Notes under the pieces: model-generated | Database searches by the model: none | The model's input: the letters and a program-made list of their open reading frames with translations, nothing else | Told to the model about the DNA's origin: nothing | Made by a program: the position numbers and the translations under genes | Shown here: positions 1 through 64,000 of the stretch, piece by piece | Numbering within the stretch: the stretch's first letter is position 1 | Layout of the letters: each line of letters opens with the position of its first letter | Source: a virus | IMG/VR virus record: IMGVR_UViG_3300032238_000599 | Location: 64,001-128,000 of that record | Direction: 5' to 3' (one strand) | DNA: 64,000 nucleotides

Positions 1-2
1 AT

Positions 3-1052
3 GGCGCAAATGTTATTATGTATCTAGTAGGGCACAACTTTGCCTATGTTGGTACAGAATATAGAGCAATTAATGATCCAACTGATGCAGACGAAGGCCG
101 ACAAGCTCAGCGATTAAATGGCGCACAAATATATTATCAAAGTGTTGATCAAAGTGGTAATGTAAGAGTAGGCAATGTTTTTAAGGTAGTAGGGGACACT
201 GGTAATATTGTTTTTACTGGTACTAACTTCCAACTTAATAACGGTAGTATTGAATTTTTTAGTGGATCTAGTACAACTTACATTGATAAATTAGAAATTG
301 ACACTGGAAACATTTTTATCTCTGGTAATCAAATTGATACATTTTCGGGTAACTTAGAATTAAGTCCTACTTCAGGTATCGTTAATTTAAGTTCTGTATC
401 ATCATTTATTACACCTATTGGAAATACTGCATCAGAACTCTCAATACTTGGCGGCATACGATATAATACGTCTGTATCAAATTATGAAGGTTACACAGCT
501 TCTGGATTCAAAGGATTTTACGGGCTTTTAGATTCAACTAGAACTACTAAAATTACCCCAGAACTTACTCCAGGCGCCGGAGATAAAACAATTAGAATGT
601 ATGCTAACAACGATTTAAAAATTAGCATTACAGATACTAAAACAACATTTAAAGATTTAACTATTGGAGACTTGGCATTTTCAACAAGTCAGTTAACAGT
701 TAATAACAGTCAAGATTTAACTCTAACTCCTACAGGAACTGGACAAGTTTACTTTAGTAATGTTACTCCGTATACAGACACTATTGAAGATATAACAACA
801 GATGCTGTTTTTAACTTTAGTCAAACAGGATCTGGATTTTTTAAACTTGACACACCTGCTGTGGGATTTCCGTCAGGCGATAATAACGATCAGCCTCTAG
901 TACCTGAAATAGGCATGCATCGTTACAACACAGAAGTCCCACAATTTGAACTTTGGAACGGCACAGCTTGGGTACCAGCAACTGGTACAGACGTTGTTAG
1001 CGAAGACGATATGCGCGAATACACCAACTTTTGGTCACTGATCTTAGGTTAA
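3..1052 (+). CDS. Virion structural/fibre protein, C-terminal part (5'-truncated by window); paralog of 1089..5108
   Basis: Frame is open from base 3 (GANVIMYLVGHNFAYVG), matching GCIAYLVGHNLAYVG of the next ORF. Both share G(M/L)xRYNT...E.(W/Y).G..W motifs and a hydrophobic ..ILG C-terminus. Confidence 0.75.
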   Translation, partial: GANVIMYLVGHNFAYVGTEYRAINDPTDADEGRQAQRLNGAQIYYQSVDQSGNVRVGNVFKVVGDTGNIVFTGTNFQLNNGSIEFFSGSSTTYIDKLEIDTGNIFISGNQIDTFSGNLELSPTSGIVNLSSVSSFITPIGNTASELSILGGIRYNTSVSNYEGYTASGFKGFYGLLDSTRTTKITPELTPGAGDKTIRMYANNDLKISITDTKTTFKDLTIGDLAFSTSQLTVNNSQDLTLTPTGTGQVYFSNVTPYTDTIEDITTDAVFNFSQTGSGFFKLDTPAVGFPSGDNNDQPLVPEIGMHRYNTEVPQFELWNGTAWVPATGTDVVSEDDMREYTNFWSLILG

Positions 1053-1063
1053 CCGCTTAAAGA

Positions 1064-1069
1064 TAAATA
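1064..1069 (+). promoter_or_regulatory. T4-like late promoter core TAAATA
   Basis: GATAAATA in the short intergenic gap before 1089. The same core recurs before most structural genes (T4 late consensus is TATAAATA). Confidence 0.6.
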
Positions 1070-1088
1070 CTAAAACTGGTGTATATCT

Positions 1089-4000
1089 ATGGCTATTGGG
1101 CAAATTTCCGGACAACTACTAAAAGACGACTTACAACGTGATGGTCGTAACCTGTCTTTTGACACAAATTTACTATTTTTAGATGTTGTTAATCGACGCA
1201 TTGGTATTAATAATGCATCTCCTACAGATGCTGTAGACGTTACTGGTAGAACTCGTTCTACAAATTTAAAAGTTAATACTCAAGCAGATATTGCTAGTAT
1301 TACAGTTAACACAAATACTATTACATCAAATACTGGAACACTAAGTCTTAATCCTAGTGCGCCAAATGCTGTTGTTGTACAAGCAAAATTACAAGTTGAC
1401 AACTTAGAACTTACATCAAATAATATTAATGCGTTAGGAACTAACAAAGATATTAATATTAATCCAACAGGATCAGGTAAACTTGTTATAGGTACAGCAC
1501 TATCAAACAAAGATGTATTAATTAATGGTAGTTTACATGCTACTGGAAATATTACGTTTAGTGATGGTGGCGCAGGAACAATTCAATTTGGTGATGCTAA
1601 CACTGATAGCATTACTTTTAATGCCGATGTTATTTCTGACATTAGACCCGATCAAACAGAATTATATAGTTTAGGTACTACTGACAATCGTTGGTTAAAC
1701 ACTTACACTAAAAACTTATACACAACAAATTTAAACGCAACTACAATTACCTTAGCTAATGGGATTAATTTAAGTTTAGCTCAAGGAAAGACATGGTATG
1801 TAGCAACTAATGGAGGTGATACTAAATTAGGTAATCATCAAAACGATCCGTTTGCTTCTGTAACAAAGGCATTAACAGTTGCTCAACCAGGTGATACAAT
1901 TTATATCTATCCAGGAACATATACAGAAACGTTTCCAATGTCAGTTCCAGCAGGAGTAACTGTTAAAGGTGCTGGCATTCGTTCAGTTTTAATTCAACCT
2001 ACTAGTGGAACACGCAATAAAGACGGATTTTTAATTACCGGTGAAGTTACTATTGAAGATTTAACCCTTGCTAATTTTGAATATGACAGCATAGGCAATA
2101 CTGGTTATGGTTTTAGATTAAAGTCAGGATTTAAAGTATCTAGTCGTAGTCCCTATATTAGAAACTGCTCGGTAATTACGGCAGGTAGCACAGTTCGACT
2201 AGCAACCAATCCAGCCAACGATCCAAGAGGATTCTTAGCAGGAGACGCAGGTCGTGGCGCATTATTTGATGGTAGCGTTGCAGACGCTACTAGCAAAGAC
2301 GTAAGTGTATTATTTCACTCTACAACTTTTATTACACCAGGCGCAACTTGTATACGAGTTAGTAACGGTGTTAAAATTGAGTGGTTGAATAGTTTTATCT
2401 ACTTTGCTGATAAAGGTTTTGATATACAAACAAACTTAGGAAGCGCAGGTGGACAATTTGGTACAGCTCAAGTAGGATTAAAAATTCCTGCATCGGGGAG
2501 AGTAGGAACGTGGAACGTTGGCAACACATTAACTTATTATGATACCGATGGCACAACTGTTCTAGCCACAGGAACTATTGCAAGTATTTCAGGCGACTGG
2601 GTTTATATAACAGGCTATCAAACCGGATTTATAACTATATCTGATCGCGTGGGAAAAACTGTTTTTATAGCAGGTGATGCAAAATTATCTACAGCACAGA
2701 AAAAATTTAATACAGCAAGTTTAGTATTAGACGGAACAGGGGATTATATTAATCTTGGATCTGATCCTGATTTTGGATTTGGACTAGCAAACCGACCGTC
2801 AAAGCCTATAGCTGTAACTGGTAACACAGTTGTTAGTGCAACACAAAGTAAGTTTGGTGGAGCAAGTGTCTTCTTTGATGGTACTGGCGATTATATTAGT
2901 ACTACAATACCATATGCAGACCTTGGGTTTGGCACTGGCGAATACACTATCGAGTTTTGGGCATATAGAACTGTAACTCAGTTAGGCACAATTATCGATT
3001 TCCACCCAAGCGGCGCTGGAAATTATCATCAAGTTAACCTAAGTTCCACTGGACTTTTAAGATACTCTATCAATGGCGCAACAGTTATTACTGGAGCAAC
3101 TCTTACACTAAACACATGGTGCCATGTTGCAATAACACGTTCAGGCACCAGCGTTAAAATGTTCTTTAATGGAAACCAAACTGGGGTTACATATACCGAC
3201 AGCACAAATTATCCAGCAAGCGCATTAACTATTGGATCAAGTAATCTTGGTGCTAACGGTTATGGCGGTTACTTAGACGAAGTTAGAATTAGTAATAATG
3301 CAAAATATACAGGAACGTTCATTACTCCTGCAGCCTCGTTTACTCCTGATATCAATTCTGTATTCTTAATGCATGGCGACTCAACTATTTCAGACGATGC
3401 AGATGATCAAACAGTTGGCGAATTTGCATTAGAATCTTGGGTGTATCCTACTACAACAGGAACTACTAAAGTTTTATTTGATTTAAGGGCAACTGCTGGC
3501 GATACTGATGGTATAGTAGTTGGAATTAACAGTTCTAATCAATTATATTTTTACTTAAATGGCAGCAACAGAATAGGGCCTGCAGGGACTATTAACATTG
3601 CTGTCTGGACACATATTGCACTAACAAGGGTCGGCGGCTTTACAAAATTATTTGTTAACGGAATTCAAGTAGGAACTTCGTATATTGATACAAATAACTA
3701 CTCTCAAAGAGGAGTTAGAATAGGTGCAGACATTGATGGTAACAATCTTTTCACAGGATATATTGACGAAATTAGAATTTCAAAAGGAGCAGGACGATAC
3801 TCTGCTACCTTTACACCCCTTGCCTCTGAGTTTGCTAGTGATGCTAAAACAGTATTGTTGTTGCATTTGAACGGTGCAAATAATTCTACTACTTTAACAG
3901 ATGATGGAGTTAGAAGACAAGATCTTAGAACCAGCACAGGTGGAACTGCAACTATTATAACTTATGCCGACTACACTAAGTTTGGCGCAGAGATTAGAAG

Positions 4001-5108
4001 TATTGGTTCGGCAAACGTTTACGGTAATTACGGTTTTGTTGGAGATGGCCCAGGATGTATAGCCTACTTAGTAGGACATAATTTAGCCTATGTAGGTGCT
4101 GGAAGATTCTCTAATAACGATCCAACTAGTCAAATTAAAGCAAATGAAATTGTAAAAACAAATGGCGCTAAGATATATTTTTCAAGCATTGACAATATCG
4201 GAAACTATAGAGTTGGTGATTATTTTGAAATTGATCAAAAGAACGGAAACGTAACATTTAACGGTGCGTCTTTCAATATTCCGTCACAGGCAGCTATTAC
4301 GTTAACTGACGGTGTTAATACTACAATTCTAGATGCAACAAAAGTACAAACAGGAAATATTGTTCTTAGTGGAAATACAATCTCTACTCTTAGCGGAGAT
4401 TTAAATCTAACAGCATACAGCGGTGTTGTTCGAATTAATAGCACTAATAATTTTATTATCCCAGTAGGAACTACTTTACAAAGACCTAGTCCTGGATCTA
4501 ATGGAATGATTAGATACAATACTACAGAAAGTTGGTATGAAGGATATAGCGGAAGCCAGTGGGTCCCGTTTGGTGTAGTATCAGATTTAACAAGAACAAC
4601 ACAGATTCTTACAGACGTTACTCCAGGAGATCAAACATTAAGCTTCTATGCTAACAATACCCTTGCCGCAACACTAACAAGTACTGCATTTAATGTTAAT
4701 AGAGTAAACGTTGGAAATTTTGATATATCTAGCAATACAATTACACCAGTAACATCTAACACAGATATCAGTATTCAACCCACCGGTACTGGCGGAACAC
4801 GTATATCAAATATAAGAATAAGTACTAATACAATTGAAAATACTACCAATAACGCTATAACTACAATTAAAACCAACGGCGACGGTTATGTAAAATTTAC
4901 TGGAGTTAACGGTGTTGTTATTCCAGTTGGTGACAACTTAAATAGACCTTCAAGCCCGGTAACTGGTTTAATTCGTTACAATACACAGCTTGGTACAACT
5001 GAATTGTATGATGGAACTCAGTGGGGCGGACTAAGCGGACAGTCTGGTGCTATTACAATTGGTACTGCTCAAGATATTGCGATCGCAATGGTGATCATTT
5101 TAGGATAA
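1089..5108 (+). CDS. Large virion structural protein with pectin-lyase-like beta-helix and two LamG/concanavalin-A-like domains
   Basis: YVATNGGD...PFASVTKAL...GDTIYIYPGTYTE beta-helix start; two LamG signatures (FDGTGDY, TIEFW, WCHVAITRSG, GYLDEVRIS / GYIDEIRIS); T/N/G-rich composition. Confidence 0.75.
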   Translation: MAIGQISGQLLKDDLQRDGRNLSFDTNLLFLDVVNRRIGINNASPTDAVDVTGRTRSTNLKVNTQADIASITVNTNTITSNTGTLSLNPSAPNAVVVQAKLQVDNLELTSNNINALGTNKDININPTGSGKLVIGTALSNKDVLINGSLHATGNITFSDGGAGTIQFGDANTDSITFNADVISDIRPDQTELYSLGTTDNRWLNTYTKNLYTTNLNATTITLANGINLSLAQGKTWYVATNGGDTKLGNHQNDPFASVTKALTVAQPGDTIYIYPGTYTETFPMSVPAGVTVKGAGIRSVLIQPTSGTRNKDGFLITGEVTIEDLTLANFEYDSIGNTGYGFRLKSGFKVSSRSPYIRNCSVITAGSTVRLATNPANDPRGFLAGDAGRGALFDGSVADATSKDVSVLFHSTTFITPGATCIRVSNGVKIEWLNSFIYFADKGFDIQTNLGSAGGQFGTAQVGLKIPASGRVGTWNVGNTLTYYDTDGTTVLATGTIASISGDWVYITGYQTGFITISDRVGKTVFIAGDAKLSTAQKKFNTASLVLDGTGDYINLGSDPDFGFGLANRPSKPIAVTGNTVVSATQSKFGGASVFFDGTGDYISTTIPYADLGFGTGEYTIEFWAYRTVTQLGTIIDFHPSGAGNYHQVNLSSTGLLRYSINGATVITGATLTLNTWCHVAITRSGTSVKMFFNGNQTGVTYTDSTNYPASALTIGSSNLGANGYGGYLDEVRISNNAKYTGTFITPAASFTPDINSVFLMHGDSTISDDADDQTVGEFALESWVYPTTTGTTKVLFDLRATAGDTDGIVVGINSSNQLYFYLNGSNRIGPAGTINIAVWTHIALTRVGGFTKLFVNGIQVGTSYIDTNNYSQRGVRIGADIDGNNLFTGYIDEIRISKGAGRYSATFTPLASEFASDAKTVLLLHLNGANNSTTLTDDGVRRQDLRTSTGGTATIITYADYTKFGAEIRSIGSANVYGNYGFVGDGPGCIAYLVGHNLAYVGAGRFSNNDPTSQIKANEIVKTNGAKIYFSSIDNIGNYRVGDYFEIDQKNGNVTFNGASFNIPSQAAITLTDGVNTTILDATKVQTGNIVLSGNTISTLSGDLNLTAYSGVVRINSTNNFIIPVGTTLQRPSPGSNGMIRYNTTESWYEGYSGSQWVPFGVVSDLTRTTQILTDVTPGDQTLSFYANNTLAATLTSTAFNVNRVNVGNFDISSNTITPVTSNTDISIQPTGTGGTRISNIRISTNTIENTTNNAITTIKTNGDGYVKFTGVNGVVIPVGDNLNRPSSPVTGLIRYNTQLGTTELYDGTQWGGLSGQSGAITIGTAQDIAIAMVIILG

Positions 5109-5112
5109 GAAC

Positions 5113-5439
5113 ATGGCAACAAATTTAAAAAACGCACTATACTCAGAATTAGGAACTACGCCTACAACAGTAGTAACTACAATTTCAAACGGTAAAACAA
5201 CGGTCATCGGTTTAAGTTTAACAAACTTATTAGAAATTCCAGTTCTAGCAAGTATTCAATTAGATGACGGTGTTACGGCCGCGTATTTTTTAAAGAATGT
5301 GGTTGTACCACCTAATCAAAGTTTACGAGTAATTAATGGCGGAGAAAAATTAGTGTTAGGTGTCAGTACAGATGTAATCATCGAAGCCAGCGAAGATATA
5401 AGTTTAGATCTTGTAATGAGTTACGTTGAAATTGTTTAA
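5113..5439 (+). CDS. Small virion structural protein (fibre-associated); paralog of 22826..23173
   Basis: 108-aa beta-rich ORF 4 nt after the large protein. Its T.V.T...V....VTN...V(P/A)P...L pattern is shared with 22826..23173. Confidence 0.6.
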   Translation: MATNLKNALYSELGTTPTTVVTTISNGKTTVIGLSLTNLLEIPVLASIQLDDGVTAAYFLKNVVVPPNQSLRVINGGEKLVLGVSTDVIIEASEDISLDLVMSYVEIV

Positions 5440-5451
5440 AGGATAAAAATT

Positions 5452-5811
5452 ATGACTTACTATATTGGAAATGAATCACTAGGTGATGTACAAGGCGGAA
5501 ATCCTAGATATTTTTACGCCTTACGTAGAACAGATGACGGAACTTTGTACTTTACAAGAATTGACCAGTTAACAAACCCAGATGCTGAAGCAATTATCAA
5601 CAACCCGGGTTTAGCTCAAAACGATTTTACTGAATTTGAATATGGTGTTGACTTCTTCGACGGGCGTTTAGAAGAAGATCACAGTCGCCCTTACAGTAAT
5701 ATGCAGTATGACCAATATCGTTGGGACAATCAAAACATCTATTATTATCTAAACGATAACGGCGAGTTTGTGGTTAGAATTAATAAAGTGTATTCAAATT
5801 ACCCAGCTTAA
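5452..5811 (+). CDS. Hypothetical protein in fibre gene cluster
   Basis: 119-aa ORF with AAGGA Shine-Dalgarno, co-directional with neighbours. Confidence 0.6.
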   Translation: MTYYIGNESLGDVQGGNPRYFYALRRTDDGTLYFTRIDQLTNPDAEAIINNPGLAQNDFTEFEYGVDFFDGRLEEDHSRPYSNMQYDQYRWDNQNIYYYLNDNGEFVVRINKVYSNYPA

Positions 5812-5820
5812 CGCAACGAA

Positions 5821-5826
5821 TAAATA
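5821..5826 (+). promoter_or_regulatory. Late promoter core TAAATA
   Basis: AATAAATA upstream of the 2672-aa gene. Confidence 0.6.
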
Positions 5827-5864
5827 CAAAATAGAGTAAAAATTACAGTAACAAGGATACTTTA

Positions 5865-8800
5865 ATGGCAGAGTTTAAATTAAACAGGTTGAGATTCAAC
5901 TGGAGCGGACCATGGCAAGCAGCCAAGGCCTATAATAGAGACGCGATTGTAAGATATCGCGGATCAGCATACGTATGCCTAGTACCCCATACTTCGAACG
6001 CAAATTTTAACGTTGATCTTAATGCAGTGATTCCAGTCTGGGAAACTGTACTACAAGGTGTAGCATTTTTAGGAGATTGGACCACTACTACTATCTATAG
6101 CATAGGCGATGTTGTAGTAAACGGTGGTGCAGTCTATCGTTGTATTACTGGTCATACTAGCTCAGTGTTTGCAACCGATGCTGCCAACTGGGAAACTTTT
6201 TCTCAAACTGATAAATGGAGAGCTAGCTGGACTGTTAGCACAGCATATAGCCTTGGTGATATTGTTAAGTACGGCGGTATTGTTTATCGTTGTATAACTA
6301 ATCACACCTCTGCTATTAATACAATTTTAGGACTAGAAGACGACTTGAGCAAGTGGTCTGTATTTGATCAAGGAATTGATTATAAGGGAACATGGGGACA
6401 AAATACTCGTTACAAAGTTCAAGACATAGTAAAAGTTGGTGCTGATCTATGGAAATGTAAAACAGCACATACGTCAACAAGTATTTTTAATGCCGCATAT
6501 TTTGATCTATGGTTAGAAGGTGAAGAGTATGCAGGTGATTGGGATTCTAATGTATTCTATGACGAGGGAGACGTTGTCCGTTTTGGTGGTTACGATTACG
6601 TAAGTACTTTTGCAAATAACAGAGGCTACAATCCTGCAACATCTGCGCCAGCATGGGAACCAGTTACCCCAGGTTATGATTTTGAAGGTGATTGGCAACC
6701 AAATACAACATATCGTTTTAACAGCGTGGTTCGCCAAGGCGGTAACTTGTATGTTGCTAAAATAACAAATAATAATACTGAACCTCAAGTAGGAGTTGAA
6801 CGTTTTCAATATTATGCTTCAGGCAGTACAGGAACAACTTTACATTTAACAGCAGGTTATATTGCTAACTTACGTGTTGGTATGACTGTTACTGGCATCG
6901 GTTTCTCTAGTGGCCAACGAGTAATTGCTAATAATGGCGACAACGGCACCTACTATGAAGTAATTTTAGATCGTGCCCCAGACAGCACACCAAGTGGCCA
7001 ACTATCATTTATCGGTATTAGTCCTGCGTGGAACTGGGTATCTACTGGTGATGATTGGAAGGGATTTTGGTCAATTACTGCAAACTATAACGTTGGCGAT
7101 TTAGTTATTTGGCAAAATGCAACATTCCGTTGTATCAATCCTCACAGCTCTACAGCATTAACACGCCCCGATTTAGATACAACTAATAGTTACTGGATTA
7201 TTTTCTTATTACACGCTCGTTCTAACGCAGGTAATACAATCGGTGACTTAATTACCTATGACAGCGCCCAGAGAAAAACTGTAGCTAAGCCTATTGGAAC
7301 TGAAGAATTCTTATTAACATCAAAGAACGCTAATCCTAATTGGAAGAAAATATTTGCTCTTCCAATGATTTACTATGTCGGAACTAATGGAGTTGACGAC
7401 TCTCACCACGGTGATACATTAGATCGCCCATGGAAAACAGTTAACTATGCTTGTGCTCAAATTAAAGCAGGTATACTAAATCCTAACGCAAAAACTTTGC
7501 TGACTCAAAACAAAGCATGGTTAATTGAAGAAATGTATCAGTGGATGATATATCAAAAGAATAATAACCTAAGCCCGTTCACTACTGGAAGTGTTTTTGA
7601 CGAAACTAAAACTCGTCGTGATGCAGGGTTTGTTATTGACGCACTAATCTATGACATTAGTCGTGGCGGTAACAGTCAAACTGTTGCGGCAACTCTGGCT
7701 TATTTTAACATTGAAGCTGGCGGAACAAGTTTTGTTAACAGCACAGTTACAGCTGAAATGCCTTACTTTATTGCGGCATTAAATCAACTATTCACTTTAG
7801 TTGGATATACATTATCTAATACTTCTCCAGTAATAAGTTATCAATCAGCAAACGGTATTTCTTTAAATCTACAAACAAGTCAGTATTTAAATTATGCTTA
7901 TGTAAGTGAGTCTGGAACTTATACTCCTGCAAATTTAAGTACTAACAATATAACTAATAATTCTGCAATTAATTATACAATTAATGGTAAGCAAAATCCA
8001 ACATTGAATCTTGTAAGAGGCAACACATACACTTTCACTTCAAGTGTTAGTGGATCTCACCCGTTGTGGATTCAAACACAAAACGGCGGCTACAATGCGT
8101 CATATACTTACAATAGAGGTATAACAGGCAATGGTGCTAACAACGGATCTACTCTAACATTTACAGTCCCTTATGATGCGCCTGATGCTTTGTATTATCA
8201 GTGTCAGTACCACCCAGGAATGAATGGTAAAATCAAAATATACAATTCTTTTGACACCATTGTAGACTTACCAAGTGCTCAAACTAGTGTAACCGCACTA
8301 ACTAGTATTTTAAGTACTGCACTATCAGCAGTTAGTACAGCAAGTGTACCTCCTCCAAGCCAAGGCTTAGAAGCTACTGTTTTCGTTAAGACAGGGGTAT
8401 ACAATGAAGTACTACCAATTGTTGTGCCTGCAAATACTGCGGTTGTTGGAGATGAACTTCGTGGTACAGTAATACAACCTGCAACTGCTGTGACTATAAA
8501 AGCACTTGCGGCAGAATCAACAACAGCAACAATTACAGTGAATAACAGTACTCAACTAGTAGTTGGTATGCCTATACAATTTACAGCATCGTTTAGTACA
8601 GTTACTTTAGGTACTACTTATTATGTTCGTTCAAAGCCAACTATAACTAGTATTACTATTAGTTCATCATCATCTTTGACAAGCGTATATAATTTAACTA
8701 CTGCTACTAATTTGTCAATAACTGCCTATGCAGGCGATGCACTAAAAGACATGTTCCGTTTACAAAATGGTACTGGTCTAAGAAATATGACCTTAAAAGG

Positions 8801-11800
8801 ACTGTTAGGAACACTAACAGAACCAAATGAATTCTTAACACAGCGTCCTACAGGCGGAAGTTTTGCGTCATTAGATCCAGGAACTGGGCCGGGAGATTCA
8901 AGTGCGTGGATTATTCGTCGAAGCCCTTATGTTCAAAACGTAACTACTTTTGGACAAGGTTGTACAGGTATGAAAGTTGATGGAAATCTACATAATGGTG
9001 GAAATAAATCAATTGTTGCAAACGACTTTACACAAATTTTAAGTGACGGTATTGGCGCATGGATTACTGGAGCAGACTCTAAAGCAGAACTTGTTTCGGT
9101 ATTCTCGTACTATAACTATGCCGGTTATCTTGCAGAAAACGGCGGACGTATCCGTGCAACAAACGGTAACAGCTCATACGGTACGTTTGGTGTTATTGCT
9201 GAAGGATATGACACTAGCGAAACTCCGATTAGTGGTATAGTTTATAATAAGTCAACACAAGTACAGGCTACTGTACAAAGTGCTTATGGTCTAAATGCAC
9301 AGTTATTAAAGTTATCATACTCTAATGCAGGTAGCAACTATACACGACCAACTACTAATTTATTGAAGTATAGCAACAGTCCATCCAACGGTGTATGGTC
9401 TAACGATGCTACTATTGTGTTACAGCAAAATATTGCCGCCCCAATTGGATACGATAACGGCTGGACATTAACAGCATCATCTGCTACTGGCGATACCGGA
9501 TATATTCAACAAAATACAGCGATACCAGCAGCCGGTGGCAGTTTTACTGGGCTAAGTGGAACAACAAACGGAGGCGGATCTCTTGCTACATTTGACGTAG
9601 TAGTCGGTTCAGCTGGTTACAGCGTAACAATTAATAACCCTGGAACTGGTTTTGTTATTGGCAACACTATTCTAATACTAGGAACTCAACTAAACGGACA
9701 AACACCAGCTAACGATTTGACTATCACAGTGGCAAACGTAGCAGGTTCTGCAATTAGTCAAATTACTACCAGCGGAACTATTCCAGCTGGCTCTGATAGA
9801 TATTACATCTTAAGTGCATACGTTAAGAAAGGTACTAGCTCAACTTGTGATCTATATGCATTTTTCACAGGAAGCTCAACAAGAGGAACAGCATTAACTT
9901 ACAACTTCGATACAAATACCGTAACTGTTGCAAGCTCAGATGGTGCTGGCATGCTTCCTCCAGCAGGAACTTACGGTGCTATTCCACAATTATCAACTGG
10001 CTGGTATAGAATCTGGATGGCAGTTAATGACAACTTAGGTTTAAACACTAGCATTCAGTGGAGATTTTATCCAGCTGGACGTTCTGCGAGAACCGCAGGA
10101 CTATACACTCTGTTCTATGGCGCACAAGTTCAGTCAGAAACTACTGCAACAGCACTAAGTTACTATTTAGAACAACAAAATACTCGCTACACCGCGTATG
10201 CAAACTATAACATTAACAGTTCAGGAACAGGTGCAGTTGTAGTTGGTGACGAAATTCGAAGTCGATCAGTTTTTCAAACTAGAATTATCACTGTTGGTAC
10301 AAACGTTGGCGGTGGCGGATACTTAACCGCAAGTAACAGCGCACAAACTGGTACTAGCACTTACGTAACACTGGCACAGTCTGACAACAATACTGCCGAC
10401 AACTATATTAATATGCGGGTGTTTATTAATAGTGGGACTGGCGCTGGACAATATGGATTTATTACAGCATTTAATACTGTAACTAAAATTGCTCAAGTAT
10501 GTAAAGAATCATTTGATCCAATCACAGTTACTTCAACTACCACTGGTTCAAATTTATTTGGATTAGGTGGAAGTTTTGATACTACAGTACTATATCCAAA
10601 TATGCCTGTACAGTTTATTCCTACATATTATCCTTTAACTGTAACAAGTTCTTCTAACGGAACAGTATCAGTAACAGGAACTGTTGGCGGACTATTTAAC
10701 TATGTAACAGTATCAAGCACAGCTAACCTACGAGTAGGAACAACTGTTACTTTTACAGGCAACTTACCTTCAGGTAATTTAGTTACAGGATACACATATT
10801 ATATTACAGCAGTTATTAACAGTAACAATATTCAACTAGCCACAACTGCTTTTGGCAGTACATGGCAATTAACAACAGCCGCAGGCGGTTATACTTTAGC
10901 ATATCCAAACGGTACTGGATATCTAAGTGGAACAAACATTACTTCAAACATGACTGCTAATATGCCGGTGGTATTTACCGGGCAAGCATTTGGCGGTGTA
11001 ACTACTGCTAGAACATATTATGTAAATGATATTATTGATAGTAATACTTTTACAATTTCAAATTCACTGGTACCGATTACGGTTACTGCAAGTAACTCAA
11101 GCGGAAATATATACACTACATCAGATACTTCTGTATTAACTTCATTGAATCCTATATATTTCAGCGGAGCTTCATTGTTTGGGTTGGTTGGAATATCTTC
11201 AAGTACAAAGTACTATGTAAGTAAGATTCAGTCAGCAACAACATTTACTATTGCATCGAATTTAATTACAACTACAGCAACTGAAACAGCTCAAACAACT
11301 AACCTAGTTACTGTTACTAGCACCGTTGGATTCTCAGTTAATAGTCCAATTATATTCACAGGCGTTTCATTTGGTAATATTATATCTGAGCGTGTTTACT
11401 ATATTCTAGCTATTAATAACTCAACTACTTTAACAATATCAACGGTTCAAGGTGGCGCCGCAGTAAATCAATTTAATGCTACAGGAAATATGAGCGTAAG
11501 AACAGCAACTCCTGATCTAACCTTAACAACTGTAGGATCGGGTTCTATGACTGGAACCACAACTGCTATCAAAACTATTACCACTCAAGGTACTGGTTCC
11601 ATGACAGCAACTATTTCTACCCCACTGTATGGCGGTTCAAATATTACAGCAGGAACAATTTATTACGTACTAGCAACCCCTTCAAGTAGCACATTTACTA
11701 TAACAGCTACTCCTGGTGGAAGTACAGCAGTTAACCTTTCAACAGGTTCTGGTTCTATGAGCTTGGTAGCTGTAGGATGGGATCATATTAACCAAGGAAC

Positions 11801-13883
11801 ACCTATTGCTTCAAGTCTTGACAGCTCTAGTTTATACTATATTGAACCAAGAATTACATTTAGTGATCCTCAGTTTACACAAACAGCTACTACTTTATAT
11901 ACACTAGCTGGAGGAACTACTTATAACTCAGCTGCCTATGGTAACGGTACATGGCTTGCACTACCTAGTCAATATGCAGTAGGAGCAGTAAGTACTAACG
12001 GCACAATCTGGTCAGCAATTACACTACCAACATCTGGTAACTTTGTAAGTTGTGCATTTGGTAATAATTACTTTGTAGGTATTGCAGGTAGTCCTGCAAC
12101 TTGTATCTATTCAAATAGCAACGGCGCCACTTGGAAAACAGCAACTCTTCCAGGAGCAAGCAACATTGGATGGTCAGCAGTTGAATACGGTGCTGGTAGA
12201 TTTGTAGCAATTTCACAAACACCCTCAACTACGGGCGCATACTCAGATGACTTTGGTAAAACATGGACATCAAGTACTATCATTCAAGGTGCATGGAATG
12301 ACTTAGCCTATGGTAACGGAGTATGGGTAGCAGTTGCTACATACTCAGTTGGATTACCTAAGACACTAATGTATAGTACAACCAACGGAGCATCTTGGAC
12401 TGATAACAGTTCTGCGGCAAATACAGCGGCAGTTAATTATGCAAGTGTTACATTTGGTAACGGACGATTTGTTGCAGTATCGGGAAGTATTGGAACACAA
12501 TACGCTATCTGGAGTTTAGACGGTATCAACTGGACAGCATCACTAAACCCTGTGCAAGCAACTAAGATTTCATACGGTAACGGAGTATTCTTAGCAATTA
12601 ATCCAGGACAGTCAACAGCTTATATCAGTGAAGACGGAAGTACTTGGAAACAACGTACAGTTGGTGCCGCAAGTTATAGTGCTATGACGTTTGGTCTAGA
12701 CAACAACGGTGTTGGATACTTTGGAACCTTCACAGGTCAAAATGCAGGTACTTTAATTAACGCAGGTATACGAACAAAAGGTCGTCCTATTGTAGTAAGT
12801 AACGTAATTACTGCTATTAATTTATGGGAACCAGGCAGCGGGTACACTTCTACACCGAGTATTGCATTTACAGATCCTAATTCCACTGCTATTGCACAGA
12901 CACAAATTAGAGTCGGTAATGGGGTTCTATCTAATCCGACAATTATTAGCAGAGGAACTGGTTATAGTATTACTACAACATTAATTGCAATTACTGGTAA
13001 TGGTTACGCAGATCAATATCAAAATGGATATACCCTAATTGCTAATAATTTGACAAGAATTCCAAGTCCTGGAGATAACTTGTTAATTGCAGGAGATCCT
13101 GTAACCTATAAAGTTACTAGTGCTACAGCAATTTACGGAACAACTTCTCCTAATATCGAAGCAAATATTGCTGTCAGCCCTAACATTGCTGTTGCAAGTA
13201 GTCCAGAAGATAGTGCCGCAATTAGTATCCGTACAAAATATAGTCAAGTGCGTTTAACAAATCATGACTTCTTAAGTATTGGATACGGAAACTTTGAAGA
13301 AACTGCATATCCTAATGTACCAACATTGAGATTATCTGCACAGAATCAAACAATTGAAACTAATTATGGTCGTGTGTTCTACACAAGTACCGACCAAGAC
13401 GGTAACTTTAAAGTTGGTACGCTATTTGGAGTTGAGCAAGCAACTGGTATTATTACGCTAAGTGCTAGCCAGTTTGGACTTTCTGGACTATCTAGCTTGA
13501 GCTTGGGAGGTATCGCAGTTGGCGGATCTAGTGTAGTTATTACACAGTTTAGTACTGACGGATCGTTTGTAGCAAACAGCGACAGTATTATTCCAACACA
13601 AAAAGCAATTAAAACTTATCTAACTTCTAGATTAAGCCAGGGCGGTAGTAATACTGCTACTGGTAACTTAATTGCTGGCGTAATTACAGTAGGCGGCGCA
13701 GATAAAATTGGTGATACTGTTCCTGTAGGAACACAAGGTAGCTCAATTAACGTAAAAAATCGTATGGTTTTCAGTGGCCCGTCAGCAGGTGTTGGCGGAA
13801 GTATAGCTGCCGTAGATATGTTCTACAATAGCTTCAACAAACGAGGTGATGATATTAGTAATGACGGACAATATTGGGGTTAA
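5865..13883 (+). CDS. Giant modular virion fibre protein (2672 aa): CBM5/12-like repeats, split beta-helix, cupredoxin-like insert, repeated small beta modules, propeller-like region
   Basis: N-terminal W....Y..GD.V.YGG..Y.C...HTS repeats; YNEVLPIVVPANTAVVGDELR and SPYVQNVTTFG beta-helix motifs; YYQCQYHPGM; repeated GMPIQFT...TTYYV modules; AYGNG.(W/F)VA repeats. Confidence 0.8.
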   Translation: MAEFKLNRLRFNWSGPWQAAKAYNRDAIVRYRGSAYVCLVPHTSNANFNVDLNAVIPVWETVLQGVAFLGDWTTTTIYSIGDVVVNGGAVYRCITGHTSSVFATDAANWETFSQTDKWRASWTVSTAYSLGDIVKYGGIVYRCITNHTSAINTILGLEDDLSKWSVFDQGIDYKGTWGQNTRYKVQDIVKVGADLWKCKTAHTSTSIFNAAYFDLWLEGEEYAGDWDSNVFYDEGDVVRFGGYDYVSTFANNRGYNPATSAPAWEPVTPGYDFEGDWQPNTTYRFNSVVRQGGNLYVAKITNNNTEPQVGVERFQYYASGSTGTTLHLTAGYIANLRVGMTVTGIGFSSGQRVIANNGDNGTYYEVILDRAPDSTPSGQLSFIGISPAWNWVSTGDDWKGFWSITANYNVGDLVIWQNATFRCINPHSSTALTRPDLDTTNSYWIIFLLHARSNAGNTIGDLITYDSAQRKTVAKPIGTEEFLLTSKNANPNWKKIFALPMIYYVGTNGVDDSHHGDTLDRPWKTVNYACAQIKAGILNPNAKTLLTQNKAWLIEEMYQWMIYQKNNNLSPFTTGSVFDETKTRRDAGFVIDALIYDISRGGNSQTVAATLAYFNIEAGGTSFVNSTVTAEMPYFIAALNQLFTLVGYTLSNTSPVISYQSANGISLNLQTSQYLNYAYVSESGTYTPANLSTNNITNNSAINYTINGKQNPTLNLVRGNTYTFTSSVSGSHPLWIQTQNGGYNASYTYNRGITGNGANNGSTLTFTVPYDAPDALYYQCQYHPGMNGKIKIYNSFDTIVDLPSAQTSVTALTSILSTALSAVSTASVPPPSQGLEATVFVKTGVYNEVLPIVVPANTAVVGDELRGTVIQPATAVTIKALAAESTTATITVNNSTQLVVGMPIQFTASFSTVTLGTTYYVRSKPTITSITISSSSSLTSVYNLTTATNLSITAYAGDALKDMFRLQNGTGLRNMTLKGLLGTLTEPNEFLTQRPTGGSFASLDPGTGPGDSSAWIIRRSPYVQNVTTFGQGCTGMKVDGNLHNGGNKSIVANDFTQILSDGIGAWITGADSKAELVSVFSYYNYAGYLAENGGRIRATNGNSSYGTFGVIAEGYDTSETPISGIVYNKSTQVQATVQSAYGLNAQLLKLSYSNAGSNYTRPTTNLLKYSNSPSNGVWSNDATIVLQQNIAAPIGYDNGWTLTASSATGDTGYIQQNTAIPAAGGSFTGLSGTTNGGGSLATFDVVVGSAGYSVTINNPGTGFVIGNTILILGTQLNGQTPANDLTITVANVAGSAISQITTSGTIPAGSDRYYILSAYVKKGTSSTCDLYAFFTGSSTRGTALTYNFDTNTVTVASSDGAGMLPPAGTYGAIPQLSTGWYRIWMAVNDNLGLNTSIQWRFYPAGRSARTAGLYTLFYGAQVQSETTATALSYYLEQQNTRYTAYANYNINSSGTGAVVVGDEIRSRSVFQTRIITVGTNVGGGGYLTASNSAQTGTSTYVTLAQSDNNTADNYINMRVFINSGTGAGQYGFITAFNTVTKIAQVCKESFDPITVTSTTTGSNLFGLGGSFDTTVLYPNMPVQFIPTYYPLTVTSSSNGTVSVTGTVGGLFNYVTVSSTANLRVGTTVTFTGNLPSGNLVTGYTYYITAVINSNNIQLATTAFGSTWQLTTAAGGYTLAYPNGTGYLSGTNITSNMTANMPVVFTGQAFGGVTTARTYYVNDIIDSNTFTISNSLVPITVTASNSSGNIYTTSDTSVLTSLNPIYFSGASLFGLVGISSSTKYYVSKIQSATTFTIASNLITTTATETAQTTNLVTVTSTVGFSVNSPIIFTGVSFGNIISERVYYILAINNSTTLTISTVQGGAAVNQFNATGNMSVRTATPDLTLTTVGSGSMTGTTTAIKTITTQGTGSMTATISTPLYGGSNITAGTIYYVLATPSSSTFTITATPGGSTAVNLSTGSGSMSLVAVGWDHINQGTPIASSLDSSSLYYIEPRITFSDPQFTQTATTLYTLAGGTTYNSAAYGNGTWLALPSQYAVGAVSTNGTIWSAITLPTSGNFVSCAFGNNYFVGIAGSPATCIYSNSNGATWKTATLPGASNIGWSAVEYGAGRFVAISQTPSTTGAYSDDFGKTWTSSTIIQGAWNDLAYGNGVWVAVATYSVGLPKTLMYSTTNGASWTDNSSAANTAAVNYASVTFGNGRFVAVSGSIGTQYAIWSLDGINWTASLNPVQATKISYGNGVFLAINPGQSTAYISEDGSTWKQRTVGAASYSAMTFGLDNNGVGYFGTFTGQNAGTLINAGIRTKGRPIVVSNVITAINLWEPGSGYTSTPSIAFTDPNSTAIAQTQIRVGNGVLSNPTIISRGTGYSITTTLIAITGNGYADQYQNGYTLIANNLTRIPSPGDNLLIAGDPVTYKVTSATAIYGTTSPNIEANIAVSPNIAVASSPEDSAAISIRTKYSQVRLTNHDFLSIGYGNFEETAYPNVPTLRLSAQNQTIETNYGRVFYTSTDQDGNFKVGTLFGVEQATGIITLSASQFGLSGLSSLSLGGIAVGGSSVVITQFSTDGSFVANSDSIIPTQKAIKTYLTSRLSQGGSNTATGNLIAGVITVGGADKIGDTVPVGTQGSSINVKNRMVFSGPSAGVGGSIAAVDMFYNSFNKRGDDISNDGQYWG

Positions 13884-13895
13884 TTCGACATTAGA

Positions 13896-13901
13896 TAAAT
13901 A
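13896..13901 (+). promoter_or_regulatory. Late promoter core TAAATA
   Basis: GATAAATA followed by GAGG Shine-Dalgarno before 13923. Confidence 0.6.
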
Positions 13902-13922
13902 TCATTAGAGGAATAAAAAAAC

Positions 13923-16900
13923 ATGGCTGAATTTAAATTAGGTAGAATTAAGTTTGTATGGAAGGGCGCATGGGTAGGAAATACTGCGTATCTTGTTGAC
14001 GATGCAGTATCATATAACGGTAAGAGTTATATGTGCGTTGTAAGCCATACTGCAAACTCATCATCTTTTGAAACTGATCTTACTGCTGTAACTCCCAAGT
14101 GGCAACTAGCCGCCGACGGAGCAAGCTGGAAGGGCAATTGGGCAACTAACACTTATTATGCTGTTGGAAGCCAGGTTAAGTATGGTGGTCAAGTTTATCT
14201 ATGTAAAACAGCTCACACTAGTGCCGCAACTGCCGCACTAGGATTAGAAGCAGATTCAGGCAAGTGGGATTTATTTGCAAGTTCTTTCGTTTGGAAGGGT
14301 GCGTGGACTACAAGTACACGTTATAAAGTAAACGACTTTGTAACTTACGGCGGCATTAGTTATGTTTGTAAGACTTATCACACCAGTGCGGCAACCGCGG
14401 CAGATGGTCTAGAAGTTGATATTCTTAAATGGGACGTATTAAATGCTGGCATTAACTATATCGGTGCATGGAGCGGTAGTTCTGTAAGATATAAACTTAA
14501 TGATGTAGTTAAGTTTGGTGCTGACTTGTGGATTTGTACAGGTGCTCACACATCGACAGGCTCAACTATTGACCTTGTAAACTTTGATATATTCATCAAC
14601 GGATTTGAATTCTTAAATAGTTGGAGCAGTGGAACAAATTACGCAATTGGTGATACTGTAACTTATGGTGGTTACACTTATATTGCCTTAGACAATCATA
14701 TAAACAAAGTTCCAAGTACAGAAACTGCCTATTGGACACCATTTACAACCGGATTTAATTTCCGTGGAGAATGGTCTGGCGCAACACAATACTTAATCGG
14801 TGACGTTGTTCGAGTTGGTGGATACACCTATCTAGCAAACGGAGATAGTTTAAACTCAGCTCCACCTAGCGGCGACTGGTCAAGATTAAATTCAGGTATC
14901 CGTTTTGTTAATACAACAGCAAGTTATACAACAGTTTCAACAACAAACGTAACAGTTACCAACGGTTCAGCAACTGGCGCTCAATTTACTGTTGCTCGTT
15001 CTAATACTGTTTACACATTAACAAGAACTGCTAACGGTAGTAACTATACCAGTGGCGACATTATTAAGATTTTAGGTACTGCCGTAGGCGGACAAACTCC
15101 ATCTAACGATATTACTATTACAGTAACAGCAAGTGCAGGTTCTATCACAGGACAAACTCATACTGGTGTTGCAGTAACATGGACAACCGGTACTGCTTAT
15201 GTAGCAGGCGATGCTGTACAATATGGCGCTAACACATACATTTGTATTCTAGCACATACAGCTGATTCTAGCAAGCGTCCCGACGCAGATGTACTAGGTA
15301 CATATTGGAACTTGTTGACTGCTGGTGCTGAAAGTAATGCTTTAACAACAACTGGTGACACTTACTACTATGGTAGTGCAGGTCCTGCACGTTTGCCAGT
15401 AGGTAACGAAGGACAAGTCCTACGTGTTAATAGCGGATTGCCAAGTTGGGGTTATTTTGGACAAGTTAATAACTTAATTTATGTCGCTCCAACAGGTACT
15501 GACCGTACTGACTTTGGTATTACTCCAGAAAATCCATTGAAGACAGTTCGTTATGCAGCCAAATTAATTGAAGACGGCTATTTAAATCAGAATGCCTGTG
15601 CGTTGTTAGCAAAGAATAAACAATTTGCTATTAAAGAAGTTAACAATTATCTACAATATACTTACAGAACAAGTGTAACTGGTACTAGTGGTGGCGCATT
15701 CACAACTGCTAATACATCAAAACTAGTTGTTAATACACCTATCACTTTTACTAATCAAACAGGAAGTTTAACTTTAGGTGGAAGTGCAATTACTAGCACT
15801 ACTGTTTATTATGTAAAAGCAATTACTACTGATATTAGTTTCACAGTTTCTGCTACAGCCGGCGGTGCCGCATTAGTAGCCGGCGGTACTGGAACCGCAA
15901 CTGGACAATATTACGTAGATCAAACTAAAGCAGAACGAGATTCTGGATTTGTTTACGAAGCGATCGTTCATGACTTAGGTCATAACGGCACATGGAAAAC
16001 CACAGCCGCAGTTCGTTCATACTACACAACTGCTGGAACTAACTATATTACAGCACAAACTGGATATCAAATTACTCAGTTTGCCGCTGGACAATTATAC
16101 TTAAAAACTTTAATCCAAAAGATTTTAGCCAATACTGCTCCATCGAGCAATTATCAAACACTGAACTCTGTTGTTACTACTGCTAATCAAATTATTGATA
16201 CTACATTAACAGCAGAAACAGGTGCAGTTACCACTACAAATACTTTAGTAGATCTTGTAGTTAACGGAATGTTAGCTGGTTCTACAACAAGCCTAGCCGC
16301 AGAAGTATTCCCAAACACTACAATCAGCATTAAAACTGGTACATACAATGAAGTACTACCAATTGTACTTTCAAGCAATACCGCAGTTGTTGGTGATGAA
16401 TTACGTTCAACAGTCATTCAGCCTAAGGCTGCTAACGGATTATTAAGTGGTGACAAGGCAAAAACCACTGCCGCACTAAATCGTATTAAAGCTGTTATTC
16501 CTGACTTAGTTGCAAACACTACTATTAGTGCAACTAGCGGTAATACACAAACGCAAATAAAAACATTACCAGCAGGCAGTGCAGGTAGCACCGCGGCATC
16601 GACCGCCGTAGTATCAAGTGTTGGGGTAATGAACAGTATTGTTGCCGGTGGACTATCAAATGTCCCAGCATTTAGCTACACAACGCCTACAGGTTACAAC
16701 TCAAGTTATTTGATCGGTTTTGGTGACGGCAAAGCACAACTTGTACAGAACTATCAATTTATTAAAGATGAGATTTCAGCTTACTTAAACACTAACTATC
16801 CAGTAGTATGGGCGGCTTTAGGTGCAGGCGGCCAAGCAAGTTGCCAACGTGACGTTGGATACATGTTAGATGCAGTTGTATATGATATGACTTACGGATC

Positions 16901-19900
16901 TAACTATCAAAGTTTAATTGCTGGTAGTGCATACTATTCATTTGGTGTGTCAACTATTGCCGCATCAGAAAAAGCCGCAACTGTTGCTGCCTATTATAGA
17001 TTAGAAGAAGTTGTTAACTATGTTGTGCAGAAAAATACAAGTTGGACAAAATCAACTGGTAACAGCACAAGTCAAATAACTACAGGAACTGCTGGCAGTG
17101 CCGCAAGTGCTTACTTTGCTAGTGCTCGTATTCAAGATATTAACAACTGGGTAACAGCAGGCAGCGAACAAACTACCGCCAGCGCATTCACAGGTAGCAC
17201 AAGTACAACAACTTTAACAGTTACCGCAATTACTAGCGGAACTATTGTTGCAGGATCATGTTTAACTGGTGGCGCAATTGCCGCTGGCACATACATTAAC
17301 ACTCAATTAACAGCAACTAATGCCGCAACGGCAACTACTACAGCAACTGCATCGAGTGGTGCAACAAGTATTACAGTTGCAAGTGCAACTAACATTGTTG
17401 CAGGACAATTAATTACAGCAACAAACATTCCACAAGGAACATTTGTACGCAACGACTATGTATCTGGTACAACAATCAACCTAGTAACTATCTACGGTTC
17501 TCCAGTACAAACACTTGGCGCACTAAGCACAACATCAATTAGTTTCTATGCACCAGGAAATACTGGTACATACCAAATCAGTGTAAGCCAAGCACAAAGT
17601 TCTACAACATTAACAGGTAATGCAAGCATTACCCCTGTAACATCAGGTGCTTATGCTCTAGCAACATCTGCATTACAAACTGCTTGGACTGCACTACAAG
17701 CTCGCCGCACAGAAATTCAAAGCGACACAGTTGTATGGGTACAAAAGTTCTATCAAAACGTTAACTTTAACGCTGGAACAACAAGTCCTTGCTACCGTGA
17801 TGCTGGTTTAATTGTTGACGCACTTGGATGGGACATGGTTTTAGGTACAAACTTTAACTCTATCACAGTTGGACGTTCATACTATAGAGCAATCGCAAGT
17901 GCCCAACTAGTTCTATCAAGTCAGAAGAACGCAGAGATTGGCGCAATTCAATTCATTGGCTATAAAGCTAAGATGGTTGCATCGAGTGGCGCATCTGCTC
18001 AACTTACACAAATGATTGATGATATCAAAGAATATATCAATGGTACTACTTCAATTACTTGTACAGCAACTACCGCTACAACTAACGTAATTACAACAAG
18101 TTCAACAGCTAACCTAGTACTAGGAATGCCAATTGTGTTTACTGGTACAGTAGCTGGCGGCATTGTTGCAGGACAAACATATTATGTTTTAGCAATTCCA
18201 AGCTCAACAACTTTCACTGTTACTAGTGCAAGCGGTTCTACAGTTGCTCTAACATTAACCACTACAACTAGTCAGTCATTTGCTGGTGTACAGACAAGTT
18301 TACAAACTTATGGTACTATAACTTACGACAATACTCTTGCAACTATTAAAGGGGCTGAAATCTTACGTGCTAATAAGACATTCTTGTCATATGAAGCTAG
18401 TGCATACATTACAGCAACTTACACTTATAGTGTAACTACAACAACAGCAAGCAATGACAGATTTACAGTCAGCGGAACTCATGCTTTTGTAACTGGAGAT
18501 CCTGTAGTATTTTCTGGAACACCGTTTGCAGGCAGTGGTGTAACAGCTGGTACAGTTTACTATGTTACATCAACTCCAACTAGTGCAACATTTACAGTAA
18601 GTGCTACACAAGGCGGAACTAACATTGATATTAGTTCAAATGGTAGTGGCACATTTACAGTAGCATACTCATTTGATGCTACAAGCTGCCGCCGAGATGC
18701 CGCAGCCATTATTGATGCTATGGTATATGATTTACAGTACACCGGTAACTATAAGTCACTACGTGCCGCTCAATTATACGTAAATGCTATCAACGGTTCT
18801 AAATTAGAAAACATGTTCTTAGTACGTAACGGTACTGGTGTACGCAACATGACACTACAAGGTCTAAATGGTACACTAACTCAAGTCAACGTTTATGGAA
18901 CAAAACGCCCAACAGCAGGTGCTTATGTGGCACTTGATCCTGGATTTGGTCCTAATGACACTAACGTATGGATTACCACACGTTCTTGCTACTCACAAAA
19001 CGTAACAATGTTTGGTACAGGGTGCTCCGGCGGCAAGGTCGATGCGGCATTACATGCTGGCGGTAACAAGTCTATGGTTAAGAATGACTTTACAACAATT
19101 ATCAGTGATGGTATTGGTGTATGGTGTACTGGTGCAGGTTCGTTAACAGAATTAGTTTCAGTGTTTAACTACTATGGCTACGCTGGTTACCTAGCAGAAC
19201 TAGGTGGACGTATTCGTGCTACGAACGGTAACAGCTCATATGGTACATATGGTGTTATTGCTGAGGGTACTGATACATATGAAACTTCTATCAATGCTAC
19301 AGTTACTAACCGTGCTAACCAAGCACTAATTTCTAACGTAGTAACAGACTCTGTTAACAAGGTATGGCGTTTTGAATACTCAAACGCAGGTAACGCTTAT
19401 ACTAATACTGTACATACAATTAGCGGAACAGGTTACAATGCTGCCGCAACCGCAGATGAATTCCGTGATGCCGCAATATTTGAAACTCGTATTGTTGACT
19501 TAAACGATAACAACGGCGTCGGCGGCACAAATTATGTAACACAAAGCAATGCCGCCCAGGGTGGTGCAGTAGGTGAAATAACTATTGCCGCAACTGATAC
19601 AGCATTATCAACAGCATACACTGGTATGCGTATTCAAATTACTGCTGGTACAGGCGTTGGGCAATATGCAAACATATTAAACTACAACAATGGTAATAAG
19701 AAAGCTATCATTTACAAGGATAGTTTTGCAACACTGACTATAACTGCTACAACTAATGGTAGCCCAAGTACAGTAACCGTAGCAAGCACATCAACACTAT
19801 ATGCTAACATGCCATTCTTGGTAGCGTCAACAGTAGGCGGTTTAACATTAAACACAGTTTATTATGTTAAGACTATTGTTAATGCAACAACATTCAGCGT

Positions 19901-22808
19901 AAGCTCAACTGCTGGTGGCACAGCATTTACTAGTGAAATTACAACAACTACAGCACAGTCTGTATCGTTGTATGCCGCAGGATGGGATCATGTTGTTCCG
20001 GGAACTACAATTACAAACGTTCTTGACTTAACAACAACTTATATCATTGAACCTCGTATTAACTACACTGGTCCGGGATTGTTAGGAACAAGTAGAACAT
20101 TACCAGCAACTGCTACTTGGCAAGCCGCTACATATACATATGGCCAATTCTTAGCAATTGCCAACGGTAGTACAAGCACAGCATATTCCCCAGATGGGAA
20201 AACATGGGCAAGTGCAGGTGCGTTAACAACTACATCTTATGTTGATGTAGTGTTCGGTGGCGGTGAAGGCGCAATAGCAACCGCAGTTGTTGGTGGGTTA
20301 GGAGGTGTTGGCGCAGTACTTACAGCCGCCCTAGGTCCAGGCGGTGTTGGACAAGTTCAAACAGACCAAGTTGCAACCGTAACAGTTCTTAACGGCGGTA
20401 CAGGATATACAACTCCTCCAACAATCGTATTCACAGGTGGCGGCGGATCTAACGCTGTAGCTACTTGTACAGTTCTAAATGGTTCTATTGCATCAGTAAC
20501 TGTTACTGTAAACGGTAGCGCATATACTAGTGCTCCGACAGTAACAGCCGCAACAGATCGTGTAACGCAAATCAATATTGTAGCACGTGGTAAGAATTAT
20601 CTAAGTGCTCCTACCGTTACAATAAGCGGTGGAGGCTCAACTAACCAAGCTACTGGTACAGCGGTATTAACTAATAGTGGTGTAAGCTCAATTACTATTG
20701 GAAATAACGGCGGATCTGGTTATACTAGCACTCCAACAGTAACTATTTTAGATAGTACAGCAAGATATCTAGCAATTAGCGGAACAGCAGTAAACAACTG
20801 TTATCAAACAGTATCTGGAGCTATTACAGCCAGCGCTTGGACAGCAGGATCTAGTACCGGCAAGACAGATTTAAAATCTTTAGCATACGGACAAGTAGGC
20901 GGAGTAGGTTTATGGATTGCAGTAGGTGGTACTTCGGCAACTGCAAGTGCAGTATCAAGTTCAGATGGCGGCACAGCATGGACTGATCGTTCAAGTGCTA
21001 TTACTGCACTAAGCGCAGGATACTACGCAGGCGTTGCATTTGGTAATGGTTATTTTGTTGCTGTTAATAACGGCGGCAATAAGACATCTTATATGACTGG
21101 TAACCCAGCAACTTGGACAGCAGGCGGAACACTACCATTTACTACAGCAGTTAGTGTTGCTTATGGTAACGGACGTTTTGTTGTATTAGGTTCTAACGGT
21201 GCTGTTGCAATTAGTATTGATAACAGCGCAACTTGGAGCGCAATTGATACTGCAACCGGTACAACAACTAGTGTGTTATCAAGTAGCTTAACATGGTCTA
21301 CAATCAGATATGGACAAGGTTTGTTCATGGCAATTGCTCAAGGTACACAAACTTGTGCAACTAGCCCAGACGGTATCAACTGGACAGTATATGCAACAGG
21401 CATGCCAAGCTCAAGCAACTGGAAAGCTCTAGCATTTGGTAATCCAACTTCTGCAACACTAGGCGCACAACCATTATGGATTGCCGCAAGTAATACATCA
21501 GGTTCAATCGCCGCAAGTATTAGAACTGGTGCTCGTCCATTAGGCCGTATGAAAGTAATTGCTGGTGTAATAACTGAAGTTCGTATGGTAGAACCAGGAA
21601 GCGGATTCCCTAAAGGCAACGTTACTGCTACCACTGTAACAACAAACGTAATTACAACCGACGATACAACTAACTTAGTTGATAGCATGCCAGTAGTGTT
21701 TACTGGTTGCAGTACTGGCGGTCTAGCAAACAATACAGTTTATTATGTAATTGGCGCAACTATTGTAACTAACACTAGCTTCAAAGTTAGCTTAACAGCA
21801 GGTAGTGCAACACCAGTTACACTAAGTTCACAAACTGTAACAGGTACATATCGTGCAGGTCCAATTGTAACTCAGACAGATCCTAACAGAACTAAATCTG
21901 CTAACTTATGGTCACGCAATGGCGACGGTGCTCTTGGAAACCCAAGCTTCAACAACCGCGGTACTGGAAACATTACTGCTACAGCCGCAACAATTGGCGA
22001 CGGTTATAGCGACTTGTTCCAAACAGGAACTTATGTTAACGTCACCGGTTTATACAGTCAGCCAACTCCAGGTGCAAACGTACAGTTTGGATCAATTGGC
22101 AACGTATGGTATAAACTAGTTAGTGTTGTTAACTTGTTAGGGGTTGCTGGTAACTACTCTGCTAGCTTCCAAATTAACCCAGCTCTAACTACATTAAATG
22201 CACCACCACATGCTGATACAGTAGTAACAAGATTGAAGTATTCACAAGTTCGTTTAACCGGACATGACTTCTTGTACATCGGTACTGGAAATCAAACACA
22301 AACTAACTATCCTTATGTTAACCCAAATAGCGCAATTCAGGCTAATCAAGCTAACAGTTCGGGTGGCGGACGAGTATTCTTTACAAGTACTGACCAAGAC
22401 GGTAACTTCAACGTTGGTAACTTATTCGGAGTGCAACAGGCAACTGGTACTGCTACATTAAATGCTAACGCATTTAACTTGTCAGGACTACAATCATTGC
22501 AACTGGGTTCAGTTAGTTTAGGCGTCGGAAGTGCTGTAATTACACAATTCAGTACAGATCCATACTTTACTGCTAACAGTGACAACGTTGTTCCAACACA
22601 AAAAGCAATTAAGAGCTATATTAGCTCACAAATTGGTGGCGGAGCAAGTACTTTGAACGTAAATACATTAACAGCTGGTGTGATTTACTTGTCTGGAAAT
22701 AACATCTCAACAACGACAGGTGTTCAAATTAACGTAACAGCTAAAATGAATTTCGTAGGCGGAATAGACGGTGCTCCCGTAGCCCTTGCGTACTTCATGC
22801 AAAAATAA
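13923..22808 (+). CDS. Giant modular virion fibre protein (2961 aa), tandem paralog of 5865..13883
   Basis: Same MAEFKL start, CBM-like repeats and conserved blocks (GRIRATNGNSSYG, YSQVRLT.HDFL, GRVF(Y/F)TSTDQDGNF, PTQKAIK), with different inserted modules. Confidence 0.8.
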   Translation: MAEFKLGRIKFVWKGAWVGNTAYLVDDAVSYNGKSYMCVVSHTANSSSFETDLTAVTPKWQLAADGASWKGNWATNTYYAVGSQVKYGGQVYLCKTAHTSAATAALGLEADSGKWDLFASSFVWKGAWTTSTRYKVNDFVTYGGISYVCKTYHTSAATAADGLEVDILKWDVLNAGINYIGAWSGSSVRYKLNDVVKFGADLWICTGAHTSTGSTIDLVNFDIFINGFEFLNSWSSGTNYAIGDTVTYGGYTYIALDNHINKVPSTETAYWTPFTTGFNFRGEWSGATQYLIGDVVRVGGYTYLANGDSLNSAPPSGDWSRLNSGIRFVNTTASYTTVSTTNVTVTNGSATGAQFTVARSNTVYTLTRTANGSNYTSGDIIKILGTAVGGQTPSNDITITVTASAGSITGQTHTGVAVTWTTGTAYVAGDAVQYGANTYICILAHTADSSKRPDADVLGTYWNLLTAGAESNALTTTGDTYYYGSAGPARLPVGNEGQVLRVNSGLPSWGYFGQVNNLIYVAPTGTDRTDFGITPENPLKTVRYAAKLIEDGYLNQNACALLAKNKQFAIKEVNNYLQYTYRTSVTGTSGGAFTTANTSKLVVNTPITFTNQTGSLTLGGSAITSTTVYYVKAITTDISFTVSATAGGAALVAGGTGTATGQYYVDQTKAERDSGFVYEAIVHDLGHNGTWKTTAAVRSYYTTAGTNYITAQTGYQITQFAAGQLYLKTLIQKILANTAPSSNYQTLNSVVTTANQIIDTTLTAETGAVTTTNTLVDLVVNGMLAGSTTSLAAEVFPNTTISIKTGTYNEVLPIVLSSNTAVVGDELRSTVIQPKAANGLLSGDKAKTTAALNRIKAVIPDLVANTTISATSGNTQTQIKTLPAGSAGSTAASTAVVSSVGVMNSIVAGGLSNVPAFSYTTPTGYNSSYLIGFGDGKAQLVQNYQFIKDEISAYLNTNYPVVWAALGAGGQASCQRDVGYMLDAVVYDMTYGSNYQSLIAGSAYYSFGVSTIAASEKAATVAAYYRLEEVVNYVVQKNTSWTKSTGNSTSQITTGTAGSAASAYFASARIQDINNWVTAGSEQTTASAFTGSTSTTTLTVTAITSGTIVAGSCLTGGAIAAGTYINTQLTATNAATATTTATASSGATSITVASATNIVAGQLITATNIPQGTFVRNDYVSGTTINLVTIYGSPVQTLGALSTTSISFYAPGNTGTYQISVSQAQSSTTLTGNASITPVTSGAYALATSALQTAWTALQARRTEIQSDTVVWVQKFYQNVNFNAGTTSPCYRDAGLIVDALGWDMVLGTNFNSITVGRSYYRAIASAQLVLSSQKNAEIGAIQFIGYKAKMVASSGASAQLTQMIDDIKEYINGTTSITCTATTATTNVITTSSTANLVLGMPIVFTGTVAGGIVAGQTYYVLAIPSSTTFTVTSASGSTVALTLTTTTSQSFAGVQTSLQTYGTITYDNTLATIKGAEILRANKTFLSYEASAYITATYTYSVTTTTASNDRFTVSGTHAFVTGDPVVFSGTPFAGSGVTAGTVYYVTSTPTSATFTVSATQGGTNIDISSNGSGTFTVAYSFDATSCRRDAAAIIDAMVYDLQYTGNYKSLRAAQLYVNAINGSKLENMFLVRNGTGVRNMTLQGLNGTLTQVNVYGTKRPTAGAYVALDPGFGPNDTNVWITTRSCYSQNVTMFGTGCSGGKVDAALHAGGNKSMVKNDFTTIISDGIGVWCTGAGSLTELVSVFNYYGYAGYLAELGGRIRATNGNSSYGTYGVIAEGTDTYETSINATVTNRANQALISNVVTDSVNKVWRFEYSNAGNAYTNTVHTISGTGYNAAATADEFRDAAIFETRIVDLNDNNGVGGTNYVTQSNAAQGGAVGEITIAATDTALSTAYTGMRIQITAGTGVGQYANILNYNNGNKKAIIYKDSFATLTITATTNGSPSTVTVASTSTLYANMPFLVASTVGGLTLNTVYYVKTIVNATTFSVSSTAGGTAFTSEITTTTAQSVSLYAAGWDHVVPGTTITNVLDLTTTYIIEPRINYTGPGLLGTSRTLPATATWQAATYTYGQFLAIANGSTSTAYSPDGKTWASAGALTTTSYVDVVFGGGEGAIATAVVGGLGGVGAVLTAALGPGGVGQVQTDQVATVTVLNGGTGYTTPPTIVFTGGGGSNAVATCTVLNGSIASVTVTVNGSAYTSAPTVTAATDRVTQINIVARGKNYLSAPTVTISGGGSTNQATGTAVLTNSGVSSITIGNNGGSGYTSTPTVTILDSTARYLAISGTAVNNCYQTVSGAITASAWTAGSSTGKTDLKSLAYGQVGGVGLWIAVGGTSATASAVSSSDGGTAWTDRSSAITALSAGYYAGVAFGNGYFVAVNNGGNKTSYMTGNPATWTAGGTLPFTTAVSVAYGNGRFVVLGSNGAVAISIDNSATWSAIDTATGTTTSVLSSSLTWSTIRYGQGLFMAIAQGTQTCATSPDGINWTVYATGMPSSSNWKALAFGNPTSATLGAQPLWIAASNTSGSIAASIRTGARPLGRMKVIAGVITEVRMVEPGSGFPKGNVTATTVTTNVITTDDTTNLVDSMPVVFTGCSTGGLANNTVYYVIGATIVTNTSFKVSLTAGSATPVTLSSQTVTGTYRAGPIVTQTDPNRTKSANLWSRNGDGALGNPSFNNRGTGNITATAATIGDGYSDLFQTGTYVNVTGLYSQPTPGANVQFGSIGNVWYKLVSVVNLLGVAGNYSASFQINPALTTLNAPPHADTVVTRLKYSQVRLTGHDFLYIGTGNQTQTNYPYVNPNSAIQANQANSSGGGRVFFTSTDQDGNFNVGNLFGVQQATGTATLNANAFNLSGLQSLQLGSVSLGVGSAVITQFSTDPYFTANSDNVVPTQKAIKSYISSQIGGGASTLNVNTLTAGVIYLSGNNISTTTGVQINVTAKMNFVGGIDGAPVALAYFMQK

Positions 22809-22825
22809 TTTTGGAGAAATAAACC

Positions 22826-23173
22826 ATGGCATCAGGAAGATTAGGGATTAGTACAAGTTTAACAGGCGGCTCAAATGCTACTGTTTATACTGTTCCAACA
22901 GGCTATTACGCCGTACTAAACGTTAACGTTACAAACACTAGCTCTGTTGGTGTTACTGCAAGAGTTGCCGTTACATCAAATCCAGCGTCAATTGGCGCAA
23001 GCGAGTGGATTGAATACGGTGTAGGTATTGCACCTGGCGGAACTTTAGAAAGAACAGGTATTGTAGCAGACGCAGGAAAAGCTATTGTTGTATGGGCAAG
23101 TACTAGCACTTCGGGCTCAATAGGTAGTTGCGTAAACGCTAACGTGTTTGGCATTGAAACTTCAACAACCTAA
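22826..23173 (+). CDS. Small virion structural protein (fibre-associated)
   Basis: GGAG SD; 115 aa with TVYTVP...VNVTN...LERTGIV; similar to 5113..5439. Confidence 0.6.
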   Translation: MASGRLGISTSLTGGSNATVYTVPTGYYAVLNVNVTNTSSVGVTARVAVTSNPASIGASEWIEYGVGIAPGGTLERTGIVADAGKAIVVWASTSTSGSIGSCVNANVFGIETSTT

Positions 23174-23176
23174 ATA
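23171..23176 (+). promoter_or_regulatory. Late promoter core TAAATA overlapping the stop codon
   Basis: TAA stop extends into TAAATA upstream of 23195. Confidence 0.45.
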
Positions 23177-23194
23177 GAACAAGTGAGATAAAAG

Positions 23195-24070
23195 ATGGCT
23201 CGATATAATACAGCGTTTAAAACATTAGTTGTTACCGGAACAGCAACTATTAGCACACCATTGCAGGGAACTGTGCTGGTGTCGCTTACAAGCACAGCCG
23301 GCTATACGGTAACATTACCAAGCCCTGTGTTATTTCCTGGTGCAAGTTTACAAATTTATAATAATACCAGCGGTGCGTGTACATTAAGCACACCAGCTGG
23401 TAACTTTACAGTCGGCGCCGCAGGTGCAAGTACGCAAGCGATTGCATCGGGACAAGTTTTTACTCACGTGTCAGATGGCGCAAACTGGATTACATGGTCA
23501 GATGTAAACGGCCCTGGCTCATTTACTACACTAACAGCAAGCTCAACAGTAACATTAAGTCCTGCAAGTGCCAACGTAGCAATTAGTCCAAGCGGTAGTG
23601 GTAACGTAACTATTGCTCCTGCAAGTCCCGGTGCAATTAACAACATGACCATTGGTGGTAGCACACCATTAGCTGGTACATTTAATGCACTAACATCAAC
23701 TGGTACAACTACGTTACAGTTGATTAGTGAGGTATTAAACACAAAATCGGGTGCAAATGGTACTGTTGTCCATGACGCAAGTACTGGCGACATTTGGTAT
23801 CACTCAAGCATTGCATCCTCTTTTACAGCAAACTTTACTAACGTGCCAACTACTTCAAACAGAACTCTAGTTATGACGCTAATACTAGCTCAAGGTGGCA
23901 CACCATTTAATGCGACTGGCGTACAAATTAACGGTACTGGTTATAGTATTAACTGGGCCGGTGGTGTTGTACCTTCAGGTCGTGCAAGTAAGATTGACGT
24001 TGTGACGTTCTTCATCTATAACGTAGGTGGAACATTTGCAGTTACTGGACAGATGAGCTCATTCGGCTAA
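23195..24070 (+). CDS. Tail fibre (distal) protein
   Basis: T/S/G-rich; TVTLP...NN...TL...SDG.NW module, INNMTIGGSTPLAGTF fibre motif, C-terminal INWAGG..P.....IDVVTF domain. Confidence 0.6.
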   Translation: MARYNTAFKTLVVTGTATISTPLQGTVLVSLTSTAGYTVTLPSPVLFPGASLQIYNNTSGACTLSTPAGNFTVGAAGASTQAIASGQVFTHVSDGANWITWSDVNGPGSFTTLTASSTVTLSPASANVAISPSGSGNVTIAPASPGAINNMTIGGSTPLAGTFNALTSTGTTTLQLISEVLNTKSGANGTVVHDASTGDIWYHSSIASSFTANFTNVPTTSNRTLVMTLILAQGGTPFNATGVQINGTGYSINWAGGVVPSGRASKIDVVTFFIYNVGGTFAVTGQMSSFG

Positions 24071-24092
24071 TATTGGACACTAGGAGAATTTA

Positions 24093-25718
24093 ATGCCATT
24101 AGTAGGAACATTCGGTGGTAATACCACAGCAAAAGGTGTAGGTGGATATCACCCTGGTGCAGGACCAGTTGACACCACATCCAGCGCCGCGCAAGGTGTA
24201 ATTGGTACTACTACTGTATCAGGAAGTTTAAACGGTACAATTTATAACCTAAGTGCTAGTTCAGTTACTGGACAGCGTATTACACAAGACCCATTTTTTA
24301 TGGGTAACGTTACCTACAGTTTAGTAGGTGCAACTAGTGGAACAGCTAGTAATACTAACGGTACGAACGTCACTGTTAGTACAACTACCGGATTATATAC
24401 TGGACAAGCAATTTATTTTTCTGGTTACGGCACCGGCGCTTTAAATAGTGCAAGTACTAGTGCGGCTTTAACACCCGGGCAGTATTGGATTACAGCAATT
24501 GGCAGTGGCGTTATCAGCATTGCAAGAACAAGCGGGGGAACTGCTATTAACTTTGGCGGATCTACTACGTTAACTGGCGTTAACTGGACTACAGGTCTCC
24601 CTCCGGGATTTAGCTTTAACGCTTCGACTGGAACTATTAGTGGTAGTTTAACAATTAATGCAAATACAAACCCGGGTGAAAAAGCCGGTATTATTAATCA
24701 CACAGTTCCAACAACTGGTGCAAACAGTATTGGTACAGGACCGTATAATCCTAACGGCATTCAGCCAGCAACTTATCGTGTAACTGTCCGTGCCACAGAT
24801 AATAGTTATGCTAACAACTATTCAGAGCGTTACTACGATATTAACTTGTCAGTTCCATTTGCTTACAGACAAATTATTACTGTAGGATATACTCAAGCGG
24901 GATATGCTAATTCAAGTACATGGACCGACAGTCAAAAAACAGTTGGTGCTAATGATACAACAACTTTATTAGCCGGCAACCAAGAAGCAAGCCATAACTA
25001 TCAAATGAGCGCACATAACTATACACGTTCATTTACCTATGGAGCTTCTGGTACGCATTGCGGAGCGGCAAGTAACATTATTGCATTTAACATGAGAACA
25101 GAAACTAACAACACTTCGGGTTATACTAGAAGTTATCCAGTTAGCCAGAATAACTGTTCTACATTAATGAACGAATTTTATTATGCATGGATTTCAAGCC
25201 CAGCAACAGCTTCAGTGTATGAGCATAATATGACCACTGAAACAATCACCGGCGCAGTTCCAGGCATGAGTTTATCAAATCCTCTAGTTGGAGGAAACTG
25301 GGACGGTTACGGATGGTGGGGCCCAAGCGGCGCAACCATGAACTATGCTACACGTACTAACACATCCGGGCGCGGCGGCCAAGGCGGCGACGCTCAGTGT
25401 AAAGTTCTAATGAACAAACAACGTTACCAGTATGCGGGGCGTGAAGGCTGTCCAAATAGTAACTGGCGCCGCAGTGATATGACTACTGCTACAACAAGTG
25501 ATAGCGCACCAGGAAAGTACTATAACTCAGGTGAAGAAAATCACACAACTGTACAAGATTGGGGCTACTGTGTTGGATATTATGGTCCTGCTGGACACGT
25601 TAATACCAGTTACAAGTTTGTTTATGCTACAGAAGCCAACTCTGGATCTACTTCATCATTAGACTGTAAAGGTGGACACCCGGGAAACAGCTCAGCAACA
25701 GCGGCATGGCGAGATTAA
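24093..25718 (+). CDS. Putative fibre-tip adhesin/receptor-binding protein with Ig-like domain and C-terminal propeller-like region
   Basis: AGGAG SD; Gly-rich MPLVGTFGG start; LPPGFSFNASTGTISG and VTVRATD Ig-like motifs; C-terminal ~290 aa with kelch-like GY..GY repeats and several Cys. Confidence 0.55.
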   Translation: MPLVGTFGGNTTAKGVGGYHPGAGPVDTTSSAAQGVIGTTTVSGSLNGTIYNLSASSVTGQRITQDPFFMGNVTYSLVGATSGTASNTNGTNVTVSTTTGLYTGQAIYFSGYGTGALNSASTSAALTPGQYWITAIGSGVISIARTSGGTAINFGGSTTLTGVNWTTGLPPGFSFNASTGTISGSLTINANTNPGEKAGIINHTVPTTGANSIGTGPYNPNGIQPATYRVTVRATDNSYANNYSERYYDINLSVPFAYRQIITVGYTQAGYANSSTWTDSQKTVGANDTTTLLAGNQEASHNYQMSAHNYTRSFTYGASGTHCGAASNIIAFNMRTETNNTSGYTRSYPVSQNNCSTLMNEFYYAWISSPATASVYEHNMTTETITGAVPGMSLSNPLVGGNWDGYGWWGPSGATMNYATRTNTSGRGGQGGDAQCKVLMNKQRYQYAGREGCPNSNWRRSDMTTATTSDSAPGKYYNSGEENHTTVQDWGYCVGYYGPAGHVNTSYKFVYATEANSGSTSSLDCKGGHPGNSSATAAWRD

Positions 25719-25723
25719 ACTAA

Positions 25724-25729
25724 TAAATA
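25724..25729 (+). promoter_or_regulatory. Late promoter core TAAATA
   Basis: AATAAATA upstream of 25759, followed by GGAG SD. Confidence 0.55.
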
Positions 25730-25758
25730 TTCAACAATTTTATTAGCACGGAGACACC

Positions 25759-26652
25759 ATGATCGAAAGAACCGATAGAATATTTGAGTATCATCAAAAA
25801 TTTCAATTAAGCAAACCAAATACTGACATATCAATGCTTTCAGAGCGAGAGGTAGAAATTATCAAAATCGCTATGAACAAAGAATGGACAAACCCTAAAT
25901 TTAAAATGAAGTGGTTTGTTGGTAACGCACAAGTTACAGCATTTGCACAGTTCCGTCAATTTTTAATGGAACTAAAAGCTAAAGAAGAAGCCATCGAAGA
26001 CTTAGAATATAACGTTGCCAAGTATGATATTGAACTTACTCGCAACGAACGTCTTATTGAAGAAAGCCCAGACGATTTAGAACGTAAACTAGCAGAGTTA
26101 GATATTTGGCGTTTAAAACGAGATAAAGAACGTACACAACGTATTCTTCAAAATTGGTATCTAGAGCGCCAGCAATTCTGTGACCTACTAGTAGAAATGT
26201 CAGGAACTGATGCAGTTAAACTGCCTGACGGTAGTGGTAGAACTTACTGGGATATTATTGGAACCGATGAAGAAGATGTCTATGAAAAAGTGTTATGGAC
26301 AAATCGTCTAGCAAAACAAGCGGCCTGCGACATTATGTTCTATGGGCGTATTAATACCGGTAACATGGATGCTATTTTACAAATGGATCCTGATCAACAG
26401 GCTGAAACATTTGCACTAGCAACTGACTTTAGCATTAAAATACAAACACATTTACATCAGTTACAAGCAAATGCCGAAGAAACTGCTAGACTTCCAGGTG
26501 CACCGTTTGATCTTAAAGAACTAAAAGCTCCTAATATTCCATTAGACGACGGTATAGCACAGAAATTAGATACTATCATGCCTCCCGCAACACCAATTAT
26601 GCCTGAGGATGATAAAGATGACAAGGATTTATTAAATGTATATAATGTTTGA
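25759..26652 (+). CDS. Hypothetical acidic, coiled-coil-rich protein (possible fibre assembly chaperone)
   Basis: 297 aa, GGAG SD, heptad-like ELKAKEEAIEDLEYNVAKYDIEL region. Function is inferred from position only. Confidence 0.6.
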   Translation: MIERTDRIFEYHQKFQLSKPNTDISMLSEREVEIIKIAMNKEWTNPKFKMKWFVGNAQVTAFAQFRQFLMELKAKEEAIEDLEYNVAKYDIELTRNERLIEESPDDLERKLAELDIWRLKRDKERTQRILQNWYLERQQFCDLLVEMSGTDAVKLPDGSGRTYWDIIGTDEEDVYEKVLWTNRLAKQAACDIMFYGRINTGNMDAILQMDPDQQAETFALATDFSIKIQTHLHQLQANAEETARLPGAPFDLKELKAPNIPLDDGIAQKLDTIMPPATPIMPEDDKDDKDLLNVYNV

Positions 26653-27202
26653 ATCCCAACACTGGGAAGATCAGCGAATTAAGTACTTTGGAAGTACCTG
26701 GTTTATGCAGATTGCACACATCGATGAAGCAGACGAAGCAAGCGTTGATATTACTCCACTAAAAGGTATTGTAATTTCAAAAGATCTAGCCTATTGCTTA
26801 AAGATGCATCATGCAACTGAAGGTAAAATCATTGTCCGTGAACTAAAAGAAATTATGGACTATGCAGACTATGAAAGCCCAACAGAATTAAACTACGGTG
26901 ATAATGGTGGTCGTAAAGATTATTACACGCTAACCGAACAGCAATTGGCTAACTCTATCCAGTTTATTAAAAATATGATGACTATTTTCATGGACAATTA
27001 TGGACATAGAAAAGATCCTGCTGCCTTAATGGAACTGAAAAAGCAAGTGATGAATTTGCCTGCTACCGGTACTGTAGAAAATTTAAACAATGCTCAAATG
27101 TTTATGAGTACATATTTTGAATATCAAACTCCATATACACAACATAGAGAAAAAACACCGTCAATTGGCATACGCTTTCAATTTGATGGTGAAGGTTGGT
27201 AA
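26636..27202 (+). CDS. Hypothetical protein
   Basis: 188 aa, AAGGA SD, overlaps the upstream gene by 17 nt (translational coupling). Confidence 0.6.
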   Translation: MYIMFESQHWEDQRIKYFGSTWFMQIAHIDEADEASVDITPLKGIVISKDLAYCLKMHHATEGKIIVRELKEIMDYADYESPTELNYGDNGGRKDYYTLTEQQLANSIQFIKNMMTIFMDNYGHRKDPAALMELKKQVMNLPATGTVENLNNAQMFMSTYFEYQTPYTQHREKTPSIGIRFQFDGEGW

Positions 27203-27225
27203 ACTCACAACTTCACTAAACAAAC

Positions 27226-27260
27226 AAGATGCTACAATAAGTAATGTAGCATCTTTTTTT
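27226..27260 (+). terminator. Intrinsic terminator-like hairpin with TAAGTA in the loop
   Basis: Perfect 11-bp stem AAGATGCTACA / TGTAGCATCTT, 8-nt loop ATAAGTAA, followed by a T run. Confidence 0.7.
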
Positions 27261-27271
27261 ACGGCAGAATT

Positions 27272-28954
27272 ATGAGAAAAATCTTTAGCGTACCATTAAA
27301 TCCAAAACTAAACGAACAACAATTTAACGAGTTTTATGAGTTTTTAAAAACTTATAAAGACTACATTCGTGACGTATATTTTACTAGCCGAATTGCTCCA
27401 TTTAAGCAAGACGCAATGGGTGATGTATTCTTTATTCAAGAAGATGAAAGCCAAGCAATTCATGCGGCACTACATATTCAGCGTACACTAGACATTCCTG
27501 TTAGCGCAACCTTTAACAATATCAATGTTCCGCCTACGCAACAAAACTTAGATTTGTTTATTAAAAACTTTAAACCATTGTATGATGCTGGGGTACGCAA
27601 TGCTACTATTCCACACACACATTGGATGGCAACAGGACAAATTAAACGTGCATTTCCAGACTTGTATGTTAAAAACACAATCCTACGTAATGTAACAACA
27701 GCACAAGAAGTAGTTAATCTTGCAGGCTATGGGTTTGACTACATTAACCTTGATAGAGATTTAATGCGTAACAGAGATGCACTATTACAAATTAAAAAAG
27801 CCAAGCAATATGTTAAAGATACAATGGGCAAAGACATTGCTATTAGCCTGTTAGCTAATGAGGGATGTGCTGGTGGTTGTTCAATGATGGATGAACACTA
27901 TCACTTTAACAACACTAGAGATAGTGCTCGTCCGCAATACTTTAACGATCCTATTAGTCGTGTTAGTTGCCCAAGTTGGGACGTACAAGATCCCGCTATC
28001 TTCTTAAAACGTGCAAACTTTACTCCATGGAGAGCAGATTGGGACGAGTTTATCGATGAGCTAGGCATTGATAGTATTAAAATGCATGGTAGAGAAGCAC
28101 CTACTCGCCTATACGAAACTATGGATATGATTGAACGTTATGCGGCTGGAGAAGAATTACTGTACCCTACATTTGAACAATACCTAGAAGACACTAATCT
28201 AGCAGAAAAGCCTATTACTGTATGGCGTGAAAAAATTAAAAATTGTAAGTTTGAATGTTGGGATTGTCAATATTGTGATAAAGTCTACAAAGCCAAGTCA
28301 GATATAGAAGCTAGTGAACTAGTTAAACACGTAGCAGCCTGCATCGAACAAAGTGGTGTACCTACAATTAAGTTAGATATTCCAGGATTAACTAGCATTC
28401 GTGTACAATCATTGCTTAATAGATTAGCGCAAGGTGTAGATACTTACTTAGAAGTGGGCACAGCATTAGGCGCAACATTCTGCGCGGTAATCAAAGACAA
28501 TCCAATTACTGCTATTGCTATTGATAACTGGGTTGACAATGTACAACCTCGTAATGAAGGGCGTGTTGCTATGCCACAAAACGACATTCAAGTATTTGCA
28601 GAGAATGTACGCAAGTATCAAGGCAATAGTAAAATTACAGTATTGAATGGTAATTGTTTTAATACAGATGTTACACCATTTGCAGGACAAGTTAAGATGT
28701 TTTTCTATGATGGCCCTCATGAAGTTGAGGCATGTAAGCTAGCAATGACACACTTTGCTCCTGCGCTAGCAGAAGAAGCTATTGTAATTTTTGATGATGC
28801 CAACTGGAATAATGTAGTTGAAGGTGCAAAGCAAGGCATTGAAGCCGCAGGACTAAAAGTCAGCTATGAAAAAATACTATTAAATGATGAAGAAGATGCT
28901 AACGCTTGGTGGAACGGTTTGTATATTGCAGTCGTGAGGAAACCTAATGATTAA
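27272..28954 (+). CDS. Peptidase-U32-family-like Fe-S protein fused to a class I SAM methyltransferase (Methyltransf_24-like)
   Basis: N-terminal: INLDRDL, LLANEGCAGGC, DSIKMHGRE (cf. U32 LKIEGR), CKFECWDCQYC. C-terminal: YLEVGTALGAT, FFYDGPH, IFDDANW. Confidence 0.65.
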   Translation: MRKIFSVPLNPKLNEQQFNEFYEFLKTYKDYIRDVYFTSRIAPFKQDAMGDVFFIQEDESQAIHAALHIQRTLDIPVSATFNNINVPPTQQNLDLFIKNFKPLYDAGVRNATIPHTHWMATGQIKRAFPDLYVKNTILRNVTTAQEVVNLAGYGFDYINLDRDLMRNRDALLQIKKAKQYVKDTMGKDIAISLLANEGCAGGCSMMDEHYHFNNTRDSARPQYFNDPISRVSCPSWDVQDPAIFLKRANFTPWRADWDEFIDELGIDSIKMHGREAPTRLYETMDMIERYAAGEELLYPTFEQYLEDTNLAEKPITVWREKIKNCKFECWDCQYCDKVYKAKSDIEASELVKHVAACIEQSGVPTIKLDIPGLTSIRVQSLLNRLAQGVDTYLEVGTALGATFCAVIKDNPITAIAIDNWVDNVQPRNEGRVAMPQNDIQVFAENVRKYQGNSKITVLNGNCFNTDVTPFAGQVKMFFYDGPHEVEACKLAMTHFAPALAEEAIVIFDDANWNNVVEGAKQGIEAAGLKVSYEKILLNDEEDANAWWNGLYIAVVRKPND

Positions 28955-30473
28955 TAAAGTCAGACGTATTACAATATTTGGTGGTGGAACTAGTGGTTGG
29001 TTAAGTGCCGCATACTTGTCACGCAACCTAAAGATACCTGCAGAAATTACACTAATTGAAGATACTAGTCTAGGACCCATTGGTGTAGGAGAAGGCACAC
29101 AGCCTATGACTGCTCGGTTTCTACATGAGTGTGGAATTGAACCCAAAGACTGGTTAAAAGACAGCAATGCTGTGTTCAAATATGGTGTTGAACTTATTGG
29201 ATGGAATGACGAGCCTTACTTTGTAGACAATGATGTGCCTATTAACTGTATTGTAGGCAGTAAGTTGTTTACCAGCGATTACTTTATTGACAAACCCTAC
29301 AGCGAAGTTGCCGCGTGGCACCCTGCTTATCAACTAGCCAAGGCAAATGTGTCTAGCAAGTTTGACGAATACCTCGACGTTAATCACGGTAGTGGACCCG
29401 AAAGTTATGGTGCTGTACACTTTGATGCTTATGCTATCCTACGTAGTATTAAAAACATCTTAGGCGACAGTATCAAACACATTGACACAAAGATTACAGA
29501 CATTAGACAAGACGTCTACGGCATTACAGAACTTGTAGGTGTCGATGGAACCAAGTATACTGCTGACTTGTTTGTTGATTGCAGTGGATTTCAAAGTCTG
29601 TTACTAGAAAAAACACTAAAAAGCCCCTTCACAAGTTACAGTAACATTTTACCTTGTGACAGCGCAGTAGTATTTCAGACACAGTATAAGGATCCGCAGA
29701 AAGAATGTCATCCATATACTAAAGCAACTACAATGAACGCTGGATGGCGTTTTACTATTCCCACATTTAAACGTGTAGGTAACGGGTATGTTTACAGTAG
29801 CAAACACATTACACCTGAGCAAGCTGAACAAGAAATGCGTGAAGCGTTAGGTGAGTTTGAAGCACCAGCAAGACATTTAAAAATGAAGTGTGGCGTACAC
29901 AAAGAAACAGCAGTTAAAAATGTCTGTGCTGTAGGACTTGCCGCTGGATTTATTGAACCCTTAGAAGCAACAGGCATTACATTTACTACAGCCGCAGTTA
30001 AATCGTTAACAGAATTACTAAACATGACTAACAATGTTTGGAATGATTTCTGCAGACAAAACATCAATCGCGGGTTTTACGAAATGACGACTGAGATTCT
30101 AGCATTTGTATGGGCACATTACCATTTCAGTAGCCGCAATGACACTGAGTTTTGGCAAGACATACGTAAGCAAGAGTTAAAAAATGCACCCAAAGAAGTT
30201 CAAGAAATACTAAGTTTCTTTTTGCCACGACCCCAGAAATATATCTTTATAAATCCTAGTAGTATGTTCTGTAACTTTCAGTGGTTTACCATGTTACATG
30301 CAGGTGGCGCATACAAGAATGTTGCTAGCGATCTAAGTGAAAAACAAAAAGCCTATACTAAGTATTTCTTAGATAGCCACACAGCTAGAGTAAATCTAGC
30401 TAAAGAAACATTCCCTAATCAATATGACTATTTAGAAACATGGTACACTGATTGGGACTTATCGGAGTTTTAA
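28947..30473 (+). CDS. Flavin-dependent halogenase, tryptophan halogenase (PrnA/RebH) family
   Basis: GGGTSG FAD motif, PIGVGEGT, catalytic-Lys context NAVFKYG, DLFVDCSGF, GWRFTIP, GFIEPLEATG. Confidence 0.85.
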   Translation: MINKVRRITIFGGGTSGWLSAAYLSRNLKIPAEITLIEDTSLGPIGVGEGTQPMTARFLHECGIEPKDWLKDSNAVFKYGVELIGWNDEPYFVDNDVPINCIVGSKLFTSDYFIDKPYSEVAAWHPAYQLAKANVSSKFDEYLDVNHGSGPESYGAVHFDAYAILRSIKNILGDSIKHIDTKITDIRQDVYGITELVGVDGTKYTADLFVDCSGFQSLLLEKTLKSPFTSYSNILPCDSAVVFQTQYKDPQKECHPYTKATTMNAGWRFTIPTFKRVGNGYVYSSKHITPEQAEQEMREALGEFEAPARHLKMKCGVHKETAVKNVCAVGLAAGFIEPLEATGITFTTAAVKSLTELLNMTNNVWNDFCRQNINRGFYEMTTEILAFVWAHYHFSSRNDTEFWQDIRKQELKNAPKEVQEILSFFLPRPQKYIFINPSSMFCNFQWFTMLHAGGAYKNVASDLSEKQKAYTKYFLDSHTARVNLAKETFPNQYDYLETWYTDWDLSEF

Positions 30474-30914
30474 ATGTTAAAAAAATTAACCACAACTAGC
30501 TATGAAATTTACGAAGTTGAGCAACGTGAGTCCACTGACGATAACTATCTAGCAGTAAAAATTTGGAAAGATAGACAAAAGCTACGCCGCTGGCTTATTG
30601 GCTTAATGAACGACCGAGAAGTTATTCTTACTTGGCGCGACAGCGGACAAGAAGTAACCGCAGTAGCTACCCGTAAGTTAGGCAAATATGATATTGCACC
30701 AGTATTACCATCAGATGACGACATGCCTAAGATTAAAGATATTGTTAATCGAGAAGAAGTAGAAGAAATTCGTCACATAGCGTTTTATTCTATGCCTGAC
30801 AAGCAAATTATTGCAGTTTATTTAGACGACATTAGTCACTTTATTGTGTCTAATGAAGGCTTAAAAGAGCTAACAAATAAGCTAGTTGCAGCCGAACCTT
30901 TAATCACAGTATGA
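30474..30914 (+). CDS. Hypothetical protein
   Basis: 146-aa ORF abutting the upstream gene and overlapping the downstream one; GGAG SD. Confidence 0.55.
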   Translation: MLKKLTTTSYEIYEVEQRESTDDNYLAVKIWKDRQKLRRWLIGLMNDREVILTWRDSGQEVTAVATRKLGKYDIAPVLPSDDDMPKIKDIVNREEVEEIRHIAFYSMPDKQIIAVYLDDISHFIVSNEGLKELTNKLVAAEPLITV

Positions 30915-32095
30915 AAAGACGATTAGGAATCATCGGCGGCGGCACCGCAGGTATAATGAGTTTATGCCATTTTCTAACTTATTTGGACAGCGAGTGGGAA
31001 GTTGTCTTAGTCTACGATCCTACAGCAGATATATTTGATGCACCAACTAGTGCTACTCCGGGATTTGTATCTGTCCTAGAAAGAGCATTTAATTTTAGTT
31101 TATTAGATACTTTGGAACCTCTCAATGCTACACTAAAGTTTGGTTCCATTTGGAAAAATTGGAGGCAGCAAACATTTAATTTGCCTAACATTGGAGGCAA
31201 TGCGGCTATACATTTTGATAGTCTTAAATTTAGAGACTATGTACTACCTAAATTAGAAGAGCATTGGCCTAATAAATTTAAATCTATCACAGGACATCTT
31301 GACAGTCTTACAAATAAAGAAACACATGTTAGTGCCGTAGTCAACGGTGTTGAACACGTATTCAATTATGCTATGGACTGTCGTGGCGCACCTAATGACT
31401 GGGCGGACTATGAAGTATTAACTGATATGCCAGTTAATCATTCTTTTGTTCACAGTAAGAAATCGCCAGGTGACTGGACATATTCTGGGCAGAATGCAAC
31501 TCCTTATGGTTGGATGTTTGAAATTCCCTTAGGTGATAGGCAATGCTATGGATATCATTACAATGATAATATCACTAGCAAAGAAGATGCATTGGCAAAT
31601 TTTGCAGAAATTATCAACGTCCCAGTTGAAGAATTGACAGTAACAGAATATCAATATAAAAGCTATTATGCAAACAAAGTGTTTGACGGCAGGATAATGA
31701 AGAACGGGAATCGAGCTGTATTCTTTGAACCTATTAGTGCAAACTCTGTTTACATTTTTGATCAAGCCAACAGAATTTTTTATGCTTATTTGGCTAACAA
31801 TATCAAAACCCCTGAAATTGTAAATCGAGAGTTTGTAAAAGTAGCAAATGATTTGCGAGAATTAATTTGCTATTACTATCACGGTGGTAGTATATACGAC
31901 ACTAAATTCTGGGACTATGCTAAAGAAGTTACCGGCAACGTTATTAGAAAAAGTGAAACAATTAAAGAAATTAGTTCCCAGTGTAAAAATTGGGTAGATA
32001 AACAAGCACCAGTTTATGCCCCAACTTGGTTTTTTACAGGTATACAACTTTACCATTTAGACAAAAATTTTGGCTACGGGTATTTTTCACAATAA
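30911..32095 (+). CDS. Second, shorter and divergent tryptophan-halogenase-like flavoprotein
   Basis: GGGTAG, NATLKFG, MDCRG, GWMFEIP, FFEPISANS. Confidence 0.75.
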   Translation: MKRRLGIIGGGTAGIMSLCHFLTYLDSEWEVVLVYDPTADIFDAPTSATPGFVSVLERAFNFSLLDTLEPLNATLKFGSIWKNWRQQTFNLPNIGGNAAIHFDSLKFRDYVLPKLEEHWPNKFKSITGHLDSLTNKETHVSAVVNGVEHVFNYAMDCRGAPNDWADYEVLTDMPVNHSFVHSKKSPGDWTYSGQNATPYGWMFEIPLGDRQCYGYHYNDNITSKEDALANFAEIINVPVEELTVTEYQYKSYYANKVFDGRIMKNGNRAVFFEPISANSVYIFDQANRIFYAYLANNIKTPEIVNREFVKVANDLRELICYYYHGGSIYDTKFWDYAKEVTGNVIRKSETIKEISSQCKNWVDKQAPVYAPTWFFTGIQLYHLDKNFGYGYFSQ

Positions 32096-32098
32096 GTA
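32093..32098 (+). promoter_or_regulatory. Late promoter variant TAAGTA
   Basis: AATAAGTA lies 5 nt before the ATG at 32104, the same spacing as TAAATA before 43740 and 47412. Confidence 0.45.
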
Positions 32099-32103
32099 AT
32101 CAT

Positions 32104-32721
32104 ATGACATATCCACTAACCAACGACACTATAATGGCAACAGCATTAATGCCACCTTGGGCAAAACTAGACAATGTGTTTACTACAGAGGAACTAGATA
32201 GAATCATAGCCTACTGCTCACAGTTTCAATTAGATGCTGGCGTAATTGGTAGTTACAATAAACAGACTGTAGATAAAGAACTACGCAAAAGTCAAATTAA
32301 AATGCTAGAGCCCAATAGCGAAACACAATGGATTTTTGAAAGACTAAATGCGGCAATATTTGATGCTAATAATTTCTTTTTTAGATTTAACATAGTAGGT
32401 TACGACTTCTTACAGTACACAGAGTACAGCACTTTCGGTGATAACTACGGTTTCCACACTGATATGAGCTACGGCAAAGACGGTCGCGCTGAACCACACG
32501 CTCATAGAAAACTAAGTTTCATTCTAGTACTAGCTGAAGAAACTGAATACCAGGGCGCAGAGTTAGAGTTCATGGTATCCACAGACGAAAAAGTTAAATG
32601 CGTCCAAAAAAAAGGTGACTTAATTTTATTCCCATCTTGGATACTACATCGCATTACTCCTATTATTAGTGGCAAACGTAAATCATTAGTTGGTTGGGTA
32701 ACAGGACCTAAATTCAAATGA
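32104..32721 (+). CDS. 2OG-Fe(II) oxygenase (prolyl-hydroxylase/PKHD-like)
   Basis: HTD (HxD), RKLSF, FPSWILHRITPI, RKSLVGW. Start moved to ATG 32104 to avoid overlap with the upstream gene. Confidence 0.85.
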   Translation: MTYPLTNDTIMATALMPPWAKLDNVFTTEELDRIIAYCSQFQLDAGVIGSYNKQTVDKELRKSQIKMLEPNSETQWIFERLNAAIFDANNFFFRFNIVGYDFLQYTEYSTFGDNYGFHTDMSYGKDGRAEPHAHRKLSFILVLAEETEYQGAELEFMVSTDEKVKCVQKKGDLILFPSWILHRITPIISGKRKSLVGWVTGPKFK

Positions 32722-33314
32722 CACAAATTAAACTTGTTCCTTTATTTCATTCTGATCTTTTTATCTTAGAAAACGTAGGTACTCGAGAACAAATCGATGC
32801 TCTAGTAAAACAAATTGCCGCCGAGAAAAAATCAGGCGCGGTAACACAGCCTCGCTCCAATGAAGGGTGCTGGCGAAGCAGTAGTATGTGGACTGATATT
32901 GATTGGTTATACAAACGTATTGAAGAATTATTACAAACTGCTATAGACCACTACACTAAAATTGATAATGATTTTAAACCAGGTCCTGGAGTTACAGTAG
33001 AACAATGGACAAATGTAAATGATCCTGGATCAAGAAATGTGTTTCACGCTCATAAGTCGGCAGCATTTTCAGTGTGCTACTACATGCAAGCATCTGGGAC
33101 CGGAGCATTACGGTTTGTAAATCCTAGTAACATTCTTAATGACTGCAATCACATAAGTCCCTTTACAAGAGGATTTCCTTACTATCCTAATGATAGAGAT
33201 TTAGTGTTGTGGCCAGCATGGCTTCCGCACGAAGTAGAACCAAACTTATCAAAAAAACAACGCATTAATATGGCGTTTGACATAACTTTTAAAGACACTA
33301 CATCTCCTCAATGA
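32718..33314 (+). CDS. Putative 2OG-Fe(II) oxygenase (TIGR02466-like)
   Basis: WTNVN...HAH...SVCYY, WPAWLPHEVEPN, RINMAFD. Confidence 0.8.
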   Translation: MTQIKLVPLFHSDLFILENVGTREQIDALVKQIAAEKKSGAVTQPRSNEGCWRSSSMWTDIDWLYKRIEELLQTAIDHYTKIDNDFKPGPGVTVEQWTNVNDPGSRNVFHAHKSAAFSVCYYMQASGTGALRFVNPSNILNDCNHISPFTRGFPYYPNDRDLVLWPAWLPHEVEPNLSKKQRINMAFDITFKDTTSPQ

Positions 33315-33347
33315 TAAGTAAATCAGCACTACATTGTAGTGCTTTTT
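33315..33347 (+). promoter_or_regulatory. TAAGTA motif followed by palindromic hairpin AGCACTAC-ATT-GTAGTGCT and a T run
   Basis: TAAGTA at 33315-33320; perfect inverted repeat at 33325-33343; then TTTT and the AAGGAG SD of the next gene. Confidence 0.5.
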
Positions 33348-33358
33348 AAGGAGAAAAG

Positions 33359-34399
33359 ATGGACTTCATCACAACTGTCCTGTTAAAGGACATTTCGTAT
33401 CTATGGATGATATTCTTCATTATGATCACTGCCGGACTAGCAAAAGAGTATCAACTCTTTGCCCCGGCATTTGCCTATGTAAGAAATACATTCCGTAGCA
33501 ATAAGTTCGTTGTAGTACTCTTAAGCGCAATTGGAGGAGTTCTTCCAATTGAAGGCCGAGTCACTGTGTCAGCAGGTTTGCTTGATACAGTAGCACCTAA
33601 GGAAGGGCATGGCCGCGAGAAGTTGGGTATTGTTGATTACTTGAGTACGCACCACTATTATCTGTGGAGCCCTCTTGAGAAAACAGTTATCCTACCTATT
33701 GCGGCGTTTGGTCTAACTTACGGTGCGTGGCTTGGCTTAATTGCACCCTTGTTAGTTGTCAGTTTTGTATTCATCGCTTGGTACATTTGGTCACAAGTAC
33801 ATGATGAAGAAATTACAATTACGCCCGGAAACTTTAAACTATCGGCAGTTTTACGCAATGTTTTACCAATGTTTATAGCCATTGGTTTTTACATCTATGA
33901 AAGCAAGTGGATGATTGCCTGTTTTGGTTTCCTAACACTATACTACATCATCATTAGCCAACAATGGAATATTAAGAAATTACTTTCTTATGTTCGATGG
34001 GATGTGTTAGCATGGGTAGGTGCAGTTATCGCATTAGGTAACTACATGAAAACTTATGATAGCGCATGGCAAACTATGCTAAAAGGAAGTATGCTCGACC
34101 CGCATACATTCGTAGGTATGGTAGCTATATCAGCTATTGGTTTCTTAGCTAGCTTCTTAATGGGTAGCAGTGGTAAATTTATTGCAATTGCCGTATTAAT
34201 GTCTCAAGTCTTCGGTGTTGAGTACTTTTTATGGTTCTTTGCTATTGACTTTGCTGGCTACTTAATTAGTCCTACACACAAATGTGTTATGATCGGTAAT
34301 CGATATTTTGGTACACCTGTGGGAACTTACTATAAAGCACTAGGAACCTGGGGAGGATTGTTGCTAGCAACTGCTGGCGCAATTACTTTCTTAAATTAA
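33359..34399 (+). CDS. Polytopic membrane protein, probable ion-transporter superfamily (DUF401/permease-like)
   Basis: Many hydrophobic segments in two halves; SP motifs (LWSPLEK, GYLISPTHKC) in equivalent positions; AAGGAG SD. Confidence 0.6.
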   Translation: MDFITTVLLKDISYLWMIFFIMITAGLAKEYQLFAPAFAYVRNTFRSNKFVVVLLSAIGGVLPIEGRVTVSAGLLDTVAPKEGHGREKLGIVDYLSTHHYYLWSPLEKTVILPIAAFGLTYGAWLGLIAPLLVVSFVFIAWYIWSQVHDEEITITPGNFKLSAVLRNVLPMFIAIGFYIYESKWMIACFGFLTLYYIIISQQWNIKKLLSYVRWDVLAWVGAVIALGNYMKTYDSAWQTMLKGSMLDPHTFVGMVAISAIGFLASFLMGSSGKFIAIAVLMSQVFGVEYFLWFFAIDFAGYLISPTHKCVMIGNRYFGTPVGTYYKALGTWGGLLLATAGAITFLN

Positions 34400-34840
34400 G
34401 TCGATTAAATCAAATACAGTCTGAAGTTTTGTTCGGATTGTTTTGTTTGAGAAACTGTTTCGAAGCCCCTGATGAAGGGGCTTTGGCGCATAATCAATTG
34501 TGCTCCATGCCCATGCACAATGTTCTTCGCTTAGTACAGGAATAAATTCATCTTGTATGACGCACAAGTAAGTATGAAAATTAAACACTCTATCATTACT
34601 CACAAAAGTTTCAAGTGGAATAGTTTTTAAAATTTTAGGATGGCTACCAATTTCTTCAGAGACTTCACGTTGTAACCCCTGCCAAGGTGTTTCACCTTCA
34701 ACGTTAGTGCCACCAACTAGCCCCCAAGTTCCCTTATGTTTGCCGTTGTTTTTTTGAAGTAATAAAAATCTTCCAGTAGACTTTGCGTAGAATAACGCAC
34801 CACTGCAAACAATTTGATCTGTTATAATTCTAGGGACCAT
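34391..34840 (-). CDS. NUDIX hydrolase
   Basis: Nudix box GGTNVEGETPWQGLQREVSEEIG. Confidence 0.85.
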   Translation of the reverse strand: MVPRIITDQIVCSGALFYAKSTGRFLLLQKNNGKHKGTWGLVGGTNVEGETPWQGLQREVSEEIGSHPKILKTIPLETFVSNDRVFNFHTYLCVIQDEFIPVLSEEHCAWAWSTIDYAPKPLHQGLRNSFSNKTIRTKLQTVFDLIDLI

Positions 34841-36300
34841 GATCCTGCTCTATACTCACCTTCAAAGGACTTGACCCATGCTAGGCCTGCCCATTTGTAC
34901 TGTACTCCAGTATATATGTTAGTTTGATAGACTGTTGGATCAGATTCGGAATGACTAGTTGAATTAAAAATTATATGCCATGTATCGCCATCCCACTCAA
35001 TAATGTCGTTTTCTTTAGCAACAAAATCACTGCCGTCATTATTTTTCCAAGCATCCGGACCATCATCGTTAGAATTGTCACCCAAGTCTTCAATAATTAA
35101 ATATCGAGTTCCTGCGCTAGGATTAAGTCCAGAACCTTTAGGTCCAGTTTTTTGAGGATCAATAATAGCATCAAAGGTTCCAGGACTACTTACACGAACA
35201 GTTGAATACTCGCCAAATCCTGCAATTAATGTATTGGTTGGGTAGGTATCTTGGTCCCATGATACACTCATTAACGTATCATCCATGGGATTTAATGCAA
35301 CAGTTCCGACTATCTCATGTCCATCGTCTTGTATTAATCTGATAATACTAAAACCTGCACGATACATTCCGGGATACTGATCTAAAACTGTACGCCAATT
35401 GATAGCGGGCCCTATTTTTTCTGCAATAGCAATAGCATCTCTTGATGGAATAACAGCTTCGTGAACATCTAATAATTTAGCAACCCCACCGTAAACTTGT
35501 AGACCAAAATTGCTAACTGTAGCGTGTGCTCGAGCAATTGGAGCATTTGGTAAATTAGTACTACCAGTAAGACCAGGATCGACCCCTAAGCCGTCGATAT
35601 AACCGTTATCTCCATAATTTGCACCAGTGAATACATTACTAATAATACTTGTAATAATACCCAATTGCTTTACTTTAACTGGAGGACTAATCCATACAGG
35701 TGTGCTAACAGTTAATGTAGCAATATCAATAGGACTATCTGCTCCTACCGGCACAGAGCGAGAACTAAAATTAGTACTATCTAGATTTAAAACACTTAAA
35801 CTTGTCCAGTCAATATAGTTGTCTGTTGTTTGTAACTCGACACTAGGATTAAACAACACTAGAATTTGTTCCATTAACTGTAATTTTTGTTCTGCACTAG
35901 TAGTCCACAAATCAACTTTTAAAGTTAACTTATACGGAGTAGGCATTAGGCGCTCAACAGTATAGTTCTCACCTTGTTCTCCAGTGTATTCGTAGTTTCC
36001 TGTACTTGGGTTGATCCAAGTATTACGCTCACGAATATGTACTTTACCTACATATGTTTGATCAGCAAGTCTAGATGTATCTAGTTCTAATCCACTAATA
36101 TAAACAGCAATTCGTGGTGCAGAATTAATTTTGTTATCTGAGTTTTGTCTAATAATATTAGCAACTTGTCTATCTTGATCGCCATACATTACTGGTACAC
36201 GCACAAGTGTACCGTCACTATATTGAACTACAAAGTTACTAAAAAAACGTATAACTTGTACAATATATCGTCTTATCTGTCCGTCATAAAAATATTGCAT
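34822..36300 (-). CDS. gp15: Tail sheath stabilizer/tail completion protein (T4 gp15-like) with C-terminal extension
   Basis: N-terminal YFYDGQIRRY...FSNF, VPVMYG, MPTPYKL, QLMEQILVLFNP resemble gp15; located next to the neck genes. Confidence 0.7.
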   Translation of the reverse strand: MQYFYDGQIRRYIVQVIRFFSNFVVQYSDGTLVRVPVMYGDQDRQVANIIRQNSDNKINSAPRIAVYISGLELDTSRLADQTYVGKVHIRERNTWINPSTGNYEYTGEQGENYTVERLMPTPYKLTLKVDLWTTSAEQKLQLMEQILVLFNPSVELQTTDNYIDWTSLSVLNLDSTNFSSRSVPVGADSPIDIATLTVSTPVWISPPVKVKQLGIITSIISNVFTGANYGDNGYIDGLGVDPGLTGSTNLPNAPIARAHATVSNFGLQVYGGVAKLLDVHEAVIPSRDAIAIAEKIGPAINWRTVLDQYPGMYRAGFSIIRLIQDDGHEIVGTVALNPMDDTLMSVSWDQDTYPTNTLIAGFGEYSTVRVSSPGTFDAIIDPQKTGPKGSGLNPSAGTRYLIIEDLGDNSNDDGPDAWKNNDGSDFVAKENDIIEWDGDTWHIIFNSTSHSESDPTVYQTNIYTGVQYKWAGLAWVKSFEGEYRAGSWSLEL

Positions 36301-37706
36301 TATAAATCAGCCTTTGGTTTAAGAGCTTTACTCAATGATTGACGTTCAGGAACGCTTTCTGTAAATAATTTCCATTGAATAGTATCGCCAACAACAGCAG
36401 GTTCAGGTTGGAATGTAATTAGCGCATTTCCACTAGTTCCTAAAGTAACTATGCCATTACGTTTTACATCATTATAAAATACTGTGGCAACCATGCCTGG
36501 TACATATGGTTTGTTTGTTTGAACACTAGATCTATTAGTGTTGTCACACACATAGACATCAAATCCAATTTGTACAGATCCTGTGATATTGCTATTATTA
36601 ATAAAACTAGTTTTTTGTGTTTGACGAGTTGGATTCGTTATTGGGTCAATTGGTTTAGTAGGATCCTCATTAGTCATAGTCATGCGTACAGAATCTTCAA
36701 CTTTAATCCACATGATACCATCGAATCGAAATAGTCTATTAGGTAAAAAGTCTGTACGCAAAAAGAAATCATCGTTAGTTGGATTATTTGGAAAAGAAAT
36801 ACCATGCCCAAAATAAGCACCGTTTGGTGCAATACCATCACCTAACAAGTATCCAGTATATCCACTTCTCTTTGGTCGAGAAGCAATATCGCTAGCGTTA
36901 AGTTCAGTTGAACTAGCGTCTAACAATGTACTGATAGCCGGATCAGTGTCGTCAACGTCAACGGTTCTAAGTAAAGGCCTGCCAGTATTTTGATCAACAG
37001 CTAGTGTATAAAATTGTTGAGTTTCGTATCCACTCTTTGCCGCGTTAGCTTCTGCTTCAGCAAGGATAGCATCATTAATTCCTAACTCGACAGATCTAGT
37101 ACTTAATGCTTCACCGACAGTAACGGCGCTTTCGGATCCGTCTGCTAATAGTAATTTAGAATTTAGTAAGTCAGCAAATTGTTGGCTGTCTGTAATTTTC
37201 TTAAGTTTTAAACGATATAAATGTGGCCACCAAGTTTGACTAAATCCTTCACTAGCACGACCTACATCTTCAATAACGTAATATCTTGGAAGGGCAACTT
37301 CGTAATCATTAAGAGCAAAGTCATCACGTAAATGTGGAAACTCTAATACGTCTCCGCTTAGTGGTTTTCTTCCAACTAGTTTTATCCAATCATTGATATG
37401 TACAGTTAAAAATACTGTATCATTATCAATAAACAAACCAAATTGACTTAAATTAAAATCAATATTTGCAACATTATAATGACCACGAACTTTGTAGATA
37501 TCTTTATCGTATTTACGATCTCGATTTTCTAAAAATACAAGATCTTGTATTTGTGTTACATCTTTAAAATTGTCACCTTCACCGGTTCCAATGTATTTGT
37601 GCAGGTACAATTCAGTAGCGCCAATCTGAAACATTTCAGAAATCTGGCGATCAATGAAAGAGTAATCCTGTCCTTTTTCGGGCTTAAATAGACTTAATCG
37701 TGGCAT
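36300..37706 (-). CDS. gp14: Neck/head-closure protein (T4 gp14-like), extended
   Basis: DLVFLENRDRKY, LSQFGLFIDND, PLSGDVLEFP, YYVIEDV. Start reassigned to MPRLSLF (37706). Confidence 0.6.
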   Translation of the reverse strand: MPRLSLFKPEKGQDYSFIDRQISEMFQIGATELYLHKYIGTGEGDNFKDVTQIQDLVFLENRDRKYDKDIYKVRGHYNVANIDFNLSQFGLFIDNDTVFLTVHINDWIKLVGRKPLSGDVLEFPHLRDDFALNDYEVALPRYYVIEDVGRASEGFSQTWWPHLYRLKLKKITDSQQFADLLNSKLLLADGSESAVTVGEALSTRSVELGINDAILAEAEANAAKSGYETQQFYTLAVDQNTGRPLLRTVDVDDTDPAISTLLDASSTELNASDIASRPKRSGYTGYLLGDGIAPNGAYFGHGISFPNNPTNDDFFLRTDFLPNRLFRFDGIMWIKVEDSVRMTMTNEDPTKPIDPITNPTRQTQKTSFINNSNITGSVQIGFDVYVCDNTNRSSVQTNKPYVPGMVATVFYNDVKRNGIVTLGTSGNALITFQPEPAVVGDTIQWKLFTESVPERQSLSKALKPKADL

Positions 37707-37713
37707 AGTAACA

Positions 37714-37733
37714 TATTTATCGACAGCTAAATA
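37714..37733. promoter_or_regulatory. Back-to-back divergent late promoters for gp14 (-) and gp13 (+)
   Basis: TATTTA at 37714-37719 (TAAATA on minus) and TAAATA at 37728-37733 within a 45-nt gap. Confidence 0.65.
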
Positions 37734-37751
37734 TTGTAAGAGAGGAAATAT

Positions 37752-38528
37752 ATGGACGCTACAATAGCACAGGAAAAACGACAAGAAGTTTATGACTACT
37801 GTAAAACCATGCTAGGAGACGGCATGGTTGAAGTAGAATTAGACCCTATTCACTACGATACAGCGTTAAGTAAAGCCCTGGCAAAATTTCGCCAGCGCAG
37901 TAGCGGTGCTGTAGAAGAAGCATACTACTTTCTAGAACTAAAAGTAGATCAAAACGAATATCGATTACCTGACGAAATTATCGAAGTACGTAGCCTCTTC
38001 CGTAGAACAATCGGCAGCAGAACAGGCATGGGCAGTGGCGGAACATTATTTGAGCCGTTTAACTTAGCTTACACAAACACCTATTTGCTTAACTCTACAA
38101 TGTTAGGTGGTATTGCTACCTACGATATGTTTGCACAGTATCAAGAAATGGTTGGGCGTATGTTTGGTGCCTATATTGAATTTCAATGGATTGCACATAG
38201 TCATACCCTACGCATCCTACAGCGACCATTTGCCGAAGGTGAAATGATCCTAATCCGCGGTTATAACTATAAACCAGACTGGGTTATTATCGGCGATGTA
38301 TACTCTGGGCAATGGATTAAAGATTACAGTCTAGCAGTTTGTAAAGGTATTTTAGGTGAAGCCCGCGGCAAGTTTGCCAACATTGCAGGCCCGGGCGGTG
38401 CAGGCGGTCTAAATGGCGCAGACTTAAAAACAGCTAGTAAAGACGAAATTACCACCTTAGAAAAAGAACTACAAGAACATATCCCAGCAGGATCTGGCGG
38501 TACTGGTTACACATTAATAATTGGCTAA
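37752..38528 (+). CDS. gp13: Neck protein (T4 gp13-like)
   Basis: YCKTMLG..MVEVEL, WIKDYSLAVCKGILGEARGKF...GPGG..LNG are characteristic of gp13. Confidence 0.75.
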   Translation: MDATIAQEKRQEVYDYCKTMLGDGMVEVELDPIHYDTALSKALAKFRQRSSGAVEEAYYFLELKVDQNEYRLPDEIIEVRSLFRRTIGSRTGMGSGGTLFEPFNLAYTNTYLLNSTMLGGIATYDMFAQYQEMVGRMFGAYIEFQWIAHSHTLRILQRPFAEGEMILIRGYNYKPDWVIIGDVYSGQWIKDYSLAVCKGILGEARGKFANIAGPGGAGGLNGADLKTASKDEITTLEKELQEHIPAGSGGTGYTLIIG

Positions 38529-38535
38529 AAAATTA

Positions 38536-38564
38536 TTGACATAGCTGTGTGCTGGTTATATAAT
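38536..38564 (+). promoter_or_regulatory. Perfect sigma70 consensus (early) promoter
   Basis: TTGACA (38536-38541) - 17 nt - TATAAT (38559-38564), then GGAGG SD and ATG 38586. Confidence 0.85.
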
Positions 38565-38585
38565 AGCGTTACTTATGGAGGCGCT

Positions 38586-39275
38586 ATGATTATAGGAGTA
38601 TGTGGTTTTATTGGTTCAGGCAAGGATACTATTGCCGATTATCTAACTAACTTTCACGGTTATCGACGTGAATCATTTGCTAATACATTAAAAGACGCAG
38701 TAGCCCAAGTGTTTGGTTGGGACCGCACCATGCTTGAAGGCCGCACAACTAGTGCTCGAGAATGGCGTGAACAAGTAGATCCATGGTGGGCAGAACGCCT
38801 AAACATGCCTAATCTTACTCCACGTTGGGTCTTACAATACTGGGGCACAGAAGTATGCCGCAAAGCATTCCACGATGATATCTGGATTGCCGCCCTTGAG
38901 AACAAACTCCGTAACTCAAAAGACGATATTGTCATTAGTGATTGCCGCTTTCCTAACGAAATTAAATCAATTCAAAATGCTGGCGGACAAATAATTTGTG
39001 TAGAACGCGGTGTTCGACCGCACTGGTATGATATTGCAATACAAGCAAACAAAGGAAGTGCAAACGCTCAAGACTGGTTAAAAACTGAAGGCATTCATGC
39101 CAGTGAAACTAGTTGGGTTGGAACTAAGTTTGATGCAATTATGGACAATAATGGCAGTATTGATGATTTATATGCCCAAGTTAAATTGCTTATAAATCTG
39201 GAACAAGATCCCCTTGTTTCCACTGAACGCCCTCTTTATGCAGGACTCGGGCGCAGTTTGCACACACAGTCTTAA
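38586..39275 (+). CDS. gp1: Deoxynucleoside monophosphate kinase (T4 gp1-like)
   Basis: IIGVCGFIGSGKDT P-loop, FANTLKD, TPRWVLQYWGTE, VISDCRFPNE, HASE. Confidence 0.9.
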   Translation: MIIGVCGFIGSGKDTIADYLTNFHGYRRESFANTLKDAVAQVFGWDRTMLEGRTTSAREWREQVDPWWAERLNMPNLTPRWVLQYWGTEVCRKAFHDDIWIAALENKLRNSKDDIVISDCRFPNEIKSIQNAGGQIICVERGVRPHWYDIAIQANKGSANAQDWLKTEGIHASETSWVGTKFDAIMDNNGSIDDLYAQVKLLINLEQDPLVSTERPLYAGLGRSLHTQS

Positions 39276-39531
39276 GATTAGCAGGGCGGCAGTTATTAAG
39301 ATTGCCGTCTATATGAAACACGTTAAACTGTTCTTTGTGCTTTGATTTAAATCCGCACTTATCACATTGAGTTTTTACTCTATAACCGCTAACATACCAT
39401 CTCGGTAATCCTTTACCTACACCGCCGTAGCGAAGGCAATTCTCACACATGGACCTATAATAGGTCCTTCCTTCTTTTTTATAGTTAACAGCCTTGGGGT
39501 TTAAGCCGCATTTGCACATAGGTCTTGCCAT
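39190..39531 (-). CDS. Zn-finger HNH endonuclease-like protein
   Basis: CKC..CENC, CDKC, HIDGNLNNCRPANLKTVCANC. Start set at MARPMC, 5 nt from a minus-strand TAAATA. Confidence 0.7.
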   Translation of the reverse strand: MARPMCKCGLNPKAVNYKKEGRTYYRSMCENCLRYGGVGKGLPRWYVSGYRVKTQCDKCGFKSKHKEQFNVFHIDGNLNNCRPANLKTVCANCARVLHKEGVQWKQGDLVPDL

Positions 39532-39536
39532 AACAT

Positions 39537-39542
39537 TATTTA
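39537..39542 (-). promoter_or_regulatory. Late promoter core TAAATA (minus) for the HNH gene
   Basis: TATTTA on plus, 5 nt from the ATG. Confidence 0.55.
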
Positions 39543-39563
39543 TTGCCCTTTTCTTGCCCTTTT
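39543..39563. repeat. Direct repeat TTGCCCTTTT x2 (11-nt period)
   Basis: Copies at 39543-39552 and 39554-39563. Confidence 0.6.
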
Positions 39564-39602
39564 TGTTTTCTGCATTAGCCAGCCAAAAAATCAAATTAAC
39601 GC

Positions 39603-39608
39603 TAAATA
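39603..39608 (+). promoter_or_regulatory. Late promoter core TAAATA for the sheath/tube operon
   Basis: GCTAAATA followed by AAGGAG SD. Confidence 0.6.
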
Positions 39609-39641
39609 TTTGTAGAGTTAGGACTCAAGGAGAGAACGAAC

Positions 39642-42600
39642 ATGGCCCAATTAAGTTCACCAGGCGTAAGCGTAACAGTTATAGACGAAAGTTTCTATAC
39701 ACCTGCCGCTGCCGGAACAACACCTCTAATCGTCGTTGCGTCAGCACAAGATAAATCAAACGGTTCTGGAACAGGTACTGCACCAGGAACATTGAAAGCT
39801 AATGCAGGACAAGTATATCTATTAACAAGCCAGAAAGATCTTGCTGATACTTTTGGCACACCAATCTTTAAAACAGATGCAAGCAACAATCCAGTACACG
39901 CTGGCGAACTAAATGAATATGGTCTACAAGCCGCTTATTCATTCTTAGGTGTAAGCAATCGTGTATATGCTGTTCGTGCAGACGTTGATCTAGCAGAATT
40001 AGAAGCAAGTGCATCAGCACCAACAGGTCCAGCATCAAACGGAACTTATTGGGTTGACACCGCTACTACATCATTTGGTATTTTTGAATGGAATTCATCT
40101 CTAGCAACTACTACAGGCGGTCAAACATTTACTGTTAGAACACCGATTGTTATTACAGACAAAACTAAAGTAGTTAATTTTGCTGGACAAGATTACACCC
40201 CAAAGAAATCAGTCGGAGCAATTGGGGACTATGCTGTTGTAGCAGTAACATCATTATTTAAATTATGGTTTAAAAACCAAGCAGGAACATGGGTTGAAGT
40301 AGGAAGCACTGGTGGTAACGGTTTACCGTACACTAGCTGGACTAACAGCTGGCCAATCGCTGTATCAACTGGTTCTGTAACTACTGCTATTGCAAACTCT
40401 GTAGGATTTACTACAACAACAGATGACGGGTCACCTCAATCTCATACATATGCCGGCGGCGCCGATCTAGATGCATTTGCAAGTTTTATTAATACAGGTG
40501 ACGGCGGAGATCCGCTTGTACCAGGTTTATCTGCTAAAGTTGTTAGCGGCAAACTACAGTATTTTAGCGACGGCACATTTGGAAAAATTGTGTTCGGTGG
40601 CTCACTATTTGGCTCGTCTGGTTGGAACGGAGTTGGCGGATCTACAAAGCCATATTACACTCCAATTATCACAATTCAGCCACACACGCAAGTTCCAACA
40701 TATAAGCGCGGCGACACTGATGCTATTACCGAAGATGTATCACCACTAGGACGTCCTACAGGCAGTATTTGGATTAAGACTACAGAACCTAACGCGGGGG
40801 CTAAGTGGAGAATTAAACGTTTCAATTCTGCAACAGCCGCATGGGAATCAAGCACAGCGCCATTATACAAAGACAACGCCGAAGCGTTGTATGGCTTAGA
40901 CAAAGCAGGTGGCGGTGTAAATTTAGCTCAAGGTACATTGTATGTTAAGTTTAACGACAGTGAAGAAAGTCCTAATCTAGCAAACTTTAAAGTTTATCGT
41001 CGTACTGGCGTTGACTCTACAAAAATTGTGTCAGCTGTGTTTACTGATTCTACTTTAGATGCTGGCACATATACAATCTTTATTGCTGAAACCTTAAAAG
41101 GTCAATCTACAATTGGCGCAGTTCATGAAATTGAATTCACTGTTGACGGATTTGCTGTAAGTTCAGGAGAAGCAGTTGCTGGTGAAATCAATGCCGCAGG
41201 TTTAACTAACGTTGTAGCTGATTTTGATTCAGTGACTAGAAAACTTTCAATCTATCACAAGCTAGCAGGAGACTTTAGACTAGCAGAAGGTGCAGGAAAT
41301 CCATTGGCAGCAATGGGGTTTGTTGCTGGAACTACTGCTAATTTATATGCAACACCTGTAGGTGACATGGATTACGAAATGGTAGCTAGTTTATGGGCAC
41401 CATTGAGCGCAGTAAACAGTGATAGTGCTCCATCAAGTTTACCAGCAGACGGGCGTCTATGGTACAATTCAATGATCGACGAAGTTGACATGATGATTCA
41501 TGATGGATCAAAATGGGTCGGATACTTAACTTCTACAAGCCCATACTACAATTCATCAGTAGCTGATCAAACAGATCCTATGGGTCCGATTGTTAGCGCC
41601 ACAGCACCAATAGAACAAAGCGACGGAACTGATTTAAAAGAAGGCGATCTATGGATCAGCACAGCTGATTTAGAGAATTTTCCTCTAATCCACCGTTGGA
41701 ATAACGATACTAAGAAATGGGTATTGTTAGATAAAACTGATCAGACAACAGAAAACGGTGTTCTATTCCATGACGCTCGTTGGACTGCTGACGGCATTGA
41801 TGCAACAAGTGAAGCAAGCTCAATTGAAGAATTATTAATCAGCAACTATGTTGACCCAGACTGTCCAGATCCAGCACTATATCCAAAAGGTATGTTGCTA
41901 TGGAACTTACGCCGTTCTGGATTTAACGTAAAAGAGTTTAAAGAAAACTATATTGACACAACTGCTAGCAATCCACGAGTTGGACTAGGCGACGGCGAAG
42001 CAATGTCTGACTATTACCCACATCGTTGGGTTAGTGTAGCCGCTAACAACGAAGACGGCAGCGGAGCGTTTGGTCGTTTCGCACAGCGTAAAGTAGTGAT
42101 TCAAGGACTACAAGCTCTTGTAAATGCTAACCAACAAATCCGTGATGAAGAAGCTCGCATATTCAACTTAATTGCTTGCCCAGGATATCCTGAACTTATT
42201 GGCGAGTTAGTTAGCTTGAACTATGATCGTGGGTTGACAGCATTTGTTGTAGGCGATACACCTGCAAGATTGAAGAGCGATGCAACTACACTAAACAACT
42301 GGGGTACAAATCAAGCTCTTGTATTAGAAGATAATGATAAGGGTCTTGTGTCAAGTGACGAATACTTAGGTATTTTCTATCCATGGGGTTACACAAGTGA
42401 TAACTTAGGTAACAACGTAGTTGTTCCTCCAAGCCACATGATGTTACGTACAATCGCTCTAAGCGATAACGTTTCTTATCCATGGTTTGCTCCAGCAGGT
42501 ACACGCCGTGGTGGTATTACAAACGCAACAGCAGTAGGTTATGTAGATCCAACATCAGGCGAATTCCAATCAGTGGCATTGAACACTGGACAACGTGATA

Positions 42601-43019
42601 CACTAGCTGGTATCAAAGTTAACCCAATTACATTCATTACTGGTACTGGACTTGTTAACTATGGACAATACACTCGTGCTAAGAACGCTAGTGCATTAGA
42701 TCGTATTAACGTAGCTCGTCTAGTTGTTTATCTACGTAGACAGTTAAGTTTGCTAGCTAAACCATATGTGTTTGAACCAAACGATAAGATTACCAGAGAT
42801 GAAATTAAGCAAGCGGCTGAAAGTCTAATGCTTGAATTAGTTGGACAACGTGCTCTATACGACTACATTGTAGTCTGCGACACAAGTAACAACACACCAT
42901 CAAGAATTGATCGTAATGAACTATATCTTGACATAGCCATTGAACCAGTCAAGGCAGTGGAATTTATCTATATTCCATTACGCTTGAAGAACACTGGCGA
43001 AATTAAAGGCTTAGGCTAA
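39642..43019 (+). CDS. gp18: Contractile tail sheath protein (gp18), enlarged
   Basis: LSSPGVSVTVIDES, FGTP, PWFAPAGTRRG, ALDRINVARL, FEPNDKITR, VVCDTSNNTPSRIDRNEL, PVKAVEFIYI. Confidence 0.95.
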   Translation: MAQLSSPGVSVTVIDESFYTPAAAGTTPLIVVASAQDKSNGSGTGTAPGTLKANAGQVYLLTSQKDLADTFGTPIFKTDASNNPVHAGELNEYGLQAAYSFLGVSNRVYAVRADVDLAELEASASAPTGPASNGTYWVDTATTSFGIFEWNSSLATTTGGQTFTVRTPIVITDKTKVVNFAGQDYTPKKSVGAIGDYAVVAVTSLFKLWFKNQAGTWVEVGSTGGNGLPYTSWTNSWPIAVSTGSVTTAIANSVGFTTTTDDGSPQSHTYAGGADLDAFASFINTGDGGDPLVPGLSAKVVSGKLQYFSDGTFGKIVFGGSLFGSSGWNGVGGSTKPYYTPIITIQPHTQVPTYKRGDTDAITEDVSPLGRPTGSIWIKTTEPNAGAKWRIKRFNSATAAWESSTAPLYKDNAEALYGLDKAGGGVNLAQGTLYVKFNDSEESPNLANFKVYRRTGVDSTKIVSAVFTDSTLDAGTYTIFIAETLKGQSTIGAVHEIEFTVDGFAVSSGEAVAGEINAAGLTNVVADFDSVTRKLSIYHKLAGDFRLAEGAGNPLAAMGFVAGTTANLYATPVGDMDYEMVASLWAPLSAVNSDSAPSSLPADGRLWYNSMIDEVDMMIHDGSKWVGYLTSTSPYYNSSVADQTDPMGPIVSATAPIEQSDGTDLKEGDLWISTADLENFPLIHRWNNDTKKWVLLDKTDQTTENGVLFHDARWTADGIDATSEASSIEELLISNYVDPDCPDPALYPKGMLLWNLRRSGFNVKEFKENYIDTTASNPRVGLGDGEAMSDYYPHRWVSVAANNEDGSGAFGRFAQRKVVIQGLQALVNANQQIRDEEARIFNLIACPGYPELIGELVSLNYDRGLTAFVVGDTPARLKSDATTLNNWGTNQALVLEDNDKGLVSSDEYLGIFYPWGYTSDNLGNNVVVPPSHMMLRTIALSDNVSYPWFAPAGTRRGGITNATAVGYVDPTSGEFQSVALNTGQRDTLAGIKVNPITFITGTGLVNYGQYTRAKNASALDRINVARLVVYLRRQLSLLAKPYVFEPNDKITRDEIKQAAESLMLELVGQRALYDYIVVCDTSNNTPSRIDRNELYLDIAIEPVKAVEFIYIPLRLKNTGEIKGLG

Positions 43020-43036
43020 AATTTAGGAGACTATAA

Positions 43037-43663
43037 ATGGCTGTCGCAACATTAAGTAAATTTACAGTACCTTTGGCAAGTGACGCTAGTGCGTCAGCCC
43101 AAGGTATGTTGATGCCAAAGCTAAAGTATCGCTTTAGAGTGAGCTTTGAAAACTTTGGCGTATCAACTCCAACAACAGAACTAACCAAGCAGGTTATTAC
43201 AGCGGCTCGTCCAAACGTACAATTTGCTGATCAAGTAATTGAAATTTACAACAGTAAAATTCACTATGCTGGTAAGCACACATGGCAAACTATTGCTATT
43301 AGTTTACGTGATGACGTAACTGGCGCTGTTAGTAAGCTAGTCGGCGAACAGATGCAAAAGCAATTTGACTTCTTTGAGCAGTCAAGTGCGGCTTCTGGTG
43401 TTGACTACAAGTTTACACTACGTATTGAAATATTGGATGGCGGTAACGGCGCTAATACTCCAAACGTATTAGAAACTTGGGAGTGCTATGGTTGCTATGT
43501 AACACAAGCTAACTATCAAACTCTAGGTTACGCAGAACAAGGACCAGTACAGATTGACTTAACAATTCAACCTGATAACTGTATCCAGAGCCCACAAGGC
43601 ACAGGAATTGGCTCAGTCGTTGGACGTACAATTAGTACTCTAGCAACTGGTGGCGGTAAGTAA
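43037..43663 (+). CDS. gp19: Tail tube protein (gp19)
   Basis: Follows the sheath gene; KYRFRVSF, ARPNV, YAGKHTWQTIAISLRDD, ETWECYGCY. Confidence 0.85.
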   Translation: MAVATLSKFTVPLASDASASAQGMLMPKLKYRFRVSFENFGVSTPTTELTKQVITAARPNVQFADQVIEIYNSKIHYAGKHTWQTIAISLRDDVTGAVSKLVGEQMQKQFDFFEQSSAASGVDYKFTLRIEILDGGNGANTPNVLETWECYGCYVTQANYQTLGYAEQGPVQIDLTIQPDNCIQSPQGTGIGSVVGRTISTLATGGGK

Positions 43664-43667
43664 GAAG

Positions 43668-43690
43668 AAAGGCTGGCAACAGCCTTTTTT
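43668..43690 (+). terminator. Intrinsic terminator
   Basis: AAAGGCTG-GCAA-CAGCCTTT followed by a T run, after the tube gene. Confidence 0.85.
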
Positions 43691-43728
43691 CATGACTAAT
43701 CTTTAACTACGCATATAATTCGTTCCGA

Positions 43729-43734
43729 TAAATA
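43729..43734 (+). promoter_or_regulatory. Late promoter core TAAATA
   Basis: GATAAATA 5 nt before ATG 43740. Confidence 0.6.
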
Positions 43735-43739
43735 ATTAT

Positions 43740-44822
43740 ATGGCAAATATATTCACTGGTTTTTTAAATGGTGTTGTTAATGGTGCAACACACCCTAAAG
43801 GGCAGATGGGCGACTTTCAACATGCCGCTCGCATGTTTACCGACGACACATTTCGTCTTGCCCCTAAATTAAAATTTCAATTCCATGTGGCGTTTAGCAT
43901 TAATCCTAGCGCACTAAAAAATATTGGATTAACACTTCGACACAAAAACGAAATCAATATGTTAGTTAAGAGTGTGTCTCTTCCTAATTTTAATATTGCA
44001 ACAGAAACACTACATCAATACAATCGTAAAAAAGTTATACAAACAAAAATTGATTACCAACCAATAAACATTAAATTCCATGATGATAACATGGGAGTTG
44101 TAAATCAATTATGGCAAAACTATTACGGATATTATTTTGCAGACAGTACAACATCAAAGACACCAGGAGCATACAACAGAACAGCTATGCTAAACGCAAG
44201 TTATCTTAGAGGTACTTATGGTTTAGACAATAACAGTAGTGTTCCGTTTTTTAATAAGATTACAATTTATCAAATGGCTCGACAAGAGTATGTTAGTTAC
44301 ACTCTAGTAAATCCGTTAATCACTAATTGGAATCATGAAGGTATGGATTATGCTTCAAGTGCTACTCATGAAAATCAAATGACACTAGCATACGAAGCAG
44401 TGAACTACGGTGCAGGAAGAGTGCAACGCGGAGATCCAGAAGGATTTGCTTTAGAACATTACGATCTAAGCCCAAGCCCATTAAGCGTAGCTGGCGGTGG
44501 AACTGCTACCTTGTTTGGTAACGGTGGCGTTATTGCTGGCGCGGCCGATGTACTTGGTAGTATTTTTAGTGGGCAAGCATTTGAAAGTCCTGCAAATTTT
44601 ATTAGTACTGCAATTAAAACAGTAAATACCTATCAGAATTCTAAGAAATTAACAAACGCAGGAGTTACCCAAGAAGGTAAAAACATCATTGTTAAGACAT
44701 TAAATTCTGTAGCAACTACTGGAGTAAGTGGTGTAAATGGTGTAGTGTTTCCACAAAGCTCAGTTAATGTAAACACATCAACGGCAGCAACTCCTATTAA
44801 CTTAAACGGCAACGGACCTTAA
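43740..44822 (+). CDS. Tail-tube-fold protein (second gp19 paralog or gp54-like tube initiator)
   Basis: LVKSVSLP...QYNRKKVIQTKIDYQPINIKFHDDN, YTLVNPLIT, MTLAYE tube-family pattern with Gly-rich tail. Confidence 0.6.
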   Translation: MANIFTGFLNGVVNGATHPKGQMGDFQHAARMFTDDTFRLAPKLKFQFHVAFSINPSALKNIGLTLRHKNEINMLVKSVSLPNFNIATETLHQYNRKKVIQTKIDYQPINIKFHDDNMGVVNQLWQNYYGYYFADSTTSKTPGAYNRTAMLNASYLRGTYGLDNNSSVPFFNKITIYQMARQEYVSYTLVNPLITNWNHEGMDYASSATHENQMTLAYEAVNYGAGRVQRGDPEGFALEHYDLSPSPLSVAGGGTATLFGNGGVIAGAADVLGSIFSGQAFESPANFISTAIKTVNTYQNSKKLTNAGVTQEGKNIIVKTLNSVATTGVSGVNGVVFPQSSVNVNTSTAATPINLNGNGP

Positions 44823-44824
44823 AA

Positions 44825-45199
44825 ATGATTACTACAAATAATTTACCAGCAACAGAGTCGTCAGACAGCAGTACTGATGTTAAATTATTCTTTGACAAAT
44901 TTTTCTTACATGAAGTAAGTTTTCCAGCGGCAGAAATTGACACAGTTACTGGATTCTTTTTAAAAAGAGGATTCGATGATACTGCTAGTAAAAGTGTTAC
45001 CATTGTATTATTAAACCAAGCACGTCAAGATAGTGTTAACGTATTTCAATTAATTGATACTCTAAAAGGTTTAACTGATGTACAGCTAAGTCAAGTTGTT
45101 GCAGAAGTGCTTAACGCTTATAGAGAAAAAACTAGCATCTTAGGATACAAGACTGCAGAATTAGTTGACTTATTTGAAAGTCGCAACATTGTAGTATGA
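44825..45199 (+). CDS. Hypothetical protein (tail/baseplate region)
   Basis: 124-aa ORF tightly coupled to both neighbours. Confidence 0.55.
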   Translation: MITTNNLPATESSDSSTDVKLFFDKFFLHEVSFPAAEIDTVTGFFLKRGFDDTASKSVTIVLLNQARQDSVNVFQLIDTLKGLTDVQLSQVVAEVLNAYREKTSILGYKTAELVDLFESRNIVV

Positions 45200-45630
45200 G
45201 CAGATTCGCCCAAGGTAAATTTGTACCCAAAAACCCAGCAAAATATATAGGAAACAAAGTTCCAACATATCGCTCAAGCTGGGAATGGCAATTCATGTCG
45301 TTTTGTGATACACATACTAGTGTACAAAAATGGGCTTGCGAAGCAATTAAAATTCCATACAGAAATCCCTTAACTGGCAAACATACAATATATGTACCAG
45401 ATTTTTTTATACAATACGTAGATAAAAATAATGCTACACTTGTAGAACTAATAGAAATTAAACCTGAAAATCAGGCCAAACTAGAAAGTGTAGGACGTAA
45501 CAAAACACATCAGGCACAATTTATACAAAACCAAGCAAAGTGGGCGGCAGCTGGTGCTTGGTGTAAACAGCAAGGAATTCGCTTTAGGGTAGTAACAGAA
45601 AAGGATCTATTCCATAACGGACGTAGATAA
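45196..45630 (+). CDS. gp4: Head completion nuclease (T4 gp4-like, TnsA-type PD-(D/E)xK)
   Basis: GKFVPKNPAKYIG, YRSSWE, YVPDF, EIKP, NQAKW.AA..WC, F.VVTE. Confidence 0.85.
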   Translation: MSRFAQGKFVPKNPAKYIGNKVPTYRSSWEWQFMSFCDTHTSVQKWACEAIKIPYRNPLTGKHTIYVPDFFIQYVDKNNATLVELIEIKPENQAKLESVGRNKTHQAQFIQNQAKWAAAGAWCKQQGIRFRVVTEKDLFHNGRR

Positions 45631-45633
45631 GTA
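45628..45633 (+). promoter_or_regulatory. Late promoter variant TAAGTA
   Basis: GATAAGTA 5 nt before ATG 45639. Confidence 0.45.
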
Positions 45634-45638
45634 ATGTT

Positions 45639-46121
45639 ATGACTAAAAAACTTGAAGAATTATTAAATTTGCCCGAAAGCAAAAAAATAATCAAAGACGA
45701 CGCTAAAAAGAAAGAAGCTGTTCCCGCGGTTCAACCATTGCTCCGTGATATGGAAGAATTTGATAAAATATCAGCCGCACTTCCACAAGTCAAAGGACTA
45801 GGGGATGTTAGTGACAGCGAATTAGATGCTCTAGCGCAACGTGCTCAAGATGCCTATGACGATTTAATGGACCTGGGTATGAACGTTGAAGCAAGATATA
45901 GCGGTAGAGTGTTTGAAGTAGCCGCAAGTATGTTAAAAAATGCTATCGATGCTAAATCTGCAAAGATTGATAAAAAGTTAAAAATGATCGAATTGCAACT
46001 TAAGAAACAAAAATTGGATCAAGAAGCTAACCCAGAAGGAAATGGTGTTACATTAAACGGTGACGGATTCATTGTATCGGATCGTAACAGCCTACTTGAA
46101 AAACTTAAGAATTTGAAATAA
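45639..46121 (+). CDS. Probable terminase small subunit (gp16-like)
   Basis: Helical 160 aa; RVFEVAASMLKNAID...KMIELQ resembles the gp16 R.(Y/M)EV....K core; lies near the large terminase. Confidence 0.5.
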   Translation: MTKKLEELLNLPESKKIIKDDAKKKEAVPAVQPLLRDMEEFDKISAALPQVKGLGDVSDSELDALAQRAQDAYDDLMDLGMNVEARYSGRVFEVAASMLKNAIDAKSAKIDKKLKMIELQLKKQKLDQEANPEGNGVTLNGDGFIVSDRNSLLEKLKNLK

Positions 46122-46124
46122 ATA
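46119..46124 (+). promoter_or_regulatory. Late promoter core TAAATA
   Basis: AATAAATA overlapping the stop codon, upstream of 46145. Confidence 0.5.
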
Positions 46125-46144
46125 TAAGATAACAGAGAATCCCT

Positions 46145-46768
46145 ATGAATTTATTTGGAACATTTAAACAATACCTAAGCGAAAGTAAAAAGACCTATAG
46201 CTTTAGAGTAAAAATTGCAGGTGCATTACCTGAAGGCTGTGAAAAAAACATGAAAGAATGTCTAGCTAAATTTGACTGCGCCGCAGTTAAATCAGTTAGT
46301 CGTACACCTATTCAAGAAAGTCCAATGGATTTTCCAGCATTGAAAAATTTAGAAGTGCATACTTTCGATATTGATTGTAATTACCCTTCAATTAGTCCAG
46401 CAGTTAAAGATCAAATTAGCGAAGTGTTAGGCATACCTCAAGGACGTATTGTAGTTCGTACACCACAAGAACAAGCTGAGATCGAATTAAACCAATCTCA
46501 TATGAAAGTACCGGGTGAAGGCGAAAGTTTACTTGAAAAAGATTACGAAAAAAATGATGATGCACAAAAACTAGTAGGTGAAACTCACGTAACTAGTTTC
46601 TTAAAAGAATTAGATAAAATAAATGCTGAACGAAAAGCAAAGATTGTAAAACATGAAGGCAAAGAAGAAGGCGGGATGAGTGATCCGGAATTTGAAGAGC
46701 CTAAGGATAGCAAAAAAAGCCCACTAAAAGGTTTAACTGGTAATCCAGACCCACGTAAAGGAAAATAA
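46145..46768 (+). CDS. Hypothetical protein, possible internal head protein
   Basis: 207 aa; N-terminal TFKQYLSE; charged C-terminus. Confidence 0.55.
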   Translation: MNLFGTFKQYLSESKKTYSFRVKIAGALPEGCEKNMKECLAKFDCAAVKSVSRTPIQESPMDFPALKNLEVHTFDIDCNYPSISPAVKDQISEVLGIPQGRIVVRTPQEQAEIELNQSHMKVPGEGESLLEKDYEKNDDAQKLVGETHVTSFLKELDKINAERKAKIVKHEGKEEGGMSDPEFEEPKDSKKSPLKGLTGNPDPRKGK

Positions 46769-46769
46769 A

Positions 46770-47351
46770 ATGAATTTTAATGAACTAATGACAAAATTGT
46801 CAGAAATAGAAGGGTCTGGTACTGTACCACACGATTCAACTGCTAGTCCACTATCACACGTTGATGCAGAAATTGAAGAATGTGGTATGCCAGGCATGAG
46901 CAACATGCCAAGTGGCATGATGGGCATGAGAGAAGAGCCACCAAAACAAGCTGACTCTGTTACTATGAATGTTAGCATGAATGGTAGTGGCGCAGGCGGC
47001 ATTCGTGACTTAATGTCGTTGTTAAGAAACATTGAAGATGGTGGTGCAGAAGACGCTATGCCAACAGTATTGTCAATAGATGAACCTGAGATGGGTATTG
47101 CAATAGGCGGTGATGACGAACACGAGCACGGACACGATGATCACAAAAAGCTACTTGGCGATGTGGGAGAAGAATATGCTAACGAACCAGACGAAATGTA
47201 TTCTGGAGTTAGTGCATCTGTACACAACGGTGCTGATTTGAACAGATCTAAAAGAGGATTTGCGGCAGCTCAGCCAGGTGATAATGCCATGGCAACTGAG
47301 AGCTTAAAAGCACAACTAAAAAATCTGTATACCGAAGTTAAAAACAGATAA
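46770..47351 (+). CDS. Hypothetical acidic low-complexity protein, possible prohead core/internal protein
   Basis: 193 aa, D/E/G/M-rich, ends ESLKAQLKNLYTEVK. Confidence 0.55.
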   Translation: MNFNELMTKLSEIEGSGTVPHDSTASPLSHVDAEIEECGMPGMSNMPSGMMGMREEPPKQADSVTMNVSMNGSGAGGIRDLMSLLRNIEDGGAEDAMPTVLSIDEPEMGIAIGGDDEHEHGHDDHKKLLGDVGEEYANEPDEMYSGVSASVHNGADLNRSKRGFAAAQPGDNAMATESLKAQLKNLYTEVKNR

Positions 47352-47370
47352 TTCTGCTATAAGTACGCTC

Positions 47371-47396
47371 AAAGCGGCCACCATGGCCGCTTTTTT
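47371..47396 (+). terminator. Intrinsic terminator
   Basis: AAAGCGGCCA-CCA-TGGCCGCTTT followed by TTT. Confidence 0.85.
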
Positions 47397-47400
47397 ATTG

Positions 47401-47406
47401 TAAATA
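47401..47406 (+). promoter_or_regulatory. Late promoter core TAAATA
   Basis: Immediately after the terminator, 5 nt before the terminase ATG. Confidence 0.6.
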
Positions 47407-47411
47407 GTATT

Positions 47412-49013
47412 ATGGGAAAATCATTAGACGGTGTCTTAACCAAAAAGGCACACAAACAAGAAAAGTTTACTGAGCAACAAGTTCAAGACTTGTTAATGTG
47501 TGCTGACCTCGAAACGGGATATTTGCATTTTTCTAAAAACTTTTTTTACATACAACACCCTACTAAAGGTAAAATGTTGTTTGAACCTTTTGACTATCAA
47601 GTAAGATTGTTAGACACTTATCACGGTAGTCGATTTAATGTAAACATGTTACCTCGACAAATGGGCAAGACTACTTGTGCTAGTGCTTATTTGTTATGGT
47701 ATGCTATGTTTCATCCAGACTCAACACTACTTGTTGCCGCGCACAAATACACAGGCGCACAAGAAATTATGCAACGTATTCGTTACGCATATGAAGATTG
47801 TCCTGATCATATTCGTTGCGGTGTTGTAAGTTACAACAAACAGTCAATTGAATTTGATAACGGTTCGCGTATTGTAGCACAAACAACAACGGCTAATACA
47901 GGTCGCGGTATGTCTATTACACTATTATACTGTGACGAGTTTGCGTTTGTACAACCTAACATTGCTGAAGAATTCTGGACTTCTATTTCGCCTACACTAG
48001 CAACTGGTGGACGAGCAATTATTACATCGACACCTAATAGTGACGAAGATACATTTGCACAAATCTGGAAAGATGCAAACAAACATTTTGACGAATATGG
48101 AAATGAAAGTCCTGAAGGTTTAGGCATCAACGGATTTAAAGGATTTACTTGTTCTTGGAACGAACATCCTGATAGAGATGACGAATGGGCAATTACAGAA
48201 CGTGGGCGTATTGGCGAAGAAAAGTTTCGACGTGAATATGGATGTGAATTCTTAATCTACGACGAAACACTGATTAACAGTATTAAACTTAGCGAACTGT
48301 CAGGCAGAGATCCTATCAGTCGAATGGGGCAAACTAGAATTTACAAAAAACCTGAAGCTGGAAATCTCTATCTTGTAAGTTTAGATCCTAGTCTTGGAAC
48401 TGGCGGCAACTATAGTGCTATTGAAGTTATAGAACTGCCCAGTTTTGAACAAGTGGCCGAGTGGCATCATAATATGACTCCTATACAAGGGCAAATTAAA
48501 ATCATGCGAGAAATTCTTGAGTGGATTCAAGATCATATTGGACAAGAAAACAGTAACAGCATATACTGGTCAATTGAAAATAACAACATCGGTGAAGCAG
48601 GACTTGTTTGTATTAGGGACGTAGGCGAAGAGCATTTTCCAGGCATGTTTGTAAGCGAACCAATTCGTAAAGGACATGTACGTAAATTCCGTAAGGGATT
48701 TAATACAACACATAAGAGTAAGATTTCAGCCTGTGCTAGATTGAAACATTTAATTGAACAGGGCACATTTAAAATGCACAGTAGGCCCTTAATAACTGAA
48801 TTAAAAGCCTTCATTGCACAAGGTATTACATTTAAAGCTAAAGTAGGTGAATACGACGACTTAGTCAGTGCGTTATTACTAGCTGTACGCATGAGCGCGG
48901 TGCTAGCGGACTGGGATCCACGTGTTTTTGAAACACTAAGCAGTCGAGAAGACTGGGACGAAGAAGATTATGAACCGCCGATGCCTATATTTGTTTCAAC
49001 AGGGCTAGGATAA
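47412..49013 (+). CDS. gp17: Terminase large subunit
   Basis: Walker A PRQMGKTT, Walker B LLYCDEFAF, ITSTPN, FRREYGCEF, nuclease LDPSLGTGGNYS, IENN, DDLVSA. Confidence 0.95.
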   Translation: MGKSLDGVLTKKAHKQEKFTEQQVQDLLMCADLETGYLHFSKNFFYIQHPTKGKMLFEPFDYQVRLLDTYHGSRFNVNMLPRQMGKTTCASAYLLWYAMFHPDSTLLVAAHKYTGAQEIMQRIRYAYEDCPDHIRCGVVSYNKQSIEFDNGSRIVAQTTTANTGRGMSITLLYCDEFAFVQPNIAEEFWTSISPTLATGGRAIITSTPNSDEDTFAQIWKDANKHFDEYGNESPEGLGINGFKGFTCSWNEHPDRDDEWAITERGRIGEEKFRREYGCEFLIYDETLINSIKLSELSGRDPISRMGQTRIYKKPEAGNLYLVSLDPSLGTGGNYSAIEVIELPSFEQVAEWHHNMTPIQGQIKIMREILEWIQDHIGQENSNSIYWSIENNNIGEAGLVCIRDVGEEHFPGMFVSEPIRKGHVRKFRKGFNTTHKSKISACARLKHLIEQGTFKMHSRPLITELKAFIAQGITFKAKVGEYDDLVSALLLAVRMSAVLADWDPRVFETLSSREDWDEEDYEPPMPIFVSTGLG

Positions 49014-49016
49014 ATA
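49011..49016 (+). promoter_or_regulatory. Late promoter core TAAATA
   Basis: GATAAATA overlapping the terminase stop, 4 nt before ATG 49021. Confidence 0.55.
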
Positions 49017-49020
49017 CAAC

Positions 49021-51126
49021 ATGAACGCAAATCTAGAAAACATTGCAGAAGAACTATTTGGAAAAATACGTACCCGCTTTCCTACCATTCAATTAGGGGA
49101 TGAAAAGGGCGAAGTTATTGCCAACGAAAATGATATTGGCCAAGCACGATTTTTCGAATTTGACTATGTAAAAGAAGGAATTCCTTTAGGTAGTGTAAGC
49201 ATTCAGTTAAGTGAAAAAAATGGCTTAACAGTTATGTATAGCAACGATCTAGTAGAAGGCCAAGGACAAAACCTAGTAAATGAATGGTATGGTTTCCTTA
49301 AAAGCCTTAGAGAATTTGCCAAGAAAAGATTATTAAATTTTGACACACGTGATCTTGTTAAGAGCAATCTAGACAAACGCGATTACGAATTTTTAGCCAA
49401 GACTGGAGAAGGCCAAATGACCGAAAGTAAATTATGGGGAACTAACAGAACTAGTTTCCAAGATATGGGAGAAGCTAAAATTATAGTTAAGCATAGCAAA
49501 AATGTTAACTATGATAATCCAGCTGGACGAACACTTCATATCGAAAGCATCTTTATTGAAAATGCAGAAGGTGAGCGTTTTAAATATCCATATAAGCATC
49601 TTAATGGCGCCCGTGCTCTTGCAAGACACGTTGCACACGGTGGCACACCATACGATCAAATTGGCGAACATGTTATTGGTCTAAGTGAAGAATTAAGCAA
49701 GTTACGTTTCTTTAAAGGCTATGTAAGCCGCCAAGAACAAGTAAGTGAAGCAATGGGAAATGTAACTGACAAAGTTATCGAGCGTATTGATCAAGTTAAA
49801 AAAGAAATACATCAACTACAATCAGAAAGTCATTACCAATCGTTTGTTGAAAGTTTTCAAACACAAGAAGCTCGTGCTATTCCCGAAGACATTATGAATG
49901 ACTGGGTTGATCGTTTAACTGTTCGCAGTTTTAACGAAGCTTTAAAAGATGTCTTCCCTTACATTTATAAACTAGTAGGCGAAGACGGCGTACAGGTTAA
50001 AGAACTTTCTGTCGACGACATAATTGGTGAAGCTGAAGAAGAATGTGAAGAATGCGGAATGCTTGAAAGTAAGTGTGAGTGTGATGACGAAATAGAAGAA
50101 AGTTTTGACCTAGTCCAAGAATTCGAAAATGCTATCGAACAAATTGTAAAAGAAGATGATGACTTGTTTAGTACTGACGGACAAGTTCAACAGTCTGCAA
50201 TTGATAAACTAAATCGTTTAATGGCACAAGAATTAAAAGCAGGTCCAGATGGTACTAACGCTACTATGACATTGAAAGGATTAATCGATGATTCAGAGTT
50301 TACAAAAACTCTAAAGTCATTGCCTGCAGAAACCGATATTCGTCCTTTAGTAAAAGGTTATGTTGACACTAACTATCCAGAGCTAGCAGATAAATTAAAC
50401 TTTGGAAGTGAAAGCGGTGTAGATAGCTCAAGCCCTGCAGAACCTCCAGCGCCGGCGGCAGCACCTGCTGAAGCTCCTCCAGCAGCACCAGAGGCAACGG
50501 CTGCTCCTGCTGAACAACCAGCACCTGCTACAGAAAGTACTGATCGTAAATCAAAAGGTGGTGCAAGAGAAGTTGTAGAATTTATTAAATCATTCTATGA
50601 TAGAGATCGCGGAACATTCCCTAAAGGCGAAATGGGCGTTATGATTGCTGCCAAGAAAGAATTTGGTGATCATGTTGTACCAGTAGCTAAACGTGTAATT
50701 GAAACCTTATCTACTATTGGACAACCAAAGCGTGCCGAGCATGAAGAGATGGAAGGTATTAAAAAACTAGCCGGTTTGAACCGTGGCGAAGTAGAAGAAG
50801 AAATGCCTCCTATGATAGATCCAAATGCTATGATGAAACAGCAAATGGACAGAATGCAAGGTAAGATGCCTAATCTAGATCCTGCTACTATGATGAAAAG
50901 TCAGCAAGACAGAATAGCAAACATGAAAACAAAAATGCCAACTGATGGCGGAGATAGCTATAAAGTAAATGGCAAGCCTGTTTCAAAACAAGAATACGAT
51001 GCATTTATGGCGCAACATCCAGAGCTTGCTCAGAATATGAAAGACCCAATGAACGTAGTCAAAGGCAATCCTGAGCTAGCTAGAATTAAGAAAATGGCTG
51101 GCATGAGCAACGATAACGATTGGTAA
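49021..51126 (+). CDS. Large acidic hypothetical protein, possible prohead core/internal protein
   Basis: 701 aa; E-rich; P/A linker; two E...IKK(L/M)AG(L/M) motifs; duplicated DP..MMK.Q.DR. Confidence 0.6.
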   Translation: MNANLENIAEELFGKIRTRFPTIQLGDEKGEVIANENDIGQARFFEFDYVKEGIPLGSVSIQLSEKNGLTVMYSNDLVEGQGQNLVNEWYGFLKSLREFAKKRLLNFDTRDLVKSNLDKRDYEFLAKTGEGQMTESKLWGTNRTSFQDMGEAKIIVKHSKNVNYDNPAGRTLHIESIFIENAEGERFKYPYKHLNGARALARHVAHGGTPYDQIGEHVIGLSEELSKLRFFKGYVSRQEQVSEAMGNVTDKVIERIDQVKKEIHQLQSESHYQSFVESFQTQEARAIPEDIMNDWVDRLTVRSFNEALKDVFPYIYKLVGEDGVQVKELSVDDIIGEAEEECEECGMLESKCECDDEIEESFDLVQEFENAIEQIVKEDDDLFSTDGQVQQSAIDKLNRLMAQELKAGPDGTNATMTLKGLIDDSEFTKTLKSLPAETDIRPLVKGYVDTNYPELADKLNFGSESGVDSSSPAEPPAPAAAPAEAPPAAPEATAAPAEQPAPATESTDRKSKGGAREVVEFIKSFYDRDRGTFPKGEMGVMIAAKKEFGDHVVPVAKRVIETLSTIGQPKRAEHEEMEGIKKLAGLNRGEVEEEMPPMIDPNAMMKQQMDRMQGKMPNLDPATMMKSQQDRIANMKTKMPTDGGDSYKVNGKPVSKQEYDAFMAQHPELAQNMKDPMNVVKGNPELARIKKMAGMSNDNDW

Positions 51127-51141
51127 TACTAAGGATATTTT

Positions 51142-52365
51142 ATGAACGATCAAACATTTAAAGGGTTTAAATTCTATAGAGATTTATTAAACGAAGCTCC
51201 GTACACCGGAATTGATCCAATTATACGTCAACGTTTAGGAATGCAACCTGCAACACAAGCCGAGATAGATGCATACACTAAAGCTAATCCAGGTGGATTG
51301 CGAGACAGAAATGGTAACCCTATTAGAGATGGGTCAGGACAGCCAATTCAAAGCGGTGGAACTAATGCTGTAGTAAGTGCGGCAACGCAAGCGGCACAAG
51401 CGGCAACGCCTGCTCCACAAACAGGAGATGCCGCAAACCCAATGCAAAAAGACCCAGCACAAGCGGCACAAGCGGCACAAGCGGCACAAGCGGCACAAGC
51501 CCCACAAACAGGTGCTGCCGCAAACCCAATGCAAAAAGACCCAGCACAAGCGGCACAAGCGGCACAAGCCGCCGCGCCACAAGGTTCTATTGCTACTGAT
51601 ACAACAGATCCATTAGCACCAAACAATCAGCCTAAACAACCGCCAGCTATGACAGCTTCCGATCAAGAAGATGCTGACATGGGTGCCGCAATGCGAGCTA
51701 ATCAAAATCAAGCAGGACATGATGCGGCAATTGCTAGCGGAGCACAAGATGATGCTACTGGAGTGGATGCCGCAGTTGCCGCAAATGCCGCAAAACCAGC
51801 TACTGCTGCCGGAGCAGCCGCCCAGCCAGCAAGACCAGTAACTAAGACACCTACCGCAAAAGGCGACCCAAAAATTGTTGCTTATCAAAATGAGTTAATT
51901 AAGAAAGGTGCTAAAATTAAAGCAGACGGAATTTATGGACCGGCAACTAATCAAGCCGCAACACAATTTGGTTTGCCACCTCCGGCTGGAATCAAAACTA
52001 CTGCTAATGCTGGCGGCCCAACAAAAACTCTACCAGCAGGCACGCCTCCGATGAAGAGTAAAATTGGCCAAGCTATTACAGGACAACAACCAAATATTGC
52101 AAAACCTGCCCCAACTGGTGCCGCAACACAGCCAGCAACTACCGGCACTACTAACCAATCAGTGCAAGGCAATATGAAAATGGGTAAACCAGATGGTCCT
52201 ATTACATTCAATGGTAAAGTAGTGCAACCAGGCGCACCAGAATATGCAGCCGCTTCAGATGCATTAATTAAGGCACAACAAAAATCTCAAAACATGAGAA
52301 GACCTATGGGTGCTCAACCAACTGGTGGAACAATTAGACAAGGTGCGGCAAGCACTACTTATTAA
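51142..52365 (+). CDS. Ala/Gln/Pro-rich protein with peptidoglycan-binding-like domain
   Basis: YQNELIKKG..IKADGIYGPAT..A (PG_binding_1-like DG.YGP.T); AAQ repeats; AAGGA SD. Confidence 0.6.
   Translation: MNDQTFKGFKFYRDLLNEAPYTGIDPIIRQRLGMQPATQAEIDAYTKANPGGLRDRNGNPIRDGSGQPIQSGGTNAVVSAATQAAQAATPAPQTGDAANPMQKDPAQAAQAAQAAQAAQAPQTGAAANPMQKDPAQAAQAAQAAAPQGSIATDTTDPLAPNNQPKQPPAMTASDQEDADMGAAMRANQNQAGHDAAIASGAQDDATGVDAAVAANAAKPATAAGAAAQPARPVTKTPTAKGDPKIVAYQNELIKKGAKIKADGIYGPATNQAATQFGLPPPAGIKTTANAGGPTKTLPAGTPPMKSKIGQAITGQQPNIAKPAPTGAATQPATTGTTNQSVQGNMKMGKPDGPITFNGKVVQPGAPEYAAASDALIKAQQKSQNMRRPMGAQPTGGTIRQGAASTTY
51379..51572 (+). repeat. Nested coding tandem repeat: (GCGGCACAA)n within a duplicated CCACAAACAGG...GCCGCAAACCCAATGCAAAAAGACCCAGCACAA unit
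   Basis: The unit occurs twice, followed by 4 and 2 copies of the 9-mer (AAQ) respectively. Confidence 0.9.
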
Positions 52366-52401
52366 TTGGTAAAAATAAATCAGTTTTAAGCAAGATTTCT
52401 C

Positions 52402-52430
52402 TTGCAAACATAAATAAAAGTGCGTATACT
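52402..52430 (+). promoter_or_regulatory. Sigma70-type promoter with an embedded late core upstream of gp32
   Basis: TTGCAA (52402-52407) - 17 nt - TATACT (52425-52430); TAAATA at 52411-52416. Confidence 0.65.
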
Positions 52431-52517
52431 ACGGTATATGCACTTTTTGTTTTTACATAGTGTAGAAACAATTAAAGGCAATATAAAAGGCTATTAAAAT
52501 TTATTAGGAGGCTCATT

Positions 52518-53501
52518 ATGGCATCATTAGCTGAAATTCGCGCAAAATTAAAGGAACAAGAAGGTAATCGTTCAAACAACGATGGTAACAGAACAGGTGG
52601 AGATAATTCCATTTATCCGTTCTGGAACTTAAAGGAAGGTTCCGAATCAACAGTCCGTTTTCTTCCTGACGGAAATACCGATAATACATTTTTCTGGGTA
52701 GAACGTGCAATGATCAAATTGCCTTTTGCTGGGGTCAAAGGCGAAAGTGAAAGCAAGCAGGTTATTGTTAATGTTCCTTGTATGGAAATGTACGGTGATA
52801 CTTGCCCAATCCTTTCAGAGGTTCGTGGCTGGTTTAAAGATCCAAGTCTTGAAGACATGGGTCGTAAATACTGGAAGAAACGTTCTTATATCGCTCAAGG
52901 ATTTGTTGTCGAAGACGGCCTTGCAGAAAAAGAAACACCAGAAAACCCAATTCGTCGATTCATCATCGGCCCTCAAATTTATCAACTTATCCGTGCAGGT
53001 TTGTTAGATCCAGAAATGGATGAAAGCCCGACACACTATGCCAAGGGTACTGATTTTAAATTAATCAAAACTTCAAAAGGTGGCTATGCTGATTATTCTA
53101 CATCAAAGTGGAGCCGTCGTACTCGTCCATTAGACGATGCTGAATCAGCCGCAATTGAAAAGAATGGGTTGTTTAATCTAAAAGATTACTTGCCTAAGAA
53201 ACCAGGCGAAATTGAACTCAAAGTTATCAAAGAAATGTTTGAAGCATCAGTAGATGGTGAAGCATTTGACATGGAACGTTGGGGACAATACTTCCGCCCA
53301 GCAGGTATGAGTGCCGCAACTGGCGATCCTAATTCTGTTAAAGCCGCTCCAAAAGCCGCTCCAGCAGATGATGAGTTTGATGACGAACCTCCAGCAGTAA
53401 AATCTGCTCCTGCTCCTAAAGCAGAACCAGCCGCAAAGGCTGAAGGTGGCGACAGTCGTGCCCAAGACATCTTGGCAATGATTCGTAACCGTCAAAAGTA
53501 A
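52518..53501 (+). CDS. gp32: Single-stranded DNA-binding protein (T4 gp32 family)
   Basis: VRFLPDG, CMEMYGDTCPI, YWKKRSY, DFKLIKT.KGGYADYSTSKW, acidic tail; AGGAGG SD. Confidence 0.9.
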   Translation: MASLAEIRAKLKEQEGNRSNNDGNRTGGDNSIYPFWNLKEGSESTVRFLPDGNTDNTFFWVERAMIKLPFAGVKGESESKQVIVNVPCMEMYGDTCPILSEVRGWFKDPSLEDMGRKYWKKRSYIAQGFVVEDGLAEKETPENPIRRFIIGPQIYQLIRAGLLDPEMDESPTHYAKGTDFKLIKTSKGGYADYSTSKWSRRTRPLDDAESAAIEKNGLFNLKDYLPKKPGEIELKVIKEMFEASVDGEAFDMERWGQYFRPAGMSAATGDPNSVKAAPKAAPADDEFDDEPPAVKSAPAPKAEPAAKAEGGDSRAQDILAMIRNRQK

Positions 53502-53504
53502 TTT

Positions 53505-53527
53505 AATAGGGGGCAAGTCCCCCTATT
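53505..53527 (+). other. Stable intergenic hairpin (terminator or mRNA-processing/stability element)
   Basis: AATAGGGGG-CAAGT-CCCCCTATT; no clear T tract follows. Confidence 0.55.
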
Positions 53528-53549
53528 CATCATTTAGGAGAACCCCATT

Positions 53550-54620
53550 ATGGCTACAAAAGCCTTCGATTTATCAAAATTTCGCAAGACGTTGACTAAG
53601 AGCATCGACGGTCTTAGCGTTGGATTCCAGGACCCAACTGATTGGGTTAGTACTGGAAATTATGCTCTAAATTATCTTATCAGCGGTGATTTCAATCGAG
53701 GAATTCCGCTAGGTAAGGTTACTGTATTCGCCGGTGAATCTGGTGCAGGCAAAAGTTACATTTGTTCAGGTAATCTTGTTCGCAATGCACAAGAACAAGG
53801 AATTTATGTTGTTCTAGTTGACAGCGAAAATGCTCTTGATGAAAAATGGCTACATGCTCTTAACGTAGATACCAGCGAAGACAAACTACTTAAACTTAAT
53901 ATGGCTATGATTGATGACGTTGCTAAAACTATCAACGAATTCATGAAAGAGTACAAAGTTATGCCAGAAGATTCTCGTCCTAAGGTCTTATTTGTCATAG
54001 ACTCATTGGGTATGTTGCTTACCCCTACCGATGTCAACCAGTTTGAAGCGGGAGACCTTAAAGGCGATATGGGCCGTAAACCTAAAGCATTAACAGCACT
54101 AGTTCGTAACTGTGTTAACATGTTTGGCGCGGCAAATGTTGGACTAGTTGCTACTAATCACACATACGCAAGCCAAGATATGTTTGACCCAGATGACAAA
54201 ATTAGTGGTGGTCAAGGTTTTATCTATGCATCAAGTATTGTTGTTGCTATGAAAAAGCTCAAACTTAAAGAAGACGAAGATGGTAACAAGATTTCAGAAG
54301 TAAAAGGTATTCGTGCCGCATGTAAGATCATGAAGACACGCTATGCTAAACCTTTTGAGTCAGTACAAGTTAAGATTCCTTATGAAACAGGTATGAACCC
54401 TTACAGCGGGCTAGTTGATTTGTTTGAAGCCAAAGGTTTCTTACAAAAAGATGGCAACAGACTTAAATACGCTGGGTCAGATGAGGTAAAACTTTACCGT
54501 AAAGAATGGGAAAGAAATGAGAACGGCTGTCTTGATAAAGTGATGATTGACTTTGCCGAGAATCCTATTGTACAATCTAACATCGACCTTGAAACTGGGG
54601 AAATTTTAGAACATGAATGA
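53550..54620 (+). CDS. uvsX: RecA-like recombinase UvsX
   Basis: STGNYALNYLISG, Walker A GESGAGKS, DSENAL, VIDSLG, NHTY, SGGQG. Confidence 0.92.
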   Translation: MATKAFDLSKFRKTLTKSIDGLSVGFQDPTDWVSTGNYALNYLISGDFNRGIPLGKVTVFAGESGAGKSYICSGNLVRNAQEQGIYVVLVDSENALDEKWLHALNVDTSEDKLLKLNMAMIDDVAKTINEFMKEYKVMPEDSRPKVLFVIDSLGMLLTPTDVNQFEAGDLKGDMGRKPKALTALVRNCVNMFGAANVGLVATNHTYASQDMFDPDDKISGGQGFIYASSIVVAMKKLKLKEDEDGNKISEVKGIRAACKIMKTRYAKPFESVQVKIPYETGMNPYSGLVDLFEAKGFLQKDGNRLKYAGSDEVKLYRKEWERNENGCLDKVMIDFAENPIVQSNIDLETGEILEHE

Positions 54621-54864
54621 GAATCAAATTGCCGATATTTGGATGCTATTTAAAGAGTATCTAGACAAAAAAACAATGGATGTAGTAGCAGAACGCTTTG
54701 TCGACTTGTTAGCCGACTACGGTGTTAGTGACAGTGTATTAAGTGCCGCTTCAGGTACTGATGAGGTCTTAGACGATGCTATCAGTTTTTATCTAGATGA
54801 AACTAGCGAAGAAGAAGAAGGATTTGAAGAAGATAACTGGGACTACGGCGAAGACGACGATTAA
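54613..54864 (+). CDS. Small acidic hypothetical protein
   Basis: 83 aa overlapping the uvsX stop; D/E-rich tail. Confidence 0.6.
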   Translation: MNENQIADIWMLFKEYLDKKTMDVVAERFVDLLADYGVSDSVLSAASGTDEVLDDAISFYLDETSEEEEGFEEDNWDYGEDDD

Positions 54865-54866
54865 TT

Positions 54867-55319
54867 ATGTGGTACTCAAAGATTAGTAAGGACATTTCCT
54901 ACATTCCAGATGCTGTGGAATATTTCAATGCCGAATTAGAGGACGCAAGAAGTGATGCTCGTATAACGGGAAATATAGAAAAGGCCGCGGCCAGTATGCC
55001 AGGTATTGTGGAACAACGGTTTAGTCAACTTCAAGAGATTGAAGCTATTCTTGAGTACCTCAACATTGAACTAAGACGACTACGTAGTCAACATTTTCGA
55101 AAATATTTAGAAAATTATCAACGGGCTTTGTCTTCTAGAGACTGTGAAAAGTTTGTGGAAGGCGAAGCTGACGTTGTTGACTTTGAAAAAATTATTAATG
55201 AGTTTGCCTTGCTAAGAAATCGATGGCTAGGTATTACTAAAGCACTTGATGTTAAGCAATGGCAGTTATCCAATGTGATTAAACTAAGAACTGCTGGCAT
55301 GGAAGACGCTACTTTATGA
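54867..55319 (+). CDS. uvsY: Recombination mediator UvsY
   Basis: Helical 150 aa; KYLENY.RALSSRD.EK(F/Y)VEGE, KALDVKQWQLSNVIKLRTAG; follows uvsX. Confidence 0.75.
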   Translation: MWYSKISKDISYIPDAVEYFNAELEDARSDARITGNIEKAAASMPGIVEQRFSQLQEIEAILEYLNIELRRLRSQHFRKYLENYQRALSSRDCEKFVEGEADVVDFEKIINEFALLRNRWLGITKALDVKQWQLSNVIKLRTAGMEDATL

Positions 55320-56137
55320 AGCAAAAACCAACTTTATTTTTTAATGGTTGTAGTTTTGTTCACGGTGATAGTTTACTAACAGATTTTCCAGGAGAGCTTA
55401 ATCTTTCCGATCGTGTTAGCAAACTAACTGACCATAAAACTGTAAATCTTGCAATTTATGGTGCTACTAACGACCTAATTACTTTTACAACCATTGAATA
55501 TTTTAACAACCTTTCTCCAGAAGAGAGAAAAAATCATGTGGCATGCATTGGATGGACCGAGTGTTCACGTACAATGATTCCACATCCGTATCTTGACATC
55601 CCTGACAGGGATTATATCAACCCTGACAACATTTACAACTTGCAAAAACTGTGGATGCACCTAAATCTCATTGTTTTGAAACATGCAGACGAAGATGTGC
55701 GTGAAAGGTTCCGCCCGTTAGTGAAAGAAATGCTTATACACATGGGCGAGCCCTATTGGTTTAAAGAGCATGTCAAAAATATTATCTTACTTGAAAATTA
55801 TTTCAAGGCAAATGGCATTCCATATATGTTTTGGAACAGCATTGGCTTACCTATTAACAGACTAGACAAGCAAACTAGGGCAACTTTCGAAAAATACGTC
55901 GATTGGACAAAATGGATCAACTGGGCTGAACTAGATTTAGGAGTAAACCTTGCTCCGCCACCGAACGCCACACATCAATACAATCAAAAATACGGTGTGC
56001 TCGGTATGATGATGAATGATAGCGTAAAATATGAGGATGTGTGGACTAGTACAGGACATCCTGGACCTATCACTTGTCAAAAATGGGCTGAAGTTTTAGT
56101 ACAACATTTAAAAATCAAAAATCTCATAGAAATTTGA
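55316..56137 (+). CDS. SGNH/GDSL-hydrolase-like protein
   Basis: FNGCSFVHGD (block I), NLAIYGATN, IGWT, C-terminal GHPGP. Confidence 0.6.
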   Translation: MKQKPTLFFNGCSFVHGDSLLTDFPGELNLSDRVSKLTDHKTVNLAIYGATNDLITFTTIEYFNNLSPEERKNHVACIGWTECSRTMIPHPYLDIPDRDYINPDNIYNLQKLWMHLNLIVLKHADEDVRERFRPLVKEMLIHMGEPYWFKEHVKNIILLENYFKANGIPYMFWNSIGLPINRLDKQTRATFEKYVDWTKWINWAELDLGVNLAPPPNATHQYNQKYGVLGMMMNDSVKYEDVWTSTGHPGPITCQKWAEVLVQHLKIKNLIEI

Positions 56138-56162
56138 CATTTTTGTTAACGTATGTTATAAT
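56134..56162 (+). promoter_or_regulatory. Perfect sigma70 promoter with extended -10
   Basis: TTGACA (56134-56139) - 17 nt - TATAAT (56157-56162), TG at 56154-56155; ATG 6 nt downstream. Confidence 0.85.
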
Positions 56163-56168
56163 AAAAAC

Positions 56169-57362
56169 ATGACCACTATTGATAAAATACTAAAAGAAAT
56201 TTCCGCTATTGGATTTGATAAGTTGCAACCTAGCTTGCCTAAGCGAGATGTGAAAATTCTTAAAAATTTGGTGGTTTTAATCACTAGGCCTGAATACATT
56301 TCAGAAAATCAAGGAAAATTATTAATAAAAATTTTCAATGAAAACATTAGCTCCCTTAGTTTTCTAAATTTAGACTTAGCTGAAATTTTAAAATCGCCAT
56401 CGTGGTCGAGGCCCTTTCGAAAAATTATACAAACTCGAAAAATTGGAATTTTTCAGGCAGACACCGGTGAAAAATCAATTCAACTTGAATTCACGTTCAC
56501 TAGTACGTTAAAGAAAATTTTACAAAACCTCACAAAATCTATTCAAGACGGAACTTCTAGTGTTACTATTGTTAGCGGAAGAATTTATCGAATTCCACTC
56601 ACAGAAAAAAATCTAGTGCTAGTAGTAGATGCATTTAAAAACCATAATTTTGAGGTTTCCACGGAAATTTTAAGTTTTTACGAAACCATAAAATCTTGGG
56701 ATGGTAAAGAATTTAAGAAAAATTTTGAAATTTTTTCTGAAAGCAATTCATCTCTAAGAGAAACTATTAAAAAAATGTTAAATCTTGAAACTGAGCCATC
56801 GGAGTTGATTCTTAGTGATCGAAAAATTCAGTTTCAGTACCAATTTTTACCAAAAAAAACTGAAGATACATTAACGTCGATTATAGCAAATAGAACTTCC
56901 AGCAAAGTTTATGTTAACAGTACAACATATTCAATGATAGACTTGGTAGCATCATTAAAAGAGCTACATCGGTTGCCATTGCTAGTTGTTTTTAATGGTT
57001 ATAGTGAAACAGAAAGCCTAAAAAATCTGGAAATTTTGAGTCAAGCATTAGAAAATTCTAAAATTGATGATCGTGTAGGAATTTATTTCCGCTTTGAAAA
57101 TACTAACAGCGGAAAAGTTTTTAATCAAACTATTGCAGAGAAAAAATATAATTCTTTCCTTGACACTGACATTAATTGCGCTGGAATTATTGGTGGAAAA
57201 ATACCAAAATTTTTCCTTTCTTCCGCATGGCGCCCACAAGCTGTTATTAGTTTTACTAATAATTTAAAACACAATAAAGCCTCTGTCTATTGCAATAGTT
57301 GTGATTTAATTGTATACTATAACGAAAAGAAACCTCTAATAATAAACAATAATGACTTGTAA
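56169..57362 (+). CDS. Hypothetical protein upstream of uvsW
   Basis: 397-aa K/I/S-rich ORF overlapping the uvsW start; no motif recognised. Confidence 0.6.
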   Translation: MTTIDKILKEISAIGFDKLQPSLPKRDVKILKNLVVLITRPEYISENQGKLLIKIFNENISSLSFLNLDLAEILKSPSWSRPFRKIIQTRKIGIFQADTGEKSIQLEFTFTSTLKKILQNLTKSIQDGTSSVTIVSGRIYRIPLTEKNLVLVVDAFKNHNFEVSTEILSFYETIKSWDGKEFKKNFEIFSESNSSLRETIKKMLNLETEPSELILSDRKIQFQYQFLPKKTEDTLTSIIANRTSSKVYVNSTTYSMIDLVASLKELHRLPLLVVFNGYSETESLKNLEILSQALENSKIDDRVGIYFRFENTNSGKVFNQTIAEKKYNSFLDTDINCAGIIGGKIPKFFLSSAWRPQAVISFTNNLKHNKASVYCNSCDLIVYYNEKKPLIINNNDL

Positions 57363-58806
57363 ATTAATCATTCGAGATGAAGTTAATATTAAGCTAGAAG
57401 GCCTAGAAGTTGAGGTAAGACGTAAACTTGTAAATGCCTTCAAGTATGAAATACCTTACGCTCGTTATCAGCCTGCATATAAATTAGGTAGATGGGATGG
57501 CACAGTTAGTTTATTTGGATTAGGCGGTAACGGTTATCTATATCAACTAGAAAAAGTTCTTGAAATTTTAACAAATCAAGGCGTTGAAATCGACGAAATA
57601 GAAGATCTAAGAAATTCTGTTAAATTAAATTTTACTGAAATCGCACAAGATTTTTGGGGCGACATGTGTTGGCCAACTGGACATAGATTTGCTGGGGAAC
57701 CTATACGTCTTAGAGATGATCAAGTTGACGTTGTTAATAATTTTTTAAAAAATCCACAAAGTTTACAAGAGGTAGCAACAGGTGCAGGTAAGACCATTAT
57801 GACTGCAACCATGGCTAAAATATGTGAGCCATATGGCCGAACTATCGTCATAGTACCTAATAAAGATCTTGTTACCCAGACAGAAGAAGATTTTCGAAAT
57901 GTCAAACTAGATGTCGGTGTTTATTTCGGTGATAGGAAAGAACTTGGCAAAACACACACTATTTGTACTTGGCAAAGTCTAAACATTTTAGATAAAAAAT
58001 CTCATGATAATGCAACACTAACACTGGCTGAATTTCTTGACGGTGTTCAAACAGTAATTGTTGACGAAGTACACATGGCTAAAGCAGATGTGTTAAAAAA
58101 ATTATTAACGCAAAACTTAGCCAATGCTCCAATTCGTTGGGGACTAACAGGAACAGTACCAAAAGAGAAATATGAACACGAACAGATATTTGCAAGTATT
58201 GGTCCAGTTGTAGGACGAGTGACAGCTAAGGAATTACAAGATAAAGGCGTATTATCTAATTGTCATGTTAACATTGTACAAATGGTTGACATTAGGGAAT
58301 TTAGAAGTTATACTGATGAAGTTAAGTATCTTGTAACAGATGACGATAGAATGATTTACATCAGTAAGTTAATTAAATCTATTTCAGAATCTGGAAATAC
58401 ATTGGTACTTGTAAATCGTATAGACTCAGGTAGGTTCCTAGTCAACGAGATAGAAGATAGTGCTTTTATTTCCGGTGAGGTTAAAGGCTCTACTCGAAAA
58501 GAGGAATACAAGGGACATGCAACTGCTGATAACAAGATTACTGTGGCGACTTATGGTGTGGCCGCTGTGGGTATTAATATCCCTCGTATTTTTAATCTGG
58601 TTCTTTTGGAATCCGGAAAGAGCTTTACACGAGTTATACAAAGCATTGGGCGAGGTATTAGAAAAGCTGAAGACAAAGACTTCGTACAAATCTGGGATTT
58701 AACGTCAACTTGCAAATATGCAAAACGACATCTCACAGAAAGGAAGAAATTTTATAAAGACGCCAAATATCCATTTACAATAGAAAAGGTAGACTGGCAA
58801 AAATAA
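57352..58806 (+). CDS. uvsW: SF2 DNA helicase UvsW
   Basis: GRWDG, ATGAGKT, VDEVH, GLTGT, GINIP, QSIGRGIR. Confidence 0.9.
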   Translation: MTCKLIIRDEVNIKLEGLEVEVRRKLVNAFKYEIPYARYQPAYKLGRWDGTVSLFGLGGNGYLYQLEKVLEILTNQGVEIDEIEDLRNSVKLNFTEIAQDFWGDMCWPTGHRFAGEPIRLRDDQVDVVNNFLKNPQSLQEVATGAGKTIMTATMAKICEPYGRTIVIVPNKDLVTQTEEDFRNVKLDVGVYFGDRKELGKTHTICTWQSLNILDKKSHDNATLTLAEFLDGVQTVIVDEVHMAKADVLKKLLTQNLANAPIRWGLTGTVPKEKYEHEQIFASIGPVVGRVTAKELQDKGVLSNCHVNIVQMVDIREFRSYTDEVKYLVTDDDRMIYISKLIKSISESGNTLVLVNRIDSGRFLVNEIEDSAFISGEVKGSTRKEEYKGHATADNKITVATYGVAAVGINIPRIFNLVLLESGKSFTRVIQSIGRGIRKAEDKDFVQIWDLTSTCKYAKRHLTERKKFYKDAKYPFTIEKVDWQK

Positions 58807-58810
58807 CAAC

Positions 58811-59317
58811 ATGCAAATATTAACATTAGAAAATAAAACATTTCAACTAAACAATTTACCCGATGAGGTAGATGAAAACACTAGGTTTGCTGTATTAGAC
58901 AACAGCGCACCTGCAGAACCAGACTTCTTTTTTGTACCATTAATATTTTTAGAAAGTTTTAATGCGCCAGCAATGGTATTAAGAATCGGTGAAAACGAAG
59001 TAACAATGCCCATAGATTGGAGCATTGCAGTTGGCGATAGTTCTAGTTCGTGCGATATTGAAATACTTCCGCTTACAAGTCTTAATGATAGGGGATTTGA
59101 AGCATTAGTTTTTAATCCCCTAAGTTCATTTAGGGTAGAATTTAAAAAAATTGAAATTATAAATTTTTACAATGATGTTAAATGGTATTTCCCTAAGATG
59201 CGTAACGGGCAATTATTAGCAGTTCCAACTCAGCAAGGACACAAACCAGAGTGTTCATACTTTGTTAAAGAGATTAGTAGACAAAGTGAAATTATTCAAT
59301 TAGACAAATTATTATGA
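58811..59317 (+). CDS. Hypothetical beta-rich protein
   Basis: 168-aa ORF coupled to neighbours. Confidence 0.6.
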   Translation: MQILTLENKTFQLNNLPDEVDENTRFAVLDNSAPAEPDFFFVPLIFLESFNAPAMVLRIGENEVTMPIDWSIAVGDSSSSCDIEILPLTSLNDRGFEALVFNPLSSFRVEFKKIEIINFYNDVKWYFPKMRNGQLLAVPTQQGHKPECSYFVKEISRQSEIIQLDKLL

Positions 59318-59961
59318 CATTAAAAGTTGCATATTTCCAACCAGTAGTACTAGCAATAGACCAAGTTCCGCCAGTTGAATTTAGCCGTATGTACAGCCTA
59401 GTAGAAAGTCTACACAACCGTCCTGAACTTAATGATGCTGACAATCCTTTTATCAGTATCCGTGGCGGACAACAGATACAAGTATATCCTAATGAATATA
59501 ACTTAGATGTTAAATGGTTAGTTGATTGGGTTGAGTTAATGGCGCAAGGTTATATGGAATTAATCATTGCTCAAAGCGGAACTGAGGACTTAAAATACTG
59601 CAAACCTGTCTGTGTTAGTATTTGGACTATTCGTCAACAAGAAGGCGACTACCAGGAAATGCATAGTCACCCAACAGGCAATTTAAGTGGTAACATCTAT
59701 ATCACTGCTCCAGAACTTGATGATGATTTAAAACAACCAAGTGACAGTCAAATTCTTTTTAGACTTCCACATACACGAGATGTTGGCAAGTTTATTATGA
59801 ATGACACTTGGAAATATAGTCCAGCACCCGGAACGTTTGTCCTATTCCCAAGTTATCTTCCACATACAGTTTACCCATGGAAGGGTCCTGGTTATAGAAC
59901 AGTAATGGCGTTCGATATCAAGTTAATTCCCAAGGATGAACTAGCTAATGGGAACACTTAA
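59314..59961 (+). CDS. Putative 2OG-Fe(II) oxygenase (TIGR02466-like)
   Basis: W....GDYQEMHSH...LSGNIY, FPSYLPHTVYP, RTVMAFD. Confidence 0.75.
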   Translation: MTLKVAYFQPVVLAIDQVPPVEFSRMYSLVESLHNRPELNDADNPFISIRGGQQIQVYPNEYNLDVKWLVDWVELMAQGYMELIIAQSGTEDLKYCKPVCVSIWTIRQQEGDYQEMHSHPTGNLSGNIYITAPELDDDLKQPSDSQILFRLPHTRDVGKFIMNDTWKYSPAPGTFVLFPSYLPHTVYPWKGPGYRTVMAFDIKLIPKDELANGNT

Positions 59962-60217
59962 ACCCGGTGCCACTTACATATATGAACGTTCTGGCGGAAC
60001 AGTTTATGCCAGAGAATTTGGATCCACAGAACGAAAAGTAATCGGGTATGAATGGCCAAATAAAGCAGATCCCCTCCAATATGATTTAGTCGAAACACAA
60101 CTTTGGCAAGATATTGTTCATGCAGGGAAAACCAATCCCACTTTACAAAAAGCCTTAGATCGTGCTAAAATGTTGTACAACATGAGTGAAGAATATGAGC
60201 GAAAAGATCGAACTTAA
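59948..60217 (+). CDS. Hypothetical protein
   Basis: 89 aa with AAGGA SD, overlapping both neighbours. Confidence 0.55.
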   Translation: MGTLKPGATYIYERSGGTVYAREFGSTERKVIGYEWPNKADPLQYDLVETQLWQDIVHAGKTNPTLQKALDRAKMLYNMSEEYERKDRT

Positions 60218-60671
60218 AGAAAAACTAGCCGCAGTAGACATGAACTTTCGTTCCCTATGGGATGAAATAGATGACGCCCAACGAAAAAGTTTGAAGAGCG
60301 AACTTTATATTTTAAATCGATATATCAGTAGTGCAAAAGGTCAGAACAGAGAAACACAAGAACATTTTGTGTTAACTGTCAACGAATATTTTAATAAAAA
60401 TTGGAACGACCTACAGAAACATCCTAAACTGTTATGGCTATTACTTTGTATGTGTTCTTGGGATGGTCAAAAAATTATGTTCCACGAATGGATAGGATTT
60501 AAGAAAAAGAAGGGCGACACTAAAATTCTTAAATTTTTACTTGAAATTTATCCTAATAGAAAACACGACGAACTTGAAATGTTAGCACAAACCATGACGG
60601 GTAAAGAAGCAAGAGAGCTTGCTAGAACGCATGGGTACGATGACAAACAAGTTGAAAAGATGTTTAAATAA
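60195..60671 (+). CDS. Hypothetical protein, possibly clamp-loader small subunit (gp62-like)
   Basis: YILNRYISS...VNE...HPKL.W....FHEWI..KKK weakly resembles gp62 in size and pattern; replication context. Confidence 0.4.
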   Translation: MSEKIELKEKLAAVDMNFRSLWDEIDDAQRKSLKSELYILNRYISSAKGQNRETQEHFVLTVNEYFNKNWNDLQKHPKLLWLLLCMCSWDGQKIMFHEWIGFKKKKGDTKILKFLLEIYPNRKHDELEMLAQTMTGKEARELARTHGYDDKQVEKMFK

Positions 60672-60676
60672 TAGTG

Positions 60677-61375
60677 ATGCTAAACTTGAAACCAGTAGAT
60701 CAACCTTATGTATGTTCGCATTGTAATAGCGGATTTATGAAGGAAAAAACATTAACTGTTCATATGTGCGAACAGAAGCGTAGGTATTTGGCTCGTTCAG
60801 AGAAACACGTTCAGATAGGTTATCAAGCATACATTAAATTTTATCAGCTTACACAAAGATTCCAAGGCGAAAAAACCTATGACGAATTTTCACGTAGTCC
60901 GTATTACAACGCTTTCATAAAATTTGGAAGTTTTGTTAGCAATGTTAACCCGTTGTATCCTCAACATTATATCGACTGGGTAGTAACTAGTAACGTGAAA
61001 TTAGATCACTGGTGTCGTCAAGAACTCTACGACAAGTATGTGCTTGAGTTGATTAAAACAGAAAATGTAGAGACAGCATTACAACGAACGCTAGCTCATA
61101 TGATGGATTGGGCAGAAGAAAAAAATGCAGTATGGAATCATTATTTTGATTACGTAAGCCTTAGTCGTGCTACATTTGATATTAGAGATGGTAAGATAAG
61201 TCCGTGGGTTATACTTAACTGCCAAGCAGGAAAAACAATGCTATCTAAAATGAATGACGAACAGCTAGAAGCTATAAGTGCCGTAATTGATCCAGAGTAT
61301 TGGATGAGGACATTCCGTAAGCAAAAACAAGATGTAGAACTTGTTCGACAAGTTCTTGAGGAAGCTAAATTATGA
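60677..61375 (+). CDS. Hypothetical protein with N-terminal Zn finger
   Basis: YVCSHC...F.KEKTL.VHMC (C2HC-like); GTG at 60674 is an alternative start. Confidence 0.6.
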   Translation: MLNLKPVDQPYVCSHCNSGFMKEKTLTVHMCEQKRRYLARSEKHVQIGYQAYIKFYQLTQRFQGEKTYDEFSRSPYYNAFIKFGSFVSNVNPLYPQHYIDWVVTSNVKLDHWCRQELYDKYVLELIKTENVETALQRTLAHMMDWAEEKNAVWNHYFDYVSLSRATFDIRDGKISPWVILNCQAGKTMLSKMNDEQLEAISAVIDPEYWMRTFRKQKQDVELVRQVLEEAKL

Positions 61376-61554
61376 TTACCCCAGGAAATACAGAAGCAGT
61401 ACAGTTAGGCCTAGAAGTAATTTTAAGTGAAGACGATAAAACAGTCTATGTAAAATTTACAGGTTTTGAAAACATAGAAGAAGCAGATAATTATGCTTCT
61501 TACTTAACTGATACATTACCATTATTACTTTTTGAATCTGAAATAAAACACTAA
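61372..61554 (+). CDS. Small hypothetical protein
   Basis: 60 aa, GAGG SD, ATGA and TAATG overlaps with neighbours. Confidence 0.5.
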   Translation: MITPGNTEAVQLGLEVILSEDDKTVYVKFTGFENIEEADNYASYLTDTLPLLLFESEIKH

Positions 61555-62132
61555 TGCCAGATATTGACATTGACTTTGCAGATCGATCTAAAGCTCTTGA
61601 ACATTTCAAGCATGTTACTGCGACTATAGAAGACAACGGCACTTTTAAAAAACACAATTCAGGAATATATTGTACTTCTATTCCGTACAATCCAATTACT
61701 GGTATGAGTACCATTGACTATAAGTCGGCAGAAGACCGAGGTTATTTTAAGATCGATTTTTTGAATGTTAATGTTTATAACGGTGTAAAAGACGAAGCAC
61801 ATTTAATTCAATTAATGGAGACTGAACCACTATGGGATCTATTAGAACAAGATGACTTTACAAATTTACTGTTCCACATAAATGGGCATGGCTACTTGAT
61901 GAGGCAAATGAAACCTACGAGTATAGAAGAGTTAGCAATGTGTTTGTCTTTGATACGCCCTGCGAAAAAACATCTAGTTGGGAAGACGTGGACGGAGATT
62001 GGGATGACGATTTGGGAGAAACCGGAGAACGGTGAATACTACTTTAAGAAGAGCCACGCAGTTGCGTATGCTATGGCTATTGTAGTACAAATGAATTTAA
62101 TTTGTGAACAGATAAGTTACGGATACAGTTAA
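61554..62132 (+). CDS. dnaE: Miniature DNA polymerase III alpha (DnaE, family C)-like protein
   Basis: MPDIDIDF, KHNSGIY, GYFKIDFLNV, LAMCLSLIRPA, YYFKKSHAVAYA match DnaE motifs in order within only 192 aa. Confidence 0.75.
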   Translation: MPDIDIDFADRSKALEHFKHVTATIEDNGTFKKHNSGIYCTSIPYNPITGMSTIDYKSAEDRGYFKIDFLNVNVYNGVKDEAHLIQLMETEPLWDLLEQDDFTNLLFHINGHGYLMRQMKPTSIEELAMCLSLIRPAKKHLVGKTWTEIGMTIWEKPENGEYYFKKSHAVAYAMAIVVQMNLICEQISYGYS

Positions 62133-62503
62133 CGAGTTTTTCTAACAAGCTGAACTGATTTTCTTTTAATTCTTTTTAAAGTTAGGTTCATTAAATTGAC
62201 CACTGGTCCTAACACAATTCTTACATCCTTGCTGTTAAATGTTTTAATAGCATATCTATAAGGTTCAATTTGCGTCCTTAAAAATATGTTGATAGGAACT
62301 TGTCTATTTGATTCCCACCACCAAGTTTCTCCTATTTCTAAAAATCCTGATTTTTCTTCAGGTGTTCGAATAGAATTAAGATCGTAAAAACTAGTTACGT
62401 ACTGGTCTTGGTTAATAATAATCCCAACATACTCGTTTTCGCCGTAGTTTATCACACTTATAAACGGAAGTTGCTCTTCAATATTGTCTCGTAATTTTAT
62501 CAT
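62129..62503 (-). CDS. Hypothetical protein
   Basis: 124-aa ORF filling the gap between convergent and divergent neighbours; WWWESNR motif, basic C-terminus. Confidence 0.6.
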   Translation of the reverse strand: MIKLRDNIEEQLPFISVINYGENEYVGIIINQDQYVTSFYDLNSIRTPEEKSGFLEIGETWWWESNRQVPINIFLRTQIEPYRYAIKTFNSKDVRIVLGPVVNLMNLTLKRIKRKSVQLVRKTR

Positions 62504-62508
62504 AAATA
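62503..62508 (+). promoter_or_regulatory. Late promoter core TAAATA
   Basis: CATAAATA followed by AAGGA SD and ATG 62526. Confidence 0.5.
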
Positions 62509-62525
62509 TAGCTAAGGATTGCCAA

Positions 62526-63371
62526 ATGCAAAAAATTTCAAGTTATTTATTACACAATAGAATAGAGTTGGTTGCCGATTTGGCAGGATTTATCACGGAG
62601 TATAAACCAGTGTACAAAAGACATATCAGAGTCTATCGCGGAATAGACAATCTATTAGAATTCGACGTTAAAAACGCCGATCAAAAACGCATTGACTTAG
62701 GAGAGTTTGACACTTTAGAAATGCATGTGATGGACAATACCGGACAAGCATTACCAAGTAGCCCGTATACTGTAGAACCCTTAGATCAAGAAACATCTAA
62801 GGGACTAGCTACAGTAACTATCCCAGCAATTGATTTAGACGGTCTTATTGCACAGGGGCTAACTTATTCTGTTGTTGCAAATGGCAATACTATTCTTTAT
62901 GCTGATAGCAGATTTGGAGCGAGTGGAAATATCGATTTAATTACTACAGCTATCCCAGTAGCTAAGCCTGTACAAAAATATGATCATTTCTTAGGACTAG
63001 GCGATTTTAACAATACAACTATAACATATACTAGCGATGCAGTTAGTTTAAGAACAAGAGATGCTGTTCCTCCAAATCATATTCATGTGGAAATTTCAGT
63101 TACAAATCTTAAAGGTACCATATGGGTAGAAGCAACAAAACAAGAAGTTATTGGGCACGAATCGTTTACTCATAGTAATGGCACAAGAGTCTATGAACAA
63201 GTTTTAAACCCGGCAACTACTGACACTATTACAGTTCCGTTAATTGATTTATTAGAAACTGGTTATACTTATATACGTGTTAATTGGACTACAGACCCAA
63301 CTATAACAACTGGTAAAATTGATTTTTTCACAGTAGAATTCCACGCTCATCCTCCAGAAGTACCATGTTAA
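62526..63371 (+). CDS. Hypothetical beta-rich protein, possibly virion-associated
   Basis: VYRGIDN.LEFDVKNADQK..DL Ig-like N-terminus; start reassigned to MQKISSY on the basis of the SD. Confidence 0.55.
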   Translation: MQKISSYLLHNRIELVADLAGFITEYKPVYKRHIRVYRGIDNLLEFDVKNADQKRIDLGEFDTLEMHVMDNTGQALPSSPYTVEPLDQETSKGLATVTIPAIDLDGLIAQGLTYSVVANGNTILYADSRFGASGNIDLITTAIPVAKPVQKYDHFLGLGDFNNTTITYTSDAVSLRTRDAVPPNHIHVEISVTNLKGTIWVEATKQEVIGHESFTHSNGTRVYEQVLNPATTDTITVPLIDLLETGYTYIRVNWTTDPTITTGKIDFFTVEFHAHPPEVPC

Positions 63372-63385
63372 GTTAATCAAACTTC

Positions 63386-63414
63386 TTGACTGTTTTTAGT
63401 TAGTCTGTTATAAT
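63386..63414 (+). promoter_or_regulatory. Sigma70 promoter with extended -10
   Basis: TTGACT (63386-63391) - 17 nt - TATAAT (63409-63414), TG at 63406-63407; ATG at 63420. Confidence 0.8.
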
Positions 63415-63419
63415 ATAGT

Positions 63420-64000
63420 ATGAGTCTAATTGTAGAAACAGTTCAAAACTATCTTCCTGCTAGAAGAAAACATACCCCCAGTGGTTGGATAAGTTTTAAT
63501 GCACCGTGTTGTAGCGACAAACGCCAGCGTGGTGGTCTCATCTTTAATACCGGCGACGCAGTAAGCTACCACTGTTTTAATTGTGGCTTCAAAGCTAGTT
63601 GGCAACCTGGAAGACAAATTAGCCAAAAGATGAGTAAGCTGTTGCGATTATTCAATGTACCCGACGATACAATTAATCAACTGAGATTAGAAGCTCTAAG
63701 ATTAAATGATACATCAAGTGTTGAAATCCGTAGTATAGTTCCTAAGTTTGATGCTCGTGCATTACCAATGGATGCTAAAAGTTTAGACGAGTGGACTACT
63801 TGGATCAATTTGCAAGGTTGGGAAAATGCCGACCAAGAACTTATCAATGCTTTTTGTTATATACGAAATATTAGAGGATTAGATCCCTATGCCCATCCTT
63901 ACTACTGGACTAGCAAAGTTGGATTTAAGAATAGAATTATAATTCCGTTTTACAAAGATGGTGTGATAGTTGGCTGGACTGCTAGGGCAACTAAACCAGA
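63420..64000 (+). CDS. gp61: DNA primase (T4 gp61-like), 3'-truncated by window; absent from the ORF track
   Basis: Manual translation MSLIVETVQNYLPARRKHTPSGWISFNAPCCSDKRQRGG...SYHCFNCGFKASW (Zn-binding domain) ... NRIIIPFYKDGVIVGWTAR. Confidence 0.8.
   Translation, partial: MSLIVETVQNYLPARRKHTPSGWISFNAPCCSDKRQRGGLIFNTGDAVSYHCFNCGFKASWQPGRQISQKMSKLLRLFNVPDDTINQLRLEALRLNDTSSVEIRSIVPKFDARALPMDAKSLDEWTTWINLQGWENADQELINAFCYIRNIRGLDPYAHPYYWTSKVGFKNRIIIPFYKDGVIVGWTARATKP

What the first reader, a model, noticed from the sequence alone, without database searches (positions are those of the whole stretch)
24093..34399. Candidate virion-tailoring system: fibre-tip gene followed by a late-expressed cassette of hydroxylating, halogenating and methylating enzymes
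Seen: directly behind the putative adhesin (24093) is a tightly coupled, same-strand run of two unknown proteins, a U32-MTase fusion, two halogenase-like flavoproteins, an unknown protein, two 2OG-Fe(II) oxygenases and a transporter. The run carries the TAAATA/TAAGTA motifs that precede structural genes (25724, 27238, 32093, 33315). I saw no sigma70 consensus here like those before the dNMP kinase, 56169 and primase. Established: all these enzyme families add OH, halogen or methyl groups, as in natural-product tailoring clusters; phage halogenases and 2OG oxygenases are usually filed as auxiliary metabolic genes. Inference: late timing plus position suggests the substrate is the virion itself (for example the Trp/Tyr/His/Cys-rich tip domain) or a host surface receptor, i.e. 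a phage-encoded post-translational modification pathway.
Basis: partly seen in the sequence, partly recalled or inferred. Interest (0 to 1): 0.8.

Follow-up and report, generated by a model that had tools for sequence, protein, structure and literature searches.

The report
Phage fibre cassette with inserted tailoring enzymes
Behind the tail-fibre genes of an uncultured marine jumbo phage sits a widespread, unstudied gene cassette (a propeller-shaped adhesin-like protein, helper proteins, an iron-sulfur 'U32'-type enzyme fused to an O-methyltransferase, and a membrane permease). In this lineage it has been split by a mobile set of halogenase and oxygenase genes. The molecule these enzymes modify is still unknown.

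Summary
The genes are as described, but the run has two parts.

**Part 1: a conserved cassette (24093-28954 plus 33359-34399).**
- It encodes a Kelch-type propeller protein, a phrog_1409 helical protein, a small protein, a divergent U32-like Fe-S barrel fused to a TrmR-like O-methyltransferase, and a DUF401 permease.
- Propeller, helper and U32 keep this order in 43 of 44 related viral contigs. The order recurs in cyanomyoviruses, in Ralstonia jumbo phage RP12 and in a Leptospirales chromosome.
- Its P-HM2 orthologues are transcribed late.

**Part 2: an inserted island (28947-33314).**
- It holds two halogenase-family flavoproteins, a small protein and two 2OG-Fe(II) oxygenases.
- Only the nearest relatives carry it. 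In other phages such genes lie in metabolic-gene islands or between the terminase genes.
- Halogenase/oxygenase arrays in cyanophages were described in 2010.

**Verdict.**
- Late timing is supported.
- Linkage to the tip gene holds for the U32-methyltransferase, not for the halogenases and oxygenases.
- The likely core chemistry is C-H to C-OH to C-OCH3. The target could be the propeller protein, an envelope or small molecule, or a nucleic acid.
- No paper I found describes the cassette.
- This scan has already noted and followed up the same cassette on other DNA, with the same conclusions.

The parts
24093..25718 (+). 541-aa adhesin-like protein. The N-terminal part is Ser/Thr/Gly-rich. The C-terminal 300 aa form a Kelch-type six-bladed beta-propeller. 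It is the counterpart of the cyanophage 'sericin-like' T4-GC351.
   Evidence: phrog_1417. Cyanophage hits annotated 'sericin 1 precursor-like'. AF2 pLDDT 80.7. KLHL17 Kelch domain 6hrl at Z 28.3, rmsd 2.5 over 266 residues.
25723..25729 (+). ATAAATA late-promoter-like motif, 36 nt before the 297-aa gene.
   Evidence: 7 of 9 + strand ATAAATA sites lie within 80 nt upstream of gene starts.
25759..26652 (+). 297-aa helical helper protein (phrog_1409). It always lies just upstream of the U32 gene.
   Evidence: phrog_1409 at 1.5e-40. Present in 43 of 44 loci. Homologues in RP12 ORF140 and in the Leptospirales locus.
26636..27202 (+). 188-aa small protein of unknown function. This is the variable slot of the cassette.
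   Evidence: No family hit. About 30% identity only in L006, L007 and L009.
27226..27262 (+). Intrinsic terminator-like hairpin (11-bp stem, T7 tail) with ATAAGTA in its loop.
27272..28306 (+). U32-like Fe-S TIM-barrel domain of the 560-aa protein. Invariant Cys: C199, C203, C233, and C325-x3-C-x2-C-x2-C335.
   Evidence: A1 alignment. AF2 pLDDT 92.9. 5d88 top by Foldseek and by VIA-align, Z 16.6. Atlas.
28448..28798 (+). Class I O-methyltransferase domain of the same protein. The gene ends at 28954.
   Evidence: Methyltransf_24 at 35.2 bits. The best solved relative of the domain profile is TrmR/YrrM 5zw3, E 3e-4.
28947..30473 (+). 508-aa flavin-dependent halogenase homologue. It has GGGTSG, the Lys aligned with the catalytic Lys, WRFTIP and FIEPLEATG. 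It overlaps the U32 gene by 8 nt.
30474..30914 (+). 146-aa protein of unknown function that travels with the halogenase in the closest relatives.
30911..32095 (+). 394-aa short, divergent halogenase-family flavoprotein (GGGTAG, WMFEIP). It lacks the C-terminal region of Trp halogenases.
32104..32721 (+). 2OG-Fe(II) oxygenase, PKHD/YbiX-like (H118-x-D120 ... H182).
32718..33314 (+). 2OG-Fe(II) oxygenase of the 2OG-FeII_Oxy_5 / TIGR02466 type.
33325..33348 (+). Hairpin followed by a short T run. It closes the six-gene enzyme unit.
33359..34399 (+). DUF401 / TIGR00529 polytopic membrane protein (permease-like). It is the last member of the conserved cassette.
   Evidence: Pfam 40.9 bits. Hydrophobic segments. 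It directly follows the U32 gene in 10 IMG/VR loci, in RP12 and in Leptospirales. All 12 phage records with DUF401 also carry the U32 gene.

Best explanation
The region is a composite late-expressed locus.

**The core is a mobile five-part cassette.** It moves as a unit between unrelated phages and occasionally into bacteria. Its members are:
- a protein ending in a Kelch-type beta-propeller (24093);
- a phrog_1409 helical helper (25759);
- a small variable protein (26636);
- a very divergent U32-like iron-sulfur TIM barrel fused to a cation-dependent, TrmR/COMT-like O-methyltransferase (27272);
- a DUF401 permease-like membrane protein (33359).

**Inferred chemistry of the core.** By analogy with TrhP plus TrmR and with UbiU/V plus UbiG, the fused enzyme hydroxylates an aromatic or heteroaromatic C-H without O2 and then O-methylates it, giving a methoxy group.

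**The insert.** In this phage lineage five further genes were inserted between the fused enzyme and the permease: two flavin-dependent halogenase homologues, a small protein and two 2OG-Fe(II) oxygenases. They lie in the same terminator-bounded unit (27272-33314).
- They may add halogen and OH groups to the same target.
- They may equally be an independent mobile module that landed at a permissive junction.

**Shown:** the families, the folds, the gene order, its conservation, and late transcription of the orthologues.

**Inferred:** the chemistry.

**Unknown:** the target. My odds are:
- about 35% a side chain of the propeller or fibre protein;
- about 40% a small molecule or envelope component handled with the permease, which could be the receptor that the adhesin reads;
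- about 10% RNA or DNA;
- about 15% something else.
For: **Families and folds**
- Families.
- U32 fold: pLDDT 92.9; 5d88 at Z 16.6 against 12.8 for the next TIM barrels; Atlas neighbours; seven invariant Cys.
- O-methyltransferase: Pfam. The nearest solved relative is TrmR 5zw3.
- Propeller: Z 28.3.

**Cassette conservation**
- Propeller, phrog_1409 and U32 lie in the same order in 43 of 44 IMG/VR loci with 4 kb or more upstream. This holds for 24 of the 25 loci not used to build the profiles.
- P-HM2 and S-CAM4 have the same order behind a giant fibre gene.
- RP12: collagen-like fibre, propeller-like ORF142, ORF141, phrog_1409, U32, DUF401.
- Leptospirales chromosome: a 1523-aa protein with the same propeller at its C-terminus (hhalign 96%, E 4e-9), then the helper, a small protein, U32 (37% identity) and DUF401 (39% identity). 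Its flanks are cellular genes.
- All 12 phage records with DUF401 also have the U32 gene, including S-CAM4, where the two genes lie 58 kb apart.

**Insert**
- The halogenase follows the U32 gene only in L006-L009.
- DUF401 follows it directly in 10 loci, and NUDIX-gp15-gp14 in six others.
- Halogenase or oxygenase genes occur upstream in 0 of 32 loci and within 5 kb downstream in 6 of 37.

**Late timing**
- Motifs.
- PHM2_096-101 are classed 'Late'.
Against: - No Pfam or NCBIfam U32 hit for this protein, so the hydroxylase assignment rests on fold and on Cys conservation.
- The match to TrmR is weak (23.7 bits).
- Close relatives of the methyltransferase domain are fused to glycosyltransferase and sulfotransferase domains, which hints at sugar rather than aromatic O-methylation.
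- RP12 and Leptospirales lack the methyltransferase, so methoxylation cannot be the cassette's universal output.
- No enzyme activity, substrate or virion location has been shown for any cassette member.
- A strong terminator lies between the helper genes and the enzyme unit.
- The only bacterial example found is sporadic: 1 of 301 Spirochaetota genomes searched.
Confidence: 0.6

Rival explanations
1. All the enzymes from 27272 to 33314 form one pathway that hydroxylates, halogenates and methylates residues of the virion, in particular the aromatic-rich propeller of the 541-aa protein.
For: - The propeller and U32 genes are inseparable.
- The six enzyme genes overlap within one terminator-bounded unit.
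- Timing is late.
- No scaffold-building enzyme (NRPS, PKS) is present.
- The propeller is richer in Tyr (8.3% against 4.8%), His and Cys than the other proteins. Y271, Y303 and Y497 are invariant.
- When tailoring genes are present, they always sit directly after the U32 gene.
- S-RIM44 also carries halogenases and oxygenases between its fibre and neck genes.
Against: - Most cassettes have no halogenase or oxygenase (31 of 37 loci).
- In Syn1, P-SSM2 and S-MbCM6 the halogenase and oxygenase lie in metabolic-gene islands. In HTVC008M they lie between the terminase genes.
- No U32 enzyme or Trp-halogenase-family enzyme is known to me to act on a folded protein.
- The Cys and most of the Trp and His residues of the propeller are not conserved.
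- A conserved permease is hard to fit to a cytoplasmic protein substrate.
Confidence: 0.2
2. The halogenases and oxygenases are an ordinary mobile 'auxiliary metabolic' module acting on free host metabolites such as Trp, other aromatics or 2OG-linked substrates. They have no functional tie to the cassette. They sit here because the junction after the U32 gene, in the fibre-to-neck hyperplastic interval, tolerates insertions.
For: - Their position varies between phages.
- The halogenase plus 2OG-oxygenase pairing is kept wherever the genes sit.
- Such arrays were described in Syn9 and read as secondary-metabolite enzymes (PMC2938197) or as 2OG/nitrogen-linked enzymes (PMC3037559).
- The cyanophage halogenase VirX1 has a solved structure (6qgm). 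From my own knowledge, it halogenates small aromatics in vitro.
Against: - In at least five lineages the insert lies exactly after the U32-methyltransferase gene, on the same strand, often overlapping it.
- In this window it is enclosed with that gene between two hairpins.
Confidence: 0.35
3. The U32-methyltransferase fusion makes 5-hydroxy and then 5-methoxy pyrimidines in tRNA, rRNA or phage DNA. This is the one-chain equivalent of Bacillus TrhP1/TrhP2 plus TrmR.
For: - The only characterised U32 plus O-methyltransferase pairing known to me is yrrMNO.
- The nearest solved relative of the C-terminal domain is TrmR itself.
- JGI names several homologues 'predicted O-methyltransferase YrrM'.
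Against: - Pfam detects no U32 C-terminal domain and no RNA-binding domain.
- There are no tRNA genes in the window.
- The fixed partners are a propeller protein and, in many lineages, a permease. Neither is expected for nucleic-acid modification.
- RP12 and Leptospirales lack the methyltransferase.
Confidence: 0.1
4. The cassette modifies a host envelope component, namely the receptor or a lipid-linked or glycan molecule that the neighbouring propeller adhesin recognises. Progeny would then not be lost on debris, or superinfection would be blocked. This is analogous to receptor-masking or seroconversion genes placed next to tail-fibre genes.
For: - A permease-like membrane protein is conserved.
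- Relatives of the methyltransferase domain are fused to glycosyltransferases and sulfotransferases.
- Timing is late and the position is next to the adhesin gene.
- The bacterial copy sits beside a giant LamG-domain protein and next to an ECF sigma factor gene.
Against: - Most cyanophage cassettes lack DUF401 (42 of 52 loci).
- There is no glycosyltransferase in the cassette.
- No experimental precedent links U32 proteins to envelope chemistry other than quinones.
Confidence: 0.15

Closest known systems
TrhP (YegQ; B. subtilis TrhP1/TrhP2 = YrrO/YrrN) with TrmR (YrrM): tRNA U34 to ho5U to mo5U
   Same: - A U32-type protein is paired with a cation-dependent O-methyltransferase.
- TrmR (5zw3) is the nearest solved relative of the C-terminal domain.
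- The U32 fold is the top structural match of the N-terminal domain.
   Different: - Here the two are fused in one chain.
- The barrel is too divergent for PF01136.
- It has a C-x3-C ... C pattern plus an extra C-x3-C-x2-C-x2-C cluster.
- No U32 C-terminal domain was detected.
- The fixed neighbours are a propeller protein, a helical helper and a permease, not tRNA-related genes.
UbiU/UbiV (with UbiT) followed by UbiG: O2-independent ring hydroxylation and O-methylation in ubiquinone synthesis
   Same: The logic is the same: a U32 Fe-S protein hydroxylates an aromatic ring and an O-methyltransferase follows. Accessory non-enzymatic proteins take part, and the substrate is membrane-associated.
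   Different: - No SCP2/UbiT-like protein is present.
- There is one U32-like chain, not a heterodimer.
- The context is a phage late structural module.
- No sequence-level similarity was detected.
Cyanophage dioxygenase plus tryptophan-halogenase arrays (Syn9 gp49 region; Iyer et al. 2010, PMC2938197) and the cyanophage halogenase VirX1 (6qgm)
   Same: - Flavin-dependent halogenase homologues sit next to several unrelated 2OG-Fe(II) oxygenases in a T4-like marine phage.
- hal508 matches VirX1 at 2.4e-51 and PrnA/RebH-type enzymes at about 1e-59 to 1e-68.
   Different: - Here the array is inserted inside the U32 cassette and co-transcribed with it.
- Both halogenase homologues carry WxFxIP in place of WxWxIP.
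- The second homologue is only 394 aa long.
Protein-derived quinone cofactor maturation (QhpG/QhpD for QHNDH, LodB for LodA)
   Same: As I recall the field, flavoprotein and Fe-S enzymes hydroxylate aromatic residues of a partner protein, with a transporter in the same cluster. hal508 has a faint N-terminal LodB hit (E 0.0028). The QHNDH propeller subunit appears low in the fold list (Z 14.1).
   Different: There is no significant homology to QhpG, QhpD, LodA or LodB. This is an analogy only.

Membership tests
Peptidase U32 superfamily (PF01136; RlhA, TrhP, UbiU/UbiV) | Match to the PF01136 profile above the gathering score | tested here: not met
   There is no hit for the window protein even at E 10. 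Only 1 of 37 homologues hits, at E 0.033.
Peptidase U32 superfamily (PF01136; RlhA, TrhP, UbiU/UbiV) | TIM-barrel fold closest to a solved U32 protein | tested here: met
   5d88 is the top Foldseek hit. By VIA-align it scores Z 16.6, rmsd 3.2 over 227 residues, against 12.8 for the next barrels. Atlas neighbours carry PF01136 in 20% of their members.
Peptidase U32 superfamily (PF01136; RlhA, TrhP, UbiU/UbiV) | Conserved Cys ligands of a 4Fe-4S cluster | tested here: inconclusive
   C199, C203, C233 and C325, C329, C332, C335 are invariant in 37 sequences. Equivalence to the UbiU/UbiV ligands and actual cluster binding were not tested.
Peptidase U32 superfamily (PF01136; RlhA, TrhP, UbiU/UbiV) | O2-independent, prephenate-dependent hydroxylation | not testable with these tools
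   This needs biochemistry.
TrhP+TrmR type mo5U pathway | U32 C-terminal domain or another RNA-binding module, and a tRNA-related context | tested here: not met
   Pfam finds only Methyltransf_24. There are no tRNA genes in the window. The neighbours are fibre-type genes.
Cation-dependent class I O-methyltransferases (TrmR/YrrM, COMT-like; Pfam Methyltransf_24/3) | Profile match and SAM-binding motif | tested here: met
   PF13578 at 35.2 bits against a cut-off of 26.3. The LEVGTALG motif is present. The profile's best solved relative is TrmR 5zw3, E 3e-4.
Cation-dependent class I O-methyltransferases (TrmR/YrrM, COMT-like; Pfam Methyltransf_24/3) | Acidic metal-binding triad | tested here: inconclusive
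   D124, D152 and D153 (domain numbering) are invariant in 36 sequences. Structural equivalence was not checked.
Flavin-dependent (tryptophan-type) halogenases, PF04820 | Profile match, GxGxxG, catalytic Lys and Glu | tested here: met
   hal508:
- 322.6 bits.
- GGGTSG present.
- K78 aligns with the Lys of the PDB halogenases.
- FIEPLEATG present.

hal394:
- 90.8 bits.
- GGGTAG and FFEPISANS present.
- The Lys is assigned by eye only.
Flavin-dependent (tryptophan-type) halogenases, PF04820 | WxWxIP motif | tested here: not met
   The motifs are WRFTIP (hal508) and WMFEIP (hal394). In both the second Trp is Phe. Halogenating activity is therefore not assured.
2OG-Fe(II) oxygenases | Profile match and HxD/E...H iron triad | tested here: met
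   The first oxygenase scores 49.8 bits on PF13640 and has H118-T-D120 ... H182. The second scores 54.1 bits on PF13759. The triad of the second (H110/H112 ... H171) was not resolved.
Kelch-type beta-propeller | Six-bladed propeller fold | tested here: met
   Z 28.3 and 27.1 to the KLHL17, KLHL12 and KEAP1 Kelch domains. No Pfam Kelch repeat was detected, so this is fold-level only.
DUF401 / TIGR00529 membrane proteins | Profile match and polytopic membrane topology | tested here: met
   PF04165 at 40.9 bits against a cut-off of 24. There are about eight hydrophobic segments. Transport activity is unknown for the whole family.
   This is met for the U32-methyltransferase (43 of 44 loci). It is not met for the halogenases and oxygenases (6 of 37 loci, and elsewhere in other phages).
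   This needs mass spectrometry. I found no virion proteomics for a cassette-bearing phage.

The most novel reading that the evidence does not exclude
The cassette is a self-contained system that installs a methoxy-aromatic modification or cofactor on the Kelch propeller of a phage adhesin. In this lineage the modification would also be hydroxylated or halogenated. An O2-independent U32-type Fe-S enzyme would then be acting on a protein side chain for the first time. Phages would tune receptor binding by enzymatic chemistry on the fibre tip rather than by sequence change alone.
Probability: 0.2. Interest if true: 0.85.

Novelty: new variant of a known kind. Interest (0 to 1): 0.55.

Why it matters
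**How common it is.** The 560-aa protein has more than 1,800 detectable homologues in public metagenomes and 126 phage genome records. These include cultured Prochlorococcus, Synechococcus and Ralstonia phages. All are annotated 'hypothetical'.

**Why it deserves study.** A conserved, late-expressed enzyme cassette fixed next to the receptor-binding genes of some of the ocean's most abundant viruses is either:
- a new kind of virion or receptor chemistry; or
- a new use of O2-independent U32 hydroxylation.

**What this window adds.** Phages plug extra halogenases and oxygenases into that cassette. This offers a natural experiment on whether the two sets of enzymes share a substrate.

**Where it can be tested.** Cultured carriers make it directly testable: P-HM2, S-CAM4, S-H25 and RP12 for the cassette, and S-RIM44 for the island.

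Tried and rejected
- **Nucleotide search.** A megablast of the whole run against phage records found nothing. Only protein-level relatives exist.
- **Sequence-level family assignment of the N-terminal domain.** Pfam, NCBIfam and PDB searches by sequence gave no U32 assignment. Only fold comparison did.
- **PDB sequence search with the methyltransferase domain alone.** No hit. A profile was needed.
- **ESM Atlas on the 297-aa helper.** No usable hit.
- **Complex prediction, U32 domain with the 297-aa helper.** 'No answer' (score 0.00). This is not evidence either way.
- **The look-up of encoding contigs.** Contexts of most stand-alone bacterial U32-like homologues could therefore not be read.
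- **The search for related loci with alignment A1.** A single-protein scan of genome contigs gave one bacterial locus.
- **Is the Leptospirales copy part of a prophage or contractile injection system?** Rejected. The sheath and baseplate genes lie 1.7 Mb or more away, and the flanks are cellular genes.
- **Literature searches for U32 in phages, DUF401, and virion hydroxylation in cyanophages.** None described the cassette. The Syn9 transcriptome paper was not in the library, so halogenase timing in a cyanophage could not be checked.
- **TAAGTA as a promoter hexamer.** Rejected as such: it is equally common on both strands.

Full report
**Setting.**
- The window is bases 64001-128000 of a 144,986-bp IMG/VR viral contig that CheckV rates 39% complete.
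- It is a T4-like myovirus. Its 1125-aa sheath is closest, at about 40% identity, to jumbo phages such as Atu_ph07 and PA5oct.
- Gene order on the + strand is: two giant fibre paralogues (2672 and 2961 aa), two small fibre-type genes, then the finding (24093-34399).
- NUDIX, gp15 and gp14 follow on the - strand. Then come gp13, dNMP kinase, sheath and tube.

**Observation.** Three points need correction.
- *The U32 label.* No sequence profile supports it. Structure does.
  - An AF2 model of residues 1-350 has pLDDT 92.9.
  - Its best match is the U32 protein Mk0906 by Foldseek. An exhaustive VIA-align search gives Z 16.6, against 12.8 for the next TIM barrels.
  - ESM Atlas neighbours are partly annotated U32.
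  - Seven Cys are invariant in 37 homologues.
- *Transcription units.* The run is not one uninterrupted unit.
  - An 11-bp hairpin with a T7 tail at 27226-27255 separates the propeller and helper genes from the enzymes.
  - A weaker hairpin at 33325-33343 separates the enzymes from the permease.
  - Between the two hairpins, six genes overlap or abut.
- *Promoter motifs.*
  - The real late-type signal is ATAAATA. Seven of its 9 + strand copies lie within 80 nt upstream of gene starts. Only 25723 has it.
  - TAAGTA alone is not enriched.
  - ATAAGTA is enriched (5 of 6 upstream). Its copies here lie in a terminator loop or over stop codons.
  - Early-type sigma-70 consensus sites occur before the dNMP kinase gene (38536-38564), before 56169 and before 63420. 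None occurs in the run.

**What the parts are.**
- *The 541-aa protein.* It has a Ser/Thr/Gly-rich N-terminal half. Its C-terminal 300 aa fold as a Kelch-type six-bladed propeller (pLDDT 80.7; Z 28.3 to KLHL17). It is the counterpart of the cyanophage 'sericin-like' T4-GC351.
- *The 297-aa protein.* It is helical and belongs to phrog_1409.
- *The C-terminal domain of the 560-aa protein.* It is a Methyltransf_24 domain. The nearest solved relative of its profile is B. subtilis TrmR/YrrM. As I recall, TrmR methylates the ho5U made by the U32 proteins TrhP1/TrhP2. Other close relatives of the domain are fused to glycosyltransferase and sulfotransferase domains.
- *hal508.* It keeps the FAD motif and the catalytic Lys and Glu, but has WRFTIP.
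- *hal394.* It is short and very divergent.
- *The oxygenases.* One is PKHD/YbiX-like and the other is TIGR02466-like.
- *The last gene.* It is a polytopic DUF401 protein.

I fetched 70 IMG/VR loci encoding relatives of the 560-aa protein and scanned them with profiles built here.
- Of the loci with at least 4 kb upstream, 43 of 44 carry propeller, then phrog_1409, then U32, on one strand. This holds for 24 of the 25 loci not used to build the profiles.
- Giant fibre genes lie further upstream.
- P-HM2 and S-CAM4 show the same block between the giant fibre gene and the neck genes.
- Ralstonia jumbo phage RP12 has a collagen-like fibre gene, a propeller-like ORF142 (hhalign E 4e-5), ORF141, phrog_1409, a stand-alone U32-like gene and DUF401. 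A virion structural gene lies two genes further on.
- A Leptospirales chromosome carries, among cellular genes:
  - a 1523-aa DUF6519/LamG protein whose C-terminus is the same propeller (hhalign 96%, E 4e-9);
  - then the helper, a small protein, the U32-like gene and DUF401.
- That bacterial copy is sporadic: 1 of 301 genomes searched in the phylum.
- DUF401 directly follows the U32 gene in 10 IMG/VR loci.
- In the phage database, all 12 records with DUF401 also have the U32 gene. This includes S-CAM4, where the two genes are 58 kb apart.

**The halogenases and oxygenases behave differently.**
- They follow the U32 gene in only 6 of 37 loci and never lie upstream.
- The closest relatives (L006-L009) have hal508 plus one or two oxygenases. 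L021 has one oxygenase between U32 and DUF401. Others go straight to DUF401 or to NUDIX-gp15-gp14.
- In Syn1, P-SSM2 and S-MbCM6 the halogenase sits among talC, petE, hli and psbA. In Syn1 and P-SSM2 a 2OG-oxygenase gene follows close behind it.
- In HTVC008M the pair sits between the terminase genes.
- In S-RIM44 it lies, as here, between the fibre and neck genes.
- Such arrays were described for Syn9 and interpreted as secondary-metabolite enzymes (PMC2938197). Sullivan et al. tied the oxygenases to 2OG and nitrogen status (PMC3037559).

**Timing.** In P-HM2 RNA-seq the orthologues PHM2_096-101 (fibre through U32-methyltransferase) are all 'Late' (PMC5082946, supplementary file 3). This agrees with the motifs here.

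**Interpretation.**
- The finding joins two things. One is a conserved, mobile, late cassette whose enzyme most plausibly converts C-H to C-OCH3. The other is a lineage-specific insertion of tailoring enzymes into the cassette's operon.
- The fixed association of propeller and U32 in four unrelated settings is the best evidence that the enzyme's function concerns the adhesin, whether as substrate, partner or ligand-maker.
- The equally striking association with a permease, and the known RNA and quinone substrates of U32 proteins, keep a non-protein target at least as likely.
- The tailoring genes land repeatedly right after the U32 gene. This is compatible with a shared substrate, and equally with a permissive junction.

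**Relation to earlier notes of this scan.**
- The same cassette has been noted and followed up on other genomes: e1-5951377, e1-5381895, e1-5996741 and e1-5521378.
- I reached the same architecture independently before reading them. They did not change my reading.
- One of their leads, that bacterial cousins lie in natural-product clusters, could not be checked beyond the single Leptospirales locus, which shows no such cluster.

**Limits.**
- The complex prediction gave no verdict.
- No virion proteomics exists for a cassette-bearing phage that I could find.
- All functional statements are inference from family, fold and context.

Noticed in passing
window 38536-38564: A perfect sigma-70 consensus (TTGACA, 17 nt, TATAAT) sits directly before the dNMP kinase gene. 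That gene is an early-type gene wedged between the late neck and sheath genes.
   Followed up: partly
window 34391-37784 (- strand): NUDIX, gp15 and gp14 lie on the opposite strand to all surrounding late genes. The NUDIX-gp15-gp14 trio is conserved in related contigs (L008, L010-L013, L023, L043). In cyanophages, gp13, gp14 and gp15 all lie on the same strand as the fibre genes.
   Followed up: partly
window 43037-43663 and 43740-44822: Two consecutive tail-tube-like genes (208 and 360 aa) both hit phrog_4542.
   Followed up: no
L006:5507-8499, L015:6765-8809, L016, L019, L024: Several relatives carry two tandem propeller genes in front of the helper gene. The window has one.
   Followed up: no
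L075:9974-11068 (IMGVR_UViG_3300026382_000002, 161 kb): A U32-like gene has no methyltransferase, propeller or phrog_1409 neighbour. It is the only exception among 44 loci.
   Followed up: no
S-CAM4 NC_031900.1, 101.7 kb and 159.6 kb: The U32-methyltransferase and DUF401 genes are both present but lie 58 kb apart. This is co-occurrence without linkage.
   Followed up: partly
window 26618-26646: An 11/12 sigma-70-like site (ATGACA, 17 nt, TATAAT) overlaps the start of the 188-aa gene. It is probably chance.
   Followed up: partly
L076:10235-11179 and L081:10458-11060: In the Leptospirales locus a patatin-like phospholipase follows DUF401. An ECF sigma factor gene lies upstream of the giant propeller-tipped protein.
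   Followed up: no
window 5865-22808: Two giant fibre paralogues (2672 and 2961 aa) share segments with cyanophage giant fibre proteins at about 30-40% identity.
   Followed up: no

What the first reader, a model, noticed from the sequence alone, without database searches (positions are those of the whole stretch)
27272..28954. U32-family Fe-S protein fused to a SAM methyltransferase: possible hydroxylate-then-methylate enzyme
Seen: the N-terminal ~340 aa has U32-like motifs with Cys clusters EGCAGGC, VSCPSW and an extra CxxxCxxCxxC (CKFECWDCQYC). The C-terminal ~190 aa (from ~28370) has MTase motifs EVGTALG, YDGPH and DD. Established: characterised 'peptidase U32' proteins (RlhA, TrhP, UbiU/UbiV) are Fe-S, O2-independent hydroxylases, and their products are often O-methylated by a separate enzyme. 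Inference: this fusion could perform both steps on one substrate and may carry a second metal cluster. It would give an O2-independent route alongside the O2-dependent oxygenases next door.
Basis: partly seen in the sequence, partly recalled or inferred. Interest (0 to 1): 0.75.

Follow-up and report, generated by a model that had tools for sequence, protein, structure and literature searches.

The report
Phage U32-like enzyme fused to O-methyltransferase
A gene common in marine cyanobacterial viruses joins a very divergent, cysteine-rich relative of the oxygen-independent 'U32' iron-sulfur hydroxylases to an O-methyltransferase-like domain, and it always travels in a small conserved gene cassette, so it probably converts a C-H into a methoxy group on a target that is still unknown.

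Summary

N-terminal domain: Pfam's U32 model does not match it. Even so:
- Profile-profile comparison gives 95% (E 2.5e-8) against RlhA-type U32 proteins. Nine negative controls give <1%.
- The alignment places C199, C203 and C233 on three of the four U32 [4Fe-4S] ligands, and KMHGR on U32's KIEGR.
- The extra C-x3-C-x2-C-x2-C is invariant in 68 distant relatives.

C-terminal domain: a Methyltransf_24 fold, structurally closest to Mg-dependent O-methyltransferases.

Coupling and context:
- In another uncultured virus lineage the two halves are adjacent, overlapping genes, which argues for coupling.
- The gene sits in a conserved cassette: fibre-like p1417, unknown p1409 and unk246, often a DUF401 membrane protein, and a radical SAM gene in the split lineage.
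- One contig fuses radical SAM/SPASM to the U32-like domain.

Not shown: metal binding, chemistry or substrate. Other agents of this scan reached the same reading on other genomes.

Verdict: a new, virus-borne variant of a known enzyme kind.

The parts
27272..28954 (+). Whole gene: 560-aa U32-like / O-methyltransferase-like fusion. The stop overlaps the start of the next ORF (28947) by 8 nt.
   Evidence: full-length homologs in 121 phage records and over 1800 metagenomic proteins; phrog_1458, E 4.6e-170
27272..28276 (+). N-terminal domain (res 1-335): (beta/alpha)8 barrel of U32 type plus the C-terminal Cys4 tail. Invariant residues sit at the C-terminal ends of the strands: D34, N82, P129, K134, T136, D161, R162, E197, K270, G273, R274.
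27866..27970 (+). Loop after strand 7 carrying C199-x3-C203 ... E208-H209 ... C233. This is the putative metal (Fe-S) site, equivalent to the U32 cluster-binding loop.
   Evidence: 67/68 conservation of each Cys; hhalign places C199, C203 and C233 on U32 Cys1, Cys2 and Cys4, while the Cys3 position is S/G
28079..28093 (+). K270-M-H-G273-R274 at strand 8, the counterpart of the U32 hallmark KIEGR.
   Evidence: K 67/68, G 66/68, R 67/68 here; K/G/R 53/69 in the U32 set; aligned by hhalign
28244..28276 (+). C325-x3-C329-x2-C332-x2-C335: an invariant Cys4 element at the end of the N-domain, a candidate second metal site (Fe-S or Zn). In stand-alone forms it is the C-terminus of the protein.
   Evidence: 68/68 in A2; also present in the tandem paralogs and the rSAM fusion
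28277..28381 (+). Helical linker (res 336-370) between the two domains.
   Evidence: lower pLDDT (56-72) and helices 334-340 and 347-361
28382..28951 (+). C-terminal class I SAM methyltransferase domain (Methyltransf_24). Motif I is E394-x-G396-x-x-x-G400. D418 and the acidic residues D480, D508 and D509 are invariant.
25759..26652 (+). p1409 (phrog_1409): a 297-aa helical protein of unknown function and the constant upstream partner of the U32-like gene.
   Evidence: adjacent or near in the window, P-HM2, Syn19, S-CAM4, RP12, 24 viral contigs and 32 of 51 metagenome loci
26636..27202 (+). unk246: a 188-aa unknown protein and a cassette member.
   Evidence: weak phmmer match (2e-5) and own-HMM match to the 246-aa cassette gene; present in 23 of 51 metagenome loci
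24093..25718 (+). p1417 (phrog_1417, 'sericin-like'): a 541-aa Thr/Ser/Gly/Asn-rich, fibre-like protein with a Cys-containing C-terminal part. It opens the cassette and is present in 1-3 tandem copies elsewhere.
33359..34399 (+). DUF401 / TIGR00529-family membrane protein (346 aa), a frequent but facultative cassette member.
   Evidence: Pfam PF04165 E 2.2e-10; orthologs next to the U32-like gene in RP12 and the split lineage and in 29 of 51 metagenome loci; absent from the P-HM2 and Syn19 genomes

Best explanation
The gene encodes a bifunctional tailoring enzyme.

Inferred mechanism:
1. The N-terminal domain is a virus-specific, very divergent member of the U32 superfamily. Its characterised members (RlhA, TrhP, UbiU/UbiV) are [4Fe-4S]-containing, O2-independent, prephenate-dependent hydroxylases of aromatic or heteroaromatic carbons.
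2. It most likely binds a metal cluster through C199, C203 and C233 on the loop after strand 7. These are homologous to three of the four U32 ligands. The fourth ligand would come from elsewhere, or the site would stay open.
3. A second metal centre would sit on the invariant C-terminal Cys4 element.
4. The N-domain would hydroxylate a ring carbon of its substrate.
5. The fused Mg-dependent O-methyltransferase-like domain would then methylate the new hydroxyl with SAM, so the net conversion is C-H to C-OCH3.

The enzyme works within a conserved cassette (p1417 fibre-like protein, p1409, unk246, often DUF401, and radical SAM in the split lineage). The substrate is therefore more likely a peptide or protein (for example p1417 or a fibre) or a small aromatic molecule handled by that cassette than tRNA.

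Shown: domain architecture, fold, distant homology, residue conservation, genetic coupling, cassette conservation.

Inferred: metal binding, hydroxylation, O- rather than N- or C-methylation, order of steps, substrate.
For: Fold:
- 5D88 (U32 Mk0906) is rank 1 by Foldseek.

Homology:
- hhalign of the 68-sequence family profile gives 60% (E 8e-5) against 69 U32 proteins, 95.2% (E 2.5e-8) against long RlhA-type proteins, and 75% against TrhP-type.
- A reversed profile and seven unrelated profiles give <=0.9%.
- Matching conserved positions occur at strands 2, 3, 5, 6 and 8, including KxxGR = KIEGR.
- The nearest ESM Atlas clusters carry PF01136 in 20% of members.

Cysteines:
- C199, C203 and C233 align with U32 Cys1, Cys2 and Cys4.
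- In UbiU/UbiV those Cys bind [4Fe-4S] and are needed for function (PMC6747719).

Methyltransferase domain:
- Pfam PF13578 matches above its cut-off.
- D480, D508 and D509 are invariant.

Coupling:
- The two halves are fused in cyanomyoviruses and in 38 of 51 metagenome loci.
- They are separate, overlapping adjacent genes in 24 viral contigs.

Precedent:
- U32 TrhP1/2 and the O-MT TrmR share an operon, and TrhO-TrmR fusions exist (PMC6599085).
- Prephenate is the O donor for U32 enzymes (PMC10990095).

Context pointing to peptide, protein or small-molecule tailoring:
- A radical SAM gene sits directly upstream in the split lineage.
- One protein fuses radical SAM + SPASM to this domain.
- The cassette starts with fibre-like proteins.
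Against: - Pfam's U32 model does not match this protein, any of 68 relatives, or anything in the virus record.
- UbiU and UbiV sub-profiles give no signal.
- The canonical CX6CX15CX3/4C motif is replaced by CX3C...C with only three aligned Cys. The site could therefore bind Zn or a different cluster.
- No U32 enzyme has yet been reconstituted in vitro (PMC10990095), so 'hydroxylase' rests on genetics in distant relatives.
- RP12 has the U32-like gene without a nearby methyltransferase, so methylation is not obligatory.
- The substrate is unknown.
- Association with p1417 may reflect shared ancestry of T4-like genomes rather than function, because RP12 lacks it.
Confidence: 0.5

Rival explanations
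1. It is a nucleic-acid modification enzyme of the TrhP/RlhA + TrmR type. The U32-like domain would hydroxylate C5 of a pyrimidine in tRNA or rRNA (or phage DNA), and the methyltransferase domain would make the 5-methoxy base (mo5U-like).
For: - By profile, the nearest U32 branches are the RNA hydroxylases RlhA (95%) and TrhP (75%), not UbiU/UbiV.
- The only PDB sequence picked up by the family profile is TrmR/YrrM (5ZW3), though at a non-significant E of 0.45.
- JGI names several homologs 'predicted O-methyltransferase YrrM'.
- The operon and fusion precedents are in PMC6599085.
- phrog_2675 'DNA methyltransferase' matches the C-domain at E 1e-9.
Against: - Pfam detects no Peptidase_U32_C domain or other RNA-binding module.
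- The constant neighbours are fibre-like and unknown proteins, a membrane protein and radical SAM/SPASM enzymes, not translation genes.
- There are no tRNA genes in the window.
- The methyltransferase domain belongs to Methyltransf_24 rather than TrmR's family, and its similarity to TrmR is not better than to many small-molecule O-MTs.
Confidence: 0.15
2. The N-terminal barrel is a metal-dependent enzyme with a different chemistry, for example a hydrolase, peptidase or lyase acting on host envelope or on fibre maturation (as U32 proteins were first annotated), or a redox partner of the radical SAM enzyme. The methyltransferase would act on an unrelated position.
For: - The U32 Cys motif is altered, and a 3-Cys plus Glu/His site (E197, E208, H209 at >=62/68) also fits Zn.
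- The gene lies in the tail-fibre module, next to giant fibre proteins.
- The next viral structural neighbour is annotated 'Peptidase' (Escherichia phage OLB35).
Against: - No characterised U32 member is a proven peptidase on the evidence of the papers read here, which treat the family as hydroxylases.
- The homology signal covers the catalytic strand ends shared with RlhA/TrhP.
- Tight fusion or overlap with an O-MT-like domain is most simply explained by a hydroxyl being produced for it.
Confidence: 0.2
3. It is mainly a structural or assembly factor of the virion (a fibre chaperone or virion-associated protein), with degenerate enzyme domains.
For: Its position is between tail-fibre genes and the neck/sheath genes. 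In S-CAM4 the neighbouring genes are annotated 'virion structural protein' and 'minor coat protein'.
Against: - Residues on the barrel's catalytic face are near-invariant, as are seven Cys, SAM motif I and the acidic residues, across relatives down to 23% identity. That is the pattern of active enzymes.
- Stand-alone homologs occur in cellular-type contexts.
Confidence: 0.05

Closest known systems
U32 superfamily (Pfam PF01136): solved member Mk0906 (PDB 5D88); characterised members RlhA (23S rRNA ho5C2501) and TrhP/TrhP1-TrhP2 (tRNA ho5U34)
   Same: - Profile homology to the RlhA and TrhP types.
- Shared conserved positions at the strand ends, including KxxGR/KIEGR.
- Cys after strand 7 at U32 ligand positions 1, 2 and 4.
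   Different: - Below Pfam detection.
- CX3C instead of CX6C, and the third ligand Cys is missing.
- An added invariant C-x3-C-x2-C-x2-C tail.
- No Peptidase_U32_C or RlhA C-terminal domain.
- Mostly viral: not found in 401 sampled Pseudomonadota genomes, though a P0305-like stand-alone group sits in cellular-type contexts.
- Fused to a methyltransferase, or in one contig to radical SAM/SPASM.
UbiU-UbiV (O2-independent ubiquinone hydroxylases) with UbiG
   Same: Same superfamily, the same hydroxylate-then-O-methylate logic, and Fe-S ligands on the loop after strand 7. Tandem paralogs in L207 and L213 recall the UbiU-UbiV heterodimer.
   Different: No profile signal to the UbiU or UbiV sub-families (0.6% and 0.4%). 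No UbiT/SCP2 partner was seen. The partner proteins here (p1409, unk246, DUF401) are unrelated.
B. subtilis yrrMNO operon (TrmR O-methyltransferase + TrhP1/TrhP2) and TrhO-TrmR fusions of oomycetes and diatoms
   Same: A hydroxylase and a catechol-O-MT-like methyltransferase are genetically coupled (by operon or by fusion) to make a methoxy group.
   Different: The methyltransferase here is Methyltransf_24 with a D...DD acidic pattern and is not a TrmR ortholog (E 0.45). The fusion partner is U32-like, not the rhodanese TrhO. The context is a phage fibre-region cassette, not translation genes.
Cation-dependent class I O-methyltransferases (COG4122/CCoAOMT-COMT type; TylF/MycF type)
   Different: Short (about 190 aa), lacks the N-terminal helices of the COMT type, only 10-18% identity, acceptor unknown.

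Membership tests
Peptidase_U32 (PF01136) superfamily | Match to the Pfam family model above its gathering score | tested here: not met
   No PF01136 hit for the protein (E<=1), for any of 68 relatives, or anywhere in the virus record at E<=10. The same model finds four genes in E. coli.
Peptidase_U32 (PF01136) superfamily | U32-type (beta/alpha)8 barrel | tested here: met
   [not shown]
Peptidase_U32 (PF01136) superfamily | Sequence-profile homology to bona fide U32 proteins | tested here: met
   hhalign gives 95.2% (E 2.5e-8) vs RlhA-type, 75% vs TrhP-type and 60% vs all 69. Nine negative controls give <=0.9%.
Peptidase_U32 (PF01136) superfamily | KIEGR motif at strand 8 | tested here: met
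   K270-x-x-G273-R274 is >=66/68 in the family and is aligned to KIEGR.
Peptidase_U32 (PF01136) superfamily | Four conserved Cys in the CX6CX15CX3/4C arrangement (PMC6747719) | tested here: not met
   The pattern is C199-x3-C203-x29-C233. The alignment puts these on Cys1, Cys2 and Cys4, and the Cys3 position is S/G. A separate Cys4 motif lies about 90 residues downstream.
Peptidase_U32 (PF01136) superfamily | Binds a [4Fe-4S] cluster; prephenate-dependent, O2-independent hydroxylation | not testable with these tools
   Needs anaerobic biochemistry.
Cation-dependent class I SAM O-methyltransferases (Methyltransf_24 / COG4122 / TylF-like) | Pfam Methyltransf_24 match and Rossmann fold with SAM motif I and the acidic residue after strand 2 | tested here: met
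   [not shown]
Cation-dependent class I SAM O-methyltransferases (Methyltransf_24 / COG4122 / TylF-like) | Acidic metal-binding triad | tested here: inconclusive
   D480, D508 and D509 are invariant and align with FIDA / tDN of TrmR, but only in a non-significant HMM alignment (E 0.45). Equivalence to the MycF-type D...DD ligands rests on my own recollection.
Cation-dependent class I SAM O-methyltransferases (Methyltransf_24 / COG4122 / TylF-like) | Methylates oxygen (not N or C) | not testable with these tools
   [not shown]
TrhP/TrmR tRNA mo5U34 pathway | TrhP-type architecture (U32 + Peptidase_U32_C) and a TrmR-orthologous methyltransferase | tested here: not met
   Pfam finds no U32_C domain. 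TrmR similarity is E 0.45 by sequence and is tied with many others by structure.
Radical SAM superfamily | CX3CX2C after strand 1 of the barrel and a Radical_SAM Pfam match | tested here: not met
   C325-x3-C329-x2-C332 has the right spacing but lies after the barrel at the domain's C-terminus. There is no PF04055 hit. Genuine radical SAM genes are separate neighbours or N-terminal fusions.

The most novel reading that the evidence does not exclude
This would be the first viral representative of the prephenate-dependent, O2-independent U32 hydroxylases. It would be rewired with a 3-Cys site plus a new Cys4 centre and fused to an O-methyltransferase. It would post-translationally methoxylate aromatic residues of virion fibre-like proteins (p1417 or the giant fibres). 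It would do so as part of a multi-enzyme virion-tailoring cassette (radical SAM, p1409, unk246, DUF401; in this phage also halogenase-like and 2OG-Fe(II) enzymes).
Probability: 0.2. Interest if true: 0.85.

Novelty: new variant of a known kind. Interest (0 to 1): 0.62.

Why it matters
- U32 enzymes are the only known hydroxylases that take their oxygen from an organic donor (prephenate), and none has been reconstituted in vitro.
- This is a compact, abundant branch, mostly virus-borne. It is found in 126 isolated phage genomes and thousands of ocean metagenome proteins. It has an altered ligand set and natural fusions to an O-methyltransferase or to radical SAM/SPASM.
- It offers new material for working out the chemistry. 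It also implies that marine phages run an O2-independent C-H oxidation inside oxygen-evolving hosts.
- If the substrate is a virion protein, this would be an undescribed kind of phage particle decoration with possible effects on host range. If it is RNA or DNA, it would be a new phage nucleic-acid modification.
- The conserved, entirely uncharacterised partners (p1409, unk246, DUF401) become directly testable.

Tried and rejected
- **Complex prediction** of the N-domain with p1409: no verdict. It counts neither for nor against binding.
- E. coli TrhP as query returned only 89-100% identical enterobacterial genes, useless for diversity. P0139 found nothing in viral contigs.
- **Single-sequence comparisons** with UbiU and UbiV gave <1%. 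phmmer and hmmsearch against PDB sequences found nothing significant for the N-domain. UbiU itself has no PDB relative by sequence.
- **Whole-protein Foldseek** was dominated by the methyltransferase domain, so the N-domain was folded alone.
- **Model coordinates** are not exposed, so Cys-Cys distances were not measured.
- **Partners:** Pfam, NCBIfam, PHROGs and ESM Atlas gave no function for p1409, unk246, unk315 or p1417. The radical SAM partner could not be sub-typed.
- **Chorismate mutase:** none found in five phage records. This is uninformative, because hosts make prephenate.
- **Literature:** DUF401 papers were uninformative. The 5D88 paper is not in the library. No paper on viral U32 hydroxylases was found. 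Sullivan et al. 2010 list T4-GC351-354 only as hypothetical proteins, and I found no virion-proteomics entry for them.
- **Radical SAM reading** of the C-x3-C-x2-C spacing was considered and rejected: wrong position, no Pfam match.
- **Family profile vs bacteria:** it found nothing in 401 Pseudomonadota genomes at E<=1e-5. This means 'not found in those searched', not absent from bacteria.
Full report
**What is there.** The window is part of a 145-kb uncultured virus record with T4-like myovirus structural genes. These include the gp15 sheath stabiliser, the sheath, giant fibre-like ORFs and a NUDIX gene. ORF 27272-28954 (+) encodes 560 aa.

The gene is real and common:
- Full-length homologs (42-46% identity) occur in 121 isolated cyanomyovirus records, including P-HM2, Syn19, S-CAM4, S-RIM2, S-RIM12, S-RIM14 and P-SSM4. 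All are annotated 'hypothetical'.
- More than 1800 metagenomic proteins match, all carrying only Pfam Methyltransf_24.
- PHROGs places it in phrog_1458 (full length) and phrog_36869 (N-domain alone). Both are of unknown function.
- Sullivan et al. 2010 list it as T4-GC354, a hypothetical protein travelling with GC351-353 (PMC3037559 supplement).

**The N-terminal domain.** Pfam's Peptidase_U32 model does not match this protein, any of 68 relatives, or anything else in the virus record. NCBIfam and PDB sequence searches are also empty.

An exhaustive HMMER search with residues 1-370 found 276 clusters at 50% identity. Many are stand-alone proteins of 330-380 aa. With 68 of them as the alignment (A2), AlphaFold2 gave a confident model (pLDDT 93, pTM 0.89) of eight beta/alpha units.

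Fold evidence:
- Foldseek against the PDB put 5D88, 'U32 peptidase Mk0906', first.
- The same gap appeared in a search of all 48,161 representative chains that does not depend on Foldseek: 17.0 against 12.7.
- In BFVD, after fragments of the family itself, the next hit is a 'Peptidase' of Escherichia phage OLB35 (E 1e-10), far above generic TIM barrels.

Sequence homology. I built a U32 reference set of 69 proteins from E. coli and 60 other Pseudomonadota genomes.
- hhalign of A2 against it gave 60% (E 8.4e-5) over 131 columns.
- A column-reversed U32 profile, a reversed query, and seven unrelated profiles from the same loci gave <=0.9% and E >= 0.06.
- Split by type, the long RlhA-like proteins gave 95.2% (E 2.5e-8, 129 columns) and the TrhP type 75% (E 2.4e-5). 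UbiU and UbiV gave nothing.
- The ESM Atlas feature search independently placed the domain next to clusters in which 20% of members carry PF01136. That is a lead only.

The aligned conserved positions all lie at the C-terminal ends of the strands:

| Strand | This family | U32 |
|---|---|---|
| 2 | D34-x-Y/F | D22-x-V-Y25 |
| 3 | N82 | N66 |
| 5 | P129...K134-x-T136 | P108...H113-x-S115 |
| 6 | L160-x-R162-x-L164 | L140-x-R142-x-L144 |
| 8 | K270-x-x-G273-R274 | K-I-E-G-R |

I conclude that the domain is a genuine but very divergent member of the U32 superfamily. It is nearest the RNA-hydroxylase branches and outside the reach of the Pfam model.

**The cysteines.** In UbiU and UbiV, four Cys on and after the loop following strand 7 bind a [4Fe-4S] cluster and are required for function. 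Most U32 families share CX6CX15CX3/4C (PMC6747719).
- Here the pattern after strand 7 is C199-x3-C203-x29-C233. Each Cys is 67/68 conserved, with E197, E208 and H209 at >=62/68.
- With E. coli RlhA as reference, hhalign (77%, E 2e-5, 149 columns) puts C199 and C203 on U32 Cys1 and Cys2, with a three-residue deletion. It puts C233 on Cys4. The Cys3 position is Ser/Gly.
- The additional C325-x3-C329-x2-C332-x2-C335 is 68/68 invariant. It forms the C-terminal end of stand-alone proteins and is kept in tandem paralogs and in a radical SAM fusion.
- Its spacing resembles the radical SAM motif, but it lies after the barrel and there is no Radical_SAM match.

Whether the seven Cys form one or two metal sites, and whether these are Fe-S or Zn, could not be tested. 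No coordinates are exposed.

**The C-terminal domain.**
- Pfam Methyltransf_24 matches residues 393-509 above its cut-off.
- The invariant residues are SAM motif I (E394, G396, G400), D418, D480 and D508-D509.
- Structural neighbours are cation-dependent O-methyltransferases: 5x7f at 15.9, MeT1 at 15.6, SafC at 15.5, TomG at 15.1, COMT at 15.0, MycF at 14.9 and TrmR at 14.3. tRNA m1A58 N-methyltransferases follow close behind at about 14.
- The family profile's only PDB sequence match is TrmR/YrrM, at a non-significant E of 0.45.

So the domain is O-MT-like, but the acceptor atom is unproven.

**Genetic coupling and context.**
- In viral contigs L138-L162 the N-domain (341-346 aa) and a 220-232 aa Methyltransf_24 protein are separate genes with overlapping ends. 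The separate methyltransferase is homologous to this gene's C-domain (E 2.5e-23). This split/fused pair argues that the two activities work together.
- HMMs built from the neighbours show a cassette in 24 viral contigs: p1417 x3, p1409, unk246, radical SAM, U32-like, MT24, unk315, DUF401.
- The cyanomyoviruses (this window, P-HM2, Syn19, S-CAM4) have p1417, p1409, unk246 and the fused gene.
- Among 51 metagenome loci of 5 kb or more, 38 have the fusion, 32 have p1409, 29 have DUF401, 29 have p1417 and 23 have unk246. In six loci the order is rearranged (p1417, unk315, DUF401, p1409, fusion) but the same genes remain together.
- Ralstonia jumbo phage RP12, unrelated to T4-like phages, keeps p1409, the U32-like gene and DUF401 in a row, without p1417 or a methyltransferase.
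- DUF401 is facultative: it is absent from the complete P-HM2 and Syn19 genomes and distant in S-CAM4.
- p1409, unk246, unk315 and p1417 have no known family.
- In this window the two halogenase-like genes, a 146-aa ORF and two 2OG-Fe(II) oxygenase genes (28947-33314) lie between the fusion and DUF401. They have no counterparts in the related loci compared, so they look like a lineage-specific insertion.

Other architectures:
- Contig L213 has a 740-aa protein with radical SAM (CX3CX2C at residue 15), SPASM and the U32-like domain with all its hallmarks. A second rSAM/SPASM gene and a stand-alone U32-like gene sit beside it.
- L207 has three tandem U32-like paralogs between a giant ORF and SapC/TPR-glycosyltransferase genes.
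- A P0305-like stand-alone group sits among cellular-type genes (GGDEF-EAL, SPFH, NAD-dependent ligase) with no cassette partners.
- The family profile found nothing in 401 sampled Pseudomonadota genomes, most of which carry canonical U32 genes.

**Interpretation.**
- The best-supported reading is a two-step tailoring enzyme: U32-type, metal-cluster-dependent hydroxylation of a ring carbon, then SAM-dependent O-methylation.
- This mirrors TrhP1/2 plus TrmR, and the natural TrhO-TrmR fusions (PMC6599085), as well as UbiU/V plus UbiG. Prephenate is the likely O donor by family analogy (PMC10990095).
- The profile affinity to RlhA/TrhP favours a heteroaromatic, RNA-like substrate. The constant company of fibre-like proteins, radical SAM/SPASM enzymes and a membrane protein favours a peptide, protein or small molecule, as do the lack of any RNA-binding module and the lack of tRNA genes.
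- I weight the generic hydroxylate-then-methylate reading at 0.5. The RNA/DNA-specific version gets 0.15, a different chemistry for the barrel 0.2, and a merely structural role 0.05.

**Comparison with earlier notes of this scan.** Two follow-up reports on other genomes (e1-5521378, e1-5894080) reached the same overall reading.
- The 'one unknown helper gene' of e1-5521378 corresponds to p1409, which I confirmed independently.
- Its statement that bacterial cousins sit in natural-product clusters is only partly borne out here. There are rSAM/SPASM fusions and neighbours in L213, but ordinary cellular neighbours in L170.

No published description of viral U32-type hydroxylases was found.

**Limits.** No chemistry, metal content or substrate was or could be established. 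Many of the viral and metagenome loci are closely related to each other, so the number of independent lineages supporting the cassette is small: cyanomyovirus-like fused forms, including a rearranged sub-lineage; the split lineage; and RP12.

Noticed in passing
window 28947-33314: Two Trp-halogenase-family genes (508 aa, E 6e-96; 394 aa, E 1e-25), a 146-aa ORF and two 2OG-Fe(II) oxygenase genes sit between the fusion gene and DUF401. None has a counterpart in the related cassettes compared (P-HM2, Syn19, S-CAM4, RP12, L138-L141), so they look like a lineage-specific insertion of further tailoring enzymes.
   Followed up: partly
L213 7533-9755 (metagenome contig Ga0256843_1001220): A 740-aa natural fusion of radical SAM (CX3CX2C at residue 15), a SPASM domain and the U32-like domain (386-731), with ExCxxxC, KLHGR and the Cys4 tail intact. 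It lies beside a second rSAM/SPASM gene and a stand-alone U32-like gene.
   Followed up: partly
L207 6358-10706 (contig Ga0256826_1000065): Three tandem U32-like paralogs (536, 345 and 565 aa), all with the hallmark motifs. They follow a >2100-aa ORF and precede a SapC-family gene and a TPR + glycosyltransferase-9 gene. This recalls the heteromeric UbiU-UbiV and TrhP1-TrhP2 pairs.
   Followed up: no
L153 8735-8825 and L154 8727-8819: ARAGORN calls an unusually long (91-93 nt) tRNA-Arg(CCG) directly after the separate methyltransferase gene, overlapping the start of the unk315 ORF. It may be a false positive.
   Followed up: no
L163-L167 (viral contigs): A 400-436 aa variant of the U32-like domain with an internal insertion occurs without any of the cassette partners within 7 kb.
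   Followed up: no
window 1089-22808: Three giant ORFs (1339, 2672 and 2961 aa) precede the cassette. The first carries Laminin_G_3 and DUF1565 domains, so these are fibre- or adhesin-like proteins.
   Followed up: no
phage record HQ337021.1 (P-SSM3) 114207-115493: The P-SSM3 homolog matches only residues 4-424, so its methyltransferase domain may be truncated, frameshifted or replaced.
   Followed up: no
window 34391-34840 (-): A NUDIX hydrolase gene on the opposite strand directly follows the DUF401 gene and precedes the gp15-like sheath stabiliser.
   Followed up: no
BFVD entry A0A3G3MCS7 (Escherichia phage OLB35): A 269-aa 'Peptidase' is the closest viral structure outside the family (Foldseek E 9.6e-11, TMt 0.73, 19% identity). 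This suggests other phage-borne U32-like barrels.
   Followed up: no

Follow-up and report, generated by a model that had tools for sequence, protein, structure and literature searches.

The cyanobacterial DnaE is a family-C polymerase that is produced from two distant genes, and the two products are joined by a trans-splicing split intein. For the group 2.2 jumbo phages, Iyer, Anantharaman, Krishnan, Burroughs and Aravind used sequence analysis to describe a "minimal split DNA Pol III α" (Iyer et al., Viruses 2021, PMC7824862). The genome paper of Atu_ph07 already lists a Pol III α-like gene, and many homologs carry the JGI label "DNA polymerase III alpha subunit". In the literature we found no biochemical or experimental study of the split enzyme; Iyer et al. 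(2021) and the annotations of genome announcements were the only sources. The C-terminal half of the group 2.2 enzyme belongs to PHROG 11778, with 121Q gp16, Phosso gp437 and PA5oct EST35_0220 as members.

The stretch of DNA analysed here (called the window) covers 64,000 nucleotides, from position 64,001 to 128,000 of the IMG/VR virus record IMGVR_UViG_3300032238_000599. The whole record measures 144,986 bp and is approximately 39% complete. The window carries an intact gene of 192 aa with an ATG start at 61554–62132 (+ strand), which is of the same family as the group 2.2 proteins. It is almost certainly the C-terminal subunit of the split enzyme, and it is called the C-half here; its partner is called the N-half. 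Homologs of the C-half occur in 96 phage records, which include RaK2/121Q, PA5oct, Atu_ph07 and related phages. The identity to the isolate phages of group 2.2 is 33–55%, in alignments that cover at least 90% of the protein. Both the length of the protein and its PDxDxD start are the same as in these isolates, and so is the gene order: zinc-finger protein, C-half, small convergent gene, structural protein and primase. The gp32, UvsX, UvsY, UvsW and primase genes within the window make up a T4-like set. In relatives, the N-half is likewise encoded far away, and a family-B polymerase is present. Unlike the isolates, the window represents an uncultivated environmental lineage, with 66–88% identity to many metagenomic copies and at most 55% to any isolate. 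When the region was compared with isolate phages by megablast, nothing matched.

The ATG of the C-half overlaps by one base the stop codon (TAA) of an upstream 60-aa ORF (61372–61554, + strand), so that the junction reads TAATG. This small ORF is poorly conserved, being detected in 23 of 77 related loci, and has no family match. A TGA at 61539–61541 lies in frame, four codons before the ATG, and a longer N-terminus is thus excluded. The protein opens at MPDIDIDF (residues 1–8) and continues with KHNSGIY (32–38), GYFKIDFL (63–70), LSLIRP (131–136) and YYFKKSHAVAY (161–171), in the order found in DnaE. The key residues are the carboxylates D5, D7 and D68, the lysine K66, the HxxG motif at 34–37, RP at 135–136 and KxSH at 165–168. 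The preliminary description of this DNA had listed these five motifs, the opening included, and had stated that all three catalytic aspartates are retained; all of these are present. It had also described the PHP domain, the clamp-binding region, the OB domain and the GRGS segment as absent. We likewise found no PHP, clamp-binding or OB domain in the C-half, which stops at the equivalent of approximately E. coli residue 784, and Pfam gave no PHP match on it. The GRGS loop is not on this polypeptide, which begins at MPDIDIDF; in relatives, the loop is on a separate protein.

PHROG 11778, annotated as "DNA polymerase" (197 positions), matches residues 3–186 of the C-half on profile positions 8–194 with an E-value of 6e-69. 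The match to PHROG 405, the full-length DnaE, is weak, and the only Pfam match is a sub-threshold one to the Pol III finger domain. With phmmer against the PDB sequences, four collinear pieces of the C-half fall on M. tuberculosis DnaE1, and MPDIDIDF is identical to residues 413–420 of that enzyme. We used an alignment of 88 diverse C-half homologs (29–54% identical to the query) as the basis for both a sequence profile and an AlphaFold2 model. When the PDB sequences were searched with the profile, only Pol III α fell below an E-value of 0.6; nine matches were below 1e-3, ranging from 5e-6 to 1e-4. In the profile alignment, residues 53–139 of the query correspond to E. coli 538–641 and residues 151–178 to E. 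coli 740–768. Counted along this alignment, K66 and D68 correspond to E. coli K553 and D555, and K165 and H168 to K758 and H760. D5 and D7 correspond to D401 and D403, the aspartates of the E. coli PDFDVDF motif, and R135-P136 aligns with the E. coli ALFRPG motif. We take D401, D403, D555, K553, K758 and H760 of E. coli to be catalytic or active-site residues of Pol III α.

The AlphaFold2 model of the C-half has a mean pLDDT of 96.5 and a pTM of 0.89. Foldseek returned DnaE or PolC for all of the top 17 PDB matches, with a probability of 1.00 for DnaE. In VIA-align, the best 14 matches were also DnaE or PolC (Z 6.1–9.7), followed by an unrelated chain at Z 3.0. The superpositions with Z 9.1–9.7 extend over 183–188 residues and cover E. 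coli 400–784, Taq 461–841 and PolC 971–1296. The model thus has the palm, the three carboxylates and the lysine in common with DnaE (E. coli 2hnh, T. aquaticus 3e0d/2hpi, M. tuberculosis 5lew) and PolC (3f2b), together with the HAGG-like, RPG and KSH finger motifs in the same order. By its carboxylates, finger motifs and predicted fold, the C-half is a family-C palm and fingers core. It is a strongly reduced one. Unlike in E. coli α, where the equivalent region takes up approximately 385 residues (400–784), the core is compressed into 190. The preliminary description had inferred that most of the thumb and fingers are gone. A finger segment of approximately 100 residues (E. coli 641–740) is absent. 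The spacing between DxD and the K-x-D region is 45 residues, as against approximately 135 in E. coli α. In the domain map of Pol III α, this gap of the E. coli enzyme holds the thumb insert; the C-half must therefore have no thumb or only a vestige of one.

Across the 88 homologs, the catalytic carboxylates and K66 are conserved at 96–100%. K66, D68 and P136 are invariant, and D3, D5, D7, H34, G37, R135, K138, K165 and H168 are each conserved in at least 90%. The C-half family forms 431 clusters at 50% identity, and its full-length members are nearly all approximately 190–200 aa long and open at PDxDxD. The N-half family is as abundant; at 90% identity, each half forms at least 7,900 clusters. 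Among 80 related IMG/VR loci, 77 have an intact ORF of 188–195 aa, and 73 begin with MPDIDIDF. When these genes are compared with the window gene by the Nei–Gojobori method, the median dN/dS is 0.09 and no value exceeds 0.21, although dS is close to saturation. Low dN/dS and intact homologs indicate a functional gene and not a decayed fragment. The preliminary description had judged the TAATG-coupled gene to be intact, which the related loci and the median dN/dS bear out, and the comparison among homologs that it had proposed points to strong purifying selection. As evidence that would count against its own reading, it had named frameshifted homologs or unconserved aspartates; the ORF is intact in the 77 loci, and the aspartates are conserved in 96–100% of homologs.

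A scan with PF07733 revealed a separate N-half gene of 157–180 aa in all seven longer relatives examined. The protein measures 169–180 aa in the isolates Phosso, 121Q and PA5oct. It is 157–168 aa long in four contigs (223–300 kb) of the window's own clade, all four of which carry it and have C-halves that are 68–75% identical to the query. The N-half matches PF07733 at positions ~12–97. Its C-terminus reads ...WGVGRGSSVASYVLYLIGVHKIDSLKYNLDWREFLR followed by the stop, which is the DnaE GRGS loop plus the next helix, halting directly before PDxDxD; the ending follows the pattern ...GVGRGSSVASY...EFLR-stop. The distance between the two genes is 31–224 kb overall and 163–186 kb in the four clade contigs. 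In the records of isolate phages, the sets of host genera and their counts agree for both halves. Two genes downstream of the N-half, 121Q and Phosso encode a small protein (L006:2163–2489 and L005:2226–2576) that looks GroES/gp31-like by eye.

The preliminary description had suggested that the gene could encode half of a minimal polymerase that is split in two, and that the genome be searched for a small GRGS-type ORF and for a gp43 polymerase. In relatives, the partner gene ends where the C-half begins, and fusions of the two exist (see below). The small GRGS-type ORF is present in the seven longer relatives examined. In the window's own 145-kb record, an N-half was found neither by the PF07733 scan nor by protein search, tblastn up to an E-value of 100 or a six-frame search for GRGS; the only in-frame GRGS lies inside an unrelated ORF. 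No family-B polymerase was found in the 145-kb record, and one is present in four of five relatives searched, namely in 121Q (frame of approximately 1010 aa) and, as a frame of approximately 890 aa, in three of the four long contigs of the clade. As the record is a fragment of ~39%, the missing N-half and the missing family-B polymerase are uninformative. Alishewanella phage Slickus01 (OQ508957.1; a 141.6-kb record) carries both halves, so the split enzyme is not restricted to genomes above 200 kb.

The two halves also occur naturally as a single protein. Rare fusions (P0209, P0271 and P0272; three clusters, 375–376 aa) consist of the N-half, a linker of 13 residues and the C-half. One fused gene, on a contig of the Logan assembly SRR16020819 (L102:519–1649), is located at the C-half locus. 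Downstream of it are homologs of the window's 124-aa convergent gene (E = 8e-10) and of the structural protein (E = 5e-7). In a FastTree phylogeny of C-half sequences (midpoint-rooted, local supports 0.75–0.99), the fused clade sits ten nodes deep among split forms. By this nested position, the fusion is probably secondary. Pfam annotation of the N-halves and the fused forms gave PF07733 only. The fused form, folded with its own smaller alignment, yielded a model with a pLDDT of 87.3 and a pTM of 0.87. This model superposes on the ternary complex of Taq Pol III α with Z 22.0 over 294 residues (3.1 Å). Its matches comprise 15 DnaE/PolC entries and then small nucleotidyltransferases of the Pol-β fold (MenT4, Cid1) at Z ≤3.5. 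As the fusions fold as a single Pol III core, they are good Rosetta-stone evidence that the halves are one enzyme.

The C-half closes a run of genes on the same strand (+). The run comprises a gp32-like SSB (52518–53501), UvsX (53550–54620), a UvsY-like protein (54867–55319), two ORFs of 273 aa (55316–56137) and 397 aa (56169–57362), the UvsW helicase (57352–58806), more ORFs, a 2OG-Fe(II) oxygenase (59314–59961; PF13759, E = 4e-19) and a zinc-finger-like protein of 233 aa with an N-terminal CxxC...HxC motif (60674–61375; PHROG 11058). Neither Pfam nor PHROGs matched the 397-aa ORF, which directly precedes UvsW. The oxygenase is present in just 45 of 72 related loci, and it is thus an accessory insertion in the run of replication genes. 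A neighbour of 161 aa (60186–60671) belongs to PHROG 11758, a family of unknown function, and has no Pfam hit; the preliminary description had called it gp62-like, for which neither Pfam nor PHROGs gave support. Beyond the C-half, there are a convergent 124-aa gene (62129–62503, − strand; PHROG 11637) that overlaps the polymerase stop, a structural protein and a DNA primase (63420–64000, + strand; PHROG 47) that runs off the end of the window.

Several of these neighbours are conserved. The zinc-finger protein lies upstream of the C-half in 77 of 77 related loci (121Q homolog gp14, E = 6e-38). The 124-aa convergent gene is present in 77 of 78 (121Q homolog gp17, E = 4e-27) and also stands beside the fused form. 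The primase is found in 66 of 66 related loci, and the order is the same in 121Q, Phosso and PA5oct. A look-up of the zinc-finger protein in the ESM Atlas returned phage hypothetical proteins only. The preliminary description had suggested that the polymerase might work with its zinc-finger and gp62-like neighbours. It is possible that the zinc-finger and 124-aa proteins, which flank the C-half from the window's clade to 121Q, are accessory factors of the enzyme.

In 121Q, a DnaQ-like exonuclease of 272 aa is encoded beside UvsW. Unlike in 121Q, the window has an unrelated ORF at this place. The 273-aa ORF between UvsY and UvsW was considered as a DnaQ-like ε partner and was rejected, as it shows no similarity to the 121Q exonuclease. 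It has a weak, sub-threshold match to DUF6071 (E = 7e-5), no PHROG match above threshold and no exonuclease match in the PDB. The exonuclease family PF00929 was detected in one of five clade records. With an unrelated ORF in the exonuclease slot and PF00929 in one of five, a conserved α–ε pairing is unsupported in this clade.

Taken together, these data are probably best explained by a two-polypeptide minimal family-C polymerase with a composite active site and an auxiliary role. The C-half would provide the second half of a Pol-β-type nucleotidyltransferase palm, with the metal-binding residues D5, D7 and D68 and the lysine K66. It would also supply a pared-down finger module, in which R135-P136, K138, K165 and H168 may make the contacts to dNTP and template that are made in Pol III α. 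The N-half (~160–180 aa), encoded tens to hundreds of kb away, would contribute the first half of the palm and the GRGS loop that is predicted to hold the triphosphate. The split falls inside the minimal nucleotidyltransferase fold, after the GS loop and before the strand with DxD, so the active site must be a composite of both chains. The cyanobacterial DnaE is similar in being a family-C polymerase from two distant genes. It differs in that the phage proteins have no intein (Hint) halves and are split inside the palm, between the GS loop and DxD, so that the product would remain two chains. As there are no intein residues at the junction, the two chains must associate non-covalently. Unlike DnaE and PolC, the assembled enzyme would have its core on two polypeptides, with little or nothing left of the thumb insert and without the PHP domain, the clamp-binding motif, the OB fold and the τ-binding tail.

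The data show the homology, the fold, the conserved residues, the split itself, the partner gene of the relatives, the natural fusion and the purifying selection; for the two-chain enzyme we infer heterodimer formation, DNA polymerase activity and a biological role. To judge from the sequences and the models, the complex of N-half and C-half is fairly likely to be a DNA polymerase. The retention of finger residues specific to family C favours templated DNA synthesis. Two features speak for an enzyme that is auxiliary and probably distributive: these phages have a complete family-B replicase, and the thumb, the clamp-binding motif, the OB fold and the PHP domain have been lost. With no thumb, no clamp-binding motif and no evident proofreader, a processive replicative role is unlikely. 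The location in a module with UvsX, UvsY, UvsW and primase makes gap filling, repair or recombination-dependent synthesis candidate roles.

The same reductions could be read differently. As the second option of the preliminary description had it, the split Pol-β-type core may be a repurposed nucleotidyltransferase, which is active but does not synthesize DNA on a template. Candidates would be a terminal transferase, a synthase of nucleotide signals or an enzyme with modified nucleotides or DNA as its substrate. In favour of this are the missing thumb, clamp-binding motif, OB fold and PHP domain, the lack of a conserved proofreader in this clade and the complete family-B replicase that these phages already have. 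After DnaE and PolC, the fused form is structurally closest to MenT4 and Cid1, albeit at Z ≤3.5. However, the family-C-specific RP and KxSH residues, which bind dNTP and template in these polymerases, are as conserved as the catalytic aspartates. The fused form superposes on DNA-bound Pol III α itself (Z 22 over 294 residues), and the gene is set between recombination genes and the primase. We therefore consider this explanation improbable. A related proposal is that the two-chain enzyme of approximately 360 residues is no conventional DNA polymerase and that its family-C palm has taken on a new function, such as the transfer of nucleotides without a template, or of modified ones, in recombination-dependent replication; we give it an equally low chance. 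Its activity might then be gated by the assembly of two subunits from distant loci. In a milder version, the enzyme could be the smallest self-sufficient family-C polymerase known, near the ancestral core.

It is very unlikely that the C-half acts without the N-half, either alone or with the zinc-finger protein, and that the N-half is independent or dispensable. The lack of an N-half in the 145-kb record would agree with such an arrangement, as would the strict conservation of the zinc-finger protein and the 124-aa gene as neighbours. However, the record is only ~39% complete, the longer relatives examined (7/7) do have the N-half, and the natural fusions join exactly these two proteins. Split as it is inside the minimal nucleotidyltransferase fold, the C-half alone would be without the triphosphate-binding loop.

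The gene might also be a remnant in decay, or part of a full-length dnaE that an intron or intein interrupts; the preliminary description had named the latter as an outcome that would overturn its reading. The length of the C-half (192 aa against ~1160 aa for DnaE) and the cyanobacterial trans-splicing precedent might suggest this, but it is refuted for practical purposes by the selection on intact loci (median dN/dS 0.09, 77 of 80), by 431 clusters of nearly uniform length that open at PDxDxD, by a junction (...EFLR-stop and MPDIDIDF) that leaves no residues for intein halves and no room for an intron in either half, by the 31–224 kb between the halves and by the fused form, which needs just 13 residues of linker.

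The preliminary reading of the gene as part of a split minimal polymerase is correct, and sequence analysis had already brought enzymes of this kind to light. As the concept was published in 2021, the window adds another environmental member and supporting detail and is not the discovery of the enzyme. New here are the partner gene in the window's clade, the rare fusions at the C-half locus, the confident models and the quantified purifying selection. Elsewhere, the polymerases of family C are large bacterial replicases with several domains. The phage core is natural, measures approximately 360 residues, is split through its active site and is very abundant in environmental jumbo phages; it defines the minimal needs of this fold, and the split enzyme is a tractable target for biochemical and structural work.
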